A DNA stretch of 64,000 nt, from positions 223,124 through 287,123 of the forward strand of contig DATKWU010000009.1 of the NCBI GenBank assembly GCA_035529375.1, read 5' to 3'. The position numbers were made by a program, and so were the translations under genes. This document shows positions 1 to 64,000 of this stretch, one piece after another. The DNA comes from Patescibacteria group bacterium (GTDB lineage: Bacteria > Patescibacteriota > Microgenomatia > PFEM01 > JAHIFH01). Numbering within the stretch: the stretch's first letter is position 1; every line of letters starts with the position of its first letter. Below the pieces are notes generated by a model. The model did no database searches. It was given only the letters and a program-made list of their open reading frames with translations, and was not told the origin of the DNA.

Positions 1-17
1 TTGATGATCTTGATCGC

Positions 18-338
18 TCATTTTTCTTCTGACTCCTTTGTTTCTTTCTTCGGTCTTTCCCTCATCTTGGCCAACCAACCAAAAAGACCAGCAACTCCAG
101 AAACACCGGTAATCGAACTGGAAAGAGAGGCAATCGGCCGAGCCACTGATTCCGAAATCAAACCCATATCATCAAGCATTTTATTGAACTTTTCAATCGT
201 TCTTTTAATTTCTTTGAGAATAAAGAAAACTTGAACCCCTATAATGGTCAGGAGAGCTGTTAAAACAGTGACAACCGCAATTAGTAAAATTTGTGTCGTG
301 TCAATCATGGGCAGTATTTCATAATATCCTATATTCAA
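18..338 (-). CDS. Small membrane protein, hypothetical (single N-terminal TM, charged C-terminal tail)
   Basis: 106-aa ORF; hydrophobic segment LLIAVVTVLTALLTIIGVQVFFIL followed by a K/E-rich tail; no recognisable catalytic motif. Confidence 0.35.
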   Translation of the reverse strand: MNIGYYEILPMIDTTQILLIAVVTVLTALLTIIGVQVFFILKEIKRTIEKFNKMLDDMGLISESVARPIASLSSSITGVSGVAGLFGWLAKMRERPKKETKESEEK

Positions 339-366
339 GGCTAATTGTCAATTATAACTTTCTATA

Positions 367-1005
367 TCAATTCGTTTTGGAATAATAAATCGTTCTTGTT
401 TGTTTCGTTTTTCTGCCTATTCGATTAGTCGCTTCGATAACAATCTTATTTTCCCCACTCGTCAACCTTAAACGATAGCTAAATTTTCCTTCTTCATCAA
501 GTTGAGTCAAGCGACCATTAATGGTCACGGAATTATCTGGATCAGTTCCTCCTTCAATTAAAACTTCTTCATTAACAATTTTTTCATTATCGATTGGCGA
601 ATAAACTTCTAATCTTGGCTTTCCCAATAAACTGTGGTATTGATAACCCAAGTAAGTTAAGAAAATGATAATAAACAAAGCGACAAGGGAAATCAAAGTC
701 TTTCTTGGACTCCAACGAAATTGTTTGTTGAGACTTTCTCCAGAAGGCAAAACCAGTTTTTGCTCTTGTGTCCGCTGGTAATCTCGCCTAAAAACAGCCA
801 ACACTCGATCAGGTTCAAGACCCAAATACTGGGCGTAATTCCGAATAAAACCTCGGTTGGTAGTGATCGAAGGGAAGAATTGATATCTATCTTTTTCTAA
901 AGCAATTAAATATTGCTTCCGAATTTTAATTTCCTGGGCAATTTCATCAAGACTAAGCCCCTTTTTCTTTCTTTTTTCTCTAAGAATTTGGCCGGCCGTT
1001 TTCAT
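367..1005 (-). CDS. RodZ-like cytoskeleton/XRE-family HTH membrane protein
   Basis: N-terminal HTH (LSLDEIAQEIKIRKQYLIALE), a single TM (LISLVALFIIIFLTYLGY) and an extracytoplasmic C-terminal domain, as in RodZ. Start moved to the internal Met (MKTAGQ...) to avoid overlapping the ftsK stop; the ORF track gives 367..1038. Confidence 0.5.
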   Translation of the reverse strand: MKTAGQILREKRKKKGLSLDEIAQEIKIRKQYLIALEKDRYQFFPSITTNRGFIRNYAQYLGLEPDRVLAVFRRDYQRTQEQKLVLPSGESLNKQFRWSPRKTLISLVALFIIIFLTYLGYQYHSLLGKPRLEVYSPIDNEKIVNEEVLIEGGTDPDNSVTINGRLTQLDEEGKFSYRLRLTSGENKIVIEATNRIGRKTKQTRTIYYSKTN

Positions 1006-1009
1006 TTTT

Positions 1010-3082
1010 TTATTGTTGGGAGACAACTTGAGAGGCAAGATATTCTTCAGGATCTTTAATTAGAACTTCTCGGGGTTTTGAACCTTCAGCCGAACCAACA
1101 ATACCAACTCTTTCTAATTGATCAATAATTCTGGCTGCTCGGGCATAGCCAACTTTCAAACGCCGCTGGAGTAAAGAGGCCGAAGCCCGTTCATAGCGAC
1201 AGACTGTCCGAACCGCATCATCAAAGAGTTCATCTCTTTCTTGGATTTCACCACCTATCACCGTTCCTGCTTTAGTTGGCATTTTGGTTACTTCCTCAGT
1301 GTATTGAGGAGCAACACCGGCTTTTTTAAGAAAACCAATTAATTTCTGAATTTCTGGTTCAGAAACAAGGGTTCCTTGAATTCGTGTTGGTTTAGCTTGA
1401 TCTGGAGGAATATAGAGCATGTCACCTCGTCCTAAAAGTTTCTCTGCTCCCGGCATATCAATAATCACTCTCGAATCAACTTGAGAAGAAACATTAAAAG
1501 CAATTCTGCAGGGAATATTAGCTTTAATCAAACCCGTAATCACATCGACCGAAGGCCGCTGGGTAGAAATAATTAAATGGATACCGGTAGCTCGGGCCAT
1601 TTGGGCAATTCGACAGATAACGTCTTCGACTTCGGCCGGAGCAAACAACATAATATCAGCCAATTCATCAATAATAATTAGAATATAGGGAAGAGCTGAA
1701 AAACCTGAAAGTTCATTGTAGGCATCAATGTTCCGCACTCCTACTTCAGCAAATAATTTATAGCGACGTTCCATCTCGGAAATAGCCCACTTTAAAGCCG
1801 AAATCACTTTTTCTGGATCAACAATTACTGGGGTTAACAAATGAGGAATCCCATTATATTGGGTTAATTCCACTCGTTTAGGATCAACTAGGATGAATTT
1901 GACTTCAGCTGGAGAAGCTCTAAAAAGGATGGCAGCAATAAAAGAGTTAATACAAACTGACTTGCCTGAACCAGTGGCGCCAGCGATAAGAACATGAGGC
2001 ATTCGGTTAATATTATCTACCACTGAATCACCAGAAACATTCAGACCTAGAGGTATCGTCAGTCTGGATTTAGCTTTTTCCATTTGATCTGAAGTTAACA
2101 TTTTCTTGAGAGTCACAAATTCAGGACTTCGGTTAGGCACTTCAATCCCCACTAACGAGCGTCCAGGAATTGGAGCTTCAATTCTAATTTGACCAGTCGG
2201 CGCTGCCAAAGCTAAAGCTAAATCATTAGCTAATGTAGTAATCTTAGAAAGTTTCGTTCCTAAAGCAATTTCCAAAGCATATTGAGTCACGGCCGGCCCA
2301 AGATTAACCTCAGCCACTCGAGCGGCCACGCCAAAGGACTCTAAAGTCTTCTCAATGAGATCAGCGTTCTTTTTAATATCACCCCGGTCGGCTTTACCAC
2401 TAACAGAATCAGCTAAAAGAGATAAAGGCGGAAATTCCCAAACGCCTTCCTCGGCAGGCAAATTAGTCACCAAAGAGGACGTTAATTCTTCTTCCCTCTT
2501 TTGTGATTCTGATTTAACGGCTTCTTTTGACCCTCCACTTCTAATTTCTAAATCCCCTGTCGCTAATTGACGACGGCTAGAAACCTTTTTAAGACCAGCG
2601 CTCAATTGGCGAATTCTGGTAATAAATTTCATTAAAAAGAGAACGATTTCTTCTAAAGAAGTATTAAAAACCACGACAAAACCAATAAAAACAAAACCCA
2701 TTAAAACAAAGAAGGCACCAAAAGCACTAATTAAACCAGCTAGTTGATACCAAATTTGGGAACCAATCAAACCCGTTCGAGTTAAACTGATAAGAGCAAT
2801 CGCTAAAACAACGGAACCAACAAAAACGTTAGGACGAGTGATTCGCCAGCGCAAGCGGGCCATCATCAAGCCTGCTGTCATTAAAAGAAAAGGCAAAAGA
2901 ACTGCTCCCCAACCAAAATAATAAATAAAGACTTGAAATAATTTTGTCAGTAATGTCCCTTGGCGGGAAAAAGAAAAGACAATAATTGCAGCCAAAGAAA
3001 AGAGAAAAACACTGGAAATCGTATAAAGAGTGTCCTTTTTTAGGTTTAATTTAAATGGTTTTTTTCTTCTGCCTCTGGCCAT
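1010..3082 (-). CDS. ftsK: DNA translocase FtsK/SpoIIIE
   Basis: 690 aa; N-terminal polytopic membrane region; Walker A GATGSGKSVCIN; FtsK alpha/beta motor; C-terminal gamma winged-helix (LLQRRLKVGYARAARIIDQLE). Confidence 0.9.
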   Translation of the reverse strand: MARGRRKKPFKLNLKKDTLYTISSVFLFSLAAIIVFSFSRQGTLLTKLFQVFIYYFGWGAVLLPFLLMTAGLMMARLRWRITRPNVFVGSVVLAIALISLTRTGLIGSQIWYQLAGLISAFGAFFVLMGFVFIGFVVVFNTSLEEIVLFLMKFITRIRQLSAGLKKVSSRRQLATGDLEIRSGGSKEAVKSESQKREEELTSSLVTNLPAEEGVWEFPPLSLLADSVSGKADRGDIKKNADLIEKTLESFGVAARVAEVNLGPAVTQYALEIALGTKLSKITTLANDLALALAAPTGQIRIEAPIPGRSLVGIEVPNRSPEFVTLKKMLTSDQMEKAKSRLTIPLGLNVSGDSVVDNINRMPHVLIAGATGSGKSVCINSFIAAILFRASPAEVKFILVDPKRVELTQYNGIPHLLTPVIVDPEKVISALKWAISEMERRYKLFAEVGVRNIDAYNELSGFSALPYILIIIDELADIMLFAPAEVEDVICRIAQMARATGIHLIISTQRPSVDVITGLIKANIPCRIAFNVSSQVDSRVIIDMPGAEKLLGRGDMLYIPPDQAKPTRIQGTLVSEPEIQKLIGFLKKAGVAPQYTEEVTKMPTKAGTVIGGEIQERDELFDDAVRTVCRYERASASLLQRRLKVGYARAARIIDQLERVGIVGSAEGSKPREVLIKDPEEYLASQVVSQQ

Positions 3083-3089
3083 TTTGACT

Positions 3090-4493
3090 CTAGCGGTGCT
3101 TTCTTCTATTTGATCTGGATTTTACCAAGTGAGTTTTTCCTATTAAAGGAGAACCTATTTTCACTTGGCCTTTAGCCGTCATTTCAACGGTATCATTTCG
3201 GTTCGGAAGAATAATTTCTTCCTCGCGATAACCCATTCTCTCGGCTAAAAGGGCATATTGTCTCATCTGACGAAAAGCGCCCCCAATTGGAACTAAATAA
3301 TAAGGTCGGGCTAAACCAATCATTAAGGCTAAATCTCCCTGAGCAGCATGGCCACTGACGTGAAGGTCATCAAGAATATCTGAATAAGCGACATCAGCTC
3401 CTTGGCGGGAAAGGTTATCTACTAGCTTATTAATCGCCAATTGGGTACCAGGAATATAATCTGGTGAAGAAAAAACCACTTTATCATCAGGCTGAATTTC
3501 CAGTCCTTTATATTCACCTCTGGTAATCCTATCTAAGGCCGAACCTGTCTGGGCTTGACTGCCAGCCACAAACAAGCTAACTTTTTCTTTTGGCAAACTA
3601 TTTAATTTTTTCATCGGCACAATTGTCTCCTTAGGAATATTCAGGTAGCCCAAACGGGAAGCGATCTTAAAAATTTTTTCAATCGACCGGCCAACTAAAA
3701 TCACTTTTCTATTATATTTTACCGAAACATTCAAAGCTTGCTGCCAACGGGAAACATTAGAAGAGATGGTGGTAATTAAAACTCTTCCTCGACAATTACG
3801 CATTTCTCTCTCCAAAGAGTCCTCAACCATGGCTTCAGAAAGAGTGAAGCCGGCTTTTTCACTCCGCAGGCAGTCAGAAACCAAACAAACAACACCTTGA
3901 TTACCAATGGTCGCGATTTTACCTACGTCAGAAATCGAACCCATTACCGGTGTCCAGTCAAATTTGTAGTCACCCATATGAAGAATCGTCCCGATAGGCG
4001 TTTTAATAGCAACCCCAAAAGTATCGGGAATCGAGTGAGTTAAATAAATAAAATCCAGATTAAAACTGCCCAAATTAACTTTTTCGCGAGAATCAATCAG
4101 GTTGATTTCAACTGATTGACCATATTCATCAAGCTTTTCCTTGATTAAGGCCGTTGTTAGGCGTGAAGCGTAGATAGGAATTTTTCGATTAAGCTTTGGT
4201 AGAATAAAAGGCAAACCACCATAATGGTCTTCGTGACCATGAGTAATGATGATGCCTTTAATTTTCTCTCGATTTCTAACCAAATAATCAACATCAGCCA
4301 CCAACAAATCACCTCGAGTCGTTTCTTCTTCAGGAAAACCAACGCCACAATCAATGATGAGAATTTCGTTATTGTATTGATAGGCAAACAAATTCTGGGT
4401 AACGGTTCCCCAGCCACCAAGAGAAATCAGCCTTAATCCTGACTGATTATTCTGTTTTCTTTTATTGTTTTTATGTCGTCTAAAAATATTCAT
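3090..4493 (-). CDS. rnj: Ribonuclease J (metallo-beta-lactamase / beta-CASP RNase)
   Basis: HGHEDH motif (ITHGHEDHYGGLPF); beta-CASP and C-terminal domain architecture; 467 aa. Confidence 0.85.
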   Translation of the reverse strand: MNIFRRHKNNKRKQNNQSGLRLISLGGWGTVTQNLFAYQYNNEILIIDCGVGFPEEETTRGDLLVADVDYLVRNREKIKGIIITHGHEDHYGGLPFILPKLNRKIPIYASRLTTALIKEKLDEYGQSVEINLIDSREKVNLGSFNLDFIYLTHSIPDTFGVAIKTPIGTILHMGDYKFDWTPVMGSISDVGKIATIGNQGVVCLVSDCLRSEKAGFTLSEAMVEDSLEREMRNCRGRVLITTISSNVSRWQQALNVSVKYNRKVILVGRSIEKIFKIASRLGYLNIPKETIVPMKKLNSLPKEKVSLFVAGSQAQTGSALDRITRGEYKGLEIQPDDKVVFSSPDYIPGTQLAINKLVDNLSRQGADVAYSDILDDLHVSGHAAQGDLALMIGLARPYYLVPIGGAFRQMRQYALLAERMGYREEEIILPNRNDTVEMTAKGQVKIGSPLIGKTHLVKSRSNRRKHR

Positions 4494-4506
4494 TTCAAAA
4501 TTTAAT

Positions 4507-5130
4507 TTAAATTAATTTCATTTGTTTATCAGTTTCTTGTTCTTCAACAATTTTTTCTTCTGGGTGTCCTTCAAGAAAAACCTCTATTTTCTTGAAATCT
4601 TCTTTTACCTCCTCCATTATTTTACCACTTCTTAAAGCCGCGGCCGGATGATACATCGGAATAACAATATAGCGCTTACTTAAAAAATCGACGTATCTCG
4701 CCTGACCGTGAATTTGAGAAATTTTCTCATCAGGCAAAAATTTAGTCATTGAAAACCGACCTAAAGTCACAATAATTTTCGGCTGAATTACTTGAATTTG
4801 TTCATCTAAAAAAGACCGGCAAGCTTCAATCTCTTCTGGCAAAGGGTCACGGTTACCTAGTGGTCGATGTTTAATGACATTACCAATAAAAACTTCTTTT
4901 CTTTCCAGTTTAATTAATTGAAGTAGCTGATCCAATAGTTTCCCCGCGGCACCAACAAAAGGTAATCCTTGCTGATCTTCATGAAAACCAGGGCCTTCAC
5001 CAATAAACATCACCTCGGCATCAGGATTACCATCTCCAGGCACAGGATGAGTTGTTCCTTTATACAAACTACAACGGGTACATTCTGAAACCCGCCTTGC
5101 AATTTCTTCTAATTTCTCCGCTTTAGTCAT
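4507..5130 (-). CDS. Uracil-DNA glycosylase, family 4 (Fe-S type)
   Basis: N-terminal Cys cluster (CTRCSLYKG); motif A GEGPG...FVGAAGKLLD; motif B HPAAALR. Confidence 0.8.
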   Translation of the reverse strand: MTKAEKLEEIARRVSECTRCSLYKGTTHPVPGDGNPDAEVMFIGEGPGFHEDQQGLPFVGAAGKLLDQLLQLIKLERKEVFIGNVIKHRPLGNRDPLPEEIEACRSFLDEQIQVIQPKIIVTLGRFSMTKFLPDEKISQIHGQARYVDFLSKRYIVIPMYHPAAALRSGKIMEEVKEDFKKIEVFLEGHPEEKIVEEQETDKQMKLI

Positions 5131-5150
5131 TTAAACTGCATCTAAATAAA

Positions 5151-6227
5151 TTACCAAGTAGGTAAAAACTCTTTTACATTTTCACTGGTGATATGAAAAC
5201 TTCTACCTTTACCTTGGACAATCATTTTGGCTACTTTCCGACAGATACCGTTAATCGTTCTTTCTAAAGTTCGGATACCGGCATCATAACCTAAAGGCCT
5301 GACAATTTTTGGCCAAACGTCAGGATCAATTCTAATCGCCTCCTTGTCCAAACCAGTCTCTTGGATTGTTCTTGGTAAAACATAGTCCTTACTAATTTTG
5401 ATTTTTTCTTCATCTGTATAAGAGGGCATTTGGATTGGTTCCAAACGATCCATGACCGCCACCGAGATATTACTGGTATTATTGCAAGTAGCAATAAATA
5501 AAACTTCAGAAAGATCAAAAGAATAGTCAATAAAGTGATCACGAAAAGCCATATTTTGTTCGGGATCAAGCAATTCTACCAAAACACCCATAATGCTTGA
5601 CCGACCATCTTCGGTTACTCGATCAATCTCATCAAGAAGAAGAACTGAATTCTTTGTCCCGGTTCGCCGTAAAGCCTTAATAATCAAACCCGGTTCAGCA
5701 TCGGGTCGAATTCGGGATTGACCCCGCAGATCAAGGGGGTCACCTAAACCGCCAAAAGGAACCCGTGCAAACTTTCTCCCCATCGCTTCGGCAATCGAAT
5801 AAGCAATCGTTGTCTTCCCTGTTCCTACTAAACCAACAAAAAGGAGCATTGGTGCTCTCATAAACTTCAAAATACCTTCTTCCTTTCTTTCTTCTTTACC
5901 CTCTCTTTTTAATCTCATCACCGCTAAATACTCTAAAATTCTCTCTTTGGTTTCTTCTAAACCATAATGATTTTCATCTAAAATCTTTTTGGCCGCTTCC
6001 AAATCAAGCCTATCTTCACTTCTTTTCTCCCAAGGTAGGGCGGTTATCCAATCAATGTAATGCGAAACTCGCTCGTACTCGGTTGAATACTCACCATACT
6101 TAATCATTCGAGAGAGACGTTCAATTAAATGAAGACACTTTTCCTTTAATTCTGGGGGTAAACAAGCTGCTTCCGTCTTTTCTTCTAATTCAGCAATTTC
6201 TTTAAATAGGGCAGTTTTTTCAGGCAT
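5151..6227 (-). CDS. Lon-family AAA+ ATPase module without N-domain or S16 protease domain
   Basis: Matches the Lon coiled-coil/AAA+ region (YIDWITALPW, HYGLEETKERILEYLAV, Walker A GLVGTGKTT, sensor ATCNN...DRLE). The ORF ends about 20 aa after the AAA alpha-subdomain and no protease domain lies adjacent. Confidence 0.6.
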   Translation of the reverse strand: MPEKTALFKEIAELEEKTEAACLPPELKEKCLHLIERLSRMIKYGEYSTEYERVSHYIDWITALPWEKRSEDRLDLEAAKKILDENHYGLEETKERILEYLAVMRLKREGKEERKEEGILKFMRAPMLLFVGLVGTGKTTIAYSIAEAMGRKFARVPFGGLGDPLDLRGQSRIRPDAEPGLIIKALRRTGTKNSVLLLDEIDRVTEDGRSSIMGVLVELLDPEQNMAFRDHFIDYSFDLSEVLFIATCNNTSNISVAVMDRLEPIQMPSYTDEEKIKISKDYVLPRTIQETGLDKEAIRIDPDVWPKIVRPLGYDAGIRTLERTINGICRKVAKMIVQGKGRSFHITSENVKEFLPTW

Positions 6228-6271
6228 AGTAATAGCTTAACAAAAGCATAAGTTTAAAACAAGAAGTTTTA

Positions 6272-8449
6272 TTAATGACGTCGAGGCGGTCGACGATTCG
6301 GCCGTCGAGAAAAACCTGAAGAACTTCGCTGCCGAGGTGGTCGATAATCACTCGTTTGTTTGTCTGGCTGCTCCTTTAAAACCATGGTTAAATTAATTCT
6401 CCCCATATCATCAATCTCAGAGACCTTAACTTTAACCTTATCGCCAATCTTAACGACTTCATTAGGGTCCCTAACATATTGAGTTGACATTTTTGAAACA
6501 TGAACCAAACCATCTTTACCTGGTAAGATCTCGACAAAAGCCCCAAAAGGCTGGATTCGCTTGACTTCGCCTTCAAAAATCTCACCTGCTTCAACCTCTC
6601 GAGTCAAACCTTCAATTTTAGCCACAGCCATGTCCACCGCCGCTTTATCAGGTGCAGAAATATTAACTGAGCCATCGTCTTCGACATCAATTGCTGCCCC
6701 AGTTTCCTTAATCAATTCCCTAATAACACGTCCACCGGGACCAATCACTTCACCAATTTTATCTACAGGAATATGAAGAACTCTAATTTTAGGAGCGAAC
6801 TTGGAAATCTGAGCCCGAGAAGCAGGCAAAACAGTCATCATTTTTTTGAGAATAAAATTCCTTCCTTCTTTGGCTCGAGAAACAATCTCCTCGAATAATT
6901 TTAAATCAATACCTTGATTCTTAACATCCATCTGAACAGCCGTCATCCCTTTTTCTGTTCCCGCCAGTTTGAAATCTATATCACCATTAAAATCTTCTAA
7001 TCCTAAGATATCAGTCAAGATTACTTGTTTTCCCCCTTCTTCGATTAAACCCATGGCGATTCCGGCTACTGGTGCCTTAATAGGCGCTCCAGCGTCCATT
7101 AAAGATAAAGTTGAACCGCAAACAGCGGCCATTGAGGTGGAACCATTAGAAGACATTATTTCTGTTACCACCCGAATGGTATAAGGAAATTTATCTTCGG
7201 CAGGAATGACACTTAATAAAGCCTTTTCTGCCAAAGCCCCGTGACCAACTTCCCGACGCTTGGGCCAACCTACATAACCAATTTCTCCCATAGAAAAAGG
7301 CGGCATGTAATAATGATGAATGTAACGTTTGGTCTCCTCACCTTCCATGTTTTCAATTAATTGTTCTAAAGAAGGCGAACCCAAAGTGGTCACCGTCAGA
7401 GCTTGGGTTTGGCCACGTTTAAATATCGCCGATCCATGAGTCCGCGGCAATAAACCAACTTCGACCTCAATTGATCGAATCTCATCTGGTTTTCGACCAT
7501 CAATCCGTTTACCCTTATTGACAATTTGTTCTCTAATACTTTTCTTAATTAAATCATCGATAATTCGATTAATATCTTTTTTGTTCTCTTCACCAAATTC
7601 TTCCCCTAAAGCTTCTTTCACTTCACCGATTAATTCTCTTGCTTCATTTTTGGCCATACTCGTTAAAATCTGGTCAATTTGTTTAGTCGCAACTTCGGTT
7701 ACTTCCTTAACTAATTTTGCATTAACTTTTTTAGTTTCGACTGTTTGCTTCTTTTTACCAACTTTTTTAACTAATGATTCAATTAATTGAATCACCTCTT
7801 TTATTTCTTTTTGGGCAACATCAATTGCTTTGATAAGAATTTCTTCAGGCACTTCTTGGGCTGATCCTTCGATCATAATGGTCTTGTTCTCTTTTCCAGA
7901 AATAATCAAATCCATAATTGAATAACTTAAATCTTGGTAAGTAGGATTAATGACAAACGAACCTTCGCTATTTTTAGGAACATAACCAACTCTCATTGAA
8001 CCCACTGGTCCTTGCCAAGGAAGATCGGAAATAGCCAACGCGGCACTGGTCGCCCAAACTGCCGGCATATCAGGATCGTTCTCACCATCAACCGAAAGAA
8101 CGGTAATCACTACCTGAATATTATCCCGACAGTCCTTAGGAAATAATGGTCGAATAGAGCGATCAATTAAACGAGCTGTCAAAACAGCTTCGTCAGAAGG
8201 CCGACCTTCCCTCTTCACCCAACGGGAACCTTTAATCCGACCGCCAGCATAAAGACGTTCAACATACTCGACTTGAAGAGGCAAATAATCAAGACCTTCT
8301 TGAGGTTCTCCAGAGACAACGGTTGCGAGAACCATTGTATCACCGTAGCGAACTAAAACAGCGGCATTAGCCTGCTCGGCTAAAAGACCAACCTCTAAAG
8401 TTAATTTTTTGCCACCGATTTCTTTTGATTGAGAAACAGTTTTTATCAT
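6272..8449 (-). CDS. pnp: Polyribonucleotide nucleotidyltransferase (PNPase)
   Basis: 725 aa; two RNase PH domains, KH and S1 domains; basic R/P-rich C-terminal tail. Confidence 0.95.
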   Translation of the reverse strand: MIKTVSQSKEIGGKKLTLEVGLLAEQANAAVLVRYGDTMVLATVVSGEPQEGLDYLPLQVEYVERLYAGGRIKGSRWVKREGRPSDEAVLTARLIDRSIRPLFPKDCRDNIQVVITVLSVDGENDPDMPAVWATSAALAISDLPWQGPVGSMRVGYVPKNSEGSFVINPTYQDLSYSIMDLIISGKENKTIMIEGSAQEVPEEILIKAIDVAQKEIKEVIQLIESLVKKVGKKKQTVETKKVNAKLVKEVTEVATKQIDQILTSMAKNEARELIGEVKEALGEEFGEENKKDINRIIDDLIKKSIREQIVNKGKRIDGRKPDEIRSIEVEVGLLPRTHGSAIFKRGQTQALTVTTLGSPSLEQLIENMEGEETKRYIHHYYMPPFSMGEIGYVGWPKRREVGHGALAEKALLSVIPAEDKFPYTIRVVTEIMSSNGSTSMAAVCGSTLSLMDAGAPIKAPVAGIAMGLIEEGGKQVILTDILGLEDFNGDIDFKLAGTEKGMTAVQMDVKNQGIDLKLFEEIVSRAKEGRNFILKKMMTVLPASRAQISKFAPKIRVLHIPVDKIGEVIGPGGRVIRELIKETGAAIDVEDDGSVNISAPDKAAVDMAVAKIEGLTREVEAGEIFEGEVKRIQPFGAFVEILPGKDGLVHVSKMSTQYVRDPNEVVKIGDKVKVKVSEIDDMGRINLTMVLKEQPDKQTSDYRPPRQRSSSGFSRRPNRRPPRRH

Positions 8450-8455
8450 TAGAAA

Positions 8456-8725
8456 CTACTTAGACAACTTCAAATCGCTAATAACATCTTTATAGCGCTT
8501 TTCGTCCCTCTTTAATAAATAAGCTAATAATCTTCTCCTTTTAGAAACAAGCGAAAGCAAGCCTCGTCGGGAATGAACATCTTTTTTATGCTCTTTGAGG
8601 TGGCCGGTTAACTTTTTTACCTTCGCCGTCAACAAAGCCACTTGGACTTCAGGAGAACCCGTATCCTCTTTTGACTGAGCAAATTTCTTAATAATTCTCT
8701 TTTTTTCGTTGGTTGTTAAAGCCAT
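8456..8725 (-). CDS. rpsO: 30S ribosomal protein S15
   Basis: 89 aa; canonical S15 sequence (GSPEVQVALLTAKVKKLTGHLKEHKKDVHSRRGLL). Confidence 0.95.
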   Translation of the reverse strand: MALTTNEKKRIIKKFAQSKEDTGSPEVQVALLTAKVKKLTGHLKEHKKDVHSRRGLLSLVSKRRRLLAYLLKRDEKRYKDVISDLKLSK

Positions 8726-8734
8726 CGGCTCTCT

Positions 8735-8767
8735 ATTTTAACAAAGATAAAAGAGGTTAACAAGAGG
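8735..8767. repeat. 33-bp direct repeat, copy 1 (ATTTTAACAAAGATAAAAGAGGTTAACAAGAGG); carries TTGTTA-N17-TAAAAT on the minus strand upstream of rpsO
   Basis: Identical 33-mer recurs at 9551..9583; the two copies flank xth. Confidence 0.8.
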
Positions 8768-8776
8768 CATAAAACA

Positions 8777-9529
8777 CTAAATTTCTATACCAATCGGACA
8801 ATGGTCCGATCCTTTTACCTCTGGCATAATAAAAGCTTTTTTTAATTTAGATCTTAACTTTTTCGAAACAAAAGCATAATCTATTCGCCAACCCAAATTC
8901 CGTTCCCTGGCCTTAAAAGAATAAGGCCACCAAGTATAATTCCCTCCCTCTTGATGAAACATTCTAAAACTATCTTTAAAATTTAAACTAATTAGTTCAT
9001 CAACTTGTTTTCTTTCTTCTGGAGTAAACATAATATTATTTTGATTCTGACTAGGACGCGCCAAATCAATTTCTTTATAAGCAATATTAAAATCACCAAA
9101 CAAAAGTATCCTTTTATTTTTAATCTTTTTTAAATATTCAAAAAAGTGAGCATAGCTCTTTAATTTATAATTTAAGTTTTCTTTTTGTCTTCCGCCATGA
9201 GGTAGATAAAGATTAATCAAAATAAATTCCTGGTATTCAAGCTTTAAAAATCTTCCTTCTTCATCAAACCTTTTCAGATTAAGTTTTCGCTCAATCAGTA
9301 ACGGTTTTTTCTTAGAATAAACGACGATACCACTATATCCTTTTCTTTTAGCTGAATTAAAATAAGAATAATAGCCTTTGGGAATAACTAAAACATCAGG
9401 TAATTGCTCTTTTTGGGCTTTTATTTCTTGGAGACAAATGATATCCGCGTCCGTTGTTTCCAACCAATCTAAGAAGCCTTTTCGAAAAACAGCTCGCAAA
9501 CCGTTAACGTTCCAAGATACAATCTTCAT
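8777..9529 (-). CDS. xth: Exodeoxyribonuclease III (AP endonuclease, EEP fold)
   Basis: 250 aa; MKIVSWNVNGLRA start; DHCPI C-terminal motif typical of ExoIII/Ape1. Confidence 0.9.
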   Translation of the reverse strand: MKIVSWNVNGLRAVFRKGFLDWLETTDADIICLQEIKAQKEQLPDVLVIPKGYYSYFNSAKRKGYSGIVVYSKKKPLLIERKLNLKRFDEEGRFLKLEYQEFILINLYLPHGGRQKENLNYKLKSYAHFFEYLKKIKNKRILLFGDFNIAYKEIDLARPSQNQNNIMFTPEERKQVDELISLNFKDSFRMFHQEGGNYTWWPYSFKARERNLGWRIDYAFVSKKLRSKLKKAFIMPEVKGSDHCPIGIEI

Positions 9530-9550
9530 TCTTAGTCTTAAATTTTCGTC

Positions 9551-9583
9551 ATTTTAACAAAGATAAAAGAGGTTAACAAGAGG
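9551..9583. repeat. 33-bp direct repeat, copy 2 (identical to 8735..8767); promoter-like TTGTTA-N17-TAAAAT upstream of xth
   Basis: Perfect 33/33 identity with copy 1. Confidence 0.8.
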
Positions 9584-9602
9584 TTAAAGTCGTTGGAAAA
9601 AA

Positions 9603-10502
9603 CTAAACACGGTCCTCACCTTTGTAGATTTTAGGCTCAAACCAATCAGGTTTTGGCTTCTCTATTTCCTCCTCTTCTTCTCTAGTTGGTTGCTTAAGAG
9701 CCGAAACTTTAGCAGGCATTGGTTTCAGAGGAGAGGTGCTTTTAGACTTTTTATTAGGCAATCTAACTTCTCGCCTTGCTCCCATTTTGAGACAAAGAGC
9801 GGCCGCTTCAAAGGTATCAGCACTCACTTTAGGTGAGGAAAATCGGTTGGTGGCTCGTTCAATTCCTTGAAAAAGATTAGTTCCAATATCCCTATCAGTC
9901 AATAATCTCAATAGTCCGATTAGTTTCGCCACTTCTTCAGAAAAGGAGGCGGCTGAAGGATCAACCAAGTTAATTTGGCCGTATTGTTGATTTCGAGAAT
10001 TATTATCTAAGTTAATAACCTGAGTCTCTTTAAAAGCTTCCTGATTATCTTTGTAAAGATTCCCTAAACTCTCTAAGGAACTAGCACCAATCGTAAAAAT
10101 CAAATCCACCTTCCCACCAGTGTAGGAAAATTCGACTTTATCTGAATCAAGAGGCGGATGACCAGGTCTAGGTTTAATCACTAAATTAAACTTACCATCT
10201 TCAATATTGTAACTGACCTTCTCAATCGCATCCTCAATATAATCAAAGGATATACTTAAGCTGTCTTTACCACCCTTAAGGCTATTTTCAATTTTATCAA
10301 CCCCGACGAGCGAAGAAAAACCAACCGTCATTTCGGTTGAACAGCCAATGTTTACTGATTTCTTGGTTGTTCCTAAAGAAAGATAGAGAGCCAAACCAGC
10401 TGCCACTTGATCAAAATTGGGATTTTGGGGCAAGGCAATAAAAACTGTTTGGGCAGTGGCAAGAGCGGATTGAATTTGAGAAGCCTGGCTTTGATTAATC
10501 AT
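9603..10502 (-). CDS. Hypothetical protein at the rbfA/truB/nrnA position; weak DHH-like N-terminus with degenerate catalytic motifs
   Basis: 299 aa between infB and xth. N-terminal VFIALPQNPNFDQVAAGLAL loosely resembles NrnA motif I (HxHxxPDxD) with D-to-N changes; no DHH or GGGH motifs. Confidence 0.25.
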   Translation of the reverse strand: MINQSQASQIQSALATAQTVFIALPQNPNFDQVAAGLALYLSLGTTKKSVNIGCSTEMTVGFSSLVGVDKIENSLKGGKDSLSISFDYIEDAIEKVSYNIEDGKFNLVIKPRPGHPPLDSDKVEFSYTGGKVDLIFTIGASSLESLGNLYKDNQEAFKETQVINLDNNSRNQQYGQINLVDPSAASFSEEVAKLIGLLRLLTDRDIGTNLFQGIERATNRFSSPKVSADTFEAAALCLKMGARREVRLPNKKSKSTSPLKPMPAKVSALKQPTREEEEEIEKPKPDWFEPKIYKGEDRV

Positions 10503-11951
10503 TTACTCTTCCACTTTTCGATAAGAGATTAGCACATCACCTATCTGGAAGTCAAGCGTAGGTGAGAGAATCGCCCCGAATTCCTCATCTTTTTTAGCTT
10601 TCTCAATATCCTTTTTCTCAGTTTTCATTGATCTGATACGACAGTTACCGATTAGCTCTCCAAGGCGTTGGAGATGAAGCTGATCAGTTTTTTTAATTTC
10701 ACCCTCAATTACCCGACAACCAGCCACTCGCTGTTTGTCGATCTCAAATTCCTGAAGCATCTCGGCGCGTCCCGAAATTTCTTCATCGGCCATGGGTTCT
10801 AGCTTTTTTTTAACCTTTTCTTCAATCTCTTCAAAAAATTTGTAAATAATCTGAAAAGGGCTAATTTTTACTTTTTCGGTGGCAGCTAATTTCTTAACTT
10901 TTCCTGGAGTTTTAACATTAAAAGCAATAATTTCTGCTCCTGTTGTTTCGGCCAACAAAACATCTGATTCGTTAACTTCACCTACACTTGAATTAATGAC
11001 TTTTACTCCCTCAGGCAAACCAGCTAAAATAGCTTCTAAACTACCATTAACATCAGCTTTGATAATCAAATTCAATTTTTCCTCATCAGTTTCTTCTTTT
11101 TTAACTAGACTAGGAATTGCTTTTTTTTCTAAGGAAACTGGTTCTTTTTCAGTCCGTCTAAGAGTACTACCAATTGTTGGTACGGTTTTAAAACCTAAGA
11201 CCTCAACTGGTTTGCTCGGACCGGTGGTTTTTACTCTTTGACCACTTTCATCAAACATGGCCTTGATTTTAGCAAAGGTACCATCAGCTTCAATCTGGTC
11301 ACCGACTCGTAAATTGCCATTCCTGACCAAAATTGTAGCTAAGGGACCACGATACTTATCTAACTTAGATTCGATCACTAGAGCTTTCAACTCAGCTCCT
11401 GGTTTCTCTTTAATTTCTTCCATCTCTGCCACTAACAAAATCATTTCCAAAAGTTCATCAATCCCTTTGCCTGTTTTGGCAGACACCGATACGCTCACAA
11501 TCTTACCCCCTTGGTCTTCGACCAAGACATTGTTCTTAGCTAAATTTGCTTTTACTTGCTTTAGATCAAAATGAGGTAAATCAATCTTGTTAATGGCGAC
11601 TAGATAGGGAATTTTCGCTTGTTCAATATATTTTAGACTCTCTAAAGTTTGGGGTTTAACACCTTCATCAGCCGCCACCACTAGAACGGCGAGATCAGCG
11701 ACTTTGGCACCCCGAGAACGCATCTCTGAAAAAGCGGCATGGCCGGGAGTATCAACAAAAGTAATGGTTTTGTTTTTAAATTTTATTTGGTAGGCACCAA
11801 TGTGTTGGGTAATACCGCCAAATTCTTTAGCAACGACATTGGTCTGACGAATCTTATCTAGAAGAGTGGTTTTACCGTGATCAACATGGCCAAGGATAAC
11901 CACCACTGGTGGTCGTGAAGAATTTTGAGAAATGTTTTTCTCCTTTGCCAT
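10503..11951 (-). CDS. infB: Translation initiation factor IF-2 (short form lacking N-terminal extension)
   Basis: G domain VVVILGHVDHGKTTLLD, DTPGH, NKID; 482 aa. Confidence 0.95.
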   Translation of the reverse strand: MAKEKNISQNSSRPPVVVILGHVDHGKTTLLDKIRQTNVVAKEFGGITQHIGAYQIKFKNKTITFVDTPGHAAFSEMRSRGAKVADLAVLVVAADEGVKPQTLESLKYIEQAKIPYLVAINKIDLPHFDLKQVKANLAKNNVLVEDQGGKIVSVSVSAKTGKGIDELLEMILLVAEMEEIKEKPGAELKALVIESKLDKYRGPLATILVRNGNLRVGDQIEADGTFAKIKAMFDESGQRVKTTGPSKPVEVLGFKTVPTIGSTLRRTEKEPVSLEKKAIPSLVKKEETDEEKLNLIIKADVNGSLEAILAGLPEGVKVINSSVGEVNESDVLLAETTGAEIIAFNVKTPGKVKKLAATEKVKISPFQIIYKFFEEIEEKVKKKLEPMADEEISGRAEMLQEFEIDKQRVAGCRVIEGEIKKTDQLHLQRLGELIGNCRIRSMKTEKKDIEKAKKDEEFGAILSPTLDFQIGDVLISYRKVEE

Positions 11952-11979
11952 TTTGATTTTTCCTGTCCCAAAGAACGAC

Positions 11980-13161
11980 TCATTTTAGTGATTTTTTAAT
12001 TTCTTCTGCCGCTTTGGGACCAATGCCTTTAATTGCTGCCACTGTATCTTTTTGTGATGCTAATTTTTTCTTTGTTTCAATACCAGCCGCTTCTAAAGTC
12101 GTAATCGTTCGCGTCGATAGACCTAGTTCTTCTAGCTCTGATGGTTTAGTTTTGGCCTTTTCTTTTTCTTTTTCAGTCTTCTTAACGATTTTTTCGGCAC
12201 CTTTAATATCAATTCTGTAACCAGTTAGTTTAGCGGCTAAACGAACATTCTGGCCTTCTTTACCAATCGCTAGAGAAAGTTGATCTTCAGGGACAGAAAC
12301 GATCGCTTCTTTTTTCTTTTCATTAAGTTTAACTTTAATCCCTTCCGCTGGTGAAAGAGCGGCCACAATAAATTTTTCCAGACTATCACTATACTGGATG
12401 ACATCAATTTTTTCGCCTTCAAGCTCGTCAATGACCGCCTGAACCCGGACGCCTTTTTGACCAACACAAGAACCAACTGGATCAACTCCTAATTGAGTTG
12501 AGGAAACCGCAATCTTTGTTCGACCGCCGCCTTCCCGAGCAATTACCTTAATTTCTACGGCGCCTGAAGCAACTTCAGGCACTTCCCGACGGAAAAGAGC
12601 CTCAACCAAACCGGGGTCGGCTCGAGAAACAATTACTTCTCGACCCCGGGCTGTGTCACGAATTTCTTTAATCAGGAAAGTAAGACGTTGATTAACCGAG
12701 TATCTTTCTGCCCTAATTTGTTCTTGGGGAGGCATAACTCCCTCGGCCTTACCAATATCCACAATTGCATTTGGCCCATCAAAGCGAATAATCATTCCAC
12801 TAACTAAGGTACCAGCACGCTTGGAATATTCATCCAGAATAGCGGTTTTTTCTGCTTCCCGAAGTTTTTGGATAATCACTTGTTTGGCAGTCATTGAAGC
12901 AATCCGACCAAAACCTGGTGGGGTAACTTCTTTCTTTTTCTCTTCTTCCTCTTCAGGAAACTCGTAGACCTTAAAGCCCCCTGTTTCCATATCCAAATCA
13001 ACACTATAATCCATACCCTCTTTGACACCATAATCTTTTCGATAAGCGGCTAAAACCGCTGATTTAATTGATTCTAAAGCCACATCAGGCTCAATGCCTT
13101 TTTCAGCACAAATCTGATTAAGGGCAGAAGCAAATTCGGTTCTCGCTTTAAGAACAGTCAT
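11980..13161 (-). CDS. nusA: Transcription termination/antitermination factor NusA
   Basis: NusA N-domain, S1, two KH and C-terminal HhH. Start set at ATG 13161 (MTVLKAR); the TTG at 13206 in the ORF track would read through the upstream terminator hairpin. Confidence 0.9.
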   Translation of the reverse strand: MTVLKARTEFASALNQICAEKGIEPDVALESIKSAVLAAYRKDYGVKEGMDYSVDLDMETGGFKVYEFPEEEEEKKKEVTPPGFGRIASMTAKQVIIQKLREAEKTAILDEYSKRAGTLVSGMIIRFDGPNAIVDIGKAEGVMPPQEQIRAERYSVNQRLTFLIKEIRDTARGREVIVSRADPGLVEALFRREVPEVASGAVEIKVIAREGGGRTKIAVSSTQLGVDPVGSCVGQKGVRVQAVIDELEGEKIDVIQYSDSLEKFIVAALSPAEGIKVKLNEKKKEAIVSVPEDQLSLAIGKEGQNVRLAAKLTGYRIDIKGAEKIVKKTEKEKEKAKTKPSELEELGLSTRTITTLEAAGIETKKKLASQKDTVAAIKGIGPKAAEEIKKSLK

Positions 13162-13185
13162 CTTTTTTCTTTTTTTATTTAAAAA

Positions 13186-13202
13186 GGTGGGAAGTTCCCA
13201 CC
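13186..13202 (-). terminator. Stem-loop GGTGGGAACTTCCCACC followed by a T-run on the minus strand; likely terminator of the upstream small membrane ORF
   Basis: Perfect 7-bp GC-rich stem plus TTTTTAAATAAAAAAAG directly before the nusA ATG. Confidence 0.5.
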
Positions 13203-13262
13203 TCAAAACTCATTTAACCAAACTAATTCTAACACCGAATAAAAAAGAAGTCAAAAATTGGC

Positions 13263-13604
13263 TTAGGAGATAAGAAGAATTAAAACAATCAAAAAAGTAA
13301 AAAGAGCTAACCAAGCCGTCATAAAAATAATTAATTTAAAAGCTTCCATAGTCTGTTTTCTTTCCCAAAACAAGATAAAGGCATAACCAAAAGCAATCAG
13401 AGCACAAATTAAAGCGGAAACAATAAATAAAACCAAAAAGAATAAGGGGCCCCAGTAATAAGAAATTGGCCCGAACAATTTTTCACCGCGCCAAAACAAC
13501 AAACCCACTAAACTACAATAAAACAACAGACCTAGGGCTTGGAAAAAAGCAACGAAAGGTAAAGAGAAATCTTTCTTTTTCCTAAAAAGTGGACACATTT
13601 TCAT
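13263..13604 (-). CDS. Hypothetical small membrane protein (about 4 TM)
   Basis: 113 aa, predominantly hydrophobic. Confidence 0.35.
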   Translation of the reverse strand: MKMCPLFRKKKDFSLPFVAFFQALGLLFYCSLVGLLFWRGEKLFGPISYYWGPLFFLVLFIVSALICALIAFGYAFILFWERKQTMEAFKLIIFMTAWLALFTFLIVLILLIS

Positions 13605-13662
13605 TCTTAAATAATTATAACTTAACGATCAAATAAATTTTCAACCATGTTAAAATATAGAT

Positions 13663-14550
13663 ATGTCTCCAAAGAAAAACTGGGCGATTATTTCTCTTGT
13701 TTTTGCTACCTTACTCTATGGTCTCTATGGTGTTTATTCTCGCCTAATTGGCCTTGATTTTGGTGTTTTTTATCAAAATTTCCTAAGAAATCTAATTGTA
13801 GCGGTTATTCTTATATTCTATTTATCCCTCAAAAAAGAATGGCAACGAATCAAAATTAAAGACATCAAATGGATTATTGCCTGGGTTTTTAGTGGCTTTA
13901 TTGCGATTATCACAATCTTTATTGCCTTCAATAAAATTCCTATTGGTATGGCTCTTTTCATCTTCTATGCCGGCTCAATCATTAGTGGTTACTTAATTGG
14001 TAGTCTATTTTTTGGCGAAAAATTATCAAGAATTAAACTTTTTTCAATTATTTTAACTTTTATCGGTCTTGCTTTAATCTACTCCCTGAATTTCGAAATA
14101 AACAAGTCGAAATATCTTCTCTTCGCTCTAATTGCTGGTTTTTCAACCGGCATCTGGAACACGCTTTCTAAAAAGGTCTCAAATAAATATTCTCACATAC
14201 AATTAATTTTTATTGATGCCTTATTGCATGTTTTTTTAAGCCTCCCCTTAATATTTATCTGGAACGAAAAATTATCTTTCCCAAAACTATCAGTTCCCTG
14301 GGTAACCATTCTCGCTTTTGCTCTAACTCAAATAGTAGTAGTTAAGCTTATTATTTATGGCTTTAGGCATTTAGAAGCTCATCTTGGCACTTTAGTCATG
14401 CCTCTAGAAGTATTCTTTGGTGCTCTTTTTGGTTTTATTTTCTTTAAAGAAGTTCTTTCTTTTTACACAATCATTGGAGGTTTGATTATAATATCAGGGT
14501 TTATATTGCCAAACTTACTAATCAATCAAAAAGGCAAATCATCAGAGTAA
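13663..14550 (+). CDS. EamA/DMT-superfamily transporter
   Basis: 295 aa, about 10 TM in two repeated halves typical of EamA. Confidence 0.65.
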   Translation: MSPKKNWAIISLVFATLLYGLYGVYSRLIGLDFGVFYQNFLRNLIVAVILIFYLSLKKEWQRIKIKDIKWIIAWVFSGFIAIITIFIAFNKIPIGMALFIFYAGSIISGYLIGSLFFGEKLSRIKLFSIILTFIGLALIYSLNFEINKSKYLLFALIAGFSTGIWNTLSKKVSNKYSHIQLIFIDALLHVFLSLPLIFIWNEKLSFPKLSVPWVTILAFALTQIVVVKLIIYGFRHLEAHLGTLVMPLEVFFGALFGFIFFKEVLSFYTIIGGLIIISGFILPNLLINQKGKSSE

Positions 14551-15428
14551 AGTTCTTCTTCATTAACTTTTTTAGTTAATTCTTTGACCTTGTTTTTAGC
14601 AGGACAAAAACTCGTAAAAAGACAATATTTACAGAGTTTGCTTGGTCGGGGCTGCCAATCTGCAGTCTCTTTTATTTTCTCTATTTTCTCTAAAACTTTA
14701 TCTTTAATCACCTCGCTTTTCTTTTCTATTTTAAAGCTCTTTTTTTTACCTGATTTTAAAAAGAAAAAACTGGTTTTCTTGACTGGCTGGTCAAAATTTG
14801 ATTCCGCCAATAATTGGTAAAAATCCAACTGAAAGGGGTTGGTTTCTTCTTTTTTTGAGGTTTTAAAATCAATAATATGAAGGCTATCCTTATTCTTGGT
14901 AATCAAATCAAACTTACCGCTAATGTCATAATCATCAGTTAAGGGAACAATTAAATCCTGATAATCTTTGATTGAATGAAGAAAATCTTCGGTCGGCAGA
15001 TAATGAATGGCTGGATTTTCCTCAGCCATCTTTAAAAAATTTCTTAACATCCTAATTCCCTCAGCATAAACCCCTCTTTCTTCTTCAAGACTTTCAAACC
15101 CACCCCATTCTAATAAAGGTGGTTTTTTGTTCCACCTGGCTTCACTGAGCCAAGTTTCGGCTAATTTTTTCATTAAATTTTCTTTTGTTCGATGGGCTAA
15201 GGGCAGGTAATAATAAGAGGTAATCGCATTATGGACCGCTTTACCGAGAGTATGGAAAGAATAAATATTCTCTGGCATCTGTTTTAACTTGGTCTTCATC
15301 TTCCTTTTGACGGGATCAAGATAGGAAAAAAAATATTGTTGAGGACACTCCTCAAAAAGATTTAATTTAGTCGGAGAGTAAATCTTATCGTAATCAATTT
15401 TTTGTTGGTCTTTAACTACTTTAGTCAT
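14526..15428 (-). CDS. PD-(D/E)XK nuclease, Cas4/RecB-like with C-terminal Cys cluster
   Basis: N-terminal Cys (EECPQQYFF), IIDFKTSKK (D/EXK motif), C-terminal CKYCLFTSFC. Confidence 0.6.
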   Translation of the reverse strand: MTKVVKDQQKIDYDKIYSPTKLNLFEECPQQYFFSYLDPVKRKMKTKLKQMPENIYSFHTLGKAVHNAITSYYYLPLAHRTKENLMKKLAETWLSEARWNKKPPLLEWGGFESLEEERGVYAEGIRMLRNFLKMAEENPAIHYLPTEDFLHSIKDYQDLIVPLTDDYDISGKFDLITKNKDSLHIIDFKTSKKEETNPFQLDFYQLLAESNFDQPVKKTSFFFLKSGKKKSFKIEKKSEVIKDKVLEKIEKIKETADWQPRPSKLCKYCLFTSFCPAKNKVKELTKKVNEEELYSDDLPF

Positions 15429-15539
15429 TTGAACTACTTAACGTATTAATCATAACAATATTAATTATAGCAAAACCTTGAAAACTTATTTGCTAAAATC
15501 TCAACTTTTATATACAATCTCTCAATCTGCCCTTTCATT

Positions 15540-16343
15540 ATGAGTAGAATTGAACAGGGCATCATTCCACCAGAAGTTGATCTTTCTGTTGACTCTAAAG
15601 TCATTAGGCAAGTCGAAAAGCTCTTAGGAACTGAGCCAAATATAGAACGGGCAAGAGAATGGATCCATAGTCCAGAAAAACAAAGAAGAGAAAAAATAAT
15701 TGCAGGGGCCATTCTCACTTGCCTTACACCTCTTCTTTCCCTTTCGGCTCGTGGAGTATTGCGTGTTGATGGTGAACCAGCTTTTTATAAATATACCGTG
15801 GCTTTTCCAGGACCAAACAGAACTTTAATTAATCCAAGAGAATTTACAAAAGTACGGACTTTAAGATTAAACACTAGTGATCAAGAAAAAAGTCCTTTTG
15901 AAACAACAGCCTTTCAAGGAGGAAGAAAAAAAGAGTATGAGGAAACAGACCCTCGTGTTCATTCGCAATTAGGAAGTTTACTTAGAAAAACGGGCTTAGA
16001 TGAAATCCCTCAACTTGAGGATGTTATTAATGGTGAAGTCTCTCTTATCGGTTTGCGTCCTTTTACTCTTGAAGAAATCAAAGGTTTACGCGTTGTTCTT
16101 GAAAATTTAGACCAAAGAGAGGAGCTTAAAGAATATCTAGAAAATTATTCAGAAATAATGGCTTATATTCTCCCTCTTCCTAGTATGGCTGGTCCTTATG
16201 CGGCTACTCTTAAGAAAAAATTAACTCTTATCGAAAGACTTGTTCTTGACCAACTTTATTGTCTTTGCGCCACTAAAGAAGGTGATAATCGAATCTTGGC
16301 CCGCTCAATAATCACCACTCTCAAAAGAACTGGGGCAAAATAA
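15540..16343 (+). CDS. Bacterial sugar transferase family (polyprenyl-phosphate hexose-1-phosphate transferase, PglC/WbaP-like); divergent
   Basis: RKTGLDEIPQLEDVINGEVSLIGLRP matches the Bac_transf signature (catalytic DE dyad retained, PRP changed to LRP); membrane helix at about aa 53-75. Confidence 0.55.
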   Translation: MSRIEQGIIPPEVDLSVDSKVIRQVEKLLGTEPNIERAREWIHSPEKQRREKIIAGAILTCLTPLLSLSARGVLRVDGEPAFYKYTVAFPGPNRTLINPREFTKVRTLRLNTSDQEKSPFETTAFQGGRKKEYEETDPRVHSQLGSLLRKTGLDEIPQLEDVINGEVSLIGLRPFTLEEIKGLRVVLENLDQREELKEYLENYSEIMAYILPLPSMAGPYAATLKKKLTLIERLVLDQLYCLCATKEGDNRILARSIITTLKRTGAK

Positions 16344-16381
16344 GAAAAATTTTCTCTAAACCTGTTATAATTATTCTGGTT

Positions 16382-16627
16382 ATGGAAAAACATTTAAAAA
16401 TAGCTTCATTAATAACCGGTGTTTCTTTTGCTCTTCTAATTCTTTCTATTCTTCTTCATAACTTTCTCTCCGGTCTCTTGGGAATCGAGGAACCAATCTT
16501 CTTCTCTTTTTTTCTGGTCCTAGCTCTTATTTTACCTTTTGCCCTTCTTTATTTGGCAATTGTCTCCGTCATTTTTTTAATTAAAAGGGGATTTGGATTA
16601 AAAAAGAAGTCACTCTTCAAAAAATAA
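16382..16627 (+). CDS. Hypothetical small membrane protein (2 TM)
   Basis: 81 aa hydrophobic ORF. Confidence 0.3.
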   Translation: MEKHLKIASLITGVSFALLILSILLHNFLSGLLGIEEPIFFSFFLVLALILPFALLYLAIVSVIFLIKRGFGLKKKSLFKK

Positions 16628-16636
16628 AGGCTCCAA

Positions 16637-17113
16637 TTATTTAAAAGTCAAAGCCACCCAATTACCCAAATAATGAGCAAGAATAATAACAATCAAGGCC
16701 ACTAATAAATGTTCACCAACTACCCGCCAACGATTAGTTTTTTCTAACTCAGCCATTTTCAAACTAAAAATCGCTAACAAGACAGTCCCCCAGATAGCAC
16801 TCACCAAAACCGCTAAAGGCAAATCAAAAATTAAAACGGGAATGATAAAGGTTGAAGCAAAAAAAAGTTTGGTAAAAAAGGTCGCCAAAGTCGCTAGCCA
16901 GATTTCTTTTGAAGAATGTTTGTTTTCTGATTCTTCAGAAACATGAATGCCCAAAGCATCGGAAAAAGCATCAGCAACAGCAATTGTTAAGATACCACCG
17001 ATAACCGCCAATTGAGAATGAGTCCCGGACTGCAAACCAACCATCAAACCTAGGGTAGTAATAATGCCTGAGGTCAAACCAAAACTAAAACCGGTTTTGA
17101 TTGAATCTTTCAT
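16637..17113 (-). CDS. VIT1/CCC1-like (DUF125) membrane protein, tentative
   Basis: Gly-rich TM pattern FSFGLTSGIITTLGLMVGLQSG and C-terminal TM resemble VIT-family proteins; 158 aa. Confidence 0.35.
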   Translation of the reverse strand: MKDSIKTGFSFGLTSGIITTLGLMVGLQSGTHSQLAVIGGILTIAVADAFSDALGIHVSEESENKHSSKEIWLATLATFFTKLFFASTFIIPVLIFDLPLAVLVSAIWGTVLLAIFSLKMAELEKTNRWRVVGEHLLVALIVIILAHYLGNWVALTFK

Positions 17114-17117
17114 TAAG

Positions 17118-17525
17118 CTATCTGTTCATAAGAGTAATCGAGAGTTGCAAAAAAGTAGCAATGCTCACCCAAATCAGATAAGGAATTTGAAGAAAAGCTA
17201 AGATTTTTGAGTGAGGAAAAATCGCCACCATCCCCCAAACAATTGTTAGCCAAACAACCAAGATATCAAAACTAGCTAAAGGCAAGTTTTTCAAGCCAAA
17301 TAAAATAGGTGTAAAAGCAAAATTAGCTATCAGATTAATAATAAAAGGTAAGGCGACAATCAAAACGATTTCTTTCTTAATCAGCCGATAAAAGATAACA
17401 GTAAAGGTAATCAGAATAAGAGGATAAAGGATTGTCCAAATAGTGCTAATTGTTCCGGAAGTCGGTGTCCAACTAGGCTTTACCAAAGCTTGATACCAAT
17501 CTTGCCAATTCCAACTGGTTAACAT
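17118..17525 (-). CDS. TspO/MBR-family tryptophan-rich membrane protein, tentative
   Basis: WYQALVKPSWTPTSGTISTIWTILYPLI matches the TspO signature WYxxLxKPxxxP...VWxxLY. Confidence 0.45.
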   Translation of the reverse strand: MLTSWNWQDWYQALVKPSWTPTSGTISTIWTILYPLILITFTVIFYRLIKKEIVLIVALPFIINLIANFAFTPILFGLKNLPLASFDILVVWLTIVWGMVAIFPHSKILAFLQIPYLIWVSIATFLQLSITLMNR

Positions 17526-17544
17526 AAATTCAGTATATCATTTC

Positions 17545-17745
17545 ATAGGGAGAAGAAGAAGGTGGCAAGCGGATTCTTATGATGCTGAAGGCACGCTGAG
17601 CACCATCAACACTATCGTTCCGATGATGATCGGCAGGATCACTGAAAGGTCAACGAGAACCTCTTTCCACAGCTCCTCATAGGGACGAGCTAACTCTGGG
17701 TATATTTCTCCCTCCTTTCCAGTTCACTACCTTCTTCTCAAACTA
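17545..17745. ncRNA. Candidate structured ncRNA or long structured leader; identity unassigned
   Basis: About 50 % GC in a 328-nt ORF-free gap. Purine tract GGGAGAAGAAGAAGG (17547-17561) is complementary to the pyrimidine tract CCTTCTTCTC (17729-17738); internal hairpin CCGAT-GATG-ATCGG. Confidence 0.3.
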
Positions 17746-17853
17746 CTAGAGCCGAATCCAAAAACCCGAAACGCTATGTTTCGAGCAGGATTAAACTAAT
17801 TATAATACCTTTCCTCAAATTTTTTAATTAATTTCCTATCTTTTCCTGCTCTC

Positions 17854-18759
17854 TTACTCTTCAAATTTTTTAATAGCTTCTTTTTGTTCCTCAGTTAATC
17901 TTTTTGGGATTTTGATTTGCAATCTGACGTATTGATCACCTCGACCAAAACCATGAAGTTTCTTGATACCTCTGCTTCGAAGACGAATCATTGTTCCGGG
18001 TTGGGTCCCAGAACGAATTTTTAGTCTAACCTCACCATCAATGGTTGGTACTTCTGTTGTTCCGCCCGATACCGCCATACTTAAAGGAATTTTGTGGTTA
18101 ACAAAAACATCAGCGCCATCTCTTTGAAAAATTTTATCTGGCTGAACATCAATGGTGACATCAAAATCGCGAAAGCGAATTCGAGAACCATCATCAACTC
18201 CAACCGGAATTTTAATTGTCTTTTTTTGCCCATCAAGATTAACATTTTTTTCTGTTCCCTTAGCCGCTTCCATAAAAGAAAGACTTAAGCCATAACGCGG
18301 TTTGGCTTCTCTTCTGCCAAAAGGAACTCCGCCACCAAAAAATTGTTCAAAAATCTCAAAAGGATCGGAAAAACCGCCAAAATCGAATTCAACACCTGGA
18401 CCACCGCCCCCACCATAAGTGGTGTAAGTGTAGGTAAAAGGTCCTTGTTTGTAGGTCCGAGTCTGACCTCCGCCAAAAGGACCGCCAGCAAAACCACCTG
18501 GTCCGGCTCCAGCACCAGCCCCGCCATAACGGGGGTCAAAAGCCGCATGACCAAACTGATCATAAGTTTCTTTTTTCTTGGGATCAGAGAGAATTTCGTA
18601 AGCTTCGTTTATCTCTTTGAATTTTTCGTTGGCGCTAGAAGATTTATTTCTGTCTGGATGCCATTCTAAAGCTTTTTTTCGGTAAGCCTTTCTTATTTCG
18701 TCTTTAGAGGCATTTTTGGAAACATCGAGGATGTCGTAATAATCTCGCTTGGTCGCCAT
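17854..18759 (-). CDS. dnaJ: DnaJ-class co-chaperone (type II/CbpA-like: J-domain, G/F region, no zinc finger)
   Basis: J-domain [33 protein letters not shown]; Gly/Phe-rich linker; C-terminal substrate-binding domains; no CxxCxGxG repeats. Confidence 0.8.
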
Positions 18760-18766
18760 TTCATTT

Positions 18767-20674
18767 TTATTCTACCACTTCACCCTCTTCAACCTTTTCT
18801 TTATCAGCAACTGTCTTTGATTTTTTGCCTTTCTTTTTCTTACCTTCTTTAGGTGGTGCTTGCTGAGTTTTTTGGGCCTGATACATGGCAGCGCCAACTT
18901 TCTGGAGTTCTTCAGATAATTTTTTAGAAGCTTCTTCAAGTTCTTCTTTACTAGCGTCTTCTTTAGCTAGTAATTCTTTGAGTTTCTTAACTTCTTCTTC
19001 AACTTTTTCTTTATCTTCTTTTTTAACTTTATCACCAGCGTCTTTAAGGGTTTTTTCGGCTGTAAAGATTAAGCTATCCGCTTGGTTTCTAGCTTCAACA
19101 GATTCTTTTTTCTTTTGGTCTTCGGCCGCGTGTTTCTCGGCCTCAGTTTGAGCTTCTTTAACTTCCTCATCAGAAAGACTAACCGCGCCTTGAATGGTGA
19201 TTGACTGTTCTTTGTTAGTCGCCTTGTCAATCGCTTTGACATTAAGAATGCCGTTGGCGTCAATATCAAAGGTCACCTCGATTTGGGGTATACCTCTAGG
19301 GGCTGGAGGAATGCCGTCGAGAATAAATCTGCCCAAAGACTTGTTGTCGACCGCCATGGGTCGCTCTCCTTGAAGAACATTAATTTCCACTTGGGTCTGA
19401 TTGTCGGCCGCGGTCGAAAAAATTTGTGATTTAGAAGCGGGCACGGTTGTATTTCTTTCAATTAAAGGTGTTCTAACGCTACCTAGGGTTTCAACTCCCA
19501 AAGTCAGAGGGGTAACGTCTAAGAGAAGAATGTCTTTGACTTCACCACCCAAAACGCCACCTTGAATAGCGGCGCCAACAGCAACGACTTCATCAGGATT
19601 AACTGATTTGTTTGGGGTTTTGCCAAAATAATCCTTAACCGTTTCGTAAACCTTGGGCATTCGGGTCATCCCACCCACCAGAATGACCTCATCCACCTCT
19701 TTGGTTTCAATCTTGGCATCTTTAAGACAAGCTTTAACTGGGCCCATGGTCTCTTTAATTAAATCATCAACCAGTTGCTCCAATTTAGCCCGTGTCAGCC
19801 TCATTGTTAGGTGCAAGGGCTGACCGTCTTTGCCTTGGGTAATAAAAGGCTGGTTAATTTCGGTCTCTTGGGAAGAAGAGAGTTCAATCTTGGCTTTTTC
19901 CGCCGCGTCTCTAATTCTTTGCAAAGCCTGTTTGTCTTCTCTTAAATCAATCCCGTGTTCTTTTTTGAATTCATCGGCTAAATAATCAAGTAATTTCTGA
20001 TCAAAATCATCCCCACCTAAATGAGTATCACCGTTAGTCGCCTTAACCTCAAAAACGCCATCACCGATCTCGAGAATCGAGATATCAAAAGTGCCGCCAC
20101 CCAAATCATAAACAGCAATCGTTTCACCTTTTTTCTTTTCCAAACCATAAGCTAGAGCGGCAGCGGTCGGTTCATTAATAATTCTTTCTACCTTCAGACC
20201 AGCAATTTCTCCGGCTTGTTTGGTCGCCTGTCTTTGAGAATCATCAAAGTAAGCGGGCACGGTAATCACGGCACTCTCAACCGTTTCGCCTAAATAGGCC
20301 TCGGCATCCGTCTTACATTTGGCTAGGATTTTAGCTGAGATTTCTTGAGGGGTGTAATCCCGTCCACCAATGTGAATCACAGCCATACCGTCTTTACCGG
20401 CCTTAACTTCGTAAGGCACCATTTTGATGGTCTTCTTAACTTCAGCGTCAGTAAAACGTCGACCCATTAGCCGCTTAACCGAATAGGCGGTGTTGTCTGG
20501 ATTAAGAATCATTTGCCGTTTGGCCACTTCACCTACCAGATTCTTAACCGGTTCAACCACTGAAGGAATCGTGTTTTTGCCTTCGGCCGAAGGAATCACT
20601 TTGGCTTTACCGGCTTCCATGACCGCCACGGCCGAGTTAGTTGTTCCTAAATCGATACCAATAATTTTTGCCAT
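18767..20674 (-). CDS. dnaK: Chaperone DnaK (Hsp70)
   Basis: 635 aa; [18 protein letters not shown], and the rest of the canonical Hsp70 sequence. Confidence 0.97.
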
Positions 20675-20679
20675 TTTTT

Positions 20680-21114
20680 CTATTTTCCTTTTCCTTGACC
20701 AACTTTAACTTTGGCTGGTCTTAAAACTTTATCATTTAATTTATAACCTTTTAAAACAACGTTGACTACTTGGTTTTTTTGTCCGGGTACAATTTCAACG
20801 GCATCCATGATTTCCGGATCAAACTTTTCTCCTTGGGCTTTTATCTCTTTAACACCTTCGCTCTCTAGGGCTGCCTGAAATCGAGTGCAAACCAGAGAGA
20901 CACCTTTATCCTTCAAATGTTTTTCGCACAATTCCAAATCATCAAAAATCACTAAAAGTTTATCTAAAAGCTGGGCATTAGCTTGCTTAACAAATTCCCC
21001 TTTTTCCCTAGTAATCCGCTTTTCTAGATTAGCATAATCAGCTAAAACCCTTTTCAAACGATTTTCAAGTTCCTCGAGTTTCTTCTCGGTTCCTTTAGCT
21101 TTTTTCTTAGTCAT
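20680..21114 (-). CDS. grpE: Nucleotide exchange factor GrpE
   Basis: 144 aa; coiled coil plus GrpE signature; position between hrcA and dnaK. Confidence 0.9.
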
Positions 21115-21115
21115 T

Positions 21116-21847
21116 CTAGACCTCTTTAAGAACTTCTTCTAGTAAATTGCCAAAATATTTGACCATCGGAATCACTCGAGGATAATCTAAACGCATCGGC
21201 CCAATCACTCCCAAAGAACCGCTTTTCTCTGGACCAGCATCAAACTTAACAAAAATCATACCGCAAGGTTCAAGAAAGTCATAACCCAATTCATCCCCAA
21301 GTAAAAGATGAATTTGCTCTTCACCAAAAGAATGGCTAAACAAGTTTAATAAGCGATTGGTTTCATCAAGCATTGAAAGAATGGCCCGAGTAACATCAAT
21401 ATCATAGAATTCGGGCATTTCCAAAATATTGGCATAACCAGCATGATAGACGTCACCTTTTTTGGTAGCGGCGACGGCCAAAGTCCGTGATCTTTCAGCC
21501 AAAGCTTTGGTGGCCTCGTGCATTAATTTGTCAAAATCAAACCGCGAATCCCAAACCTTTTCTTTGGCAGCCACTTCGTCAGCCACCGAAAGCTTTTTCT
21601 CTTCCATTAATTGATTAACATAAAATTTAAAAGCTTCTTTACTGGGAATTCGACCCGCCGAAGTGTGGGGTTGATGAAGATACTTCATTTTTGTCAAAGC
21701 GGCCATCTCATTTCTGACAGTGGCCGGCGAAACACCCAGTTCATACTTTTTCTCCAGTGTTCCTGAACCAATCGGCTCGGCCGATTCCATATACTCTTCA
21801 ATAATTGATTTAAGAATTTTAATTTGTCTATCAGTTAACTCTGCCAT
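21116..21847 (-). CDS. hrcA: Heat-inducible transcription repressor HrcA (short)
   Basis: N-terminal winged HTH (IGSGTLEKKYELGVSPATVRNEMAAL) and the conserved hrcA-grpE-dnaK-dnaJ order. Confidence 0.8.
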   Translation of the reverse strand: MAELTDRQIKILKSIIEEYMESAEPIGSGTLEKKYELGVSPATVRNEMAALTKMKYLHQPHTSAGRIPSKEAFKFYVNQLMEEKKLSVADEVAAKEKVWDSRFDFDKLMHEATKALAERSRTLAVAATKKGDVYHAGYANILEMPEFYDIDVTRAILSMLDETNRLLNLFSHSFGEEQIHLLLGDELGYDFLEPCGMIFVKFDAGPEKSGSLGVIGPMRLDYPRVIPMVKYFGNLLEEVLKEV

Positions 21848-21882
21848 ATTTTATCTCGTACATCCGTTAGGACTTGACGAGA

Positions 21883-21909
21883 TTAGCACTTTTATAACAT
21901 GACTGCTAA
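21883..21909 (-). promoter_or_regulatory. CIRCE operator (TTAGCACTT-N9-GACTGCTAA) overlapping the -10 of a TTGACA-N17-TATAAA promoter for the hrcA operon
   Basis: 8/9 + 8/9 match to CIRCE consensus TTAGCACTC-N9-GAGTGCTAA. Minus-strand -35 TTGACA is the reverse complement of 21914-21919; -10 TATAAA is the reverse complement of 21891-21896. Confidence 0.8.
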
Positions 21910-21951
21910 AGTTTGTCAAGAGGAATTTATAAATGCTATAGTCTAATCATC

Positions 21952-23352
21952 ATGAAAGTTTTAGCAAAGAAAAAAGAGCTTCTCTCTTTAATTTTTATTA
22001 TTTTTCTTTTGATTGCCCTACCTCTATTACTTAATCTAATTAACAAAGTTCAAATTTACTTAACCGAGGCCTTGGGTCAAGAAGCCAAGATTATTGTTGA
22101 CGTTTCTATTGATCAAGGGCCGGTGGTCCCAATTTGGCAAGGTTTAGCCCAAGGGGGTGAAGAAAAAAATCCTTTTGATCAAATTATTAAAGAAACAACG
22201 GCTTTAAACCCAAAATACATCCGAATTGATCATCTTTATGATTATTACGATGTCGTTAAAAAAGAGAATGGTCAATTAAGTTTTGATTGGACAAAACTTG
22301 ACCAAGTAGTTGACCAGATTATTCAAACCGGAGCTAAGCCCTACCTTAGTCTCTCTTACATGCCCGCTGCCATTGCCCAGGACAATAATATTATTAGCCC
22401 TCCGGTTGATTGGAACGATTGGTCGGCGGTTGTTCAAGCCACTATCCAACATTACAGCGGCCGGGCTGAAAAAAACCTCAAGGAGGTTGTTTATGAAGTC
22501 TGGAACGAACCAGATTTATTTGGCGACTGGCGAATTGGCGGTGAAAAAGATTATCGTCTTCTTTATAAACACGCGGTCATTGGTGCCAACCAGACTCAAA
22601 ACACTAATCCTTTTAAAATTGGCGGGCCCTCAACCACGGCGCCTTATCGAGGCTGGGTGACTGGCTTTTTAGACTACATTAAGGACAATAATTTAAGAAT
22701 CGATTTTTATTCCTGGCATCGCTATTCGCTTTCGCCAGCTGACTTTTTGACTGATATTGACCAGGTCGATACCTGGCTCTACGAAAATGCTGGTTATTCT
22801 TTAGAAAAACATATTACCGAATGGAGTTCGGTCTCGGAAAACTCTTCTTACCACGATACTAATCTCGATGCCGCTCATTTAGTGGCAGTCATCAGACAAT
22901 TAATCCAAAGAGTTGATTGGGCTTTTACTTTCGAAATCAAAGACGGTCCTTCACCTACTGGCGAAAAATATTGGGGTCGTTGGGGACTCTTAACTCATGA
23001 ATCAACCGGAACAATTGAAAAGAAACCCAAATATTTTGCTCTCCAGCTCCTTAATAAAATGGCTGGCAATCGAGTTTTTCTTGAAGGCGAAGGCACTTGG
23101 GTGACCGGCTTTGCTACCCGAGATGATCAACAAATCAAAATCATTTTGGTTAATTTTGATAAACAGGGACAGCATTTTGAGAAAGTACCAATAACCATCA
23201 ATCAATTAGAGAATGGAACTTACTCTTACCAAGAAAGTTATCTTTTAGGCACTGGTAAAAAATCAACAGAAACAATTACTGATGGCAGTTTGAAAAAAGA
23301 AATTCCTCTCTCGGCTAATAATCTTGTGGTAATTGAATTAACTAAAACTTAA
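21952..23352 (+). CDS. Glycoside hydrolase, clan GH-A (GH39/GH5-like), membrane-anchored
   Basis: Acid/base motif VVYEVWNEPD and nucleophile ITEWS characteristic of the (beta/alpha)8 clan GH-A; N-terminal TM. Start placed at ATG 21952 to clear the hrcA promoter. Confidence 0.5.
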   Translation: MKVLAKKKELLSLIFIIFLLIALPLLLNLINKVQIYLTEALGQEAKIIVDVSIDQGPVVPIWQGLAQGGEEKNPFDQIIKETTALNPKYIRIDHLYDYYDVVKKENGQLSFDWTKLDQVVDQIIQTGAKPYLSLSYMPAAIAQDNNIISPPVDWNDWSAVVQATIQHYSGRAEKNLKEVVYEVWNEPDLFGDWRIGGEKDYRLLYKHAVIGANQTQNTNPFKIGGPSTTAPYRGWVTGFLDYIKDNNLRIDFYSWHRYSLSPADFLTDIDQVDTWLYENAGYSLEKHITEWSSVSENSSYHDTNLDAAHLVAVIRQLIQRVDWAFTFEIKDGPSPTGEKYWGRWGLLTHESTGTIEKKPKYFALQLLNKMAGNRVFLEGEGTWVTGFATRDDQQIKIILVNFDKQGQHFEKVPITINQLENGTYSYQESYLLGTGKKSTETITDGSLKKEIPLSANNLVVIELTKT

Positions 23353-24201
23353 AACATCTTCATCTTTAAGTTGATGATTTAAACTCACTTGTTGTCCAGG
23401 AAAAAGAGCGCTGGGTCCCCAAAGAAGAATTTGTTTGAATTCCTTTTTTTCTGGAAAAATCTTTTGGGCCACACCAGCCACTTGGGCTCCTTTTTTCATA
23501 ATTAAAGGTTCATTAAAATCCGGTTCTTTATCTTTTTGCTTAAGATAAACTCTGATCAAATTCAACTCCTGCCAAATCGCTTTTTTAAGTTCATCCAGAC
23601 CAATCTCATTCTGAATACTGATCAAAATTTCCTTATTCTGAGTTTTAGACGCTTTATTCAGTAAATCAACTTTATTAACCACTAGCAAGGTGGGTAATTC
23701 AATTTTTAATAATTTGAGTTCCTTGTTAATCGCGGCCAATTTATTTTTAGTTTTAACGTCCACCATCAAAATTAATAAATCGGCAATCCGGACCACAGAA
23801 AGAATTTCTTTACCTCTGCCCTTGCCTTCAGCAGCCCTGCCAATAATGCCTGGGAGATCTAAAATTTGAATTTGAGCCCCTTTATATTTCAAAACACCGG
23901 GAATAACCTCAAGAGTGGTAAAAGGCCAGGATTCAACTCGAGCATGAGTCCCGGTTAAATTATTGAGCAAACTTGATTTCCCAACCGAAGGCGGACCCAC
24001 TAAAACTACGGTAGCATCACCAAACTTTTTTAGAGCAAAACCTTTACCTTTACCTTGAGCGCTATTTGTTTCTTTCTGTCGTTTTAATTTGGCTAATTTT
24101 GCTTTTAAACGACCAATATAATGTTCCGTCCCTTTATGATAGGGAGTTTTTCTGATTTCTTCTTCTACGGCTTCTATTTTTGCCTCAAGATCAATGGTCA
24201 T
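23338..24201 (-). CDS. DRG-family (Obg-class) GTPase with C-terminal TGS domain
   Basis: N-terminal IEAVEEEIRKTPYHKGTEHYIGRLKAKLAKL (DRG hallmark), G1 GPPSVGKSSLLN, G3 DLPGII, NKVD, TGS-like C-terminus; 287 aa. Confidence 0.6.
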   Translation of the reverse strand: MTIDLEAKIEAVEEEIRKTPYHKGTEHYIGRLKAKLAKLKRQKETNSAQGKGKGFALKKFGDATVVLVGPPSVGKSSLLNNLTGTHARVESWPFTTLEVIPGVLKYKGAQIQILDLPGIIGRAAEGKGRGKEILSVVRIADLLILMVDVKTKNKLAAINKELKLLKIELPTLLVVNKVDLLNKASKTQNKEILISIQNEIGLDELKKAIWQELNLIRVYLKQKDKEPDFNEPLIMKKGAQVAGVAQKIFPEKKEFKQILLWGPSALFPGQQVSLNHQLKDEDVLSFS

Positions 24202-24213
24202 CTTTTTTATTTT

Positions 24214-25896
24214 TTATGATGAAACTTCCTCTGAGGCTGGTTGTGAAGACGAAGTCGTAATGATTTCTTCTGATTCCTTAAGAACCTGTTGCCAACGACC
24301 TAGTTTTTTAGCCAAACTAATAAAAGACTTCAGCTCGGCAATATTAAAAAGATAAGAGAGAACAAAATAAACAATCATCCCAGAAAAAGTGGCAATCATC
24401 GTTAAAATCACTAAATTAATCGTCCGGGTTGTGTCTAAGATAAATTGATCAAGAAACCTCATCGGTATCCATAAAGCGACCGCAGTTAAAAAAGTCGCCA
24501 AGCCCATCTTGATTACCGGAATAAATAATTCTTTTTTGCTAAAACCCCTGACAGCTTGATTAAGCAAAACTAAAAGCAATCCTGTCTGAAGAAAACTAGC
24601 AATCGTCGTTGCCCAAGCCAGACCTAAAATTCCTAAGTCAAATCTAAAGATAAAAAGAAAGCTTAAGGCCACATTGGTAAAAACAGAAACGACACTGATC
24701 CAAAAAGGCGTCTTAGTATCATGAAGAGCATAAAAACCTCTCACTAATAACTGAATGATCGCCTGAGCAAAAATAGAAATTGAGAAAACGGCTAGGACCC
24801 GGCCAGTTAAAAGCGTCGCTTTCCAAGGAAAAGAAGCCGCCCCAAAAACAATTCGAACGGCCGGAATTCGTAAAACTAATAAAATCGCACTCGCCGGCAA
24901 AACCAGATAAAGGATTTGATTAAAAGAAGCCAAGAAAGTTTGTTTGAACTTACTGAAATTCTCCTCTCCGGATTCCCGTGAGAGAGTCGGCAAAGCCGCC
25001 TGGCCAATGGTCGTTCCAAAAAGACCAATCGGCAGATTCATCAAGTGTTGAGCAAAATAAAAGATGGATAAGGAACCGGCTGCTAATGACGTCGCTAAGA
25101 AAACTGCCACCGTCAATTCAATTTGATTAACCGCCAAAGCAAAGGTTCGCGGCAACATAAGACGAACCACTTCCCTGACACCTGGATGGCGCCAATCAAA
25201 AACAAAGGAATAACGCAAACCTAATCTTAAAGCTAACGGTAATTGAATAATCAAATGAAGAAAAGCTCCTAAAACCACACCGACAGTGGGACCAAAAATA
25301 CCTAACCAATGACCAAGACCAACTATCCCAAAAATTATCCCCAAGTTATAAACAATCGGTGAAAGAGCGGGCACCAGAAAACGTTGTTTTGATTGAATCA
25401 CCCCGGTCAAGAAGTTGGAAACACAAAAAAATATCTGAGCTAAAAGCATTATTCTAGTTAAATCAACCATCAAATTAATTTCGGCGGGACTAAAAGCTGG
25501 CGCAATCAGATTCGCTAAAGGCCTAGCAAAGACAAAAACGATCAAGGCTAATAAAATAAAAACAGCCATTAAAAAATTAATGACTGATGAAGAAAGACGA
25601 TAAGCTTCTTTTTCATCCTTCTCTAAATAGCGACTAAAAACCGGAATAAAGGCAGCCGAAAGAGCTCCAAGAACTAGGAGCTGAAAAATCATGTCTGGTA
25701 AACGAAAGGCAGCAAAATAAACATCAAGTTGCCTTTCTTGACCTCCAAAAAAAGTCCCGGCCAACAAACGATCTCTTAAGAGTCCTAAAAGTCGAGAAAT
25801 AGCCACGGCCACCATAATGACGGTAGCGGCAGAAAGAATATTAACTTGTTTATGGGAAAAAATTAGGCTACCATTCCGCCAAAAACTTTTTAACAT
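24214..25896 (-). CDS. murJ: Lipid II flippase MurJ (MviN)
   Basis: 560 aa, 14 TM, N-terminal VAISRLLGLLRDRLLA typical of MurJ. Confidence 0.85.
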   Translation of the reverse strand: MLKSFWRNGSLIFSHKQVNILSAATVIMVAVAISRLLGLLRDRLLAGTFFGGQERQLDVYFAAFRLPDMIFQLLVLGALSAAFIPVFSRYLEKDEKEAYRLSSSVINFLMAVFILLALIVFVFARPLANLIAPAFSPAEINLMVDLTRIMLLAQIFFCVSNFLTGVIQSKQRFLVPALSPIVYNLGIIFGIVGLGHWLGIFGPTVGVVLGAFLHLIIQLPLALRLGLRYSFVFDWRHPGVREVVRLMLPRTFALAVNQIELTVAVFLATSLAAGSLSIFYFAQHLMNLPIGLFGTTIGQAALPTLSRESGEENFSKFKQTFLASFNQILYLVLPASAILLVLRIPAVRIVFGAASFPWKATLLTGRVLAVFSISIFAQAIIQLLVRGFYALHDTKTPFWISVVSVFTNVALSFLFIFRFDLGILGLAWATTIASFLQTGLLLVLLNQAVRGFSKKELFIPVIKMGLATFLTAVALWIPMRFLDQFILDTTRTINLVILTMIATFSGMIVYFVLSYLFNIAELKSFISLAKKLGRWQQVLKESEEIITTSSSQPASEEVSS

Positions 25897-25986
25897 TTGT
25901 CTTTTATCTTAAAATCTATTATACTGCCTACCTAACTAAATTATACTGATATAATGCCTACCGGCAAGACTCTATTTATTTAAGCT

Positions 25987-26253
25987 ATGCCAGTTACTGA
26001 ATCAGCTAAAAAGAAAGTGCGCCGAGATAAGAGGCGAACGGTTATTAATCGAGAAATTCGCCTTCAAATCAAATCCACTGTCAAAGAAATGCGCCAAAAA
26101 CCAGCTAAAAAGGCTTTTCAAAAAGCCAGTCGGGCTCTTGATCTGGCGGCCAAAAAAGGCATTATCCATAAAAAGAAAGCTTCGAGATCAAAATCGAGAT
26201 TGGCCAAACTCCTACCAAAGAGTAAGAAGAAAACCCCAAAAAAGACTTCCTGA
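25987..26253 (+). CDS. rpsT: 30S ribosomal protein S20
   Basis: 88 aa; typical basic S20 sequence. Confidence 0.9.
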   Translation: MPVTESAKKKVRRDKRRTVINREIRLQIKSTVKEMRQKPAKKAFQKASRALDLAAKKGIIHKKKASRSKSRLAKLLPKSKKKTPKKTS

Positions 26254-26320
26254 TAAATTGCTTTACAAATTTCTCTCTAGTCCATATACTAGAATAGCTA
26301 GTACAATAGCTTATTAGTTT

Positions 26321-26866
26321 ATGACTGCCTCAAAAAGTAAAATTGAATTTTTACCCCAAGAAGATTGGGAAAAGACTCCTTTTGGTAAATTCCTCAAGTG
26401 GTTGTTAACAGTTGGTCGCTATATTGTTGTCTTTACTGAATTGATCGTGATTCTTGCCTTTATCTCCCGATTCAAGCTCGATCGTGATTTAACTGATCTT
26501 TATCAACTCATCGAACAAAAGCAAGCAATTATTCAAGCATCAGTCGATTTTGAAACTGATTTCCGCTTTCTCCAAAAACAACTAACCAGCATCCAAGGTT
26601 TAAGAAAAGAACAACTCAAAACTAATCAACTCTTAAAAGAAATTTCTGACTTAACTCCTATCGATGTTTCTTTCTCTAATTTAACCATTACTGGTGATAA
26701 AGTCGAATTTAAGGCTACCGCTTTATCTGAAGCGGGTTTAGCAACTTTTATTTATAATCTTAAAAAATCGCCAAGCTTTACTAACCTAAACATTGATAGT
26801 TTATCTCTAGGTAGTGAACAAGGCGTGGGAATTAGTTTTAGTCTTAACAGTCAGTTAATTAAATAA
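26321..26866 (+). CDS. PilN-like type IV pilus assembly protein
   Basis: Short cytoplasmic N-terminus, single TM, coiled-coil plus periplasmic domain; 181 aa; adjacent PilO-like gene. Confidence 0.4.
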   Translation: MTASKSKIEFLPQEDWEKTPFGKFLKWLLTVGRYIVVFTELIVILAFISRFKLDRDLTDLYQLIEQKQAIIQASVDFETDFRFLQKQLTSIQGLRKEQLKTNQLLKEISDLTPIDVSFSNLTITGDKVEFKATALSEAGLATFIYNLKKSPSFTNLNIDSLSLGSEQGVGISFSLNSQLIK

Positions 26867-27487
26867 ATGCCAAATACTTTACCTAATCGCTATCAGCGCT
26901 ATCGTCACTATTTCACCGGTGTCAATAATCTTTACAAGAAAAAACAAACAAAAGTTTACACCGGCGTTGTCCTTTCCCTGATAACGATATCTTTTTTTGG
27001 ATTTTTTGCGATTCGACCAACTTTAATTACAATCAGCGGTCTGATTAAAGAAATTAAAGACAAAAAAGCTGTCGTCGATCAAATGGACCAAAAAATTGAG
27101 AGTCTCACCCAAGCCCAAATAAACTACTCCCAAATTAAAGATGATCTTGACTTAGTCAACCAATCACTCCCTCTTGATCCAGATCTGTCAACTCTTGTCA
27201 AACAACTCGAGGCTTTGGCTCGACTTTCCTCAGTTAAAATTGAATCAATCCGATTCGAAAAAACCAATCTCCAAGGAGAAAAAAGTAATGAAGCCCAAAC
27301 CGTTAATTTTGACTTGGCTACCAGCGGTAATTATCAAAGTCTTAAGAACTTTCTCAGTTCACTAGATAATTTGAGGCGAATTATTGGGATTGATAGTTTT
27401 GCTTTCAAAACTTCAACTGAAGAAGAAACTCAAATCTTAATCTTAACTCTTAATGGTCACGCCTATTATTTAACCAGAGAAGAATGA
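26867..27487 (+). CDS. PilO-like type IV pilus assembly protein
   Basis: 206 aa; N-terminal TM, coiled coil, C-terminal ferredoxin-like region; PilO-like pattern. Confidence 0.45.
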   Translation: MPNTLPNRYQRYRHYFTGVNNLYKKKQTKVYTGVVLSLITISFFGFFAIRPTLITISGLIKEIKDKKAVVDQMDQKIESLTQAQINYSQIKDDLDLVNQSLPLDPDLSTLVKQLEALARLSSVKIESIRFEKTNLQGEKSNEAQTVNFDLATSGNYQSLKNFLSSLDNLRRIIGIDSFAFKTSTEEETQILILTLNGHAYYLTREE

Positions 27488-27801
27488 AAGATCTTAAACT
27501 CGGTAAAAATATTCTTATTATCTCAATCTTAACCTTATTGACAGTTTTTGCTTGGATTGGTTTCCAAGTTTACGGTGCCTATACCAAAACAACCATTCCT
27601 AAAATAATTAAAGAACTTATTCAACCCTTAAATCCACGAATCGAAGAATCAGTCATTAAAGAAATTAAAGAAAAATATCAAGTCCCTAGTGAGGAACTTA
27701 ATGTTGTTAGCCAACCTCCTGCCAGTCCCGAAACGGAAATGGAGGAAGAAGCTACCACTGGTCAAACGGCAACCCAAAGTGGTAATCTAGAAGAAGAATG
27801 A
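27484..27801 (+). CDS. Hypothetical small membrane protein with acidic C-terminus
   Basis: 105 aa; one TM; translationally coupled to flanking genes. Confidence 0.3.
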   Translation: MKDLKLGKNILIISILTLLTVFAWIGFQVYGAYTKTTIPKIIKELIQPLNPRIEESVIKEIKEKYQVPSEELNVVSQPPASPETEMEEEATTGQTATQSGNLEEE

Positions 27802-29135
27802 GAAAACGGATACCAACCGTTATTGGTTTAATTATTTTGATTGTCGGCATGACCGCCGCCGTTTTTTTGATTAACCGTAGTACCCATTGGTTTTCTCGAG
27901 CCGCTCCAGGCGCCGCGCCAAAACAAATTAAATTTACTAACATCACTGATAGTAGTTTTTCAGTTTCTTGGATAACAGACGAATCAACTTCAGGCTTTTT
28001 AAAATATGGTCCAAACAATAAAATTGACCAAACATCCAGAGACGATCGAGATGAGCTTACTGGTAAAACCGGCAATTATACTACCCATCACATCACTCTT
28101 CGCAATCTAAAACCAAATACGACTTATCAATTTCAAATTGGCTCGGGAGGCAGTTCGTTTGATAACAATGGCCAGAATTACCAAGTGACAACCGCCGCAA
28201 CCCTAACCGCCCCCTCACCACCAAGTGATGTTGCTTACGGCACGATTAATGATCAGGCCGGTTCGCCAGCTGACGGCTTGATTGTCTATTTCTCTTTGCC
28301 CGGCGCTGTTACCCAATCGACCCTAACCAAGTCTTCTGGTAATTGGGTTGTTCCTTTAAATTTGGCTCGTTCAGAGGATTTAAAAAACTATGCCCAGTAT
28401 GATTCTCAGGCAACGATTGAAGATATTCTTGTTCAAGGAGGAGCAAAGGGAACAGCCACAGCGGTCGTCACGACCAAAAATGATAGCCCGGTTCCTACGA
28501 TCACCCTGGGTGAAAATCATGATTTTAAAGGTACCGTCACAACAGATGAAACTGATAAAACAACTGGTTCCTCAAAGTTTAATTTAGAAGACAGCGATTC
28601 CACTCCCTCATCTGACAAAGTAGAAATCATTAATCCTGAAGATGAGGAAGGTATTAGTACCCAAAAACCAGAAATCCAAGGAATTGGCCCGGCCGGAGCT
28701 ATTCTTAATATTACCATTGAATCTTCAAAAACCTACACCGGCACCATTGTTGTTGATGATTTTGGTAATTGGAACTGGACACCACCAGCTGATTTAGAAC
28801 CAGGCGAACACACAGTTACCATCAATTATCAAGATGAAAACGGTCTACTACAAACTCTTTCTCGTACTTTTATTGTCTTAGCCGCCGGTGAAGATGGTTT
28901 GCCGGCTCTTGAGGCAACTCCATCAGGAACAGCCACACCCTCACCAACACCTTCTCCATCGGTCAGCCCTTCACCCAGCGTCAGTCCGAGTGGTCGAGTT
29001 TCAATACCTTCAACTGAAGGCGGTGTTCCTGATTCTGGTTACTTGACACCTACTTTTTTAGTCTTCATAATGGGATTAGTTCTGATTACCTTTGGACTAT
29101 TTAGTAATATTTTGCTTAAGAAGAAAGTTTTCTAG
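27798..29135 (+). CDS. Cell-surface protein with fibronectin type-III domain and C-terminal Pro/Thr/Ser-rich linker plus TM anchor
   Basis: Signal-anchor; Fn3 (TNITDSSFSVSW...HHITLRNLKPNTTYQFQI); TPSPTPSPSVSPSPSVSPS linker; terminal hydrophobic helix plus KKKVF. Confidence 0.5.
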   Translation: MRKRIPTVIGLIILIVGMTAAVFLINRSTHWFSRAAPGAAPKQIKFTNITDSSFSVSWITDESTSGFLKYGPNNKIDQTSRDDRDELTGKTGNYTTHHITLRNLKPNTTYQFQIGSGGSSFDNNGQNYQVTTAATLTAPSPPSDVAYGTINDQAGSPADGLIVYFSLPGAVTQSTLTKSSGNWVVPLNLARSEDLKNYAQYDSQATIEDILVQGGAKGTATAVVTTKNDSPVPTITLGENHDFKGTVTTDETDKTTGSSKFNLEDSDSTPSSDKVEIINPEDEEGISTQKPEIQGIGPAGAILNITIESSKTYTGTIVVDDFGNWNWTPPADLEPGEHTVTINYQDENGLLQTLSRTFIVLAAGEDGLPALEATPSGTATPSPTPSPSVSPSPSVSPSGRVSIPSTEGGVPDSGYLTPTFLVFIMGLVLITFGLFSNILLKKKVF

Positions 29136-30875
29136 ATGGCTGACCTGTCCCAAGATCAATCGCTAAAACCGAACCCAACCACAAATCCGCCTGGGGATAA
29201 TCAACCTTCCCAAAATCAGGATGTCCAGATACCAACGCCACCAACTGAACAACCGACTTCAACTCCTTCAACCAGTGATTCTTCTTTTCCACCAATCAAG
29301 GAAGAAGAAAAATTTGCTACTCCAAAACAAGAAGAAATCAAAAAGGAACTTTCCGAATTAGGGATTTCGCCTAAAGGTAGTTCTAAAAAAACTCGGGTTT
29401 TATTAGCTACCCTTGGTGTTCTCTTTTTGATTGCCACTTTGCCAGCCGCTGTTTATTTAGTCAAGCAAAGACAGGAGATAAAAACTGAAGCTTCAGTCGG
29501 TACTCTAGAACATTGCACTTTACCCAATTGTACTGTCACAGTTGGCCCTGATTATCTTTCCTTTGTAGCCAATGGGCACGGAACCAAAACTACCAAAACA
29601 CCCACGGTTAACCTAAATATTCCTACTGGTTCTACTGTTTTTAAAGCTTTTGCTATCTGGGGAGGAGAAAGAAACGCTGATAAACCTAAAGACAGAAATT
29701 TTAATTTAAGTATCAATAATCAGGCAGCTCAACCAGTTACGGCTGAAGCCGAATTTAATACTTACGTTGAACAATACAATAGTGCTCCTGAGGTATTTCT
29801 CGCCGACATTACTTCATTAATACCCACAAACACCACCCAATTTAATTTTAGGATCACGGGAGGATTTCTTGATGGTAGTTATGGTTCTGATGGTGGTGGT
29901 GGCGCTGGTTATGGTGTTGCCTATATTGTTGTTTACAAAAACCCTGCTAATTCTTACAACAAACTGGTGATTAAACTTTGGGGTGAATTTGTTTTCCGCA
30001 ATTTATCAACTAATATGGACTTTAATATTCATGATCGAAAAACAGGCTCCGATAAACTCAGAATGGCCTTTTTCTTTGGCGAGGGGGAAGGTTCGATGGT
30101 AGGTGACTCCCGACCTAACTACCTCTATTATAATGAAGCAAATAATCAACAATTAAATCCAACCGATGGGACCGCTTTTCCCGCTTGGGGTACTGACCCT
30201 AGTGATTGGTGGGATACCAGAATTACTGGGGATGATTTACCGAAAATCAGTGCCTTAAGTAACACAGCTACTTTTCATACTTATTCACCTAACCGGCCCG
30301 ATGAACCTAATGGTTTACTGGGTGACTCTATAGTCTGGGTTGGTGGTGTTGTAGAATACGAAGTGGAACCCCCAACATATGGCTGTTGGGACGAGTGTAG
30401 TACTCAAAGCAATTGTGATCTGGCTGGCTATATCTGTGCTATCCCTACTGGTGATACTAGTCAAACTAAAAGATGTCTTAATCCTCAATGTCCTAGTGAA
30501 GAGACTTGTGTTTGTACTCCTCCTCTTTGTACTAGCTTAACAGCTTCGCCATCAGCCGAAACTTTAGGTGAAAGTGATGAAGTTCAATTTATCTGCAAGG
30601 GTACGGCTGGAACAGATGACTCAATTGATCGAATTGAATTTAAGGTTCAGGTTAATGATGAATGGCAGACTCCAGTTGCAGCTGATAACATTACCGAATT
30701 AGATGGAGAATACGAAGGAAAAATCAACTACACCATTCCAAAAGCAGGTGACTACCAAGTTCAATGTCGGGTTTGCACCACTAATGAACAAATGACTTGT
30801 GACGACCAAGGTTGTGCCAGCAGTGCGACTATTAAATGCACTGAGTGGGGTAAAGCAGCAGTAGAGGGATCATAA
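29136..30875 (+). CDS. Large secreted/anchored hypothetical protein with Cys-rich C-terminal modules
   Basis: 579 aa; N-terminal Pro/Thr-rich region, TM, many Cys in the C-terminal 200 aa (CWDECSTQSNCDLAGYICAIP...). Confidence 0.4.
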   Translation: MADLSQDQSLKPNPTTNPPGDNQPSQNQDVQIPTPPTEQPTSTPSTSDSSFPPIKEEEKFATPKQEEIKKELSELGISPKGSSKKTRVLLATLGVLFLIATLPAAVYLVKQRQEIKTEASVGTLEHCTLPNCTVTVGPDYLSFVANGHGTKTTKTPTVNLNIPTGSTVFKAFAIWGGERNADKPKDRNFNLSINNQAAQPVTAEAEFNTYVEQYNSAPEVFLADITSLIPTNTTQFNFRITGGFLDGSYGSDGGGGAGYGVAYIVVYKNPANSYNKLVIKLWGEFVFRNLSTNMDFNIHDRKTGSDKLRMAFFFGEGEGSMVGDSRPNYLYYNEANNQQLNPTDGTAFPAWGTDPSDWWDTRITGDDLPKISALSNTATFHTYSPNRPDEPNGLLGDSIVWVGGVVEYEVEPPTYGCWDECSTQSNCDLAGYICAIPTGDTSQTKRCLNPQCPSEETCVCTPPLCTSLTASPSAETLGESDEVQFICKGTAGTDDSIDRIEFKVQVNDEWQTPVAADNITELDGEYEGKINYTIPKAGDYQVQCRVCTTNEQMTCDDQGCASSATIKCTEWGKAAVEGS

Positions 30876-31420
30876 TGAAAGAATTTTTAAAGAAAAATTG
30901 GCAAATTAGCCTGGTTGGTTTTACCACCTTAATCTTGGCGGTAATTGCTTTGGCTACTGCCTGGCGTTTATATCAGGTAGGTAAAGAACCAATTGCACCA
31001 ACTGCACCCACCTCTTTTCCTCAGGCTGACGAACCGGAAGAACCACTCGAAGAAGCAGTTTGTACCTTAGAATTCACAATAGAAGCCATTAGCTGTTACG
31101 ATGCTTGTACAGTAGATACTGATTGTCCTCAGAACTTCGGGGATGATGAAGTTGACCTAGTTTGTGATGAAGATGAAAACATCTGTGTGAATGAGAGCTG
31201 TTCTGATGAAGATGACTGTGTATGTCCAGAAGAAAGCCACACACCTACACCGACTCCGAGCCCTTCACCTTCAGTAGCAGGTTCCCCTGTTCCTAGCCCG
31301 AGCCTAGTACCATCACCTTCACCTCAACAAGTTGAATTGCCAGAGGCAGGGATTATCTCACCAACAATCTTGGCGACTCTTGGAGGAATTATTCTTGTTC
31401 TGATTGGTCTTCTTCTTTGA
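30875..31420 (+). CDS. Cys-rich surface protein with Pro/Ser/Thr linker and C-terminal LPEAG-hydrophobic tail (sortase-signal-like)
   Basis: 181 aa; N-terminal TM; CxxC-rich core; ...PSPSPQQVELPEAGIISPTILATLGGIILVLIGLLL. Confidence 0.4.
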   Translation: MKEFLKKNWQISLVGFTTLILAVIALATAWRLYQVGKEPIAPTAPTSFPQADEPEEPLEEAVCTLEFTIEAISCYDACTVDTDCPQNFGDDEVDLVCDEDENICVNESCSDEDDCVCPEESHTPTPTPSPSPSVAGSPVPSPSLVPSPSPQQVELPEAGIISPTILATLGGIILVLIGLLL

Positions 31421-31421
31421 T

Positions 31422-33893
31422 CTATTTCCAAGAAGGGAAAAAATAATAAAGATTGTCTAGCCATTTAGGAATATAGAGTCCTGTCCAGTGAGGATAGAAA
31501 AAGAAAAAAGTAATGATAACTAGTAGCGAATAATAAATCACTATTCGCGAAAATCTTTTCTTTTTCCATAACCAATTTAGAGCCCAGCCCAAAAACAAAC
31601 CCAAAAAGACAACTGAAGGTAAATAGTGATGAATAAACATAATCCTGGGTGAAAAAATCCATGGTAAAAAGAAAGCAAAGTAAGCGAAAATTACGATCCC
31701 CAATTCTTGACTACGTTTTTTAAAAGCTTGCCAAATGACTAAAGGCAAACTAAACAAACCACCCCACCAAATAATTGGATTGCCCATCGCATAAATATTG
31801 GCAATTGCCTCTGGTCGATAGCCTACAAAAAACCAAACCGGCTTGACTAACAAAGGCCAAGACAAGGCTGGTGATTGGTAATGATGAGTGGCTGTTAGTC
31901 GCGTATGATACCACCACATCTGCTGTTGTAATTGCCACCATTGATCCAAAGAGTGACTGGTCAGAAAAAAAGGTAAATAAACAAGGAGATAAACAACAAT
32001 TGGTAAAAGAAGGAAACAAAGAACAAAAATAAAACTGGTTCGCTTTAAAAAATCAAATCGTTTTTTTTGTTTTAAAAACTCAATCAATTGCCATAAACCT
32101 AAGATTGGTAAAAGATAAATCGCTGTCCATTTAGAAGACAGCGCTAAGCCAAAACTTAATCCGGCAAACAGATATCTTTTTTCTAAAAAAAGCCAAAGAG
32201 TTAATAAACTAAAGAAGAGAAAATAAATATCATTCATCCCGATTCGACTCATTACTAAAAGCAAACCATCAAAAGCTAGGAGAAAGGTGGCGAAAAACGC
32301 TACTCGTTGATTGAATAATTTTTTCCCAATTAAGTAAACTAGCCAGAGACAACCAACGCCAAAAAGAGCGCTAAAAAGCCGCCAGGCAAAAGCCGTTTCG
32401 CCAAAAACAAAGATCCCTAAAGTTATAAAAAGTTTAGCTAAAGGCGGGTGGGTCCATTCATAAGCCACCCCTTCAGGTGCCTGGTGCCACCACTCCCAGG
32501 CCGCCACCTGGCCTTTAGCCATTTCGGTAGCCGTAAAAGCATGATAAACCTCATCAAAATAAAATCTTGGTGGCTCGCCTAATTGCCAAAATCTGAATAA
32601 AAAAGAAAAAAATAATAGTAAAATAATAATTCTGTTTCTGGAAATAATTTTTCTTATTTTTGGCCAATTAATTTTAATTCTTTTAAACACCAAAATAATA
32701 AAAGCTAAACTAATCAAAGTAATCGCGATTGAAAACAAATTAATCCATGGCCAACTAAAAATAAATTCCCCGTTTTTTAACAACCACACTAAGGCAAAAT
32801 ATAAATTGGCCGTAGAAATTAAAGAAATAATTAATAAGGCAAGACCATACCAAAAACTAAATCCAGTTAAAATGGTGAGAAAAGGCAAAACAGTAAAAAT
32901 GTGTCTTTCGTGAACCCGAGTGGCAAAACTAAAAAGCACCAGAAACATCGTAGTCATGATTAACCAAATGTCTTCTCTTTTTCTTTTTTGCCAAATCAGC
33001 AAAAAACTTAATCCCAAAACAAAACTGATCATTAATAAACCCCAATGTTGATAAGTAATTCCCCAAAAACGGATTTGATCAGACTGCCACCAATGATTGT
33101 TAATTGCCCAAAAATTAAAAGCATTGACTGAAGTATAGGGATAAACCGAAAAAGCATATTGATACCTCTCAATTAACAAACCTAAAGGATCCTTAAGGGA
33201 AAAAGGCAGAGTGATCAAGAAAACACCAGTCAAAATAGCCGCCGCAAAATTTCTAATGGGTTTATATTTTTGCCACCAGTTGCCTTTTTTCTTTTGCTTT
33301 TGCCAAACCAGGAGACCAAGGATCGGTAAAACTAAGAAATAAATTGGTTTCATGGTTAAAGAAAGGCCAATTAAGAATCCTGAAGAAACAAAACGATTAC
33401 CTAAGAGAAAGTAAACTGAGGCCAAAAGAAGTAAAGCTCCTAGGGCATCAACTTGACCCCAAAGACTACTGTTAAAAAAAACGGCCACGTTAAAAAGATA
33501 GCCAGCTGTTAACCAGAGGGCAATTTTTTTAGATTTCTTTTTGAGAATAAGAAAGATTAGGTAAGCGGTCCCAAAATCAGCCAAAGTCGCTGGCAGTTTA
33601 AAAAGGAGATCTTGAGAAAAATTAAGAAAGTGGCTAAGAAACCGCCAGGTTAAATCAATGCCGCCAAGAAAATAGAGATAAAAAGGTAAATAATCACAAA
33701 AACTAACTTCTTGATAAAATCGCTCAGGACCAAACTCAACCACCTTCTCAGACCAATAATGCCATAAGCCCATATCAGAGGAGTGAGTGCCGTAAGGTAA
33801 TAAAATCAATCTGAAGACAAAGGCAAGAGAGAAAATAGTTAGTAGTTTTCTTTTTAAGAAAAACCTAGTTATTCTCGAGTAAGTTTTGGACAT
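31422..33893 (-). CDS. Two-module polytopic GT-C glycosyltransferase (N-terminal GT-C-like module + C-terminal PMT/ArnT-like module)
   Basis: 823 aa, more than 20 TM; C-terminal half carries the YFDEVYHAFTATEM motif (DE motif of the PMT/GT39 family). Confidence 0.5.
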   Translation of the reverse strand: MSKTYSRITRFFLKRKLLTIFSLAFVFRLILLPYGTHSSDMGLWHYWSEKVVEFGPERFYQEVSFCDYLPFYLYFLGGIDLTWRFLSHFLNFSQDLLFKLPATLADFGTAYLIFLILKKKSKKIALWLTAGYLFNVAVFFNSSLWGQVDALGALLLLASVYFLLGNRFVSSGFLIGLSLTMKPIYFLVLPILGLLVWQKQKKKGNWWQKYKPIRNFAAAILTGVFLITLPFSLKDPLGLLIERYQYAFSVYPYTSVNAFNFWAINNHWWQSDQIRFWGITYQHWGLLMISFVLGLSFLLIWQKRKREDIWLIMTTMFLVLFSFATRVHERHIFTVLPFLTILTGFSFWYGLALLIISLISTANLYFALVWLLKNGEFIFSWPWINLFSIAITLISLAFIILVFKRIKINWPKIRKIISRNRIIILLLFFSFLFRFWQLGEPPRFYFDEVYHAFTATEMAKGQVAAWEWWHQAPEGVAYEWTHPPLAKLFITLGIFVFGETAFAWRLFSALFGVGCLWLVYLIGKKLFNQRVAFFATFLLAFDGLLLVMSRIGMNDIYFLFFSLLTLWLFLEKRYLFAGLSFGLALSSKWTAIYLLPILGLWQLIEFLKQKKRFDFLKRTSFIFVLCFLLLPIVVYLLVYLPFFLTSHSLDQWWQLQQQMWWYHTRLTATHHYQSPALSWPLLVKPVWFFVGYRPEAIANIYAMGNPIIWWGGLFSLPLVIWQAFKKRSQELGIVIFAYFAFFLPWIFSPRIMFIHHYLPSVVFLGLFLGWALNWLWKKKRFSRIVIYYSLLVIITFFFFYPHWTGLYIPKWLDNLYYFFPSWK

Positions 33894-34968
33894 ATGCTTG
33901 AATTTCTTGCCAATCGCCTGTTCGAGGAATTAAAACCCAGTGGTTGTCATATTTCTGCGGGTTAGGTGGCGGATTGATCAAATAACTCTCTTTGCCTTCG
34001 ACACCACCATCTAAAATTTCTGAGTTTAAGTCACCGGAACGCATTTTCAGTAAAAGTTTTACCATACCTCCCCAATTCTTTTGGGAAATATCGGTCTCAA
34101 AATTCTGCTGAGCTACTTTAATTAATCGAATTATTTCAAAAGGATTTCTCAAAACTTTAAAAGAAAAGAGTTTATTTTTAATAGCGGCTAACAATTGTTG
34201 TTGACGACGACTGCGAGCATAGTCAGTTCCTTCTTCGCCTTCAGCATAGCGACTCCGAACGTATTTCAAAGCTGTTTCTCCATCCATTACTTGTTCGCCG
34301 GCATCAAAATGAAGATGTTCGTAACGACAACCATACTCTGGATCACCACCACATTCATCATTTTCTTTACCCGGAATTGGGTAGTAAAAATCATCAAAAT
34401 TATTTTCAACCTTTAGAGTCACCCCACCTAAAAGATCGATTATTTGCTCAAAACCAGAAAAGTCAATGACAATGCCATAATCAACTGGTTGGTTTAAAAT
34501 CTCGGCGACTGAGGCTTTGGCTAGGAGTAAACCTCCGCCTGGTTTTTTTTCATTACCATAATGATAAGCTGTATTTAATTTGGCTCTCATCGAAGCTAGC
34601 CAAATATCTCTAGGTAGGGACAGCATTAAGGTATTGCCAGTTTGGGGATTGATCGAAACAAAAATGATTGTATCAGTTAGATCAGCACCTGCTTTCTCCT
34701 CGTCACTCACCCCTAAAAGCAAAAGATTAACCCGACCATTACCTCCCTTAAGATCTTCGGGAGATTGACTAATCAAAGAAATACCCCCAGAAATTAGGTT
34801 GCCAGTTAATCTAGCTCCCATAATTATTGATGGTGTAGCGGCCCTAATAATCAAAATTGCTAAGATAGTGGTAATCACTATCAGGCCTAGACGAATTTGA
34901 GGAAAATAACGAGCCGCTAATCTTCTTATCTTGGAAAGATTGGTTTTTAACTCTTTCTTCATTAACAT
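33865..34968 (-). CDS. LytR-CpsA-Psr (LCP) family cell-wall polymer ligase
   Basis: N-terminal TM; NLLLLGVSDEE...DTIIFVSINPQTGNTLMLSLPRD LCP signature. Confidence 0.8.
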   Translation of the reverse strand: MLMKKELKTNLSKIRRLAARYFPQIRLGLIVITTILAILIIRAATPSIIMGARLTGNLISGGISLISQSPEDLKGGNGRVNLLLLGVSDEEKAGADLTDTIIFVSINPQTGNTLMLSLPRDIWLASMRAKLNTAYHYGNEKKPGGGLLLAKASVAEILNQPVDYGIVIDFSGFEQIIDLLGGVTLKVENNFDDFYYPIPGKENDECGGDPEYGCRYEHLHFDAGEQVMDGETALKYVRSRYAEGEEGTDYARSRRQQQLLAAIKNKLFSFKVLRNPFEIIRLIKVAQQNFETDISQKNWGGMVKLLLKMRSGDLNSEILDGGVEGKESYLINPPPNPQKYDNHWVLIPRTGDWQEIQAYVQNLLENN

Positions 34969-34974
34969 GCTAAA

Positions 34975-36789
34975 ATGCCTCTAGTGTTAAGCCATATTCT
35001 AACCCAACTCAACCCTTCCCAGCAAGAAGCCGTTACTTTTGGCGAAGGGCCCCTTTTGATTCTAGCGGGTGCCGGTAGTGGGAAAACTCGCGCCTTAACT
35101 TTCCGAACTGCCTATTTAATTCAGGAAAAAAAGATCCCTTCAGAAAATATTCTTTTATTAACTTTTACTAACAAAGCCGCTGGCGAAATGAAAGAAAGAA
35201 TCCAAAAGTTACTCAGTCACTCCCAAAATGAACTCCCTTTTGCCGGGACTTTTCATTCTTTTTGCGCTCGCCTCTTAAGAACTGAAGGAAAACATCTTGG
35301 CATCTCCCCTAACTACAGTATTTATGATGAAGCTGATCAGCTAGAAACAATTAAATTAGCGATGATCAAAATCGATGCTTCGTCAAAAGAATTCAAACCT
35401 GCTTCGATTTTAAACACTATCTCCCAAGTAAAAAACGAGCTTATCTCGGCAGCTGAATATCCCCAATATGCTCGGGGTTTTTTCCAAGAAACAGTGGCTC
35501 GAGTTTATTTGGCTTACCAAAAATTACTTAAAGAATACCAGGCCCTAGATTTTGATGACTTATTATTTGAGACTGTTAGACTTTTTCAAAAAGAAAAACC
35601 AGTTTTGCAGAAATATCAAAATCAATTTCAATATCTTCTCATTGACGAATATCAGGATACCAACCAGGCCCAGTATATTCTAACCAAACTCCTAGCCAAT
35701 AAATGGCGTAATCTCTGCGCTGTTGGTGACGCCGCCCAAGCTATCTATGGCTGGCGGGGAGCTAATTATCGCAACCTAATGAGTCTTAAAAAGGATTTTC
35801 CTGACTTAACCATTATTAATCTGGAACAAAATTATCGTTCCACCCAAAACATTCTCCAAGCCGCTAATGGAGTCATTAGAAAAAACACCAAACATCCGAT
35901 TCTCAATCTCTGGACCAAAAATCAGGCTGGCGAAAAATTAATCGTCTTTGAAGCTAATAACGAGCAGGAAGAAGCCCAATATATTATTAATGGTATTGTC
36001 AGTCAAGGCGGTGATTACAATGATTACGTTGTTCTCTATCGGACCAACGCCCAATCCCGAGTTATTGAAGAAGCTTTTCTTCATGCTGGTTTACCTTACA
36101 CTCTGGTTGGTGGGACCCGCTTTTATGAAAGAAAGGAAATTAAAGATTGTTTAGCCTATTTAAGACTTTTAACCAACCCTAAAGACATGGCCTCTTATAA
36201 GAGAATCCAAAAATTAGGTAAAAGAAGATTTAAAAAATTCCTTAAATTTACTGAAGAATTCGATAAAAAGAAATCAAAGATTAGATTAACCACTCTGGAA
36301 ATTTTGGATAAAGTTCTTGAAGCTGCCGATTACTTAGATCTTTACAATAAAAAAGATGAAGCCGATTCAACAAGATTGGAAAATATTAAAGAACTTCGTT
36401 CGGTGGCTACCGAATTCCCCAAGCTAGATAATTTTTTAGAGAATGTTGCCCTTGTCCAGCAAGAATATCTGCCTCAAAACCCCATTCAAAATCAGAAAAA
36501 AAACGCGGTTACTTTAATGACGGTTCATGCCGCTAAAGGAACCGAATTCCCAGTTGTTTTTATGGTTGGAATGGAGGAGGGTCTCTTTCCTCATTCGCGG
36601 AGTATCATGGACAGAGAAGAACTTGAGGAAGAAAGACGCCTCTGTTATGTAGGCATGACTCGGGCTAAAGAAAAACTCTACCTTATTTATACTCACCAAC
36701 GCCTTTATTTTGGCCAACGTTCAACTAACCCACCTTCAAGATTCTTAGCTGATATTCCTCTTAATTTAGTTGAGACCTCATCGACTTGA
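34975..36789 (+). CDS. UvrD/PcrA-family ATP-dependent DNA helicase (short)
   Basis: Motif I AGAGSGKT, motif II DEYQDT, QNYRS and VHAAKGTEF motifs. Confidence 0.85.
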   Translation: MPLVLSHILTQLNPSQQEAVTFGEGPLLILAGAGSGKTRALTFRTAYLIQEKKIPSENILLLTFTNKAAGEMKERIQKLLSHSQNELPFAGTFHSFCARLLRTEGKHLGISPNYSIYDEADQLETIKLAMIKIDASSKEFKPASILNTISQVKNELISAAEYPQYARGFFQETVARVYLAYQKLLKEYQALDFDDLLFETVRLFQKEKPVLQKYQNQFQYLLIDEYQDTNQAQYILTKLLANKWRNLCAVGDAAQAIYGWRGANYRNLMSLKKDFPDLTIINLEQNYRSTQNILQAANGVIRKNTKHPILNLWTKNQAGEKLIVFEANNEQEEAQYIINGIVSQGGDYNDYVVLYRTNAQSRVIEEAFLHAGLPYTLVGGTRFYERKEIKDCLAYLRLLTNPKDMASYKRIQKLGKRRFKKFLKFTEEFDKKKSKIRLTTLEILDKVLEAADYLDLYNKKDEADSTRLENIKELRSVATEFPKLDNFLENVALVQQEYLPQNPIQNQKKNAVTLMTVHAAKGTEFPVVFMVGMEEGLFPHSRSIMDREELEEERRLCYVGMTRAKEKLYLIYTHQRLYFGQRSTNPPSRFLADIPLNLVETSST

Positions 36790-36806
36790 TTTGTTATCAT
36801 AGAACT

Positions 36807-37823
36807 ATGATTATTCGCGAAGTCCTGCCTGAAGAAAAAGATCAATTTAACACCGTAGTTAATCACCCTCTTCAAACTTGGGAATGGGGAGAATTCCGGA
36901 AAAAAACTGGTCTGGAAGTGATTCGTCTCGGCCTTTTTGATGAGAAAAAAATCAAGGCTGGTTACCAGGTCACTGTCCACCCTATCCCTAAACTCCCTTA
37001 TAGCATCATTTACTTTCCTAAGGGGCCAATGCCTGATAAAAGGTTGATTGACGCTTTGATTAAGCTAGGCCAAAAAGAAAAAGCGATTCTAGTTAAACTT
37101 GAGCCTAATATTTTGACTGACGAAAAAAATTCCAAACCTGAAGTTTGGCAAAACTTTAAGTTAAAGCCAGGCGACCCCTATTTCACCAAACATACCTTTT
37201 ACCTTGATTTAACTAAAAGTGATGAAGAATTAATGACGGCGATGAAACCAAAAACTCGTTATAATCTTCGCCTCTCTCAAAAACATGTGATCGAGGTAGC
37301 TGAGGATAACTCGCCAAAAGCCTTTGAGGTTTACCTTAAACTGATGGCTGAAACCACCAAAAGACAAGGTTTTTATGCCCATACCCCAGAATACCACCAA
37401 AAAATGTGGGAGACCCTTCAACCAACTGGTCTAGCTCATCTTTTAACGGCTGATTATCAAGGAAAAATTTTGGTCACCTGGGTTTTGTTTAAATTCAAAG
37501 ATGTTCTTTATTATCCTTATGGCTGGTCCACTAGAGAACACCAAAATGTGATGGCTTCTTACGCCATGATGTGGGCGGCGATTCAGTTTGGTAAAAAACA
37601 GGGCTGCAAGCTTTTTGATTTATGGGGAACACCTGGACCTGATCCCAGTCCCCAAGATCCTTGGTTTGGTTTTCATCGCTTTAAACTTGGCTTTGGCGCT
37701 AAAGTGGTGGAATTTGTTGGCACTTATGATTTGGTGATTGATCACCGTTTTTATCCTGTCTTTAACTTGGCTAATGCCTTACGCTGGAAATTACTTCGTC
37801 TAAGAACGAAACTGCCATTTTAA
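36807..37823 (+). CDS. FemAB-family peptidoglycan peptide-bridge aminoacyltransferase
   Basis: About 340 aa with the FemAB/GNAT-like two-domain pattern; start adjusted to MIIREV. Confidence 0.6.
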   Translation: MIIREVLPEEKDQFNTVVNHPLQTWEWGEFRKKTGLEVIRLGLFDEKKIKAGYQVTVHPIPKLPYSIIYFPKGPMPDKRLIDALIKLGQKEKAILVKLEPNILTDEKNSKPEVWQNFKLKPGDPYFTKHTFYLDLTKSDEELMTAMKPKTRYNLRLSQKHVIEVAEDNSPKAFEVYLKLMAETTKRQGFYAHTPEYHQKMWETLQPTGLAHLLTADYQGKILVTWVLFKFKDVLYYPYGWSTREHQNVMASYAMMWAAIQFGKKQGCKLFDLWGTPGPDPSPQDPWFGFHRFKLGFGAKVVEFVGTYDLVIDHRFYPVFNLANALRWKLLRLRTKLPF

Positions 37824-38654
37824 ATGGATTTACGTCAATCAAAGGAATTCGCCCACTATATGAGACTTTCTGGCTGGCGAGTAGAAAAAGTGAGTAATTG
37901 CTTTTTCTACATCCGTAAATTACCCTTGTTACCACCTCTGATTATGAAAGCCCAGTATCCTAATTCGCCGATTCCCTTCGAAGGGATTGAAAAACTGGCA
38001 AAAAAATACAAACCCCTTCAAATCCAAATCCAACCTTTAAAAACAGAACCAGGTTTGGAAAAGTATGGTTATCGATTAAGCGGTGGTGGTCATGTGACGA
38101 AAACTCTTCAAATTAACCTCAATCAATCTGAAAAGAAAATCCGTGAACAAATGAAGAAAGATGCTCGTTATAGCCTTAGAAAAGCAGAAAAAGAAAAATT
38201 ACAAATCATTGAAATACTTGATTTAGAAAAATTCCGGCAGGCCTGGAGAAAAGCTGTTGGCTGGCGAAAATATGTTCCTTCTTTAAAAAATTTAAAAAAT
38301 CTTAAAAAAGCCTTTACCAGAAAAGCTCTTTTTCTGACCGCTCAATCTCAAGGTAAAATTGTGGGCGGGACAATCATTCTAACTACTAATAGTAGTGCTT
38401 ACTATTACTCTGCCTTTACTTCTAAAGAAGGCCGAAAAAAATTAGCTCAATATCTTTTAGTTTGGGAGGCAATGAGATTAACTAAAAAAAGAGGTTGTCA
38501 GATTTTTGATTTTGAAGGGACCTATGATCAAAGATTTCCAATTAAAGATTGGCAAGGATTTAGTCATTTTAAAAAAAGTTTTGGTGGTCAAGAAGTTGAA
38601 TATCCAGGCTGTTTTAAAAAAATCTTCTTGAATTATCCAAAAGAAAGAGCCTAA
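37824..38654 (+). CDS. FemAB-like/GNAT-fold acyltransferase paralogue
   Basis: 276 aa; similar tandem arrangement; C-terminal GNAT-like core (QIFDFEGTYD...). Confidence 0.45.
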   Translation: MDLRQSKEFAHYMRLSGWRVEKVSNCFFYIRKLPLLPPLIMKAQYPNSPIPFEGIEKLAKKYKPLQIQIQPLKTEPGLEKYGYRLSGGGHVTKTLQINLNQSEKKIREQMKKDARYSLRKAEKEKLQIIEILDLEKFRQAWRKAVGWRKYVPSLKNLKNLKKAFTRKALFLTAQSQGKIVGGTIILTTNSSAYYYSAFTSKEGRKKLAQYLLVWEAMRLTKKRGCQIFDFEGTYDQRFPIKDWQGFSHFKKSFGGQEVEYPGCFKKIFLNYPKERA

Positions 38655-38709
38655 AGCTCACGTGAGCTAAAGGCTCCATGTACCTCCAGAAGTTTGTCCA
38701 GAAACTGGA

Positions 38710-39501
38710 CTATTTCGGCACCAGTATCTCCAAAACCCTCAATACACTAGAAGAGAGAGAGACTCTGGTCTCTGAGATAACCTTTATCCCTCCGCCGGCC
38801 CGAAAATCGCCAACTTGGAGATGAATATTGCCACACCAATTCACTGTCCTAGTGAATGCAGGAGTGGACGATTGCCGGGTTATCTCTGAACCATACGTAA
38901 GACGTAGCCAAAGCGCTTCTTCCGCCGTTGGAATGATTGCTCTGACTTCTCCCTCTAAGCTGGTCAACGCAGGGTTCCCAACCGCGAGCTCGGCACTACC
39001 AGTCTCGTGGCGCAGAACATCGGTTGTAGAATAAGCTGCGAGCGGCTGATCAGGTCGCCAAGCTATCTCCCTTGGTATCGTAGGAAAACTGTCAAACCGG
39101 GAAAGCTCTGGATACACTCGCGACCCCATAGTGTCGAAGTCCCACATCGAAACAAGGGTCATCCCTGGTGGAACGCTGACGATCTTATAGTTCATCTCCA
39201 CCAAAGCATTCTTTGCTAGTGGTTTGAACTTGCGCTCCAACTGGAGAACCTCTTTCAATTGAGGGAGATCAACTCGACGAGGATCAACTCGTAAGATGAG
39301 ATTCATCAACTCTGTTAACGGACGCTCTCCTTCCGCCAGCATCTGTGACTCTCCATGAGTCAAGTTGACTCGTGAAAGGATCCGCAACATAAGCTGACTC
39401 AGTTCACTCAACTGTCCTTTTGTTTGAGCACTCCGCTTTACATTCACGGCACACTCTCCTTTTCGCCAGTTAGTTCTGAAGGTACGAAGACAGCTTATCA
39501 T
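38710..39501 (-). CDS. Orphan protein in a GC-rich (about 50 %) compositional island; function unknown
   Basis: 263-aa ORF; R/L/S/T/E-rich composition unlike the K/I/N-rich host proteome. An internal Met at 39342 (MLAEGERP...) is preceded by a GGAGAG SD and may be the true start. Confidence 0.5.
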   Translation of the reverse strand: MISCLRTFRTNWRKGECAVNVKRSAQTKGQLSELSQLMLRILSRVNLTHGESQMLAEGERPLTELMNLILRVDPRRVDLPQLKEVLQLERKFKPLAKNALVEMNYKIVSVPPGMTLVSMWDFDTMGSRVYPELSRFDSFPTIPREIAWRPDQPLAAYSTTDVLRHETGSAELAVGNPALTSLEGEVRAIIPTAEEALWLRLTYGSEITRQSSTPAFTRTVNWCGNIHLQVGDFRAGGGIKVISETRVSLSSSVLRVLEILVPK

Positions 39502-39530
39502 GAAAAACCAAGAAAATCAACCTATAGAAT

Positions 39531-42413
39531 TTAAGACCAGGCTTCACAGATAAGTTTGTACTCGCAAAAGTCACACCAGACTCCGGGTCTTGGTTCAAAT
39601 TGACTTCTCTCAATTTCCTTGGCTTTTTTGATTAGGTCTTTTTTTGCTTGAATCAATTGTTCTTTGCTTCTTTGAGTTGATTTTTTCTCACCTGTATCAA
39701 GGAAATAAAAGGACAAAACCACGTCTTCTGGATTTTGTCTGAGAATTCCCGGGTCAATCGCTGCTAAAGCATAAACACTCATTTGTAATGATCTGTCCAA
39801 TTCTTTTTGATCAATCACTTTTCCGGTCTTGTAATCAATAATTTCCATTCCTGACTTGGTTTCGTCGATCCGGTCAATTCGACCGCCAATCCTTAGACCT
39901 TCTTTGGCTTTAATCACAAAATTTTGTTCTAAATACTTAGGTAAGTGGTCCAGGTTATAGCCTTTATCATAGAATTTTCTTAACATCCGTTCAGCTTCTT
40001 TCCGCATCCGCTTTTCATGAGCCTTAGAGGTATAACCTTCGTCGCTCCAATTTTTATCTAAAGTATTTAATAAATCTTTTTTTGTTGGTTTTTTATCTTC
40101 TAAGGCTGCTTGATAAAAATCTTTTAAGGTTTGATGAATCACATTACCAAAACCAGCCGCCGGTGGGGTTGGCGTGGGAATTCTTTGAATGTAACGATAA
40201 CGGTATTGGAGAGGACATTTATCATAAGTCTCTACCTGAGAAAAAGATAAATAATTAATAGGTAAGCGGTTTCTTTCTGACTTTACTTCTGGGGTTGGTC
40301 TAAAATCAAAAATAGTTAATTGATCATCAGCTTTTATTGGCTTTTTAATTATTTCTTCACCTAAGGCTTCTGTTACAAAAGAAGAAATCTTTTTCTCTCT
40401 TTTGGCTTCACCATAATAATTGGCGGCCGTTAAAAACAAACGGTCACAAGCTCGGGTCATGCCCACGTAAAATAACCGCCTTTCTTCTTGTTCGTGATAA
40501 TCACCTATAGGTAAAGTTTCTTTAATCAAAGCTTCAGGAATCGGAATTTGTTCTGGTCTTTCTCGGGTGGGGAAACGAGCTGTTACTAAATTAACCAAAA
40601 AAACCACCGGAAACTCCAGACCTTTAGCTGAATGAACGGTTAGGAGATTAACTCGATTTTCTTCAGTCCAATCCAAATTACTGGCTAAGGGTGATTCACC
40701 TAAATCCATGGAGAGATTAAGCCAATTAACTACGGCTCTGACCGAGGCATCCTCATGATCAACTTCATAAGTCTTAAGGCGATCAAAAAATTTAGAAATA
40801 TTTTGGGCTTGTTTTTCTTCAGTCGGTGATTTGTAATCAGCTAAATTCTTTAATAAACCGGTGTCTTCAAGAAAATAATAGAGAATTTGACCAGCCGTTT
40901 CTTTGGAAAGGAGTTTAAGATGACGGTAAACCATTTTAACAAATTCATCAATCTGATTTTTGGTTTTTTTACTGATTCTTAGTCTCTCTGCTTGTTCACA
41001 AGCTTCAAACAAAGAAAGGTTCTTTCTCTTAGCATAATTATTAATAGCCGCCAAATCCCGGGCATCCAGATTGAATAAATCCAGGGAAAGAACTCGGTAA
41101 AGAGCCAGGTCATCTTCGAAATTGTAAAGGATCTTAAGATAAGCAATTAAGTCTTTGACTTCAGCTTGACGAAAGAGTTGACCGGGACCAAGAAATTGAT
41201 AAGGCAGACCCTGGCGAGCCAGGGCCCGGACAAAAGGTTCAGCATGATTGTTTGCCCGAACTAAGATAGCGATGTCCTGATAGTCATAACTACCAACTGA
41301 ACCATCAATCAGACTTTTAATCGTTTTAGCCACGGCTTCAGCTTCGTTTTCCACCCGATCAGTCTGAATAAACTCAATTGGCTTACCTTTAATTTTTCTG
41401 ACGGCTTTAAGTTTTTTATCGATTTTTTCTTTGACCTCTAAGCGATCAGGGTTGTTATTTTGAATTAACTGGTAGGCATGATCAAGAATTATTTGGCTAG
41501 AACGATAGTTTTTAGCAAGAACCACAATCTTAGCTTTGGGATAGTTTTTTCGGAACTGAATAACATTGGAAACGGCAGCTCCCCGAAAACGATAAATTGA
41601 TTGATCATCATCGCCAGTCACGGTAAGATTCGCTTTCTTGCCTGCTAAAAGCATCGCCAATTCATTTTGGGCATAATTGGTATCTTGAAACTCATCAACT
41701 AAAAAATATTTAAATTTATTTTGATACTGATGGAGAATATTTTTTCGGGTTCGAAAAAGTTTAATGGTTTTACTAATTAAATCAGCAAAATCCATCATTC
41801 CTTCTTTAATTTTTAATTCTTCATAGGTTCGATAAGCATTGGCTAATTCCAATGTCTTGGTCGCTTCATCCTTGGCTTCTTTGGTCTTAGCTTTTTGTTT
41901 TAATTTCCGAGCGTGCTTCAGATATTCTTCAGGCAAAATATCTTCATCTTTTAATCGAGAAAAATGTTGGAGAAGACCATCTACAAATTTAGTCGGATTA
42001 CCTAAGGGCCGAAAATATTCAAGTTTAAATTTAAAAAGATGGTTAATCAGAAACTGGGTGGTTTCTGCCTGGGCCATCAGTTTGTAACCCGGATCAAGGC
42101 CAATCTGGAGGGCTTCTTGGCGCAAAACCCGGTCACAAAAAGAATGGAAGGTGGCAATCCACATATCGGTGTAACCATAAGGCATGGCAATATCGACTCG
42201 TTCTTCCATTTCTCGAGCCGCTTTATCAGTAAAAGTCAGAGCTAGAATTTCAGCGGGTTTGGCTTTTTCAGAAGTCACCAACCATTTAATTCTTTCTGTA
42301 ATGACCGTGGTTTTGCCAGTGCCAGCGCCAGCCATAATCAAAAGAGGGCCTTCGCCGTGTTTAATTGCTTCTTGCTGTTTCTTGTTTAATTTTTTCCCTT
42401 TGGAATTAGCCAT
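39531..42413 (-). CDS. UvrD/PcrA-like helicase fused to C-terminal PD-(D/E)XK (Cas4/AddB-type) nuclease
   Basis: 960 aa; helicase motifs (AGAGTGKT, DEFQDT); C-terminal IIDYKTGK and CDFCEYKLIC Cys cluster. Confidence 0.85.
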   Translation of the reverse strand: MANSKGKKLNKKQQEAIKHGEGPLLIMAGAGTGKTTVITERIKWLVTSEKAKPAEILALTFTDKAAREMEERVDIAMPYGYTDMWIATFHSFCDRVLRQEALQIGLDPGYKLMAQAETTQFLINHLFKFKLEYFRPLGNPTKFVDGLLQHFSRLKDEDILPEEYLKHARKLKQKAKTKEAKDEATKTLELANAYRTYEELKIKEGMMDFADLISKTIKLFRTRKNILHQYQNKFKYFLVDEFQDTNYAQNELAMLLAGKKANLTVTGDDDQSIYRFRGAAVSNVIQFRKNYPKAKIVVLAKNYRSSQIILDHAYQLIQNNNPDRLEVKEKIDKKLKAVRKIKGKPIEFIQTDRVENEAEAVAKTIKSLIDGSVGSYDYQDIAILVRANNHAEPFVRALARQGLPYQFLGPGQLFRQAEVKDLIAYLKILYNFEDDLALYRVLSLDLFNLDARDLAAINNYAKRKNLSLFEACEQAERLRISKKTKNQIDEFVKMVYRHLKLLSKETAGQILYYFLEDTGLLKNLADYKSPTEEKQAQNISKFFDRLKTYEVDHEDASVRAVVNWLNLSMDLGESPLASNLDWTEENRVNLLTVHSAKGLEFPVVFLVNLVTARFPTRERPEQIPIPEALIKETLPIGDYHEQEERRLFYVGMTRACDRLFLTAANYYGEAKREKKISSFVTEALGEEIIKKPIKADDQLTIFDFRPTPEVKSERNRLPINYLSFSQVETYDKCPLQYRYRYIQRIPTPTPPAAGFGNVIHQTLKDFYQAALEDKKPTKKDLLNTLDKNWSDEGYTSKAHEKRMRKEAERMLRKFYDKGYNLDHLPKYLEQNFVIKAKEGLRIGGRIDRIDETKSGMEIIDYKTGKVIDQKELDRSLQMSVYALAAIDPGILRQNPEDVVLSFYFLDTGEKKSTQRSKEQLIQAKKDLIKKAKEIERSQFEPRPGVWCDFCEYKLICEAWS

Positions 42414-42422
42414 CGTGAAGAG

Positions 42423-43436
42423 TTAATCTCCCTTCATCTTTAATTGTTTTGTTTCTTCTCCTGCGCCTTCACTTAAAGAATCGGTTGAAGATAGTTTTTG
42501 GCCTAAGAGAGTAAAACCAGAAAGAACATTACTCATTTGGTTGTAAGCATTCTGGAGATGTTTGCCAAGAACCGAAAGAGAACTCTCGGTCTTTTCATAA
42601 TCTTTTCTAATCGCCCTTAAAAGTCGAAAAACTTCCCGGGAACGACTTTCTATTTTCTTACCTTCAAAAGACAAGAGAATTGTCTGGAGATGAGCGTAAA
42701 GAGTTGAAGGGGAAACCGGATAAACTCGATGGCTTCGAGCAAAGTCGGTCAAATCAGGAATATTGGCAATTTCATAAAAAACCGCTTCTGAAGGAATATA
42801 CATTAAAGCAAAATCCATTGTCCCTTCTTCAGGCAGGATATACTTTTGGGAAATTGTTTTAATGTGTTTCTTAACATCAGCCACAAAAGAGACCCTAGCT
42901 TTTTTCTTTTCTGCTTCGTTTTCAGCTTTAACAATTCGTTGAAAATTTTCCATGGGAAATTTAGAATCAATAGGTAAAAGACCTGCATCCGTTCTCAGGG
43001 CGGCATCGACCTTTTCCCCTGATTTAAAACTGTATTGAAGATAAAAGGCATTTTTGGGAAACATTTGGGAAATTAAGTCTTTTAAAACTTCCTCACCAAT
43101 ATTACCTCTTAACTTAGGACTCTTTAAAAATTCTTGTAAGTCACGCATTGACCGACCAATTTCACTGAATTGACCCGCCTCTTTTTGAAGATCACCAATC
43201 ACTCGGGCGGCCCGATCAAGCCGGGTGGCAATGGCATCAGTATTCTTTTGCAAAGTATCGGTAATGTTCTTGTTGCTTTTTTGCAACAGATCTTGGTTCG
43301 CCCGAAGCCATTCAACTAGAGTTTCGTCTGGTTTGTTTTTTTCCGCAATTTGAGAAAGTTTTTTGTTAATCAAAAAAACCGCCAGGGCAATGGCGCCAAT
43401 AATCAAGGCCGTTAAAAGGTAAAATTCGTTGGGCAT
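42423..43436 (-). CDS. rmuC: DNA recombination protein RmuC
   Basis: N-terminal TM plus long coiled coil and C-terminal RmuC nuclease-like domain (YILPEEGTMDFALMYIPSEAVFYE). Confidence 0.8.
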   Translation of the reverse strand: MPNEFYLLTALIIGAIALAVFLINKKLSQIAEKNKPDETLVEWLRANQDLLQKSNKNITDTLQKNTDAIATRLDRAARVIGDLQKEAGQFSEIGRSMRDLQEFLKSPKLRGNIGEEVLKDLISQMFPKNAFYLQYSFKSGEKVDAALRTDAGLLPIDSKFPMENFQRIVKAENEAEKKKARVSFVADVKKHIKTISQKYILPEEGTMDFALMYIPSEAVFYEIANIPDLTDFARSHRVYPVSPSTLYAHLQTILLSFEGKKIESRSREVFRLLRAIRKDYEKTESSLSVLGKHLQNAYNQMSNVLSGFTLLGQKLSSTDSLSEGAGEETKQLKMKGD

Positions 43437-43474
43437 AGCTTCAATTTTAGCACAAATTAGCGTATGATTAAATC

Positions 43475-43852
43475 ATGAAAGAAAAAGAATTTTCAAGAGA
43501 AGAAGCTCAACCTAAGCAACTGATCCGAAGAACATTAAACTTTAGACAACGAAGGAAAAACTTTTTCCCTACTCTTCTTTTGACCATTCTCTTTTGGCTC
43601 GGTTGGACATTAGTTTTATTTAAAGTCCCACCAGAAAATCTTTTATCAATCTTGGGTTTTTTTAGCTTGCTTTTTGCTACTTTGTTTCTTACCAGTGCCC
43701 TATTTTTTGCTAATTCCCGCAGAGGTTTAATAACGGCTCTTTTTTTTGTTCTAGTACTTGTTTTTCGCTATTACCAAATTGGCAATCTTCTAAACTTAAT
43801 TATTCTTTTAGCTATTTTTGTTGCTCTAGAACTCTTTTTTAGTAAGCAATAA
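43475..43852 (+). CDS. Hypothetical membrane protein (3-4 TM)
   Basis: 125 aa; hydrophobic. Confidence 0.3.
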   Translation: MKEKEFSREEAQPKQLIRRTLNFRQRRKNFFPTLLLTILFWLGWTLVLFKVPPENLLSILGFFSLLFATLFLTSALFFANSRRGLITALFFVLVLVFRYYQIGNLLNLIILLAIFVALELFFSKQ

Positions 43853-43908
43853 TTTGACATTTTCTGCCACTTCTGTTATTAATTTAATTAAACAAACTAT
43901 CTTGCCTG

Positions 43909-43944
43909 CCCACTTTAGTAATTTGAAGTGGGTAATTTGTTTTT
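43909..43944 (+). terminator. Rho-independent terminator (CCCACTT-loop-AAGTGGG + T-run)
   Basis: 7-bp perfect stem followed by TAATTTGTTTTT. Confidence 0.55.
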
Positions 43945-43947
43945 ACT

Positions 43948-44310
43948 ATGCAAGTTTCAAAAAAGAAAGTTAACCCTAATCTGAAAAATCAGATCTACCA
44001 ACTCCTTTATCAAGTCATCGCTGATATCCGCTCAAAAAAAGAAGCCGAAACATTTCTCAATGAAGGTTTAACCGAAACCGAACTAGAAATCTTTGCCAAG
44101 CGCCTGGGAGCCGCCTATTATCTTAATAAAGGTAGAAGTTATTCCAATATTAAGGCCAATTTAAGACTTTCCAGCGCCACAATTTCTTCAGTAGCCGAAC
44201 AAATGAGAAAGGGCAAGGGTTTTGAAAATGCTCTTCAGAAAATTAATGCCGAAGAATGGGCTAATAAATGGGCGAAAAGAATCAGTAAGCGCTTTAAATC
44301 TCTTCTTTAA
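43948..44310 (+). CDS. TrpR-like YerC/YecD-family small DNA-binding protein
   Basis: 120 aa; LTETELEIFAKRLGAAYYLNKGRSYSNIKANLRLSSATISSV matches the YerC/YecD pattern. Confidence 0.45.
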   Translation: MQVSKKKVNPNLKNQIYQLLYQVIADIRSKKEAETFLNEGLTETELEIFAKRLGAAYYLNKGRSYSNIKANLRLSSATISSVAEQMRKGKGFENALQKINAEEWANKWAKRISKRFKSLL

Positions 44311-44355
44311 ATTCCTCTTTTAGATTAAGGCTAAATTTAGTAAAATTAGATCATT

Positions 44356-45774
44356 ATGGCTAGAAAATTCTATCTGACCACCGCTATTCCTTACGTTAAT
44401 GCCGCGCCCCATGTTGGTCATGCCTTGGAATTCGTCCAAACTGATGTCATTGCCCGCTATCATCGTTTTCTTGGTGAAGACACTTATTTTCTATCTGGAA
44501 CCGATGATAATGCCCTTAAAAACGTCCAGGCAGCTGAGGAGAAAAAAATTCCTGTAGAAAAATTTGTTAAACAGAATTCGGATAAATTCTATCAATTCAA
44601 AAATATTCTTAATATCTCCTTTGACGATTTTATTCGCACTACCGAAAAACGTCACGTCGAAGGAGCCCAAGCCTTATGGAAAGCTTGTAAAAAAGAGGAT
44701 ATTTACAGGAAAAAATATAAAGGCCTCTATTGTGTTGGTTGTGAAGAATTTAAAACAGAGAAAGATCTTGTTAACGGTCAGTGCCCTGAACATAAAAAAG
44801 AACCAGAATTGGTGGAAGAAGAAAATTATTTCTTCCGCCTCTCTAGATACCAAAATTGGCTAGAAAAGTTAATTACTAGTAACAAATTAAAAATTGTTCC
44901 TAAAACCCGCAAAAATGAAGTTCTCGCTTTCATCCGCCAGGGTCTTGAAGACTTTAGTATTTCTCGAACTAAAGAAAGAGCTCATGGTTGGGGAATCCCT
45001 GTTCCTGGCGACTCCAACCAAATTATTTATGTTTGGTTCGACGCTTTAGCCAACTATATTACCGCTCTTGATTGGCAAAACAAAGGCAAGCTTTATCAAA
45101 AATATTGGCCGGCTGATCTCCATGTGATTGGTAAGGGAATTATTCGATTCCATGCTATTTACTGGCCAGCTATGCTTAAAAGCGCTAGTTTACTACCACC
45201 AAAAGCCGAATTTGTCCATGGTTATATTACGGTTGAAGGCGAAAAAATCAGCAAATCAATAGGCAACGTGATTGATCCTTTCGATTTGGTTAAGAAATTC
45301 GGGACTGACCCAATCCGCTATTATCTTCTTCGAGAGATTCCAGTCTATGGTGATGGTGATTTTTCGATTCAACGATTCAAAGAAGTCTATAATGCCGATT
45401 TGGCTAATGGTCTAGGTAATTTAGCTGCCCGAGTGGCTAAGTTATGCGAAAAGTCAGGTTTTGAATTTAAAAAAACCAATCAAAAACTTTATCCCGAAAT
45501 TCAAAAAGCCCTAGTAAAGTTCCAGTTGGATCAAGCTTTGAATTTTATCTGGCAAGAAAAAATTACTGCTTGTGACAAATTCATTGATCAGAAAAAACCC
45601 TGGGAGGTTTCAGGTAAAAAACTAAAGCCAGTTTTAGATAAATTAGTTAAGGAAATCCGAGAGATTAGTTATAATCTTGAACCTTTTCTCCCAGAAACCG
45701 CCGAAAAAATTGAAAAACAGTTTCAAGGACCCAAAATCAAAGCCGAAAAACCACTTTTCCCTAGAATAGAATAA
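44356..45774 (+). CDS. metG: Methionine--tRNA ligase (class I, short form)
   Basis: HIGH region PYVNAAPHVGHA, KMSKS-type KISKS, zinc knuckle CxxC...CPEH. Confidence 0.95.
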   Translation: MARKFYLTTAIPYVNAAPHVGHALEFVQTDVIARYHRFLGEDTYFLSGTDDNALKNVQAAEEKKIPVEKFVKQNSDKFYQFKNILNISFDDFIRTTEKRHVEGAQALWKACKKEDIYRKKYKGLYCVGCEEFKTEKDLVNGQCPEHKKEPELVEEENYFFRLSRYQNWLEKLITSNKLKIVPKTRKNEVLAFIRQGLEDFSISRTKERAHGWGIPVPGDSNQIIYVWFDALANYITALDWQNKGKLYQKYWPADLHVIGKGIIRFHAIYWPAMLKSASLLPPKAEFVHGYITVEGEKISKSIGNVIDPFDLVKKFGTDPIRYYLLREIPVYGDGDFSIQRFKEVYNADLANGLGNLAARVAKLCEKSGFEFKKTNQKLYPEIQKALVKFQLDQALNFIWQEKITACDKFIDQKKPWEVSGKKLKPVLDKLVKEIREISYNLEPFLPETAEKIEKQFQGPKIKAEKPLFPRIE

Positions 45775-46562
45775 TGTTAGTTGATACCCACACTCATCTT
45801 AATTTTCAAGAATTTGAAAAAGACTTAGACCAAGTCATTAAAAGAGCCATTAAAAACAAGGTTGAGAAAATCGTCTGTGTGAGCAGTAATCTTCAAGAAT
45901 CAGAAAAAGCGATTGAAATTGCTCAAAAATATCCAGGAATTGTTTTTGCGGCCATTGGTATTCATCCCCACCAAACAGACCCGAAAACAAAATTATCCAC
46001 AAAAGAACAACTTCAAAAATTGGCTAAATTGACTAAACGAAAAGAAGTTGTTGTAATTGGCGAGTGCGGTCTTGACTATTCACCGGCCCCGCCCGGAGAA
46101 AAAGATCGGTCTCAAAAAGAACAGCTCTTTCTTTTTAAGAAACAAATTGAATTGGCTTTAAAAGAAAAACTGCCGATTAATATTCATTCTCGGAAGGCTT
46201 CTTCAGAAACCCTTGAAATTCTTGAAAGATATGGGAAAAAAGGGCTGAAAGGTATTTGGCATTGTTATTCAGCTGGTAAAAAAAGAATTAAAAGAATTAG
46301 TCAATTAGGTTTCTTTTTTGGGGTTGATGGCAATCTGACTTATGATCCTGGTTTCCAAAATGTTTTTAGCCAAATCCCCTTAGAAGAAATTGTTTTAGAA
46401 ACTGACTGTCCTTTTCTTACTCCAGAACCTTATCGAGGCCAAAGAAGTGAACCCTCTCATGTTAAAATTACCGCAGAATACTTAGCTAAATTAAAAGACA
46501 CTACTCTAGAAGAAGTTGCTAAAATTACAACTCAAAATGTCAAAAAAATCTTCAAAATTTAA
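45774..46562 (+). CDS. tatD: TatD-family metal-dependent DNase/hydrolase
   Basis: MLVDTHTHLNF start, His/Asp/Glu metal ligands spaced as in TatD. Confidence 0.85.
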   Translation: MLVDTHTHLNFQEFEKDLDQVIKRAIKNKVEKIVCVSSNLQESEKAIEIAQKYPGIVFAAIGIHPHQTDPKTKLSTKEQLQKLAKLTKRKEVVVIGECGLDYSPAPPGEKDRSQKEQLFLFKKQIELALKEKLPINIHSRKASSETLEILERYGKKGLKGIWHCYSAGKKRIKRISQLGFFFGVDGNLTYDPGFQNVFSQIPLEEIVLETDCPFLTPEPYRGQRSEPSHVKITAEYLAKLKDTTLEEVAKITTQNVKKIFKI

Positions 46563-46584
46563 AAAAGTTGACTACCCCGTCCAA

Positions 46585-47301
46585 ATGGCAAATATTAAAA
46601 AGGGTCAATGGCGCATGCAAGCACATATTAACAAGGGGGTTAGTTTAAAAGAGTTAAAAAAAGAAGAATCAAAACTTTCGCAACAAATAAAAAACATCGT
46701 AGATAATGCCTCATCACCACCTCAAACCTGTAAATTCTTCCCTGGTTCGAAACTGATTGGTTATGGCTGGGAATGGGCGGTATATAAACTTCCTGATAAA
46801 AATCACGTTGTTAAAATACCAGCAGGAATTTTCCCAGAAGTAAATGATCCTAGATATTTAGATAACATAAAATTCGCCTATCAAACATGTCGACAATTCA
46901 TTAAACCTTTTATTTTAAAAACTACTTTTGAGAGACGGGAAACTGATATTGGTCCAGTCAATATGATGTTTCAAAAATGGCTTCCTGATAAACAATATCG
47001 CTTTATTGAACCAAAAAAACTTTCATCCAAGCTAAGAAAATCACTCAAAAATTTTGGTCAAGGTTTATTAAAAATTCTAGAAAAACATGACTGGATACCG
47101 GATCTAAATCTTTATAAAAAAGTAATAAAAGGTAAAAGAGTTTGGAGTATTTGGAATTTAATGTTGGAAAATGAGGAGCCAAGAATTATTGATTCCATTG
47201 CTTATTACGACATTTTTCGTCTTTACCCAGAAAGGACAATTCAAGAAATTAAAATAAAAGGTGATGCCTGGCGAAAATTTCTAGAAGAAATTTCTAAATG
47301 A
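46585..47301 (+). CDS. Hypothetical protein with possible atypical kinase-like fold
   Basis: Gly-rich loop-like LIGYGWEWAVYK, VVKIP (VxK), HDWIPDLN (catalytic-loop-like), IID. Start moved to an ATG after the tatD stop; the ORF track gives 46516. Confidence 0.3.
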   Translation: MANIKKGQWRMQAHINKGVSLKELKKEESKLSQQIKNIVDNASSPPQTCKFFPGSKLIGYGWEWAVYKLPDKNHVVKIPAGIFPEVNDPRYLDNIKFAYQTCRQFIKPFILKTTFERRETDIGPVNMMFQKWLPDKQYRFIEPKKLSSKLRKSLKNFGQGLLKILEKHDWIPDLNLYKKVIKGKRVWSIWNLMLENEEPRIIDSIAYYDIFRLYPERTIQEIKIKGDAWRKFLEEISK

Positions 47302-48098
47302 AAATAATCACTTTCAACATTCAAGGTGGTTTTAAAATTGATCAAGTTTGTCGAGAAGTCGAAGAAAAAATTGGATTTTTTGATCTACTTTGTCTTCAAG
47401 AAGTCTGCGAATCTCCAAAAATAAAAAATCACGCCCAACAAATCGCTGAATTTTTGGGCAAGGATTACGCTTCTAAATCCTTTTTACCAATTGATTTCAA
47501 AATTAAAAACATGGGAAATGCTTTTGTTTTTAACAAAAAGGTTTTAAGACTAATAGATTCGTTTGGGCTTGTTCTTCCTTCTTTTAAACCCAATTTATCT
47601 TGGCGATCCATAGGAAAAATCTTTCCCCCGTGTGATCGCCTTTGCCATATTGGTTTTTTTAAAACCAAACAAGGAAAAATAATTAAGGTTTCTAATTTTC
47701 ATCTAGAATTCATCGGTGGTTCGACCACGCGAAAAAAGCAAGTCGATTTTTTTCTGAAGAATTCTCTTAATCCTGACAAACCTGATTTAGAGTTTATTCT
47801 TGGCGACTTCAATACGACTGGTTCTTCAAAAAAAGCTTCAGCTGAACTTAAATTATTAGAAAAAAAGGGCTTTGTTGAACTTTCTAAAAAAATTACTTGG
47901 ACTTCTAGTCCCTCAAATCCTGATCCCGCTTGGAAAAAACCCTATCAACTCTTAAGAATAGCTAAAATTTTCAGTCCCTTATTAAGAACAAAAACAGATT
48001 ATATTTTTAGCAAAGGTGAGCCAAGGCAAGCTCAATGCTCAGCCATAAATTTTTCTTCCACCGATCATCGGGCTGTTATTTTAAATTTCAGCCTTTAA
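47298..48098 (+). CDS. Endonuclease/exonuclease/phosphatase (EEP) family protein
   Basis: MKIITFNIQGG...LLCLQEV N-terminal motif; GDFN; C-terminal SDH of the EEP fold. Confidence 0.65.
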   Translation: MKIITFNIQGGFKIDQVCREVEEKIGFFDLLCLQEVCESPKIKNHAQQIAEFLGKDYASKSFLPIDFKIKNMGNAFVFNKKVLRLIDSFGLVLPSFKPNLSWRSIGKIFPPCDRLCHIGFFKTKQGKIIKVSNFHLEFIGGSTTRKKQVDFFLKNSLNPDKPDLEFILGDFNTTGSSKKASAELKLLEKKGFVELSKKITWTSSPSNPDPAWKKPYQLLRIAKIFSPLLRTKTDYIFSKGEPRQAQCSAINFSSTDHRAVILNFSL

Positions 48099-48116
48099 CT
48101 GCTATAATTACCCACA

Positions 48117-56991: not shown

Positions 56992-57649
56992 TTTTTCCTT
57001 CCTTTCTCTTGGGCCATTTGTAAACAACCAAAGGAAAAACCAAAGCTAGAAGCCAGCCAAAAGGAGCTAAAAAAGCAAGGAAAATTGGCTTGATCGCTAA
57101 AACTTTATCTAAAAGATAAAGGTTCAAACCAATCATGGGAATGGCCGCAAAAACACTGATTAACAGATAAGGCTTGAATTTCATGGCTGTTAATCCAGCC
57201 GCATAAGAAACATAATCAGCTGAAGCCCCACCTAATAGCCGGGCAAGAAACAACATTTTCAAACCAATTATTTTGGTGACTTCATCAATTTTTTCCATCG
57301 TCTTTTTACCAACTAATTTGGCAACAATTGGTCGTCCCCAACGCTGGGCAATCAAAAAATTAATGGCTGAACCAACCGTATGGCTAATCAGAACATAAAA
57401 ACAGGTTTGCCAAAAATCAAACAAAGCTAAACCCACTAACCAAAAAGGAATTGAAGTTAAGGGAGAAACAACAATCGATAAAGTAATCAGGACGATCAAA
57501 ACCAGTGGTCCTAAAATTCCAAAGGAACGGACAAAACTTTTTATTTCTTCAATCTCAAAGCGATAAACATTTCTTTGAAGAAGATAAAGAGCCAAAATAA
57601 TTAAAATAACAACAGTGATCAATAAAATTGCCTTTTTTCTGGGTTTCAT
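56984..57649 (-). CDS. TVP38/TMEM64 (DedA-related) membrane protein
   Basis: 221 aa; SNARE-associated/DedA-like pattern with glycine-rich re-entrant segment. Confidence 0.55.
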   Translation of the reverse strand: MKPRKKAILLITVVILIILALYLLQRNVYRFEIEEIKSFVRSFGILGPLVLIVLITLSIVVSPLTSIPFWLVGLALFDFWQTCFYVLISHTVGSAINFLIAQRWGRPIVAKLVGKKTMEKIDEVTKIIGLKMLFLARLLGGASADYVSYAAGLTAMKFKPYLLISVFAAIPMIGLNLYLLDKVLAIKPIFLAFLAPFGWLLALVFPLVVYKWPKRKEGKIT

Positions 57650-57688
57650 AAGCCAATTTTAACACGGCAAAGATGGTAGAATTAAGTA

Positions 57689-58327
57689 ATGAATCAAAAA
57701 TTTACAGATATAAAATACTGCATTTGGGATGTTGATTTGACTTTCTATACTGTTTCTCCTCAAATGAAAAAGGAATTCAAGAATAAAATCTATGAATATC
57801 TTTCTCAAAAACTAAAAATCCCAATAGGTGAGGCTAAACAAAAATATGAGGAAGAACTCAAAAAAAGAAAGAGTAAGACAGCTACCCTAGAGGCATTTGG
57901 ACTGGGAAAATATGCAATTCAAGAAGTTATTGATAGCATTGATAAAAATAGATATCTAAAAAAAGATCCGCGTCTCATTCAGTTATTCAAAAATTTAAAA
58001 CATTACAAACACGCAATAGTTACTAATAGCACAAAAAACTCTGTAAATAAAACACTAAAGATTCTCGGATTAAAGAAAAGTTTCTTTGAGACAATAATAA
58101 CTAAGGAAGATGTAAATCATTACAAGCCAAGCCCAGAGCCTTTTATAAAGATTGTGGAAATATTTAGAACCAAGGCTGAAAAATGTGTTTCAATAGGCGA
58201 TGTCGATTACAGTGACATCATCCCAGCTAAAAAGTTAGGCATGAAGACTATTTTTGTTTGGGGGAAATCAAAATACGCGGATGAATCTGTATTGACTATT
58301 TACGAAGTTGAAAAATTATTGATGTAA
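57689..58327 (+). CDS. HAD-superfamily hydrolase (subfamily IA-like)
   Basis: Motif I DVDLT, motif II VTNS, motif IV GDVDYSD. Confidence 0.7.
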   Translation: MNQKFTDIKYCIWDVDLTFYTVSPQMKKEFKNKIYEYLSQKLKIPIGEAKQKYEEELKKRKSKTATLEAFGLGKYAIQEVIDSIDKNRYLKKDPRLIQLFKNLKHYKHAIVTNSTKNSVNKTLKILGLKKSFFETIITKEDVNHYKPSPEPFIKIVEIFRTKAEKCVSIGDVDYSDIIPAKKLGMKTIFVWGKSKYADESVLTIYEVEKLLM

Positions 58328-58353
58328 AAAATAAAAGATAGGAAGTAACTGGC

Positions 58354-59988
58354 TTACATTCCCATACCGCCACCCATGCCGCCACCTTGAGGCATAGCAG
58401 GGATTTTTTCTTCTTTTTCCGGAATATCAGTCACTAAACCTTCTGTCGTCAAAATCATGGTTGCCACCGAAACCGCATTCTGGAGAGCAGTCCTAGTCAC
58501 TTTCACTGGATCAATGATACCGGCCTTGATCATATCGACATATTCACCGGTTAAAACATTAAAGCCAATCCCCTTACCTTTTCTCTTAATGTTGGCCACA
58601 ACCACGCCACCATCAGCCCCTGCGTTCTCAGCCAGCAATTTTGTGGGTGATTCCAAAGCCTTCCCAATAATTTCAGCACCCGTCAATTCGTCTCCTTTTA
58701 ATCCTTCAGTTTTAATTGCTTTGGCCGCAGCCAGTAAGATGACACCACCACCAGGAACAATTCCTTCTTCAATAGCAGCTTTAGTGGCAGCGACCGCATC
58801 TTTAACTCTTTCTTGTTTTTCTTTCATTTCTGTTTCTGAAGCTGCACCGACTTCAATCACGGCTACTCCACCAGTTAATTTAGCCAATCTCTCTTCCAAC
58901 TTTTCTTTATCAAATTCCGAGGTAATTCGGTCTAATTCTCTTTTAATCTGTTTTATCCTGCCTTCAATTATTCTTTTTTCTCCTTTACCACCAACAATCA
59001 CGGTTTTATCTTTATCAGCCGTGACTCGATCGGCTCGACCTAAATCTTCAACCGTTACTTCCTCAAGTTTTCGACCAATATCTTCAGAGATGACCGTTCC
59101 ACCAGTCAAAATAGCAATATCTTCAAGCATTTCTTTCCTACGATCGCCAAAACCCGGCGCTTCAACAACTAAGACATTAAAAGTACCGCGGAGCTTATTA
59201 ACAATGATGGTTGCTAAAGCTTCACCATCAACTTCATCAGAAATGATAATCAAATTCTTAGAAATTTTAACTAGATTCTCAAGAAAAGGTAAAAGTTCTT
59301 GAAGCGAAGAAATCTTTTTATCGGTTAAAAGAATATAGGGGTCTTCAATTGTTGCTTCCATTGTGTCTGGATTAGTCACAAAATAAGGAGAAGTGTAGCC
59401 TTTGTCAAATTCCATGCCCTCTTTGTAATCGATTACCAATTCCAAGCCCTTACCTTCCTCGACGGTGACGACACCGTTAGGACCAACTTTTCTCAAAGCT
59501 TCAGTGATTTTCTCGCCAATTTCTTGATTTTGAGCGGAAATGGTGGCCACCTGAACAATTTTTTCGCTGTTATCTTTAACTGGTTGAGCCTGTTTCTCGA
59601 TTGATTTGACCGCTTGTTCTGCTGCTTTTTCAATTCCCTTATTTAAAATCATTGGATTGGCTCCAGCGGTAATGTTTTTAATACCCTCTTCAACAATGGC
59701 TTGGGCAAGAATTGTGGCTGTGGTTGTCCCGTCTCCAGTCACATCATTAGTTTTTTCAGCCGCCTCTTTAATCAATTGAGCTCCCATATTCTCAAAAGGA
59801 TCTTCAAGCTCAATTTCTTTGGCAACAGAAACACCATCATGAACCACCGAAGGAGCTCCCCATTTTTTATCCAAGGCAATATTCCGACCTTTAGGACCAA
59901 GGGTCGTTCCCACTGCCTTGGCTACAGCATCAATGCCTTTTTTTAATTTTTCCCTGGCTTCAGCTGAATATTTAAGTTGTTTTGCCAT
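58354..59988 (-). CDS. groL: Chaperonin GroEL (Cpn60)
   Basis: 544 aa; canonical GroEL sequence including [12 protein letters not shown] and C-terminal GGM repeats. Confidence 0.97.
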
Positions 59989-59990
59989 TT

Positions 59991-60287
59991 TTAGTTAACA
60001 ATTGCCAAAACGTCTTCAAACTTAACAAAAATCAATTCTTTACCAGAAAGACCTAATTTAACTTCATCGCCACCCCATTTTTTGTAAATTACGGTCTGAC
60101 CGACTCTAAATTCAGGTTTAATTTCTTTGCCGGAATCGGTTGTTTGAGGAGCGCCAATAGCGATCACTTTACCCCGTTGAGATTTTTCATCATGAGTATC
60201 GGGAAGAACAATACCAGTAGAGGTTCTTTTTTCCGCTTCCACTGGTTCAATTAAAGCATAACCGGCGGTTGGTTTAAGTTTGGGCAT
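59991..60287 (-). CDS. groS: Co-chaperonin GroES (Cpn10)
   Basis: Start set at [15 protein letters not shown] (98 aa); the ORF track's longer 113-aa version starts at 60332. Confidence 0.9.
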
Positions 60288-60341
60288 TGATGTTTTTTTA
60301 TTTGATTTCGTCATCTCGGTGAATCTTAGCAAAAAAAATTA

Positions 60342-60402
60342 TCACTTTCAAGTGACGATCGCTATTCTAAATACTGATAACAAACTTGTCAAGAGCTAAT
60401 TA
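60342..60402 (-). promoter_or_regulatory. groES promoter (TTGACA-N17-TAGAAT) and a 14-bp palindrome TCACTTTCAAGTGA in the leader; no canonical CIRCE
   Basis: -35 is the reverse complement of 60397-60402, -10 the reverse complement of 60374-60379; palindrome at 60342-60355. Confidence 0.5.
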
Positions 60403-60432
60403 AATAGATTATCATTATCCTGAAGATGCGGA

Positions 60433-60600
60433 AGAAATTGCTCTTTTGGCATTTCAGGTTTCATCGAGGCGGGTGTTGAGAGTAAAAGATGTCTTCTCTC
60501 GAAAGAGGTTAAAGTAATGCTCCATGGCCGAGCATTACGGGAAGCTTTAACCTTCCACAAGAGAAACAAAATTTACTCTCTTTCCTCCCCCGCCTCTTTT
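60433..60600 (+). ncRNA. Candidate structured RNA (multi-helix junction closed by long-range stems); possible sRNA or riboswitch-like leader
   Basis: GAGGCGGG (60466-73) pairs with CCCGCCTC (60589-96); GAGAGTAAA (60478-86) pairs with TTTACTCTC (60572-80). These enclose three hairpins (TCTC-GAAA-GAGG; TAATGCTC-CATGGCC-GAGCATTA; GGAAG-CTTTAAC-CTTCC), followed by TTTT. Plus-strand promoter-like TTGTCA-N18-TATCAT at 60397-60426. Confidence 0.35.
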
Positions 60601-60720
60601 CATAATTATCCCATAGTATTGACTTTTGCCTTATTTTATAGTATACTGCCCCAGCTTTCTCAGGGAAGCACTTTTCATTCTTGCGCACCTATCATGGAGA
60701 AAATCACCAAGGAGGAAAGA

Positions 60721-60936
60721 ATGTCTATTCTCAATTGTGTCACCTGTCTCCTTGTACTTGGAACAGCTGTTTTTCTCTCAAAGGTGAGAGGAAAAAGGAG
60801 CATGGCGTTCCTTATCCTAGCCGGCTTTATTCTTCTCATCGCTCTGCTGAATAGTGGCGATTTTTTGATAAAAGTCGGCGAGTTGAGCCAGTCGGCTGGC
60901 AACTTCATACTAGGTGTCAGCCAAAAAGTACCATAA
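60721..60936 (+). CDS. Small membrane protein (72 aa, 2 TM)
   Basis: Strong SD AAGGAGG 6 nt before ATG 60721; promoter-like TTGACT-N17-TATACT at about 60620-60650. The ORF track's 139-aa version starts upstream at 60517. Confidence 0.4.
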   Translation: MSILNCVTCLLVLGTAVFLSKVRGKRSMAFLILAGFILLIALLNSGDFLIKVGELSQSAGNFILGVSQKVP

Positions 60937-60962
60937 GCAATCCGCGCAAGAATGGAAAAGAA

Positions 60963-61060
60963 AGGCCTGTTAGAGGTAGAGATCTGGGTCAAAAGGCGCA
61001 GCAATATATAATTCATCATATATTGAACCCAGATAACTATCTCAGCAGGCCTCTTTTCTT
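60963..61060. terminator. Long imperfect hairpin closed by AGGCCTG/CAGGCCT and followed by TCTTTTCTT; bidirectional terminator between convergent genes
   Basis: Stems at 60963-69 / 61045-51 plus inner GAGATCTGGGTC / GAACCCAGAT..CTC pairing; T-run 61052-61060. Confidence 0.45.
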
Positions 61061-61074
61061 GGTTAAAAAAGGAA

Positions 61075-61758
61075 TTATTTCAAAATATTGTAAGCAGTCC
61101 AGATAATAATTAAGCCACCAATCATCACAAAAACCCAGTCTTTAAAGTTTATTTTTCTTATCCCTTTTCTAAAAATCTTGATGATTTTATAAACAAACCA
61201 GCCTAGAATTATTAAGGTGGTTGGCCAGGTAATTAAATCAACAAAAATCTCGACTTGGTGTCGGTAATTGCCTAGAAAATAACCTACTGATCCCCAAATT
61301 GAAACCCAAAAAATAATCGAGAAACTAATAAAAATTAAATACTTTTTATAGGGAACACCTAAAACTCCAGCCGCGGTAGAAACAAAAGTCGCAAAAGAAG
61401 GAATGACATGACCAAAAAAGAGAGCCTTTTTATTATACTTCTTCATGAGTTCCTCACCTTTTTTCAATCCCTTATCCATTCCCAACCAAAGAAGAAAACG
61501 ATACCAACCATATTTCCCCAAAAAATAATTAAGATTATCACCAATAAACCAACCAATAACAGCCAAAATTAAAACATAAGGCAGAGAAAGAATTCCTTGG
61601 CGGGCGTAAAAAGTAGCCAAGAGAACAATAAAGGTTCCTGGTACTTGCCAAGAAAGACCAAAAATTGTTTCTAGAATAGAAAAAAGAAAAACAAGAGGAT
61701 AACCGTAAACGACGTAATATTGTTCAAAAAAGGCAATAATCTCTGTACCCGAGGGCAT
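61075..61758 (-). CDS. DedA-family membrane protein
   Basis: 227 aa; DedA/SNARE-associated signature (FIGDNLNYFLGKYG; G-rich re-entrant helices). Confidence 0.65.
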   Translation of the reverse strand: MPSGTEIIAFFEQYYVVYGYPLVFLFSILETIFGLSWQVPGTFIVLLATFYARQGILSLPYVLILAVIGWFIGDNLNYFLGKYGWYRFLLWLGMDKGLKKGEELMKKYNKKALFFGHVIPSFATFVSTAAGVLGVPYKKYLIFISFSIIFWVSIWGSVGYFLGNYRHQVEIFVDLITWPTTLIILGWFVYKIIKIFRKGIRKINFKDWVFVMIGGLIIIWTAYNILK

Positions 61759-61763
61759 AATCT

Positions 61764-62384
61764 TTACTCAATCCACTGAAAGCTTTCAGCTAGTTGAATA
61801 ATAATAGGATTGTTAACTAATTGTTTTAAGTCTTTTTCCGGTGCTTCCTTGATTGGCGTCTGGATCACTAAAACATAACTGCCTTGCCTGAAAGCCACGG
61901 CTCCAATTCCTGTGGGTGTCAAACCTCCTTGAGGCAAAACGAATTGAAGGGCTTCCTGATTATTAATTTCCGTCTCTTGAGTCCAACTAACCCCATCACC
62001 AACATCAAAATAGCCCCGAACAAAACTCCCCAAGGAAATTGGTGAAGGCTGATCATAAATGTTAATAATATAAATTTCATCATCAGGATTTAAATTAATA
62101 GTGTAAAGGTGTTGTTGAGAAGGAGTAATTCGTTTTTCTTCAGGCAGATCCCAATCATTTAAATAAGCAATAGAAAAACCAAATTCCTCATTAGTGTAAT
62201 TGGTGTAGTTTTGATCTTCTTTCGGTCCCAGGTTTACTTCAGGTGAATTAGTTTCTGTGGAAGCCCCAGAAGTAATGGCCGGTTTTTTAATTGAAAACCT
62301 GCCGGTAAAAATCGCCCAAAAGAGACCAACATTAACTAAAGCAAGAGAGGTTAAAAAAATTAAAACCAATCCTTTTTTATTCAT
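61764..62384 (-). CDS. Hypothetical secreted protein (signal peptide)
   Basis: 206 aa; N-terminal signal/TM; no recognisable domain. Confidence 0.3.
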   Translation of the reverse strand: MNKKGLVLIFLTSLALVNVGLFWAIFTGRFSIKKPAITSGASTETNSPEVNLGPKEDQNYTNYTNEEFGFSIAYLNDWDLPEEKRITPSQQHLYTINLNPDDEIYIINIYDQPSPISLGSFVRGYFDVGDGVSWTQETEINNQEALQFVLPQGGLTPTGIGAVAFRQGSYVLVIQTPIKEAPEKDLKQLVNNPIIIQLAESFQWIE

Positions 62385-62593
62385 TACTTCCCCTTACTTT
62401 TCAATTTCACAATTTCTTTTTTAATTTCCACAATCATACTCTCCAAAACTCTCATTTGTAAATCTCGAAATTCATTACCGTATCGAGCTGAGGCTACCTT
62501 ATCACTTTTTTGAAGTCGACTATATTCCTCTTGATATTTTCCTAATTTCTGTTCAAGCTCTTCCAATTGATTCACAGGACAACTCTCCAACAA
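62384..62593 (-). CDS. Hypothetical small coiled-coil protein
   Basis: 69 aa, K/E-rich heptad-like sequence; translationally coupled. Confidence 0.25.
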   Translation of the reverse strand: MLESCPVNQLEELEQKLGKYQEEYSRLQKSDKVASARYGNEFRDLQMRVLESMIVEIKKEIVKLKSKGK

Positions 62594-62624
62594 ACAAAAA
62601 CCTAAAAACTATTTCAAAAACAGA

Positions 62625-63089
62625 TTATTCTGAGGTCGGTCCAGATTGTTCTTCCCCAGAGACAGGCTCCTCGCCTGCGATTGGTGAAGATACTGGTGTT
62701 TCTATCGGTTCAGGTTTTGGTGCTGGCTCTGTTGGCATCTCTGGTGCCGGCTCAGATGTTGGTATTGGTTCAGGTGTTGGTGTTGGTGCTGGCTCGGTTG
62801 CTAGTGGAGTGGTCGGTTCAGAGGTTCCTAATGCCGCACTGCCACCATCCCCTTTCCAAGCTGCCATACTACTCATTAATTGATCCGTTAATTTTTCTGC
62901 TTCTTCTTGAGTTTTACTCTGCTTCTGAATATAAAACTGAATCATCTTAGCTCGAACCTGGTCTTTTGGTAAGAGATTTCCTTGATCATCAGTACAATAT
63001 TTGCAAAAAGGATTGTTGGCATCAACGCCACCATGATCCTCGAGTTTATCCATGGGCATACCGCATGATTGACAGTTCAGATTAATCAC
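62625..63089 (-). CDS. Zinc-ribbon domain protein with Pro/Thr/Glu-rich C-terminal tail
   Basis: CQSCGMPM...NNPFCKYC pattern of the putative zinc-ribbon (Zn_ribbon_2-type) family; low-complexity PTPEP tail. Confidence 0.45.
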   Translation of the reverse strand: MINLNCQSCGMPMDKLEDHGGVDANNPFCKYCTDDQGNLLPKDQVRAKMIQFYIQKQSKTQEEAEKLTDQLMSSMAAWKGDGGSAALGTSEPTTPLATEPAPTPTPEPIPTSEPAPEMPTEPAPKPEPIETPVSSPIAGEEPVSGEEQSGPTSE

Positions 63090-63186
63090 CTCCTTTCTTT
63101 TAATTTAAAACCAAAATAATAACAAACTTAACTAGAATCAATCCTAACATTAATGAAAATTAATTGGCAAGTCTCTAAAAGTGGAA

Positions 63187-63228
63187 AGGCTACCTGCTTC
63201 TTTGTCCCTAAGGACAAACAGGTAGCCT
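63187..63228 (-). terminator. Perfect 10-bp stem (AGGCTACCTG/CAGGTAGCCT) with nested 7-bp hairpin; terminator downstream of the GC-rich membrane-protein gene
   Basis: Hairpin immediately 3' of the minus-strand ORF ending at 63264; T-rich flanks on both strands. Confidence 0.5.
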
Positions 63229-63263
63229 CTTTGGCTCTTTTCCTCCACGATTACTTGTTTCCT

Positions 63264-63947
63264 TCATGCTCTTGCCGACTCTCCTGCTGGTGCGGTCTTC
63301 CTCAGAAGAACAATCGTTGTTACTGCTCCGGAGAACATCCAGAAGACAATGAAACCCACCAGGTACAAACCTCTCGAGTTGCTTGGAGGGACACCCCATG
63401 TCGACTGAACAAGAGTCTCGAACCAAAGAGTACCCCCTATACCCGAGGCGATCCAGGCTACTGTTCCGAATAGAAAAGCAGTAGCATCTCTGTATCTTGA
63501 ACCAAGAAAGCCACTGATCATCGATAGGCAACCCGTAAGAGTCCCTATCATCAGCCCTCCCAGGAGAAGGAGGAGATTGGTCGCCATCTGAGGTCCGGTC
63601 TGGTTGGTGATAATCGCCAAGGCGACTGGAACCGAACAATAGAGTGAGAAGAGGACTGGCTCGATGTATTTGAGCCGCCAACCGCTCGCTCTTTCGATCC
63701 GGTTACCTAGATCGATGACGTAAATCGCCACGTAGAACCAAACAGGACTAGCGATGACGAGGGAGATAACCAGATGGCGGGTTATGAGCCAAAAGACAAA
63801 ACCCGCCAAGGTCGGTCCTCCAATCCAGATGAGTATCTCCCGTGCCAACGAACTCCGGGGGCCTTCGGTTAAGACGAAATAGATTAGCCAACCGAAGCCC
63901 AATACAGTTAGACCTACTATCGTCAAAACGAGCCAAACAGCCAACAT
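63264..63947 (-). CDS. Orphan 7-TM membrane protein in a GC-rich (about 50 %) compositional island
   Basis: 227 aa; seven hydrophobic helices; G/L/A/W/R-rich composition atypical for this genome; SD GGAGGGAG upstream of ATG. Confidence 0.5.
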   Translation of the reverse strand: MLAVWLVLTIVGLTVLGFGWLIYFVLTEGPRSSLAREILIWIGGPTLAGFVFWLITRHLVISLVIASPVWFYVAIYVIDLGNRIERASGWRLKYIEPVLFSLYCSVPVALAIITNQTGPQMATNLLLLLGGLMIGTLTGCLSMISGFLGSRYRDATAFLFGTVAWIASGIGGTLWFETLVQSTWGVPPSNSRGLYLVGFIVFWMFSGAVTTIVLLRKTAPAGESARA

Positions 63948-64000
63948 CTCCGTCTCCCTCCTCTTCTTCTCTGTAATAGTGGAGTCAAAAAACCAGCTAT

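Follow-up and report, generated by a model that had tools for sequence, protein, structure and literature searches.

The gene under study lies on the reverse strand of the window (the whole stretch of 64,000 nucleotides that was analyzed, here called the 64-kb window), in a tightly spaced, co-oriented string of genes, rpsO-pnp-X-(udg)-rnj-ftsK, where X is the ATPase gene (Table 1). The ORF list and the gap to pnp allow no upstream extension of the ORF, and, as the flanking gaps measure only 44 and 20 bp, there is no space for remnants of a LON N-domain or a protease domain. The gene that follows encodes a member of the uracil-DNA glycosylase (UDG) superfamily (PF03167, E = 2e-35), as had been proposed in an earlier note made from the sequence. 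Scanning both flanking gaps for promoters and terminators returned nothing, and the counts were not enriched relative to shuffled sequences, so the scan argues only weakly for cotranscription.

Table 1. Features of the ATPase gene and its neighbors (positions in the 64-kb window; residue numbers refer to the 358-aa protein)
Feature	Position	Strand	Remarks
ftsK	1010-3082	-	Downstream, co-oriented, conserved neighbor
RNase J gene (rnj)	3090-4493	-	Downstream, co-oriented, conserved neighbor
udg	4507-5130	-	Immediately downstream, co-oriented; UDG superfamily, PF03167
Gap, ATPase stop codon to udg start	5131-5150	-	20 bp; no terminator-like site
Stand-alone Lon-type AAA+ ATPase gene	5151-6227	-	358 aa, ATG start; ORF list, Pfam, NCBIfam, structure matches, predicted fold
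Parts encoded	5151-6227	-	Three-helix bundle, nucleotide-binding domain, Lon lid
Lon-type lid (alpha subdomain, PF22667)	5208-5360	-	Pfam, alignment
Sensor-2 DAGIRTLER	5259-5285	-	Arg319, within the lid
Arginine-finger segment MDRLE	5439-5453	-	Arg261, trans-acting residue of ring-forming AAA+ ATPases; Arg in 135/135
Sensor-1 segment IATCNN	5478-5495	-	Asn249; Asn in 135/135
Remodeled pore-loop 2 VTEDGRSSIMGVLVE	5574-5618	-	Lon: ..D[FYW]RGDPsSALLE; Gly208 for the aromatic, Ser-Ser-Ile for GDP
Walker B LLLDEID	5622-5642	-	Asp199-Glu200 invariant, 135/135
Remodeled pore-loop 1 LRGQSRIRPDAEPG	5688-5729	-	Lon: IRGHRRTY[IV]GAMPG; Arg174 in place of the translocating Tyr
Walker A GLVGTGKTT	5808-5834	-	Lon: GPPGVGKTS; Lys138 invariant; G..G.GKT in 135/135 short proteins
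Family-specific Lys/Glu-rich insertion	5859-5912	-	Residues 106-123; 8-13 residues, before strand beta1; predicted disordered
Three C-terminal helices of the LonA HI(CC) region (three-helix bundle) and linker helix	5862-6227	-	Residues 1-122; aligns with E. coli Lon ~250-330
Gap, pnp stop to ATPase start codon	6228-6271	-	44 bp; no promoter-like or terminator-like site
pnp	6272-8449	-	Immediately upstream, co-oriented, conserved neighbor
rpsO	8456-8725	-	Upstream, co-oriented, conserved neighbor

Pfam, NCBIfam and structure matches agreed that the product is a Lon homologue cut down to the coiled-coil/AAA+ module, which is how the earlier note had read it. Similarity to LonA runs from the last three HI(CC) helices through the AAA+ lid only. 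In Pfam, the 358-aa protein matched AAA (PF00004, E = 4e-17, residues 128 to 265) and Lon_lid (residues 290 to 340) and nothing else; profiles of the two domains in question, LON_substr_bdg (PF02190, at E ≤ 1) and the Lon_C/S16 protease domain with its Ser-Lys dyad (PF05362), did not match it. The NCBIfam model TIGR00763 ("endopeptidase La") gave E = 3.5e-96 but covered model positions 255 to 568 of 795 only, with 323 bits, about half of the cut-off of 608, and NF008053 scored 255 against a cut-off of 891. The best matches among solved structures were LonA and LONP1 proteins (B. subtilis 3m6a, E = 4e-81), and the span of the protein equals that of the crystallized E. coli Lon fragment 235-584 (6n2i). 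The chain ends 18 residues after the Lon_lid match, close to the 20 or so estimated earlier.

Searches of the 64-kb window for the missing parts by tblastn, with 17 real Lon N domains as queries for the N-terminal one, revealed neither a Lon N nor a protease domain, and a six-frame scan of the window for the catalytic-Ser motif found none. An HMM built from 70 LON N-domains had no match, and one built from 70 Lon C-termini matched only the overlapping lid. Weak recurrent tblastn matches of Lon_C to positions 3195 to 3470 (E about 0.01) fall inside RNase J; we judged them to be due to chance, because they comprise a short "PIGG"-type stretch in a gene fully explained by Pfam as RNase J.

The motifs quoted in the earlier note, YIDWI..LPW and HYGLE..KERILEYLAV in residues 1 to 122, the Walker motifs and the sensors, were all found in the alignments. 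An AlphaFold2 model of the protein (pLDDT 81, pTM 0.75) predicts a Lon-like fold, with Foldseek TM-scores of 0.77 to 0.82 to LonA/LONP1 normalized by the query and of 0.82 to 6n2i normalized by the target. In this model, helices span residues 2-20, 25-43, 49-63, 76-86 and 91-111; the three-helix-bundle part of the LonA HI(CC) region has been defined previously (PMC6722904). The Lys/Glu-rich insertion before strand beta1 is missing from the 17 full-length Lons in the alignment, and its residues 113 to 123 have pLDDT values below 50.

Walker A and B, sensor-1, the arginine finger and sensor-2 are all conserved in the 135 short proteins of the family (135/135) and, together with the PF22667 lid, make up a complete AAA+ module. 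The combination of a P-loop NTPase core, a trans-acting arginine finger and a helical lid places it in the HCLR clade. Beside sensor-2, the lid carries a family-specific VRPLGYD where Lon has YTRE. The equivalent E. coli Lon fragment packs as a helical hexamer with ADP bound (6n2i; PMC6722904). As the trans arginine finger is invariant and that fragment packs in this manner, we infer that the 358-aa protein assembles into a hexameric ring, and it probably hydrolyzes ATP. As the protease domains contribute to the stability of LonA hexamers, a ring that lacks them may not be stable.

Comparison with orthologues showed the same short architecture (343 to 433 aa) in 75 of 80 loci from species-level GTDB genomes, in Gottesman-, Shapiro-, Ames- and Daviesbacteria, WWE3 and Dojkabacteria, and all of the closest 120 protein clusters (120/120) are 346 to 374 aa long with AAA and Lon_lid only. 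The short proteins are monophyletic in neighbor-joining (NJ) trees, with a sharp boundary between them and true full-length Lons at 42% identity. Purifying selection on the ATPase gene is stronger than on its neighbors pnp and rnj (dN/dS of 0.024-0.058 versus 0.07-0.09 for each of the latter, and 0.10-0.16 for udg). Four longer members were examined, P0166 (C-terminal 195 aa), P0145 (N-terminal 360 aa), P0147 and P0139; their extensions are Q/P/S/N-rich low-complexity tails without a Pfam or custom-HMM match, and were rejected as degenerate protease or N domains. An apparent fusion to PNPase in one locus (L052, a 1104-aa ORF) is an artifact, in which a masked run of N joins two frames. Neither a Lon ATPase lacking its protease nor Lon in CPR bacteria was described in the literature we searched, so that this strongly conserved family of Microgenomates-type ultra-small bacteria is apparently undescribed.

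The position of the gene is conserved as well. In most family loci, at 48 to 100% identity, it sits between pnp and (udg-)rnj, with the pnp stop codon at most 221 bp away in 41 of 58 loci; rnj follows as the next recognizable downstream gene in 44 loci, and udg in 25. Two subclades have been relocated, one beside groES-groEL and another beside ndk. The groESL adjacency raised the idea of HrcA/CIRCE heat-shock control, which we rejected: the sole CIRCE of the window lies upstream of hrcA, and none was found near the ATPase gene or in loci L047 and L009. Membership in an anti-phage defense system was likewise discarded, as PADLOC returned only generic AAA matches (E = 1e-5 to 6e-4) and the context is one of housekeeping genes.

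The most marked departures from Lon concern the pore loops. Both Tyr397 and Trp431 of LonA (the latter in MtaLonA) contact the substrate and are required for its grip and translocation (PMC8503904). In pore-loop 1, the Lon pattern RRTY[IV]GAxPG has become SR-x-[R/H/K]-PDAEPG, in which Ser171, Asp176 and Glu178 are conserved residues specific to the family. The tip is aromatic in all 80 full-length Lons (80/80), whereas among 77 family loci it is Arg in 27, His in 16, Lys in 12, Tyr and Phe in 6 each, Leu, Ser and Ile in 3 each, and Gln in 1. Since 12 of the 77 members retain Tyr or Phe, the constraint on this position has relaxed, without loss of the aromatic throughout the family, and some members, possibly including the ancestor, may therefore still translocate polypeptides; the Arg, His or Lys variants might hold substrate some other way. 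The net charge of the pore-loop-1 segment is 0 versus +3 in Lon, and that of the lid +1 versus +4, so that charge does not support a nucleic-acid-threading pore. In the 358-aa protein, the replacement of Tyr by Arg174 and of the pore-loop-2 aromatic by Gly208, together with the newly conserved Asp176 and Glu178, argues that canonical aromatic-paddle threading of polypeptides is absent, and a classical polypeptide-threading unfoldase is unlikely. The earlier proposal of a standalone Lon-like unfoldase or chaperone thus holds for the stand-alone architecture, but "unfoldase" is doubtful because Arg174 and Gly208 replace the gripping aromatics.

Beside the observed architecture, multi-species conservation, invariant ATPase residues, remodeled pore loops and gene placement, we set the following reading, to which we give a probability of roughly 0.6: the protein is a functional stand-alone AAA+ ATPase derived from LonA, which performs non-degradative work by a mechanism other than canonical threading. 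The N-terminal substrate-binding and S16 protease domains would have been lost in an ancestor shared by the CPR bacteria of the Microgenomates/Dojkabacteria/WWE3 group, and what is left corresponds exactly to the stable unit of LonA, with its three-helix bundle, nucleotide-binding domain and lid. According to the tree, the protease was probably lost first, along with the changes of G to D and M to E, after which separate clades repeatedly exchanged the Tyr for Lys, His or Arg. The ring would assemble and hydrolyze ATP, and, because the protein has no peptidase of its own, the energy would probably go into remodeling or chaperone-like work on a client (a protein or ribonucleoprotein that is remodeled, held or released) or into a regulatory ATPase role.

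Proteolysis would be kept, in contrast, if the ATPase ring docked on a separately encoded S16 or other self-compartmentalized peptidase, as ClpX does on ClpP and HslU on HslV. Two-component AAA+ proteases are common, and an intact ATPase machinery under strong selection would suit such an arrangement, as would the aromatic pore-loop-1 residue of those 12 members and a conserved aromatic at the C-terminal end (..FLPTW), in principle a docking motif. However, split systems mostly encode their two partners side by side, and no S16 domain was detected by tblastn within ±6 to 10 kb of related loci L001 to L009, for six related contigs the Pfam gene tables (±10 kb) listed no S16 or peptidase partner, and the sole peptidase elsewhere in the 64-kb window is an unrelated M23 peptidase some 50 kb away. 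The sequence inspected amounts to about 85 kb of this genome and ±6 to 10 kb of related loci, with loci L010 to L089 scanned solely for the window's own neighbor genes. Nor is an S16 domain fused to the longer family members, and the translocation residues of both pore loops are gone in most members, including the 358-aa protein. We therefore regard a split Lon protease as unlikely.

An equally unlikely alternative ties the ring to RNA decay, where it would act with PNPase and RNase J to remodel RNA-protein complexes or RNA, a part otherwise played by a DEAD-box helicase. This would account for the fact that most family members are encoded directly between pnp and (udg-)rnj, co-oriented and with short gaps, and for the loci that lack pnp (L072, L075 and L077), in which the ATPase gene still adjoins rnj. 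Lon ATPase modules are known to bind nucleic acids, and, in the NJ tree, the pore-loop tip turned basic three separate times. Yet pore-loop 1 and the lid are less basic than those of Lon, and subclades have moved beside groES-groEL and ndk. Furthermore, the pnp...rnj...ftsK order is ancient and also occurs in Bacillus, where it is not known to include a Lon-like gene, so the adjacency may be historical, a frozen gene order rather than a sign of function. The most specific form of the idea, that a Lon ring fixed between pnp and RNase J, in which a basic residue (Lys, His or Arg) took the place of Tyr on three or more separate occasions, remodels RNA or ribonucleoprotein for PNPase and RNase J, is more doubtful still.

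It is very unlikely that the protein is a specialized paralogue that coexists with a full-length LonA and modulates it through mixed rings or competition for substrates. The retained three-helix bundle and arginine finger would in principle permit hetero-oligomerization, but no full-length Lon was present in any fetched CPR locus, and neither a full-length lon nor a separate S16 ORF occurred in the 64-kb window or in the related-locus flanks examined. The nearest full-length Lons in a library of 1.8 billion proteins are 42 to 45% identical and show no specific kinship to the family, and the family-specific interface changes L312, G313 and D315 point to divergence from Lon and not to co-assembly with it.

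The earlier note had raised both gene decay and a normal lon truncated by a frameshift or an assembly error, and either is plausible at first sight, as the organism has a reduced genome and the protein is a clean piece from inside Lon. Both are refuted by the constancy of the architecture, with the same gene boundaries in 75 of 80 species-level assemblies, each independent (which makes an erroneous stop codon very unlikely), and with AAA and Lon_lid only in all 120 closest clusters, by dN/dS values of 0.02 to 0.06, invariant catalytic residues and newly conserved family-specific ones, and by the short flanking gaps, the six-frame search and the HMMs, which disclosed no frameshifted remnant of S16 or LON-N.

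Lon is viewed as the archetype of the single-chain ATPase-protease fusion. Derivatives with a protease but no ATPase (LonC) or with the N domain only (iLON) are known, whereas we found no description of an ATPase-only derivative. As this ATPase gene is a core gene of a large CPR radiation and more conserved than that of PNPase, minimal cells evidently need its product, and the label "ATP-dependent Lon protease" (as in IMG) overstates the proteolytic capacity of these organisms. The family represents a natural experiment on a Lon motor without proteolysis and on the fate of pore loops once the degradation chamber is lost. Its fixed place between pnp and RNase J provides a concrete, testable tie of an AAA+ ring to RNA decay; a motor of that kind, if real, would make this the first bacterial degradosome with an AAA+ ring, in the role of the DEAD-box helicase.

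Among known systems, LonA (endopeptidase La, MEROPS S16, TIGR00763) is the closest, with 38 to 45% identity over the whole 358-aa protein and a shared three-helix bundle, nucleotide-binding domain, pre-sensor-1 hairpin region, Lon-type lid and complete set of ATPase motifs. It differs by its LON N-domain and S16 protease domain, both absent from the 358-aa protein, which in turn has an SRxRPDAEPG pore-loop 1, no pore-loop-2 aromatic or GDP, and a charged insertion before beta1. ClpX and HslU are likewise single-ring AAA+ ATPases of the HCLR clade without a peptidase domain of their own. Both retain the aromatic in pore-loop 1 and work with a dedicated peptidase, as a rule encoded next to them; in the family, by contrast, that residue varies, and the window, L001 to L009 and the six related contigs revealed no partner nearby. 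An active-site mutant of yeast PIM1, a proteolytically inactive Lon, reportedly supports respiratory-complex assembly, a precedent for useful non-degradative work by a Lon ATPase, but that protein was engineered and has all domains and normal pore loops, whereas in the family the domains were lost by evolution and the loops changed. LonC of Meiothermus taiwanensis, for which chaperone-like activity has been reported, is also a natural Lon derivative that gave up one of two activities (PMC3391209, PMC13069640). It is the mirror image of the present family: LonC kept the protease with an ATPase-dead AAA-like domain, while here the ATPase site is complete and the protease absent. The plant iLON or LON-like1-4 proteins represent the other end of Lon, as they consist of just the N domain, which the family lacks; they illustrate that one Lon domain by itself can survive as a separate protein with a non-proteolytic role (PMC8889267).

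ORF analysis located an ATG-initiated gene for a 358-aa protein, the gene that an earlier note had described from the sequence alone as a Lon homologue without N-terminal or protease domains. A Pfam scan revealed an AAA domain (residues 128 to 265, E 4e-17) plus PF22667, the lid specific to Lon (residues 290 to 340, E 2e-12), and the LON_substr_bdg (N domain) and Lon_C (S16 protease) profiles proposed as a check gave no match to the protein, even at E <= 1. The NCBIfam endopeptidase La equivalog (E 3.5e-96) covered only model positions 255 to 568 of 795, with a score of 323 bits for a cut-off of 608. The closest solved structures are all of LonA/LONP1 (B. subtilis 3m6a, E 4e-81), and the protein spans the equivalent of E. 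coli Lon fragment 235-584, a product of limited proteolysis crystallized as 6n2i (PMC6722904). The gene is separated by 44 bp from the pnp stop codon upstream and, on its downstream side, by 20 bp from where a UDG-superfamily gene starts, the neighbor that the note had named; there is therefore no space beside it for decayed domains. Searched by tblastn with the N and protease domains of 17 full-length Lons, the window and nine related loci gave no credible match, and every frame of the whole window lacks a DGPSAG-type motif. The description in the note proved right on all points.

The anatomy of the protein was analyzed by aligning 16 short with 17 full-length proteins and then tallying residues in 135 short and 80 full-length sequences. 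All 135 short proteins have the Lys of Walker A, the Asp-Glu of Walker B, the sensor-1 Asn, the Arg finger and the sensor-2 Arg. As judged from sequence, the ATPase site is complete and both pore loops are changed relative to Lon. Lon pore-loop 1 reads [IL]RGHRRTY[IV]GAxPG, with an aromatic Tyr position in 80 of 80 full-length proteins, and pore-loop 2 reads D[FYW]RGDPsSALLE; their counterparts here are LRGQSRIRPDAEPG and EDGRSSIMGVLVE. Degradation by MtaLonA needs both Tyr397 in pore-loop 1 and Trp431 in pore-loop 2, residues that touch the polypeptide during its translocation (PMC8503904). The Tyr position is no longer constrained in the family, given its composition in 77 species-level loci (R27 H16 K12 Y6 F6 L3 S3 I3 Q1). 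Newly conserved beside it are Ser171, Asp176 and Glu178, for which Lon has Arg, Gly and Met/Leu. Further conserved residues specific to the family are Leu133 and Thr140 in the Walker A region, Ile212 and Met213 in pore-loop 2, and Pro311-Leu-Gly-Tyr-Asp315, which replaces Lon's YTRE beside sensor-2. A Lys/Glu-rich insertion of 8 to 13 residues, predicted to be disordered, precedes strand beta1. The AlphaFold model is confident (pLDDT 81, pTM 0.75) and matches LonA/LONP1 ATPase modules with a TMq of 0.77-0.82 and 6n2i with a TMt of 0.82.

In a LonA-rooted distance tree, the D-A-E signature is common to nearly all short proteins, and an aromatic tip persists in Dojkabacteria (TYPDAEP), WWE3 (GFPASEP) and several scattered branches, which suggests that the D/E changes preceded the loss of Tyr. 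The tip is Lys in Daviesbacteria, His in Shapiro- and Amesbacteria, and Arg in Gottesmanbacteria and the clade of the window, all large derived clades. Domain loss and the D/E substitutions would have come first, and Tyr would then have been swapped repeatedly, each time for a basic residue.

We favor, with a probability of about 0.6, a stand-alone Lon-derived AAA+ ATPase that acts as a remodeler or in a chaperone-like or regulatory role. The data establish its architecture, conservation and selection, the intact ATPase residues, the Lon-like fold and the remodeled pore loops; the rest of the mechanism is inferred. It would assemble into a ring, because the trans-acting Arg finger is invariant and the equivalent E. 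coli fragment packs as an ADP-bound hexamer (PMC6722904), and would hydrolyze ATP. Its output would be nondegradative because there is no peptidase, and the protein itself would have lost canonical aromatic-paddle threading.

A split protease, in which this ATPase serves a distant S16 partner, appears unlikely. tblastn for S16 domains was negative in both the window and loci L001 to L009 (L001 extends the window), and Pfam gene tables list no peptidase partner gene in the rest of the window or within 10 kb on either side of the gene in six related contigs; the sequence covered was the 64-kb window, roughly 20 kb outside it, and 6 to 10 kb on each side of related loci. A short stretch of RNase J (…LVPIGGAFRQMRQYALLAERMG…) gave recurrent weak tblastn matches (E about 0.01) with the Ser/Lys part of Lon protease domains, judged to be due to chance.

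Equally doubtful is an RNA-decay-associated motor, suggested by synteny and by the convergent basic substitutions. The window and three contigs only 72-73% identical share the order (hrcA-grpE-dnaK-dnaJ...) nusA-infB-ORF-...-rpsO-pnp-X-udg-rnj-ftsK-HTH-...-alaS, X being the ATPase gene. Among 77 loci, the upstream neighbor is pnp in most, and the next recognizable gene 3' is rnj in 44 and udg in 25; X lies at most 221 bp from the pnp stop in 41 of 58 loci. However, the pnp...rnj...ftsK order is likely ancient, and both the pore loop and the lid have become less positively charged. No promoter-like or terminator-like sites were found in the two flanking gaps, which is weak evidence for co-transcription because scan counts were not enriched over shuffles; a promoter-like site directly precedes rpsO. 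Relocated copies retain rnj as neighbor (L072, L075, L077), adjoin ndk (L079) or, in the one subclade of L047 and L009, stand head-to-head with groES-groEL. No CIRCE operator accompanies X: the sole one in the window (2 mismatches, chance expectation 0.01) directly precedes hrcA, and a search allowing up to 3 mismatches gave none ahead of groES-groEL in the window. Toxin-antitoxin-type pairs adjoin X in the rearranged loci L007 and L029, suggesting that mobile-module insertions broke the ancestral pnp-X adjacency there.

Less probable still is that the protein is a paralogue modulating a full-length Lon of the same cell.

In a 5.8-billion-protein database, the 120 closest clusters are all 346-374 aa long, 68-100% identical to the protein and composed of AAA and Lon_lid only; NCBI names them 'AAA family ATPase' and IMG 'ATP-dependent Lon protease'. 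Scanning one genome for each GTDB species gave 284 relatives. Among the best 80, the orthologue comparison suggested in the earlier note yielded the short architecture in 75 loci (343-433 aa, 48-98% identity), two loci cut by contig ends, and two ordinary Lons (785 and 827 aa, 42% identity, with RGHRRTYIGA), and the family boundary is therefore sharp. One 1104-aa ORF (L052) is only apparent, created by a stretch of N. When 1.84 billion representatives were searched exhaustively with phmmer, a few short ones at 42-59% identity came first, followed by normal Lons at 42-45%. In neighbor-joining (distance) trees, the method used for the family throughout, the short proteins form a single clade next to bacterial LonA. 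Longer members reach 669 aa; their extra parts are low-complexity Q/P/S/N tails and not degenerate domains. In some distant members, the ATPase has a long Gln/Pro- or Ser/Asn-rich tail at one end or the other (records P0145, residues 1-360; P0166, 351-548; P0147, 1-145). Against four close relatives, dN/dS was only 0.024-0.058, whereas the same genome pairs gave 0.07-0.09 for both PNPase and RNase J and 0.10-0.16 for UDG, with dS near saturation except in the closest pair; amino-acid identity was consistently above that of these three neighbors. The short architecture across loci and clusters, the single clade and the low dN/dS refute the decaying lon that the note had considered, and make decay or artifact extremely improbable.

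By record titles, credible holders are Candidatus Gottesman-, Shapiro-, Ames- and Daviesbacteria, 'Microgenomates', WWE3, Dojkabacteria and one 'Saccharibacteria'; an identical protein occurs in a 'Patescibacteria group bacterium' MAG (359-kb contig). Many bulk-binned TPA MAGs titled 'uncultured Gammaproteobacteria', 'Pseudomonadales' or 'Candidatus Bathyarchaeia archaeon' also carry this CPR-specific gene, in a typical Microgenomates rpsO-pnp-X-rnj-ftsK neighborhood (L010, L012-L014, L017, L019 and many others of L010-L089). These titles are almost certainly mislabels. JGI entries such as P0008, P0012 and P0018 are protease-less proteins with the IMG name, and metabolic reconstructions trusting it would wrongly assign a Lon protease to these organisms.

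Other loci were recorded in passing. The ORF after infB, a slot held by rbfA/truB in many bacteria, is conserved (264-299 aa) in 4 of 4 Microgenomates contigs examined. The four co-oriented ORFs after pilN-pilO have no Pfam assignment and may encode unannotated components of a type IV pilus-like apparatus. Just past the window's left edge, an ORF of 743-789 aa overlaps the alaS 3' end, over 14-47 bp in all and over 47 bp in three of the four contigs; it has only a weak Baseplate_J match and is followed by a sortase gene, an arrangement conserved in all four contigs.

Coordinates of the features (window unless a locus or contig is named)
Feature	Position	Strand	Remarks
Stand-alone ATPase gene	5151..6227	-	
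RNase J stretch with weak Lon_C matches	3195-3470	-	
ORF directly after infB	9603-10502	-	no Pfam match; counterparts L004 5650-6519, L005 5802-6662, L006 6809-7603
Cas4-like protein	14526-15428		PDDEXK_1
hrcA	21116-21847	-	head of hrcA-grpE-dnaK-dnaJ operon
CIRCE-type inverted repeat	21883-21909	+	TTAGCACTT-N9-GACTGCTAA
pilN-pilO and four ORFs	26321-31420	+	105, 445, 579, 181 aa
Second UvrD/PcrA-type helicase	34975-36789		
UvrD-helicase/PDDEXK-nuclease fusion	39531-43436	-	960 aa, AddA-like; adjoins RmuC-family gene
groES-groEL	58354-60332		
ORF overlapping alaS	L001 18471-20840		counterparts in L004, L005, L006
Pairs adjoining the ATPase gene	L007 1-732 and 7329-8002		AbiEii/AbiEi and HTH_17/PIN_3 (Pfam)
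Pair adjoining the ATPase gene	L029 5236-5968		resembles nucleotidyltransferase + HEPN protein (by eye)

The protein is a real and strongly selected Lon derivative whose function we infer, and it offers a clear experimental path. The literature searched gave no description of a family of this type, which is apparently undescribed, and comparison with defense-system proteins (PADLOC) gave generic AAA matches only. The protein descends from the LonA ATPase module and would work like it, but departs from LonA in four defining features: it has neither an N domain nor an S16 domain, its pore-loop aromatic residue is replaced, and it stays below the curated score. LonC, which retains the protease whereas its ATPase is dead (PMC3391209, PMC13069640), is its mirror image, and the protein also complements the iLON proteins, which consist of the Lon N domain only (PMC8889267).

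Follow-up and report, generated by a model that had tools for sequence, protein, structure and literature searches.

The locus raises the question of how xth, a gene for exodeoxyribonuclease III, came to lie inside the nusA-infB-rpsO-pnp block between two perfect copies of a 33-bp sequence, and of what these copies are. The analysis was based on a 64-kb stretch of genomic DNA, here called the window (64,000 nucleotides). The gene calls confirmed the block with xth in it, as described in the first-pass annotation, which had however overlooked an NrnA-like gene between infB and xth (Table 1). Homologues of the NrnA-like protein match PF01368, and their name at JGI is nanoRNase/pAp phosphatase. 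The position of this gene between infB and rpsO is conserved among the relatives. In GTDB, the relatives of the PNPase encoded in the window are Patescibacteria of the Microgenomates group, e.g. Shapirobacteria and Collierbacteria.

The repeat, ATTTTAACAAAGATAAAAGAGGTTAACAAGAGG on the plus strand, was found in two exact copies with 0 mismatches that lie 816 nt apart and bracket xth. The copy close to rpsO was termed R2 and the copy close to xth R1. Identity is lost sharply beyond both ends of the copies, and the left junction of R1 with the spacer of the NrnA-like gene matches that of the empty-site alleles described below. When up to 3 mismatches were allowed, only these two copies were present in the window, with 0 expected in shuffled sequences, and a scan of the 64 kb at up to 10 mismatches found no further copy. 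The 33-mer is the sole perfect repeat of at least 33 nt within the window (family D18). When all JGI metagenome contigs were scanned for exact matches, one contig with one copy was found, and this copy is the empty site. The copy search covered about 64 kb of the genome and the JGI contigs, and within this scope a dispersed repeat family was rejected, as there was no third copy within 10 mismatches in 64 kb and one exact match at JGI. The identical 33-mers upstream of rpsO and xth had been reported in the first-pass annotation together with the caveat that a widespread repeat would make the arrangement coincidental; the two exact, sharply bounded copies were recovered, and the caveat applies neither to the 64 kb nor to the JGI metagenome contigs with their one copy. 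Gene conversion between R1 and R2 need not be invoked. By our own estimate, only about 1-2 neutral differences are expected in the 17-nt unconstrained spacer at this divergence, so the finding of zero differences is not significant.

Table 1. Features of the xth locus in the window, and the 33-nt promoter frame in the window and its relatives
Feature	Position	Strand	Sequence	Remarks
nusA	11980-13206	-		
infB	10503-11951	-		
NrnA-like gene (degenerate DHH), 299 aa	9603-10502	-		upstream flank of the insertion; no Pfam match for this copy
Spacer from NrnA-like gene to R1, 19 nt	9584-9602			
R1, xth-proximal copy of the rpsO promoter, now before xth	9551-9583	-		-35 at 9579-9574; -10 at 9556-9551
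xth leader, 21 nt	9530-9550	-	GACGAAAATTTAAGACTAAGA	A-rich, without Shine-Dalgarno
xth, exodeoxyribonuclease III, 250 aa, 753-nt ORF	8777-9529	-		insertion cargo; PF03372, 5.7e-31
Trailer from xth stop to R2, 9 nt	8768-8776	-		no terminator
R2, rpsO-proximal 33-bp core promoter	8735-8767	-		-35 TTGTTA at 8763-8758; TG at 8743-8742; -10 TAAAAT at 8740-8735
Insertion unit, 816 bp	8735-9550, equally 8768-9583	-		leader, xth, trailer and one promoter copy
rpsO leader, 9 nt	8726-8734	-	AGAGAGCCG	near-leaderless rpsO mRNA (predicted)
rpsO (S15)	8456-8725	-		pnp begins 6 nt past the rpsO stop codon
pnp (PNPase)	6272-8449	-		predicted to be in the same transcription unit as rpsO
33-nt frame, window / sister lineage			CCTCTTGTTAACCTCTTTTATCTTTGTTAAAAT	leaders AGAGAGCCG / AGGGAGCCG
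33-nt frame, L097 (NrnA-like 81%)			CCTCTTGTTAACCTTTTTCATCTTTGTTAAAAT	leader AGGGAGCCG
33-nt frame, L099-L101 (NrnA-like 71%)			CCTCTTGTTAATCCCATTCATCTTTGCTAAAAT	leader 9 nt
33-nt frame, L098 (NrnA-like 72%)			CCCCTTGTTAAGCTTCCTAGTCTCTGATAAAAT	leader 8 nt
33-nt frame, L007			CCTCTTGTTAAATAAATCGTTTTTTGTTAAAAT	farther from start
33-nt frame, L009			CCCCTTGTTAATCAAGAGCTTTTTTGTTAAAAT	farther from start

On the minus strand, both copies read CCTC-TTGTTA-N17-TAAAAT with a TG at the extended -10 position. An extended -10 promoter was defined by a -35-like hexamer, a spacer of 17 +/- 1 nt, a TGn and a -10 hexamer with A2 and T6. All of these elements were found in R1 and R2, which accordingly have the form of the extended -10 sigma-70 type, TTGTTA-N17-(TGT)TAAAAT, and which are the only matches to TTGTTA-N14-16-TGnTAnAAT in the window. 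Relatives that do not have xth carry a single orthologous copy of the 33-mer upstream of rpsO. There, CCnCTTGTTAA and TGnTAAAAT were observed in the same 33-nt frame in L097, L098, L099-L101, L007 and L009 (Table 1), and this conservation spans relatives whose NrnA-like proteins are only 37-81% identical. The 17-nt spacing between the boxes was invariant across the relatives while the spacer sequence drifted, which is the pattern expected of a core promoter. In L007 and L009, both blocks and their spacing are kept, but farther from the rpsO start. In L084 and L085, two contigs of a sister lineage that carry xth, R1 is perfect and R2 has two substitutions, both in the spacer.

No RNA structure was detected at either copy (folding z -1.0 and -0.06 versus shuffled sequence), and the Rfam search gave no match at the gathering or E-value threshold. 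The S15 leader RF00114 scored 14 bits, against a gathering threshold of 39.5, with an E-value of 3.1. A structured RNA, a terminator and an S15 leader were rejected on these grounds. The earlier description of TTGTTA-N17-TAAAAT as a sigma-70-like promoter gains from the comparison, in which the boxes and the 17-nt spacing upstream of rpsO are conserved and the spacer is free to vary. It is largely supported that, in this Microgenomates lineage, the 33-mer represents the native core promoter of rpsO-pnp and belongs to the extended -10, sigma-70 type; the promoter activity and the start sites at R1 and R2 are predictions from sequence and conservation. A Microgenomates promoter can also be defined from the comparison, as CCnCTTGTTAA-N-TGnTAAAAT.

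The distance from the end of the -10 hexamer to the ATG is 9 nt for rpsO and 21 nt for xth. A distance of about 10 nt and a near-leaderless rpsO mRNA had been proposed before, and both agree with the measured 9 nt, with the 8-9 nt found in L097-L101 and with the few Shine-Dalgarno motifs in the window. In L004 and L005, the distance from the -10 (TGnTAAAAT) to the rpsO ATG is 6 nt. A start was called near-leaderless when the -10 ended about 6-9 nt before the start codon without a Shine-Dalgarno motif, and this is the case for rpsO. When the 60 genes of the window were inspected, a Shine-Dalgarno-like motif was found for 8 even with a lenient definition. A TAnAAT ending 4-16 nt before the ATG was found for 11 of the 60, several of them with TGnTAAAAT at 6-9 nt. 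Since Shine-Dalgarno motifs are rare and TAnAAT close to the ATG is common among the window genes, the near-leaderless rpsO appears to be normal for the organism, and the arrangement is conserved in the clade. The spacing suggests a predicted rpsO leader of 0-4 nt in the window, i.e. not a strictly 5'-terminal AUG. The near-leaderless start is probably needed for the translation of S15 in a genome without Shine-Dalgarno sites.

The xth product is full-length and scores above the equivalog cut-offs of TIGR00633 (299.6 bits, cut-off 99.05) and TIGR00195 (292 bits, cut-off 182.55). The GC content of xth is 31.1%, compared with 38.7 +/- 4.1% for the window ORFs, so that only one of the 52 ORFs has a lower value. 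Between the window and L084, the gene is 95.5% identical in nucleotides and its product 93% identical in amino acids. In the same comparison, the dN/dS of xth was 0.26, the highest of ten neighbouring genes (0.02-0.16 for the others), and its dS was 0.12 versus 0.15-0.30 in the neighbours. xth is under purifying but relaxed selection, as expected of an accessory gene. The dS of xth is close to that of its flanks, which would also be consistent with an older insertion that was later lost. The 21-nt leader of xth is identical in the second xth-plus lineage, L084/L085. The nearest xth homologues elsewhere (P0002 and P0005) are about 70% identical and are found in unrelated contexts; a donor was sought by flank similarity around these two, and none was found. 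The named top matches of xth are all Parcubacteria-type, which is a weak lead for horizontal transfer.

The presence or absence of xth was then compared across genomes, as had been recommended with the first-pass annotation. Among the GTDB relatives that keep the order nusA-infB-NrnA-like-rpsO-pnp, xth was absent between the NrnA-like gene and rpsO in 15 of 15. Closer outgroups, which were found via the NrnA-like protein (81%, 72% and 71% identity), have no xth either. In these, the NrnA-like gene is followed directly by rpsO, with a spacer of 62-75 nt that contains one promoter. The sister lineage is about 95% identical in nucleotides to the window across all flanking genes, and six of its contigs from NCBI, ENA and JGI have the empty site (L003/L091, L083, L092, L093, L094 and L096). 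The empty site consists of the stop codon of the NrnA-like gene, 20 nt, the identical 33-mer, AGGGAGCCG and the ATG, with 20+33+9 = 62 nt in total. The occupied site is longer by 816 bp, which correspond to the 21-nt leader, the 753-nt xth, the 9-nt trailer and the second 33-mer. Because the outgroups and the six sister contigs carry the empty site, xth is best read as a derived insertion of 816 bp by which precisely the core promoter was duplicated. The earlier idea that xth was inserted by duplication of the rpsO promoter region is thus matched by the empty sites, which lack xth and hold exactly one copy. Since xth differs by 4.5% in nucleotides between the two lineages, the insertion has some age.

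The insertion is polymorphic. All seven contigs that carry the window-type S15 contain xth, in each case the window-type xth. In the sister lineage, xth was present in two contigs (L084 and L085) at the same site and with the same junctions as in the window, and was absent from six, on a background that is 99.9% identical. L084 (xth-plus) and L003 (xth-minus) were 99.9% identical over 17 kb outside the indel. Of their 24 differences, nine lie within about 1 kb around the indel, and about 15 are spread across the remaining 17 kb. The final 146 nt of the NrnA-like gene contain four of the nine, and R2 with the rpsO leader the other five. The xth-minus allele has the same state as the window at seven of the nine clustered sites, and it shares its rpsO leader AGGGAGCCG with the xth-less outgroup L097. 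The xth-minus allele therewith looks like the ancestral, never-occupied site. The xth tract of L084, about 1 kb long, looks as if it had been acquired from a diverged relative through homologous recombination in the flanking genes. The clustered substitutions around the insertion site argue for an allele exchange rather than a recent deletion, although the direction of the exchange and the recombination event itself are deduced from the sequence pattern. A simple recent deletion from a sampled xth-plus allele was rejected, given the cluster of SNPs at the indel and the outgroup-like minus allele. An older deletion, in a haplotype outside the sample, is conceivable.

Both alleles occur in the same studies, in ERZ4902897 and ERZ4902948 and, at Rifle, in SAMN03842427 and SAMN03842429; SRR4030043 belongs to the same set of samples. 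In L003, a 100-N gap with a 55-nt overlap is present, and the second piece begins with GCCGATG. This start is the first 55-mer common to the junction of AGGGA with GCCG and the junction of AAAGG with GCCG. Another contig, L095, terminates at the last base of the 33-mer. From such assembly breaks at the points where the alleles diverge, we infer that both alleles coexisted in those samples.

As a whole, the locus is probably best explained by a native promoter that was duplicated by one insertion of xth, after which the cassette was exchanged. In the ancestral state, one promoter would have been present in the 62-nt spacer from the NrnA-like gene to rpsO, its -10 ending 9 nt before the ATG. A single event would then have inserted a minimal xth cassette (21-nt leader, 753-nt ORF and 9-nt trailer) and duplicated the core from -35 to -10. 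R1 is predicted to drive xth with a leader of about 14 nt, which is A-rich and has no Shine-Dalgarno sequence. Since no terminator is present in the 9-nt trailer, the transcription from R1 should read through into rpsO-pnp, while R2 would keep rpsO-pnp on the original near-leaderless start. Afterwards, the cassette would have behaved like a minimal mobile element that became fixed in the lineage of the window and stayed polymorphic in the sister lineage.

Two routes to the duplication are conceivable. The target may have been copied by fill-in of a staggered break or by a template switch, with selection keeping only those insertions that left a complete promoter for both xth and rpsO. Alternatively, a circular molecule of xth plus promoter may have recombined in a Campbell-type manner at the resident promoter. 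On both sides, the duplicated segment stops precisely where the conserved core does, at the CC (about -39) and at the final T of the -10. Core-exact ends of this kind are not expected from a staggered break at random and would call for selection, or for recombination in the promoter-homologous segment; they speak mildly for an origin that involved homology or was filtered by selection, rather than for a random break. The first-pass wording, promoter capture or recombination scar, already left room for more than one origin of the duplication. It is improbable that the 816 bp of promoter and xth form a self-sufficient, promoter-bounded cassette that moves as a small circle via 33-bp recombination. 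If they did, this would be a form of gene flux without mobility genes that delivers genes ready for leaderless-type expression, and promoter-bounded cassettes might be general in the reduced genomes of Patescibacteria.

A general repeat-flanked indel mechanism in this genome was rejected, as other indels are without flanking repeats. At four further indels that distinguish the window from L084 (Metallophos, EamA, TspO/DUF3850 and a 127-aa ORF), no flanking repeat of at least 12 nt was present, and no flanking repeats were found around the inserts at the same spacer in L005 and L009. Perfect direct repeats of 36-76 nt flank other segments in the CPR loci L038, L005 and L007.

The insertion with promoter duplication had to be weighed against the reverse order of events, in which xth and the repeats are ancestral to the whole 95%-ANI clade and the xth-minus allele arose by a precise deletion between the 33-bp repeats, through recombination or replication slippage, with the repeat serving as a substrate for excision. 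Such a deletion would leave exactly one 33-mer, as is found in the xth-minus allele. It would also explain why xth has diverged between the window and L084 to about the same extent as its flanks (95.5% versus 93-96% in nucleotides, and the dS of 0.12 versus 0.15-0.30), and the most relaxed constraint among the 10 neighbouring genes (dN/dS 0.26) fits a dispensable gene. Against this, R2 and the leader of the xth-minus allele show 5 differences in 42 nt, and the 3' end of its NrnA-like gene shows four, as compared with 0.1% elsewhere; with these SNPs, the allele is not derivable from the sampled xth-plus allele of the same background. Moreover, its leader AGGGAGCCG is that of the xth-less outgroup L097, and all outgroups are empty. 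We therefore regard the deletion as unlikely. An assembly artefact, in which the repeat or the insertion is a chimeric join, was suggested by the 100-N scaffold gaps with 55-nt overlaps at the locus in L003. The xth-plus allele was however recovered in seven window-type contigs as well as in L084 and L085, which come from different studies and assemblers, and clean contigs of JGI, ENA and NCBI show the xth-minus allele together with linked SNPs of its own. With many independent contigs for both alleles, the artefact was rejected and its probability is close to nil.

An inserted gene between direct repeats of the target sequence also resembles the product of a transposon, an integron-like cassette or a Xer/dif-integrating element, with the repeats as target-site duplication or att sites. 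Within +/-10 kb of the locus, neither a transposase nor an integrase or recombinase was found. The insert has xth, an Exo_endo_phos/TIGR00633 protein, as its sole ORF. It contains no inverted repeats, in particular no terminal ones, and almost no non-coding DNA, only the 21-nt leader and the 9-nt trailer lying beyond the ORF, and 33 bp far exceed the usual transposon duplications. With respect to an integron cassette or att site, no significant fold and no attC-like or dif-like palindrome was seen in the repeat. One segment, TTGTTAAAAT, loosely recalls a XerD arm and was followed as a lead only. An IMEX element would have a 28-bp dif-like site with inverted arms at the terminus; here the GC skew is monotonic across the window without an inversion, hence no replication terminus lies in it, and the heptamers are direct and not inverted. 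The Xer/dif idea was rejected on these points and on the lack of a recombinase nearby, and a mobile element of any of these types is very unlikely. A different function of the 33-mer was also considered, namely that it is chiefly an operator and not (only) a promoter, with two direct TTGTTAA heptamers binding a regulator of xth and rpsO. TTGTTAA indeed occurs twice, 19 nt apart, both heptamers are retained in L097, L007 and L009, and the CCnC upstream of the -35 is conserved as well. The second heptamer, though, reads TTGCTAA in L099 and CTGATAA in L098, where the TGnTAAAAT logic is preserved. The distance to the ATG matches that of other leaderless-type promoters in the genome, and no regulator gene is adjacent, so an operator role has little probability. 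The insertion with duplication of the rpsO promoter remains the preferred reading.

When compared with the canonical nusA-infB-(rbfA-truB)-rpsO-pnp cluster, the locus retains the order nusA-infB ... rpsO-pnp, but the NrnA-like gene replaces rbfA and truB, and the 9-nt rpsO leader leaves no room for the canonical S15 autoregulatory leader (RF00114). Extended -10 sigma-70 promoters that drive leaderless mRNAs are described for Actinobacteria and Deinococcus (PMC3160421, PMC3898074 and PMC6028130). The window resembles them in the TGnTAAAAT 6-9 nt before the start codon without a Shine-Dalgarno sequence, an arrangement that appears to be common genome-wide. It differs in the lineage, Patescibacteria, in that the starts are predicted, and in the rpsO spacing of 9 nt.

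The perfect short direct repeat at both ends, with exactly one copy in the other allele, is shared with repeat-flanked indels. These are reported to arise by misalignment or short-homology recombination, including RecA-independent slippage (e.g. Lovett 2004). A Campbell-type single crossover also makes or removes direct-repeat-flanked indels. Here, in contrast, the repeat is a functional unit, the core from -35 to -10, and the plus and minus alleles are not simple derivatives of each other.

The closest likeness in behaviour is to the minimal mobile elements (MMEs) of Neisseria (Saunders & Snyder 2002), defined here as in PMC3898611. By this definition, an MME is a spacer between conserved genes that holds varied cassettes, which are exchanged by homologous recombination. 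Likewise, the site lies between two conserved genes, holds whole-gene cassettes or nothing depending on strain or lineage, and has no mobility genes. Between the NrnA-like gene and rpsO, we found xth in the window, toxin-antitoxin-like ORFs in L005 (AbrB/PIN-like and nucleotidyltransferase/HEPN-like), a GHMP-kinase-like gene in L009 and an empty site in most genomes. That the differences cluster at the indel suggests homologous recombination by way of the flanks. As for exchange of the MME type, mobility genes are absent within +/-10 kb and a divergent tract stands on a 99.9% background, from which the recombination event is deduced. MMEs are not defined by flanking direct repeats, whereas here a 33-bp duplication of the target promoter brackets the cassette. 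This duplication is an extra feature, specific to this case beyond MME behaviour.

The locus is no new kind of element or system, and promoter capture is mechanistically ordinary. It offers a clean, naturally replicated case in which an uncultivated, streamlined bacterium gained an accessory gene within a core cluster and left the cluster undisturbed. By copying the core promoter, the insertion would allow xth to be expressed and the essential rpsO-pnp to keep their near-leaderless start. With occupied and empty alleles in near-identical wild genomes, the site is also a practical marker for recombination and gene flux in Patescibacteria. Compared with the known systems, it stands as a well-documented example, from a phylum about which little is known, of two familiar processes: the capture of a promoter through target duplication and the exchange of cassettes between conserved flanks.

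The spacer between the NrnA-like gene and rpsO, which holds xth in the window, was found to carry different cargo in other lineages. In the loci of two relatives, L005 and L009, it is occupied by small ORFs and by a GHMP-kinase-like gene, respectively, and flanking repeats were observed around neither insert. The spacer appears to be an insertion hotspot. In the window, xth (8777-9529) has a uracil-DNA glycosylase gene 3.6 kb downstream on the same strand, so that the inserted AP endonuclease gene landed near another base-excision-repair gene.

The window and L084, a contig of the sister lineage that is about 95% identical, differ in gene content at additional sites beyond xth. A Metallophos gene of 164 aa is present in L084 and in the xth-minus sister contig L003 between the Lon-like gene and the UDG gene and is missing from the window. 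The EamA transporter and TspO genes of the window are absent from L084 or replaced there (by DUF3850). No flanking repeats were found at the Metallophos, EamA and TspO/DUF3850 indels between the two. Several co-assembled GTDB MAGs (L003, L008, L044 and L047) contain 100-N scaffold gaps with 55-nt duplicated overlaps on their flanks, which are unmerged SPAdes k=55 edges. Both gaps of L003 coincide with sites at which the presence of a gene varies. In their record titles, these Patescibacteria MAGs are called Gammaproteobacteria or Pseudomonadales.

Perfect direct repeats were also observed in other CPR loci. In L038, the locus of a Doudnabacteria MAG, the repeat brackets a single CofD/YvcK-like gene that is adjoined by a tyrosine recombinase gene, whose 3' end forms one of the copies. 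The similarity extends past the 47 nt in weaker form; the end of the target gene has been duplicated here, and the duplication has decayed. The L005 repeat lies downstream of pnp and encloses two small membrane-protein ORFs. In L007, another relative, one copy follows rpsO and the other follows a Lon-like gene, and pnp and lon are thus bracketed.

Features and their positions in the window and the compared loci
Feature	Sequence	Positions	Strand	Remarks
Spacer insert	L005	5980-7730		small ORFs, AbrB/PIN-like and nucleotidyltransferase/HEPN-like
Spacer insert	L009	6490-7420	opposite	GHMP-kinase-like gene, 289 aa
-10-type sites near ATG (examples)	window	13648-13665; 43436-43452; 57649-57664	+; -; -	
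Divergent intergenic region	window	13605-13662		58 nt, between 113-aa membrane ORF (-) and EamA gene (+)
Perfect direct repeat, 47 nt	L038	4501-4547; 5722-5768		Doudnabacteria MAG
Perfect direct repeat, 76 nt	L005	10276-10351; 11506-11581		copies 1230 nt apart
Perfect direct repeat, 36 nt	L007	867-902; 4212-4247		contains hairpin
Gene-content differences from L084	window	5131-5150; 13663-14550; 17118-17525		
Uracil-DNA glycosylase	window	4507-5130	-	family-4-type (PF03167)
100-N gaps	L003	7621-7720; 11308-11407		
NrnA-like gene	window	9603-10502	-	299 aa, between infB and xth

Shine-Dalgarno motifs were scarce in the window, where a lenient test found one in only 8 of 60 genes, and many first genes showed TGnTAAAAT or TAnAAT ending 6-9 nt 5' of the ATG. 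This sequence pattern suggests that leaderless or near-leaderless mRNAs are widespread in this member of the Patescibacteria. In the divergent region next to the EamA gene, two -10-like elements stand back to back, one 6 nt and the other 9 nt from the start codon that it faces. This layout suggests a compact pair of putative leaderless-type promoters that is bidirectional.

Between infB and xth lies a gene for a 299-aa protein that had no Pfam match; the position of this gene is kept across Microgenomates. Its homologues match PF01368 (DHH) and are named nanoRNase/pAp phosphatase by JGI. The product looks like a degenerate NrnA-like protein, and the gene looks to fill the slot that rbfA and truB occupy in other bacteria.

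Follow-up and report, generated by a model that had tools for sequence, protein, structure and literature searches.

A GC-rich gene cassette at a variable helicase/FemAB junction of a Patescibacteria genome carries a probably acquired, RT-less member of a DGR variable-protein family

We found that the GC-rich island at positions 38655-39530 of the window (the whole 64-kb stretch of Patescibacteria DNA that was analysed) constitutes a complete minus-strand gene cassette, placed exactly between the convergent stop codons of a UvrD/PD-(D/E)XK helicase-nuclease gene and the second of two FemAB paralogues. The gene belongs to an unannotated protein family, one member of which is encoded beside a reverse transcriptase (RT) in a diversity-generating retroelement (DGR) at another locus, and its product is modelled with a C-type-lectin fold. 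The reading that we consider likely is that of a horizontally acquired, currently non-diversifying and RT-less member of a DGR variable-protein family, held in a self-contained cassette at a junction that varies among relatives.

The cassette comprises promoter-like boxes, a Shine-Dalgarno (SD) sequence, a GTG start, 245 codons and a terminator. Its features in the window are the following:

39515-39520, minus strand: -35-like box TTGATT, 10-15 nt past the helicase stop codon (39531-39533)
39492-39497, minus strand: -10-like box TAAGCT, 17 nt from the -35 box; TATATC at the other occupied loci (alignment A3)
39454-39461, minus strand: Shine-Dalgarno sequence AAGGAGAG, 6 nt upstream of the GTG start
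38710-39447, minus strand: protein-coding gene of 245 aa plus TAG stop, GTG start at 39445-39447, 100% identical to the JGI gene call P0001
39238-39447, minus strand: predicted N-terminal helical module, residues 1-70 (AlphaFold2 helices, pLDDT < 50)
38713-39237, minus strand: predicted C-terminal C-type-lectin-fold domain, residues ~71-245
38719-38838, minus strand: putative equivalent of a DGR variable repeat (VR), residues 204-243, placed through alignment A5 from the VR of P0005 (L083 8338-8449)
38696-38710, minus strand: 6-bp hairpin GTCCAG-TTT-CTGGAC, overlapping the stop codon
38638-38676, minus strand: intrinsic terminator of the island gene, with 15-nt inverted-repeat arms (38647-38661 and 38662-38676; 13 of 15 positions paired) followed by UUUCUUUUG

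The first of the two upstream boxes is kept in register as TTGAYT in the window and in loci L003, L084, L086 and L082, with a 17-nt spacer of varying sequence (alignment A3), and because of this conservation in register we read the pair as a probable promoter; a strict sigma-70 consensus scan called no promoter upstream of the island gene. The first-pass annotation had described a long minus-strand ORF with two possible products, of 263 aa or, from an internal Met preceded by GGAGAG, of 210 aa. Both the ORF (38710-39501, 263 codons open) and the GGAGAG are present. Homologues of the protein start where the 245-aa GTG version starts, and the block AAAAGGAGAGTGTRCCGTGAA (SD, 6 nt, GTG) differs hardly at all between the window and L082, so we place the gene at 38710-39447. 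The 263-aa start is further disfavoured because its ATG (39499-39501) falls inside the spacer between the -35 and -10 boxes; judged from the sequence comparison, the 263-aa and the 210-aa versions both appear less likely than the 245-aa one.

Two hairpins stand 3' of the VR-equivalent stretch, the 6-bp one at 38696-38710 and then the one with 15-nt arms, which is adequately explained as a terminator. The apex of the latter is the 14-bp palindrome AGCTCACGTGAGCT at 38655-38668 that had already been pointed out at the host-side boundary. The terminator extends over the end of the FemAB paralogue, covering its last codons and its stop (38652-38654), and an equivalent hairpin with its T-run is found at the same place in L003, L084, L087 and L082. 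The small hairpin at the stop codon is placed like the hairpin that follows the VR of DGR targets (PMC3240598), and a function of that kind here would be speculative. The block around the island (34975-36789, 36786-38654 and 39531-42413) contains two tandem FemAB-family paralogues and two UvrD-type helicases, one of the latter with a C-terminal PD-(D/E)XK nuclease and a Cys cluster (AddB-like), and RmuC adjoins; this FemAB/helicase arrangement is kept across many Patescibacteria loci.

The island stands out from the rest of the window in its composition. Its 876 bp have 48.9% GC, against a mean of 38.5% (sd 3.1) over all 876-bp windows (z = 3.3), and they form the top GC window of the 64-kb stretch, in agreement with the GC jump over about 880 bp first reported. 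In 200-nt windows the GC content is 31-35% at 38400-38700, 47-55% at 38700-39500 and 35-36% beyond 39500. The sliding-window, tetranucleotide and codon-adaptation checks that had been proposed also point away from a host-like signature: the tetranucleotide distance of 38655-39530 ranks 1 of 632 (z = 4.9), and the codon-adaptation value of the gene is 0.50 where the median is 0.685, the second-lowest among 47 long ORFs. GC at the three codon positions of the island ORF is.545,.447 and.496 (host GC3 ~.30), and the gene has 49.9% GC where 44.1% would be expected under host codon usage. Roughly half of the GC excess comes from the amino-acid make-up of the protein, and half from foreign, GC-richer synonymous codons. 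As for the amino acids themselves, the usage had been described as unlike that of the flanking proteins; R, L, S, P and V are indeed raised and K, I, F and Y lowered, while E and N proved to be host-like.

A GC excess is not peculiar to the window copy. All family genes lie 4-13 GC points above their own contig (one gene has 61% GC in a 48.5%-GC host), and the window copy, 11 points above its host, is among the most deviant members. Its excess fits a recent arrival from a GC-richer lineage, which accounts only in part for an excess that is independent of the host. Two further candidate signs were rejected: a gene-wide loss of adenine as the trace of a DGR, since the window copy is short of A and T to about the same degree, and the TTAA at both island edges as a target-site duplication, which is uninformative in AT-rich sequence.

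We searched for relatives of the island protein in profile, sequence and structure collections. There was no match among Pfam, NCBIfam or PADLOC profiles at E <= 10, and PHROGs profiles gave only noise (E > 0.1). No Rfam 15 covariance model reached its gathering score in the island, and a cut-off relaxed to E <= 10 brought up chance-level matches only; over the 64-kb window the models identified the tRNA-Cys (56134-56206) alone. Among 5.8 billion proteins, a word-indexed search retrieved the island gene alone (P0001, 245 aa), an exhaustive phmmer scan of 1.84 billion cluster representatives recovered five relatives (P0002-P0006; 28-43% identity, E 1.8e-36 to 4.8e-4), and a profile search added P0007 and P0008. 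The earlier impression of an orphan of no recognised family therefore stood for Pfam, NCBIfam, PHROGs, PADLOC and Rfam, but phmmer found a sparse family, and 'orphan' is apt only as an approximation. With about 8 clusters among 5.8 billion proteins, the family is very sparse, and it is unannotated. The window protein has significant full-length similarity to the P0001-P0008 family, with identities of 21-40% to its homologues in alignment A5 and up to 43% by phmmer, and has the motifs that the family shares (alignments A1 and A5): EVAWxPxxP, PTxExA (PTAE), TRTVN (TRxxN), LVVGxF and, at the C-terminus, LGxLRLIVP. A search of the PDB by sequence with the family profile gave a marginal, probably chance match to an RNase (E 0.006), and family patterns scanned over metagenome and viral collections found no relatives.

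The AlphaFold2 model of the window protein has a mean pLDDT of 67, and residues 70-245 lie mostly between 78 and 94; P0005, modelled as an independent test, reached a pLDDT of 76.7 and a pTM of 0.76. The structure models show a C-type-lectin fold with matches to the DGR proteins TvpA, Mtd and TaqVP, and SUMF2, PvdO, OvoA, SenA, EgtB and PorK are also among the best structural matches; Foldseek against the PDB returned nothing significant. On these models, the C-terminal domain of the window protein has the predicted C-type-lectin fold that is expected of a DGR target. In known DGR targets the VR sits at the C-terminus, on a C-Lec fold; 68% of the targets lack annotation, and CPR can be expected to yield new C-Lec variants (PMC8144416). 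The N-terminal helical module (~45 aa) is duplicated internally in P0003 and P0007, the 326-aa forms, according to the alignments. Neither a signal peptide nor a hydrophobic segment is evident in the sequence of the window protein, and the product would probably be cytoplasmic, with the helical module in front of the lectin-fold domain.

The link to DGRs comes from P0005 (L083 7905-8462), which adjoins a bAvd gene and an RVT_1 reverse transcriptase. The complete DGR of L083 (7905-10378) is inserted between secD (6530-7801) and secF (10381-11271), and includes:

8924-9355 of L083, minus strand: bAvd gene
9338-10378 of L083, plus strand: RT gene

The avd gene is divergent from the RT gene and overlaps its start, an unusual layout. 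A 112-nt direct repeat, 85% identical, connects the VR at the 3' end of P0005 (8338-8449, the last ~38 codons) with an intergenic template repeat (TR) at 8810-8921, and 15 of the 17 mismatches fall at TR adenines, nearly all of them in codon positions 1-2. Transfer from TR to VR with adenine-specific mutagenesis is the defining signature of DGRs (PMC3240598), and because of the repeat with its adenine-specific mismatches P0005 is a bona fide DGR variable protein. In this relative the RT would rewrite the last ~38 codons from the TR with adenine-specific errors, giving a diversified ligand-binding face of the lectin fold. The RT belongs to a clade that is very common in Patescibacteria, with at least 6,680 homologues. 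Among the family loci, template repeats were found in L083 alone.

To place the island in its lineage, we collected 80 syntenic loci from Patescibacteria MAGs with the helicase as the query. In the closest relative, L002 (helicase 94% and FemAB 86% identical), the convergent genes abut or overlap and there is no island, and relative to this sister genome the window carries an insertion. The junction is also empty in L004, L008, L036, L044, L047 and L064. Family members occupy it elsewhere: L003 (helicase 85% identical) has a 2-kb insert at the junction with two tandem divergent members (8962-9942 and 10074-10826), and L084, L086 and L087 have a member beside the helicase or the FemAB pair. We also found unrelated inserts at the junction, of 4.5 kb in L006 (8868-13402) and L039 (10005-14579), and of ~0.9 kb, with single unrelated ORFs, in L020 (8871-9725) and L012 (8883-9834). 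Because empty, family-member and unrelated-insert states all occur among relatives, the helicase/FemAB junction is a variable hot spot in this lineage; a comparison of presence and absence had been proposed at the outset, and this is its outcome. The two 4.5-kb inserts encode large proteins with hydrophobic N-termini and Pro/Thr-rich linkers. In L014 the junction holds a 124-bp spacer of 50% GC (8982-9106), which might be a remnant.

Between the window protein and the copies in the nearest occupied relatives, where the helicases are 78-85% identical, identity is only 21-24%. Its closest homologue, at 40-43% identity, is P0002 in L082, on a contig of 47% GC. On one side of the L082 cassette lie the final 28 helicase codons (897-980, with stop codons ahead of them), on the other a short remnant of the FemAB tail (~1960-1990), in a context that is otherwise unrelated (RRM_1, DUF2196, DUF6941 and PP2C genes). 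These remnants look like the footprint of the whole inter-gene segment moving, and suggest exchange at the junction via the conserved ends of the flanking genes. The cassette of the window would have entered a small Patescibacteria genome (Microgenomates-type) horizontally, between the stops of the helicase-nuclease and FemAB genes, by homologous exchange through such gene ends. Recent acquisition from a higher-GC donor, as first proposed for the island, fits the empty site in L002, the synonymous GC excess and the homologue with flank remnants on the 47%-GC contig. Finally, the L087 copy (58-840) has an in-frame TGA at codon 187, past which the homology continues in frame to the conserved ...LGVLRLVVPC end; this indicates either a copy interrupted by a nonsense codon, with decay in some lineages, or a sequencing error.

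The surroundings of the window copy were searched for the diversifying machinery seen in L083. The 3' 320 nt of the gene have no repeat in the 64-kb window plus 10 kb past each edge, tblastn with the L083 RT and Avd gave nothing over the same ~84 kb, and the Pfam tables of the extended flanks listed neither RVT_1 nor bAvd. The proteins P0001, P0010 and P0009 (JGI, ENA/Logan and NCBI contigs) are identical through the C-terminus in these consensus assemblies, which hide minority variants, and the consensus contig records of the window copy show no variation confined to the VR between populations. The orthologues P0003 and P0007 differ along the whole protein, with no preference for the C-terminal end. 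With neither TR, RT nor Avd found in ~84 kb and no difference in the protein between contig records, we take the window copy to be, most likely, an RT-less family member that does not diversify. It would keep the scaffold, and be most likely a binding protein of fixed specificity, that is, a 'retired' or RT-less variable protein.

The reading that competes most directly with this lack of diversification is that a DGR elsewhere in the genome still acts on the gene as a remote target and diversifies its C-terminal 40 codons in trans. The family is DGR-targeted in L083, RTs of the L083 clade are extremely common in Patescibacteria, remote DGR targets are known (PMC8144416), and the small hairpin just past the stop lies where DGR targets have their recognition hairpin (PMC3240598). 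We nevertheless hold it to be rather improbable, as TR, RT and Avd are absent from the window and 10 kb on each side, contig records from several sources agree throughout the VR-equivalent, and none of the best 120 of at least 6,680 RT homologues could be matched to the contigs of the window genome, which is a weak test. Horizontal acquisition, for its part, has to be set against an old resident of the junction that was lost in L002 and others, with a high GC content intrinsic to the family through protein or nucleic-acid constraint. L003, L084, L086 and L087 also have members at this junction, and their promoter and terminator elements are conserved, which speaks for such an origin, as do the elevated GC of all members, even in the 48.5%-GC host, and the share of the excess that stems from amino-acid composition. 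It is harder to reconcile with a protein closer to that of L082, in a different context, than to those of the nearest occupied relatives, with a GC3 of 0.50 against 0.30 in the host and the low codon adaptation, or with the clean empty site in L002, and we judge it unlikely. A bolder version, which we put forward as doubtful, would make the cassette a mobile 'target-only' DGR module: a lectin-fold receptor gene moving between Patescibacteria genomes without an RT, swapped at the helicase/FemAB junction via the flanking gene ends and re-diversified in trans by a resident DGR, with the GC excess tied to retrohoming. If so, the host-independent excess would reflect a retrohoming-linked constraint and not simple foreign origin.

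Other explanations of the island fare worse still. A defence or toxin cargo unrelated to DGR biology had been suggested, and an accessory, sparse and compositionally foreign gene in a variable hot spot would suit it; there is, however, no PADLOC, Pfam, NCBIfam or PHROGs match and no partner gene in the cassette, and fold and family link indicate instead a binding scaffold of lectin type, from a DGR variable-protein family, which leaves such a cargo very unlikely. A large structured non-coding RNA with a fortuitous ORF could be thought of, as GC-rich islands in low-GC genomes are often RNAs and the island has moderate RNA fold z-scores (-2.8 on the plus and -3.4 on the minus strand). It has no Rfam match beyond chance level at E <= 10, a 263-codon open frame would arise by chance with a probability of about 3e-6 per frame, and the AlphaFold2 domain is confidently folded; homologues are 21-43% identical at the protein level and show the motif, indel and frame patterns that coding sequence typically has, and we consider the RNA reading ruled out by this protein-level homology, its remaining probability being minute. 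The abrupt compositional edges at both gene ends had also raised the possibility of an assembly chimera with DNA from a higher-GC organism. The order helicase - gene - FemAB recurs in contig Ga0307378_10000045 of JGI 3300031566, contig k141_4062333 of ENA ERZ27256828, Logan SRR8554511 and the NCBI MAG that encodes protein HUV42778.1 under locus tag VMY36_02610, and related genomes have paralogues at the same site; because the identical arrangement is found in independent assemblies, a mis-join is excluded for practical purposes. The acquired, currently non-diversifying family member remains the reading that we favour.

Among the closest known systems are the DGR variable proteins Mtd (Bordetella phage, 1yu0), TvpA (Treponema, 2y3c) and TaqVP (Thermus, 5vf4), whose C-terminal C-type-lectin fold is the one modelled for the window protein. 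Unlike them, the window protein is small (245 aa), has a short helical N-terminal module, lacks a signal peptide, a membrane anchor and a phage-tail context, and shows no detectable sequence similarity to them or to any Pfam family; the window copy is also without TR, Avd and RT in the region examined and without variation between assemblies. The host lineage matches that of the cellular DGRs of Patescibacteria (CPR), DGR clade 2 of Roux et al. 2021 (PMC8144416). As is typical of these elements, L083 combines an RT, an Avd and a TR with a target whose VR is C-terminal, and Patescibacteria MAGs encode thousands of RTs closely related to its own, although its avd lies on the strand opposite to the RT and the element splits secD and secF; the window, in contrast, has the target-family gene only. 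The C-type-lectin-like domains of the FGE-sulfatase, EgtB and PvdO type resemble the window protein in fold only, as there was no sequence match to PF03781 and related models and no evidence of catalytic residues. Hot spots of integration and replacement between conserved core genes are a general phenomenon. The helicase/FemAB junction resembles them in being empty, holding one or two family copies or holding unrelated inserts of 0.85 to 4.5 kb, and differs from them in that no integrase, transposase, tRNA or flanking repeats were identified at it.

These results add an unannotated and extremely sparse C-type-lectin-fold family to the catalogue of Patescibacteria DGR variable proteins, and document a copy of a target family that is separated from the diversifying machinery. 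Remote DGR targets go undetected in surveys (PMC8144416), and RT-less copies likewise escape DGR surveys that start from the RT. Such copies are relevant to the gain, fixation, exchange and loss of hypervariable binding proteins in bacteria with reduced genomes that are probably host-dependent. For annotation, the case shows that an island of high GC within a low-GC genome need not be a structured RNA or a chimera. Because the biology extends a known system, the practical impact is modest.

The first-pass annotation had listed two similar islands in the window, and the likeness holds for one of them in part. The gene at 63264-63947 (minus strand; 227 aa, 51.5% GC) is a comparable outlier, with the lowest codon adaptation in the window (0.46), and is found in 8 contig records of the same organism; its product is very hydrophobic, multi-pass membrane-like, and without Pfam, NCBIfam or PADLOC match. 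Kinship of the 38.7-kb and 63.3-kb outlier proteins was considered and dropped, as sequence comparison shows none. The other, at 55880-56090 (plus strand), is of a different kind: a non-coding intergenic stretch of ~210 nt with 50-56% GC, just upstream of the tRNA-Cys, with no long ORF and no Rfam match. Its plus-strand RNA fold z-score is -3.2, a strong hairpin, GGGAGCC...GGCUCC, with UUUUUCUU after it closes the stretch, and we regard the whole as a candidate for an unclassified small RNA.

Follow-up and report, generated by a model that had tools for sequence, protein, structure and literature searches.

A long hairpin rod between two plus-strand promoters beside groES: a candidate terminator in a Patescibacteria genome

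The structured sequence between groES and a small membrane-protein gene in this Patescibacteria genome is a real, very stable and strongly structured element, but it was wrongly described as a four-way RNA junction, and its assignment to the riboswitch candidates was mistaken too. The element is a single imperfect hairpin of 131 nt and ~46 bp, here called the rod (60466-60596, plus strand; coordinates are those of the window, the whole 64-kb stretch of DNA that was analysed). The rod is not a member of any Rfam family and is best filed as a lineage-specific terminator-type rod. We tentatively propose that it is the 3′-terminal terminator and insulator hairpin of a vestigial transcription unit divergent from groES, a reading whose chances we put slightly short of even.

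Between groES and a small membrane ORF on the plus strand there is a gap of 433 bp, and the element lies inside it. On one side of this gap are groEL (58354-59988, minus strand) and then groES (59991-60287, minus strand); on the other, convergent with the small membrane ORF, is a DedA-family gene (VTT domain, PF09335 VTT_dom; 61075-61758, minus strand). Our comparison set consisted of 164 related groES loci, 1.19 Mb in total, including 80 loci from GTDB and 80 from JGI metagenomes. The window belongs to a Patescibacteria genome of Microgenomates/Shapirobacteria type, and its nearest groES loci are those of Patescibacteria MAGs. Among the GTDB representatives and JGI metagenomes, which do not include the source species, the nearest relatives have a best GroES identity of 94-95 %. 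The ENA and Logan contigs of the source organism are identical across the region, so there is no population variation usable for covariation.

Folding with ViennaRNA yields the same single rod as the minimum-free-energy (MFE) and the centroid structure, with an energy of -53.4 kcal/mol and a mean pair probability of 0.94. Its helices are perfect runs of 8, 9, 3, 6, ~10 and 7-9 bp with asymmetric internal loops and a 6-7-nt bulge between them, and its apical loop is CAUGGCC. The two long closing stems of 8 and 9 bp on which the original prediction was built are both exact in the sequence: the basal stem GAGGCGGG/CCCGCCTC at 60466-60473 and 60589-60596, and a second stem GAGAGTAAA/TTTACTCTC at 60478-60486 and 60572-60580. 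Three hairpins had been placed inside these stems. One of them, the apical 9-bp hairpin GTAATGCTC/GAGCATTAC (60514-60522 and 60530-60538), is likewise exact and is kept in the rod, whereas the GAAA-tetraloop and GGAAG hairpins have a pair probability of ~0.00, because GGUUAAAG/CUUUAACC and UUCUCU/AGAGAA pair across instead. The four-way junction itself reaches -44.4 kcal/mol, or -46.8 kcal/mol when enforced, and is therefore 7-9 kcal/mol worse than the rod.

The stability of the fold is exceptional for its composition. None of 200 dinucleotide shuffles folds as well on either strand (z = -4.95 for the plus strand and -6.45 for the minus strand), and in a GC-regressed ranking of structure among 140-nt stretches of the 64 kb the element comes first on the minus strand and second on the plus strand. 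The rod folds better on the minus strand than on the plus strand (-59.4 vs -54.6 kcal/mol), and G.U pairs are found at two isolated positions only, none of them inside the helices. GC content is 0.46 for the 140-nt stretch at 60462 and 0.33-0.41 nearby; the element does stand above its flanks, as had been claimed, but the figure of about 50 %, far above background, was an overstatement. The U-run reported after the 3′ closing strand is present as TTTT at 60597-60600, within a U-rich tail, UUUUCAUA (60597-60604, 5 U in 8 nt), that lies directly 3′ of the GC-rich basal helix.

Upstream of the rod, two divergent promoters share a quasi-palindromic -35 element, which reads, as the original prediction had it, TTGACA on the minus strand for groES and TTGTCA on the plus strand. 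The groES promoter, TTGACA-17-TAGAAT (60364-60392, minus strand), has 11/12 consensus matches and is invariant in the related loci L003, L004, L005 and L007. In the other direction TTGTCA is followed at 18 nt by the -10 element TATCAT, giving a promoter with 10/12 consensus matches that we call P(+) (60386-60415, plus strand) and from which transcription would start near 60421-60424. The presence of a plus-strand promoter upstream of the element was thus rightly recognized; it matches the consensus and is conserved in relatives along with the first ~60 nt of the transcript region. This stretch includes a leader core, AAGAAATTGCTCTTT (60432-60446, plus strand), for which the relatives' consensus is AAGAAwTyGCTCTTT.

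P(+) and the leader core are conserved in at least six related Microgenomates-type genomes, where the promoter takes the form TTGTCA-17-TATAAT in L087 and L091, with the -10 element TATCAT in L162 and TACAAT in L003. The sole match of a relatives-only profile in the 64 kb is 60386-60446 (E=2.4e-6), and when the window is aligned with L114, L162, L003, L157, L091 and L087 from the -35 to the first codons, the -35, -10, core, SD and start codon all line up. Judged by this profile and alignment, the P(+) promoter-leader segment is orthologous between the window and its relatives. For the window transcript, a small 5′ hairpin GAAAUUGC...GGCAUUUC (60434-60455, plus strand) is predicted by both the MFE and the centroid structure; what relatives have in common here is the sequence core alone, not the fold.

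The next plus-strand gene, which the element had been thought to serve, has a promoter of its own. TTGACT-17-TATACT (60619-60647, plus strand), a strong sigma-70 consensus promoter conserved in relatives, stands between the rod and the membrane ORF and is followed by a leader (60654-60686, plus strand) consisting of a 6-bp tetraloop hairpin (60654-60669) and then the invariant UUUCAUUCUUGCGC. Promoter and leader show ~70-80 % identity in L003/L085, L004/L088, L005/L090, L086/L089, L087 and L091, and the leader hairpin (6-7 bp) is retained in seven species with differing stem sequences. In several species the invariant UUUCAUUCUUGCGC can alternatively pair with the hairpin loop and 3′ strand. 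As a candidate for cis-regulation of the membrane ORF, this promoter-leader region (60619-60690) is preferable to the rod.

The small membrane ORF that had been reported downstream does exist (60721-60936, plus strand; SD AAGGAGG 7 nt upstream), with 71 rather than 72 aa. We place its start at 60721 because the SD and the relatives support it. A 139-aa call beginning at 60517 in the ENA and Logan contigs is a spurious N-terminal over-extension, and an 80-aa NCBI call is an N-terminal over-extension as well; such calls carry the membrane ORF upstream across rod, promoter and leader (window 60517-60936). The 71-aa ORF is an orphan among 5.8 billion proteins, its sole database match being an NCBI MAG protein labelled ‘Patescibacteria group bacterium’. 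The membrane ORFs that stand behind this leader in the window, L005, L003, L086, L087 and L091 are mostly without evident similarity, and a 96-aa membrane ORF in L005 (3445-3735, minus strand) by eye resembles that of L087. A conserved expression signal here precedes a variable small ORF.

These observations bear directly on the proposal that the element is a ligand-sensing leader of the 71-aa membrane protein, for instance one that senses Mn2+ in the manner of yybP-ykoY. A small membrane protein is indeed encoded downstream, the element is strongly structured, and its 3′ arm may alternatively pair with the RBS. However, the fold is a rod and not a junction, and a conserved promoter lies between it and the ORF. 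Locus L005 has this promoter with its leader and a small membrane ORF, all without a rod. The conserved intervening promoter and leader, together with the rod-less L005, indicate that the membrane ORF has a transcription unit to itself, from which the rod is excluded. Moreover, the downstream membrane ORFs show no evident homology between most species, and neither the stems nor the interior of the element are conserved in relatives; lack of conservation of the paired segments was the outcome that the original prediction itself had named as its refutation.

Comparison with the proposed class leads to the same conclusion. The yybP-ykoY riboswitch (RF00080) is a four-helix junction with conserved L1/L3 sequences. 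The likeness of our element to it is one of loose context alone, namely a position upstream of a small membrane protein, and the element differs from it in its rod fold, in the absence of the conserved loop sequences, in the promoter that precedes the ORF and in having no covariance-model match: RF00080 is unmatched even at E<=10 (60300-60760), and no Rfam family fits. Given the intervening conserved promoter and leader, the rod-less L005 and the lack of an Rfam fit, the riboswitch reading is unsupported and largely refuted already; we consider it scarcely credible, and a false riboswitch lead is thereby removed.

Searches for other known RNA families were also negative. Rfam at the gathering threshold gave no match at the element and only a tRNA elsewhere in the whole window, an E<=10 scan of 461 nt (60300-60760) gave sub-threshold chance matches only, and Rfam on six related loci gave tRNAs only. 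The L13-Bacteroidia leader (RF03127), the one low-E match of that scan, was rejected at 22.2 bits vs a gathering threshold of 38, with a 5-bp helix missing and a membrane ORF, not rplM, downstream. We also rejected a generic cis-regulatory 5′ leader (the rod lies outside the promoter-to-start interval of the membrane ORF and has no homologue in the 164 loci), 6S RNA (no central bubble and no Rfam match) and SRP RNA, RNase P and tmRNA (no Rfam match). RNAalifold found no consensus structure in MAFFT alignments of the rods or of the second leader, because MAFFT misaligned the sequences, and structures were therefore compared sequence by sequence.

If the rod does not serve the membrane ORF, its place is best understood from the P(+) unit of the related genomes. 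There, the promoter and leader core are followed by an SD with its start codon, then by a small, very basic ORF, and finally by long hairpins, one to three in number. The start codon that follows the leader core and SD opens a very basic ORF of 37-76 aa, which we treat as a putative coding sequence. Such ORFs are seen in L114 (7700-7800, minus strand), L162, L091, L087, L003 and L086; they are rich in R, K and P, some of them end in ...ERRGGPRG, and gene finders almost never call them. They belong to no Pfam or NCBIfam family, and a profile search of 5.8 billion proteins with them returned one protein only. Between L114 and L162, 3/114 positions differ within the ORF (2 of them synonymous) and 12/110 differ upstream, which hints at real coding of the ORF in these two loci. 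The low divergence suggests that the ORF is real in relatives and has therefore been lost in the window.

What aligns with these start codons in the window is the ATG (60489) of a mini-ORF of 7 codons, MSSLERG* (ATG TCT TCT CTC GAA AGA GGT TAA; 60489-60512, plus strand), which lies inside the 5′ arm of the rod. We infer that the ORF collapsed to 7 codons here, by loss in the window rather than by gain in the relatives. One could also imagine a translation-coupled attenuator, in which ribosomes on the mini-ORF melt the rod and permit read-through into the membrane ORF, while the untranslated rod terminates. In favor of such a role are the GAGAG 6 nt upstream of the mini-ORF, the alignment of its ATG with real start codons of relatives, and its location wholly within the 5′ arm. 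We consider this very improbable, however: helices with a pair probability of at least 0.9 sequester its SD and AUG, the downstream gene has its own conserved promoter, ORF and rods do not overlap in relatives, and the mini-ORF is more simply a remnant.

The hairpins of the related units occupy the position equivalent to that of the rod. They follow the ORF, one to three of them, directly before the second promoter, or, in L114 and L162, before the convergent DedA-family gene. These rods are 67-135 nt long and contain 15-46 bp; for eight of the nine, z lies between -3.2 and -6.8. Their 5′ strands are rich in G and their 3′ strands in C, their tails are U/C-rich, and several of them share a common base, GGGGUUGrGAG...CUCyCAACCCC, around unrelated interiors. 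The window rod matches them in position, shape, polarity and tail. Each of the nine is more stable on the P(+) transcript strand, by 3-11 kcal/mol, and the window rod is the only one that folds better on the opposite strand. At the level of sequence, the window rod was not matched by relatives-only nhmmer profiles of the 5′ base and the 3′ base, nor was it found by blastn-short with six relatives' rods, and we therefore claim no sequence homology for it. By eye, GGGTGTTGAGAGTAAAAG of the window resembles GGGTTGAGAGTCAAGG of L114. In L091 (617-991, minus strand) three rods stand in tandem, two of which have a common base GGGGTTGGGA...TCTCAACC and unrelated interiors.

The architecture of the relatives' rods, with a conserved base, a variable interior and a place beside non-homologous small ORFs, is reminiscent of the attC sites of integrons. 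attC core sites read 5′ RYYYAAC...GTTRRRY 3′ at the hairpin base. In the relatives' rods the core triplets are reversed (5′ GTTGrGA...TCyCAAC 3′), and we reject attC because of this reversed order. Further differences from attC are that a conserved promoter belongs to the small ORFs themselves, that the inspected window region shows no integrase, and that the window rod is without the relatives' base, GTTGAGA occurring at 60475-60481 on the 5′ side only.

We thus favor, with the reserve stated at the outset, the reading of the rod as a terminator and insulator. RNA polymerase would bind the shared -35 in the plus orientation and start near 60422, and the transcript would contain the conserved core and then the rod. 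Termination is expected at the 8-bp basal helix GAGGCGGG/CCCGCCUC under the rod, in which seven of the eight pairs are G-C and which is followed directly by the U-rich UUUUCAUA. Because the window ORF has only 7 codons, the unit would yield an ORF-less RNA of ~180 nt (roughly 60422-60602) that is mostly rod and ends in it. In such a unit, the rod would keep RNA polymerase from reading through into the next promoter, 20 nt downstream, and occluding it, and would protect the 3′ end of the transcript. Both transcription from P(+) and termination at the rod are inferred; the rod does stand where the conserved P(+) unit would end, as do the rods of relatives.

In several respects the rod resembles intrinsic terminators. 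It has a GC-rich base and then a U-run (the T-run rule holds here), it stands at the end of a short unit, its polarity is G-rich 5′ and C-rich 3′, and it lies immediately before the next promoter, with a second long hairpin that is a terminator candidate 350 nt away. Typical intrinsic terminators are far shorter than 131 nt. The rod, with ~46 bp and five internal loops or bulges, is several times longer and falls outside the compact-hairpin format (loop 3-8 nt, stem of at most ~20 bp), and termination at it is a prediction. The rod was missing from the output of a consensus terminator scan, because the interior closed by its basal helix measures ~100-115 nt. Should it work as a terminator, it would exemplify unusually long hairpins that insulate back-to-back promoters in a very small genome.

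The second long hairpin (60954-61059) is 106 nt long with ~37 bp and z = -5.8; an A-run precedes it and a U-run follows it. Flanked by the small ORF and the DedA-family gene, which converge on it, this hairpin ends, like the rod, in GCCUCUUUUC, and is likely a bidirectional terminator. Medium-length hairpins are seen in terminator positions elsewhere in the genome.

Several findings weigh against the terminator reading. The rod shares with the relatives' rods only position and shape. Its preference for the minus strand and its scarcity of G.U pairs are more in keeping with a DNA palindrome of recent origin than with an RNA under long selection. Furthermore, in L005 the groES promoter and the second promoter abut, and window 60395-60607, rod included, has no counterpart; with the whole unit missing there, the unit must be dispensable. 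These same findings raise the alternative that the rod is a lineage-specific palindromic insertion (a MITE, an element of the Rickettsia palindromic type or an inverted duplication that arose de novo) whose RNA serves no selected function, which landed between the P(+) leader core and the next promoter and whose terminator activity would be incidental. We judge this origin unlikely, though a serious contender.

An insertion would account for the rod sequence having no homologue in the 164 related groES loci (1.19 Mb), for the direct joining of both promoters in L005, for the GC content above that of the flanks, and for the better minus-strand fold with no G.U inside helices, in which the rod is unlike all relatives. 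The rod is an inverted repeat over its full length and is flanked by direct repeats, TTTCAT (60459-60464 and 60598-60603), one nt from each rod end, and ATTATCC (60414-60420 and 60605-60611), which are short and AT-rich. A comparable hairpin-rich insertion of 108 bp is present in the unit of L086 (~695-805, minus strand) and is not found in L157 and L089; it is flanked by a direct repeat of GTGTTATTA and separates the -10 of the groES-divergent unit from the leader core. With the flanking repeats, and with such insertions in this unit in other genomes, a recent palindromic insertion or inverted duplication is a serious candidate for the rod's origin.

The insertion reading is opposed, on the other hand, by copy number. 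Pattern search and blastn found the rod once in the window plus 20 kb of flanking sequence (84 kb of the source contig), and blastn found no copy in phage or plasmid records. Four IMG/VR pattern scans gave two matches, both chance matches in coding regions, and no protein among 5.8 billion resembles the frame that crosses the rod. Neither the 84 kb nor the related loci nor the collections of phages, plasmids and viruses thus showed the multiple copies of MITE-like families. ERIC/IRU, Correia/NEMIS, RUP and Rickettsia palindromic elements are defined by many dispersed copies. The rod is like them in being 100-150 bp long, palindromic throughout, intergenic near promoters and foldable as RNA, and also in its absence from an otherwise syntenic relative and its short flanking direct repeats; it is unlike them in that the 84 kb contain a single copy and the 1.19 Mb of related loci contain none.

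Sequence details also count against an insertion. The two arms differ by whole blocks that form internal loops, not by scattered point mismatches, and AT-rich repeats of 6-7 bp could arise by chance, CTTTTCAT recurring at 60671. Finally, rods are found at the same place in other relatives, so L005 is more simply explained by a deletion. The readings overlap in part, because an inserted palindrome can serve as a terminator.

The predicted ORF-less transcript also invites the reading that it is a stand-alone trans-acting small RNA of ~180 nt, made up of the conserved 5′ core plus the rod. Such an RNA would have its own promoter and a terminator-like 3′ end, and the leader core is conserved between genomes despite the loss of the ORF in this one. 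It could act through the conserved core AAGAAAUUGCUCUUU, or else through the CU-rich, anti-SD-like CUCUUUCCUCC (60578-60588), which would pair with the membrane-ORF RBS GGAGGAAAGA (60711-60720); complementarity to the RBS region extends over 19 nt at 79 %, with 10 contiguous bp. CU-rich 3′ strands pair with any GA-rich RBS, however, so this match is expected from composition. The anti-SD stretch is moreover buried in or beside the rod helices, and the relatives have the core within the 5′ UTR of an ORF, where a role in cis is indicated. We therefore regard a trans-acting RNA as improbable. A type I toxin-antitoxin pair was rejected, as the candidate RNA lies in tandem rather than antisense and the pairing is explained by composition.

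On a broader view, the groES-divergent P(+) unit could be an undescribed transcript family of Microgenomates-type Patescibacteria, whose members would have the conserved 5′ core AAGAAwUyGCUCUUU and, at the 3′ end, one to three rod-like hairpins, with a small basic peptide as an optional part. The window unit, as a member without an ORF, would then show the RNA itself (core plus rod) to be the functional part, and might be a small RNA tied to chaperone or envelope-stress expression, its promoter being physically coupled to that of groES. We regard this reading as a whole as improbable. If functional, the ORF-less transcript would be one of few small-RNA candidates in the Candidate Phyla Radiation (CPR); a literature search on CPR terminators or small RNAs returned nothing relevant.

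Taken across genomes, the groES-DedA interval in this Patescibacteria clade is a fast-evolving mosaic, in which promoters, the short leader core and the second leader hairpin are kept and the ORFs and long hairpins between them turn over. In L091, farther upstream than its three tandem rods (1200-1400, minus strand), a promoter-like unit TATAATTCC-GGAAGAATTATCGAGGTACAAAGTACCGC is present in two to three tandem copies. On the groES side, an inverted repeat TCACTT-GAA-AGTGA (60342-60355) lies between the -10 and the SD in the minus-strand 5′ region of groES and is followed by eight A/T (60329-60336). The sequence does not fit CIRCE (TTAGCACTC-N9-GAGTGCTAA), which we rejected as the groES operator. 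At least 12 related species have the repeat unchanged or almost unchanged, and it looks like a repressor operator for groESL.
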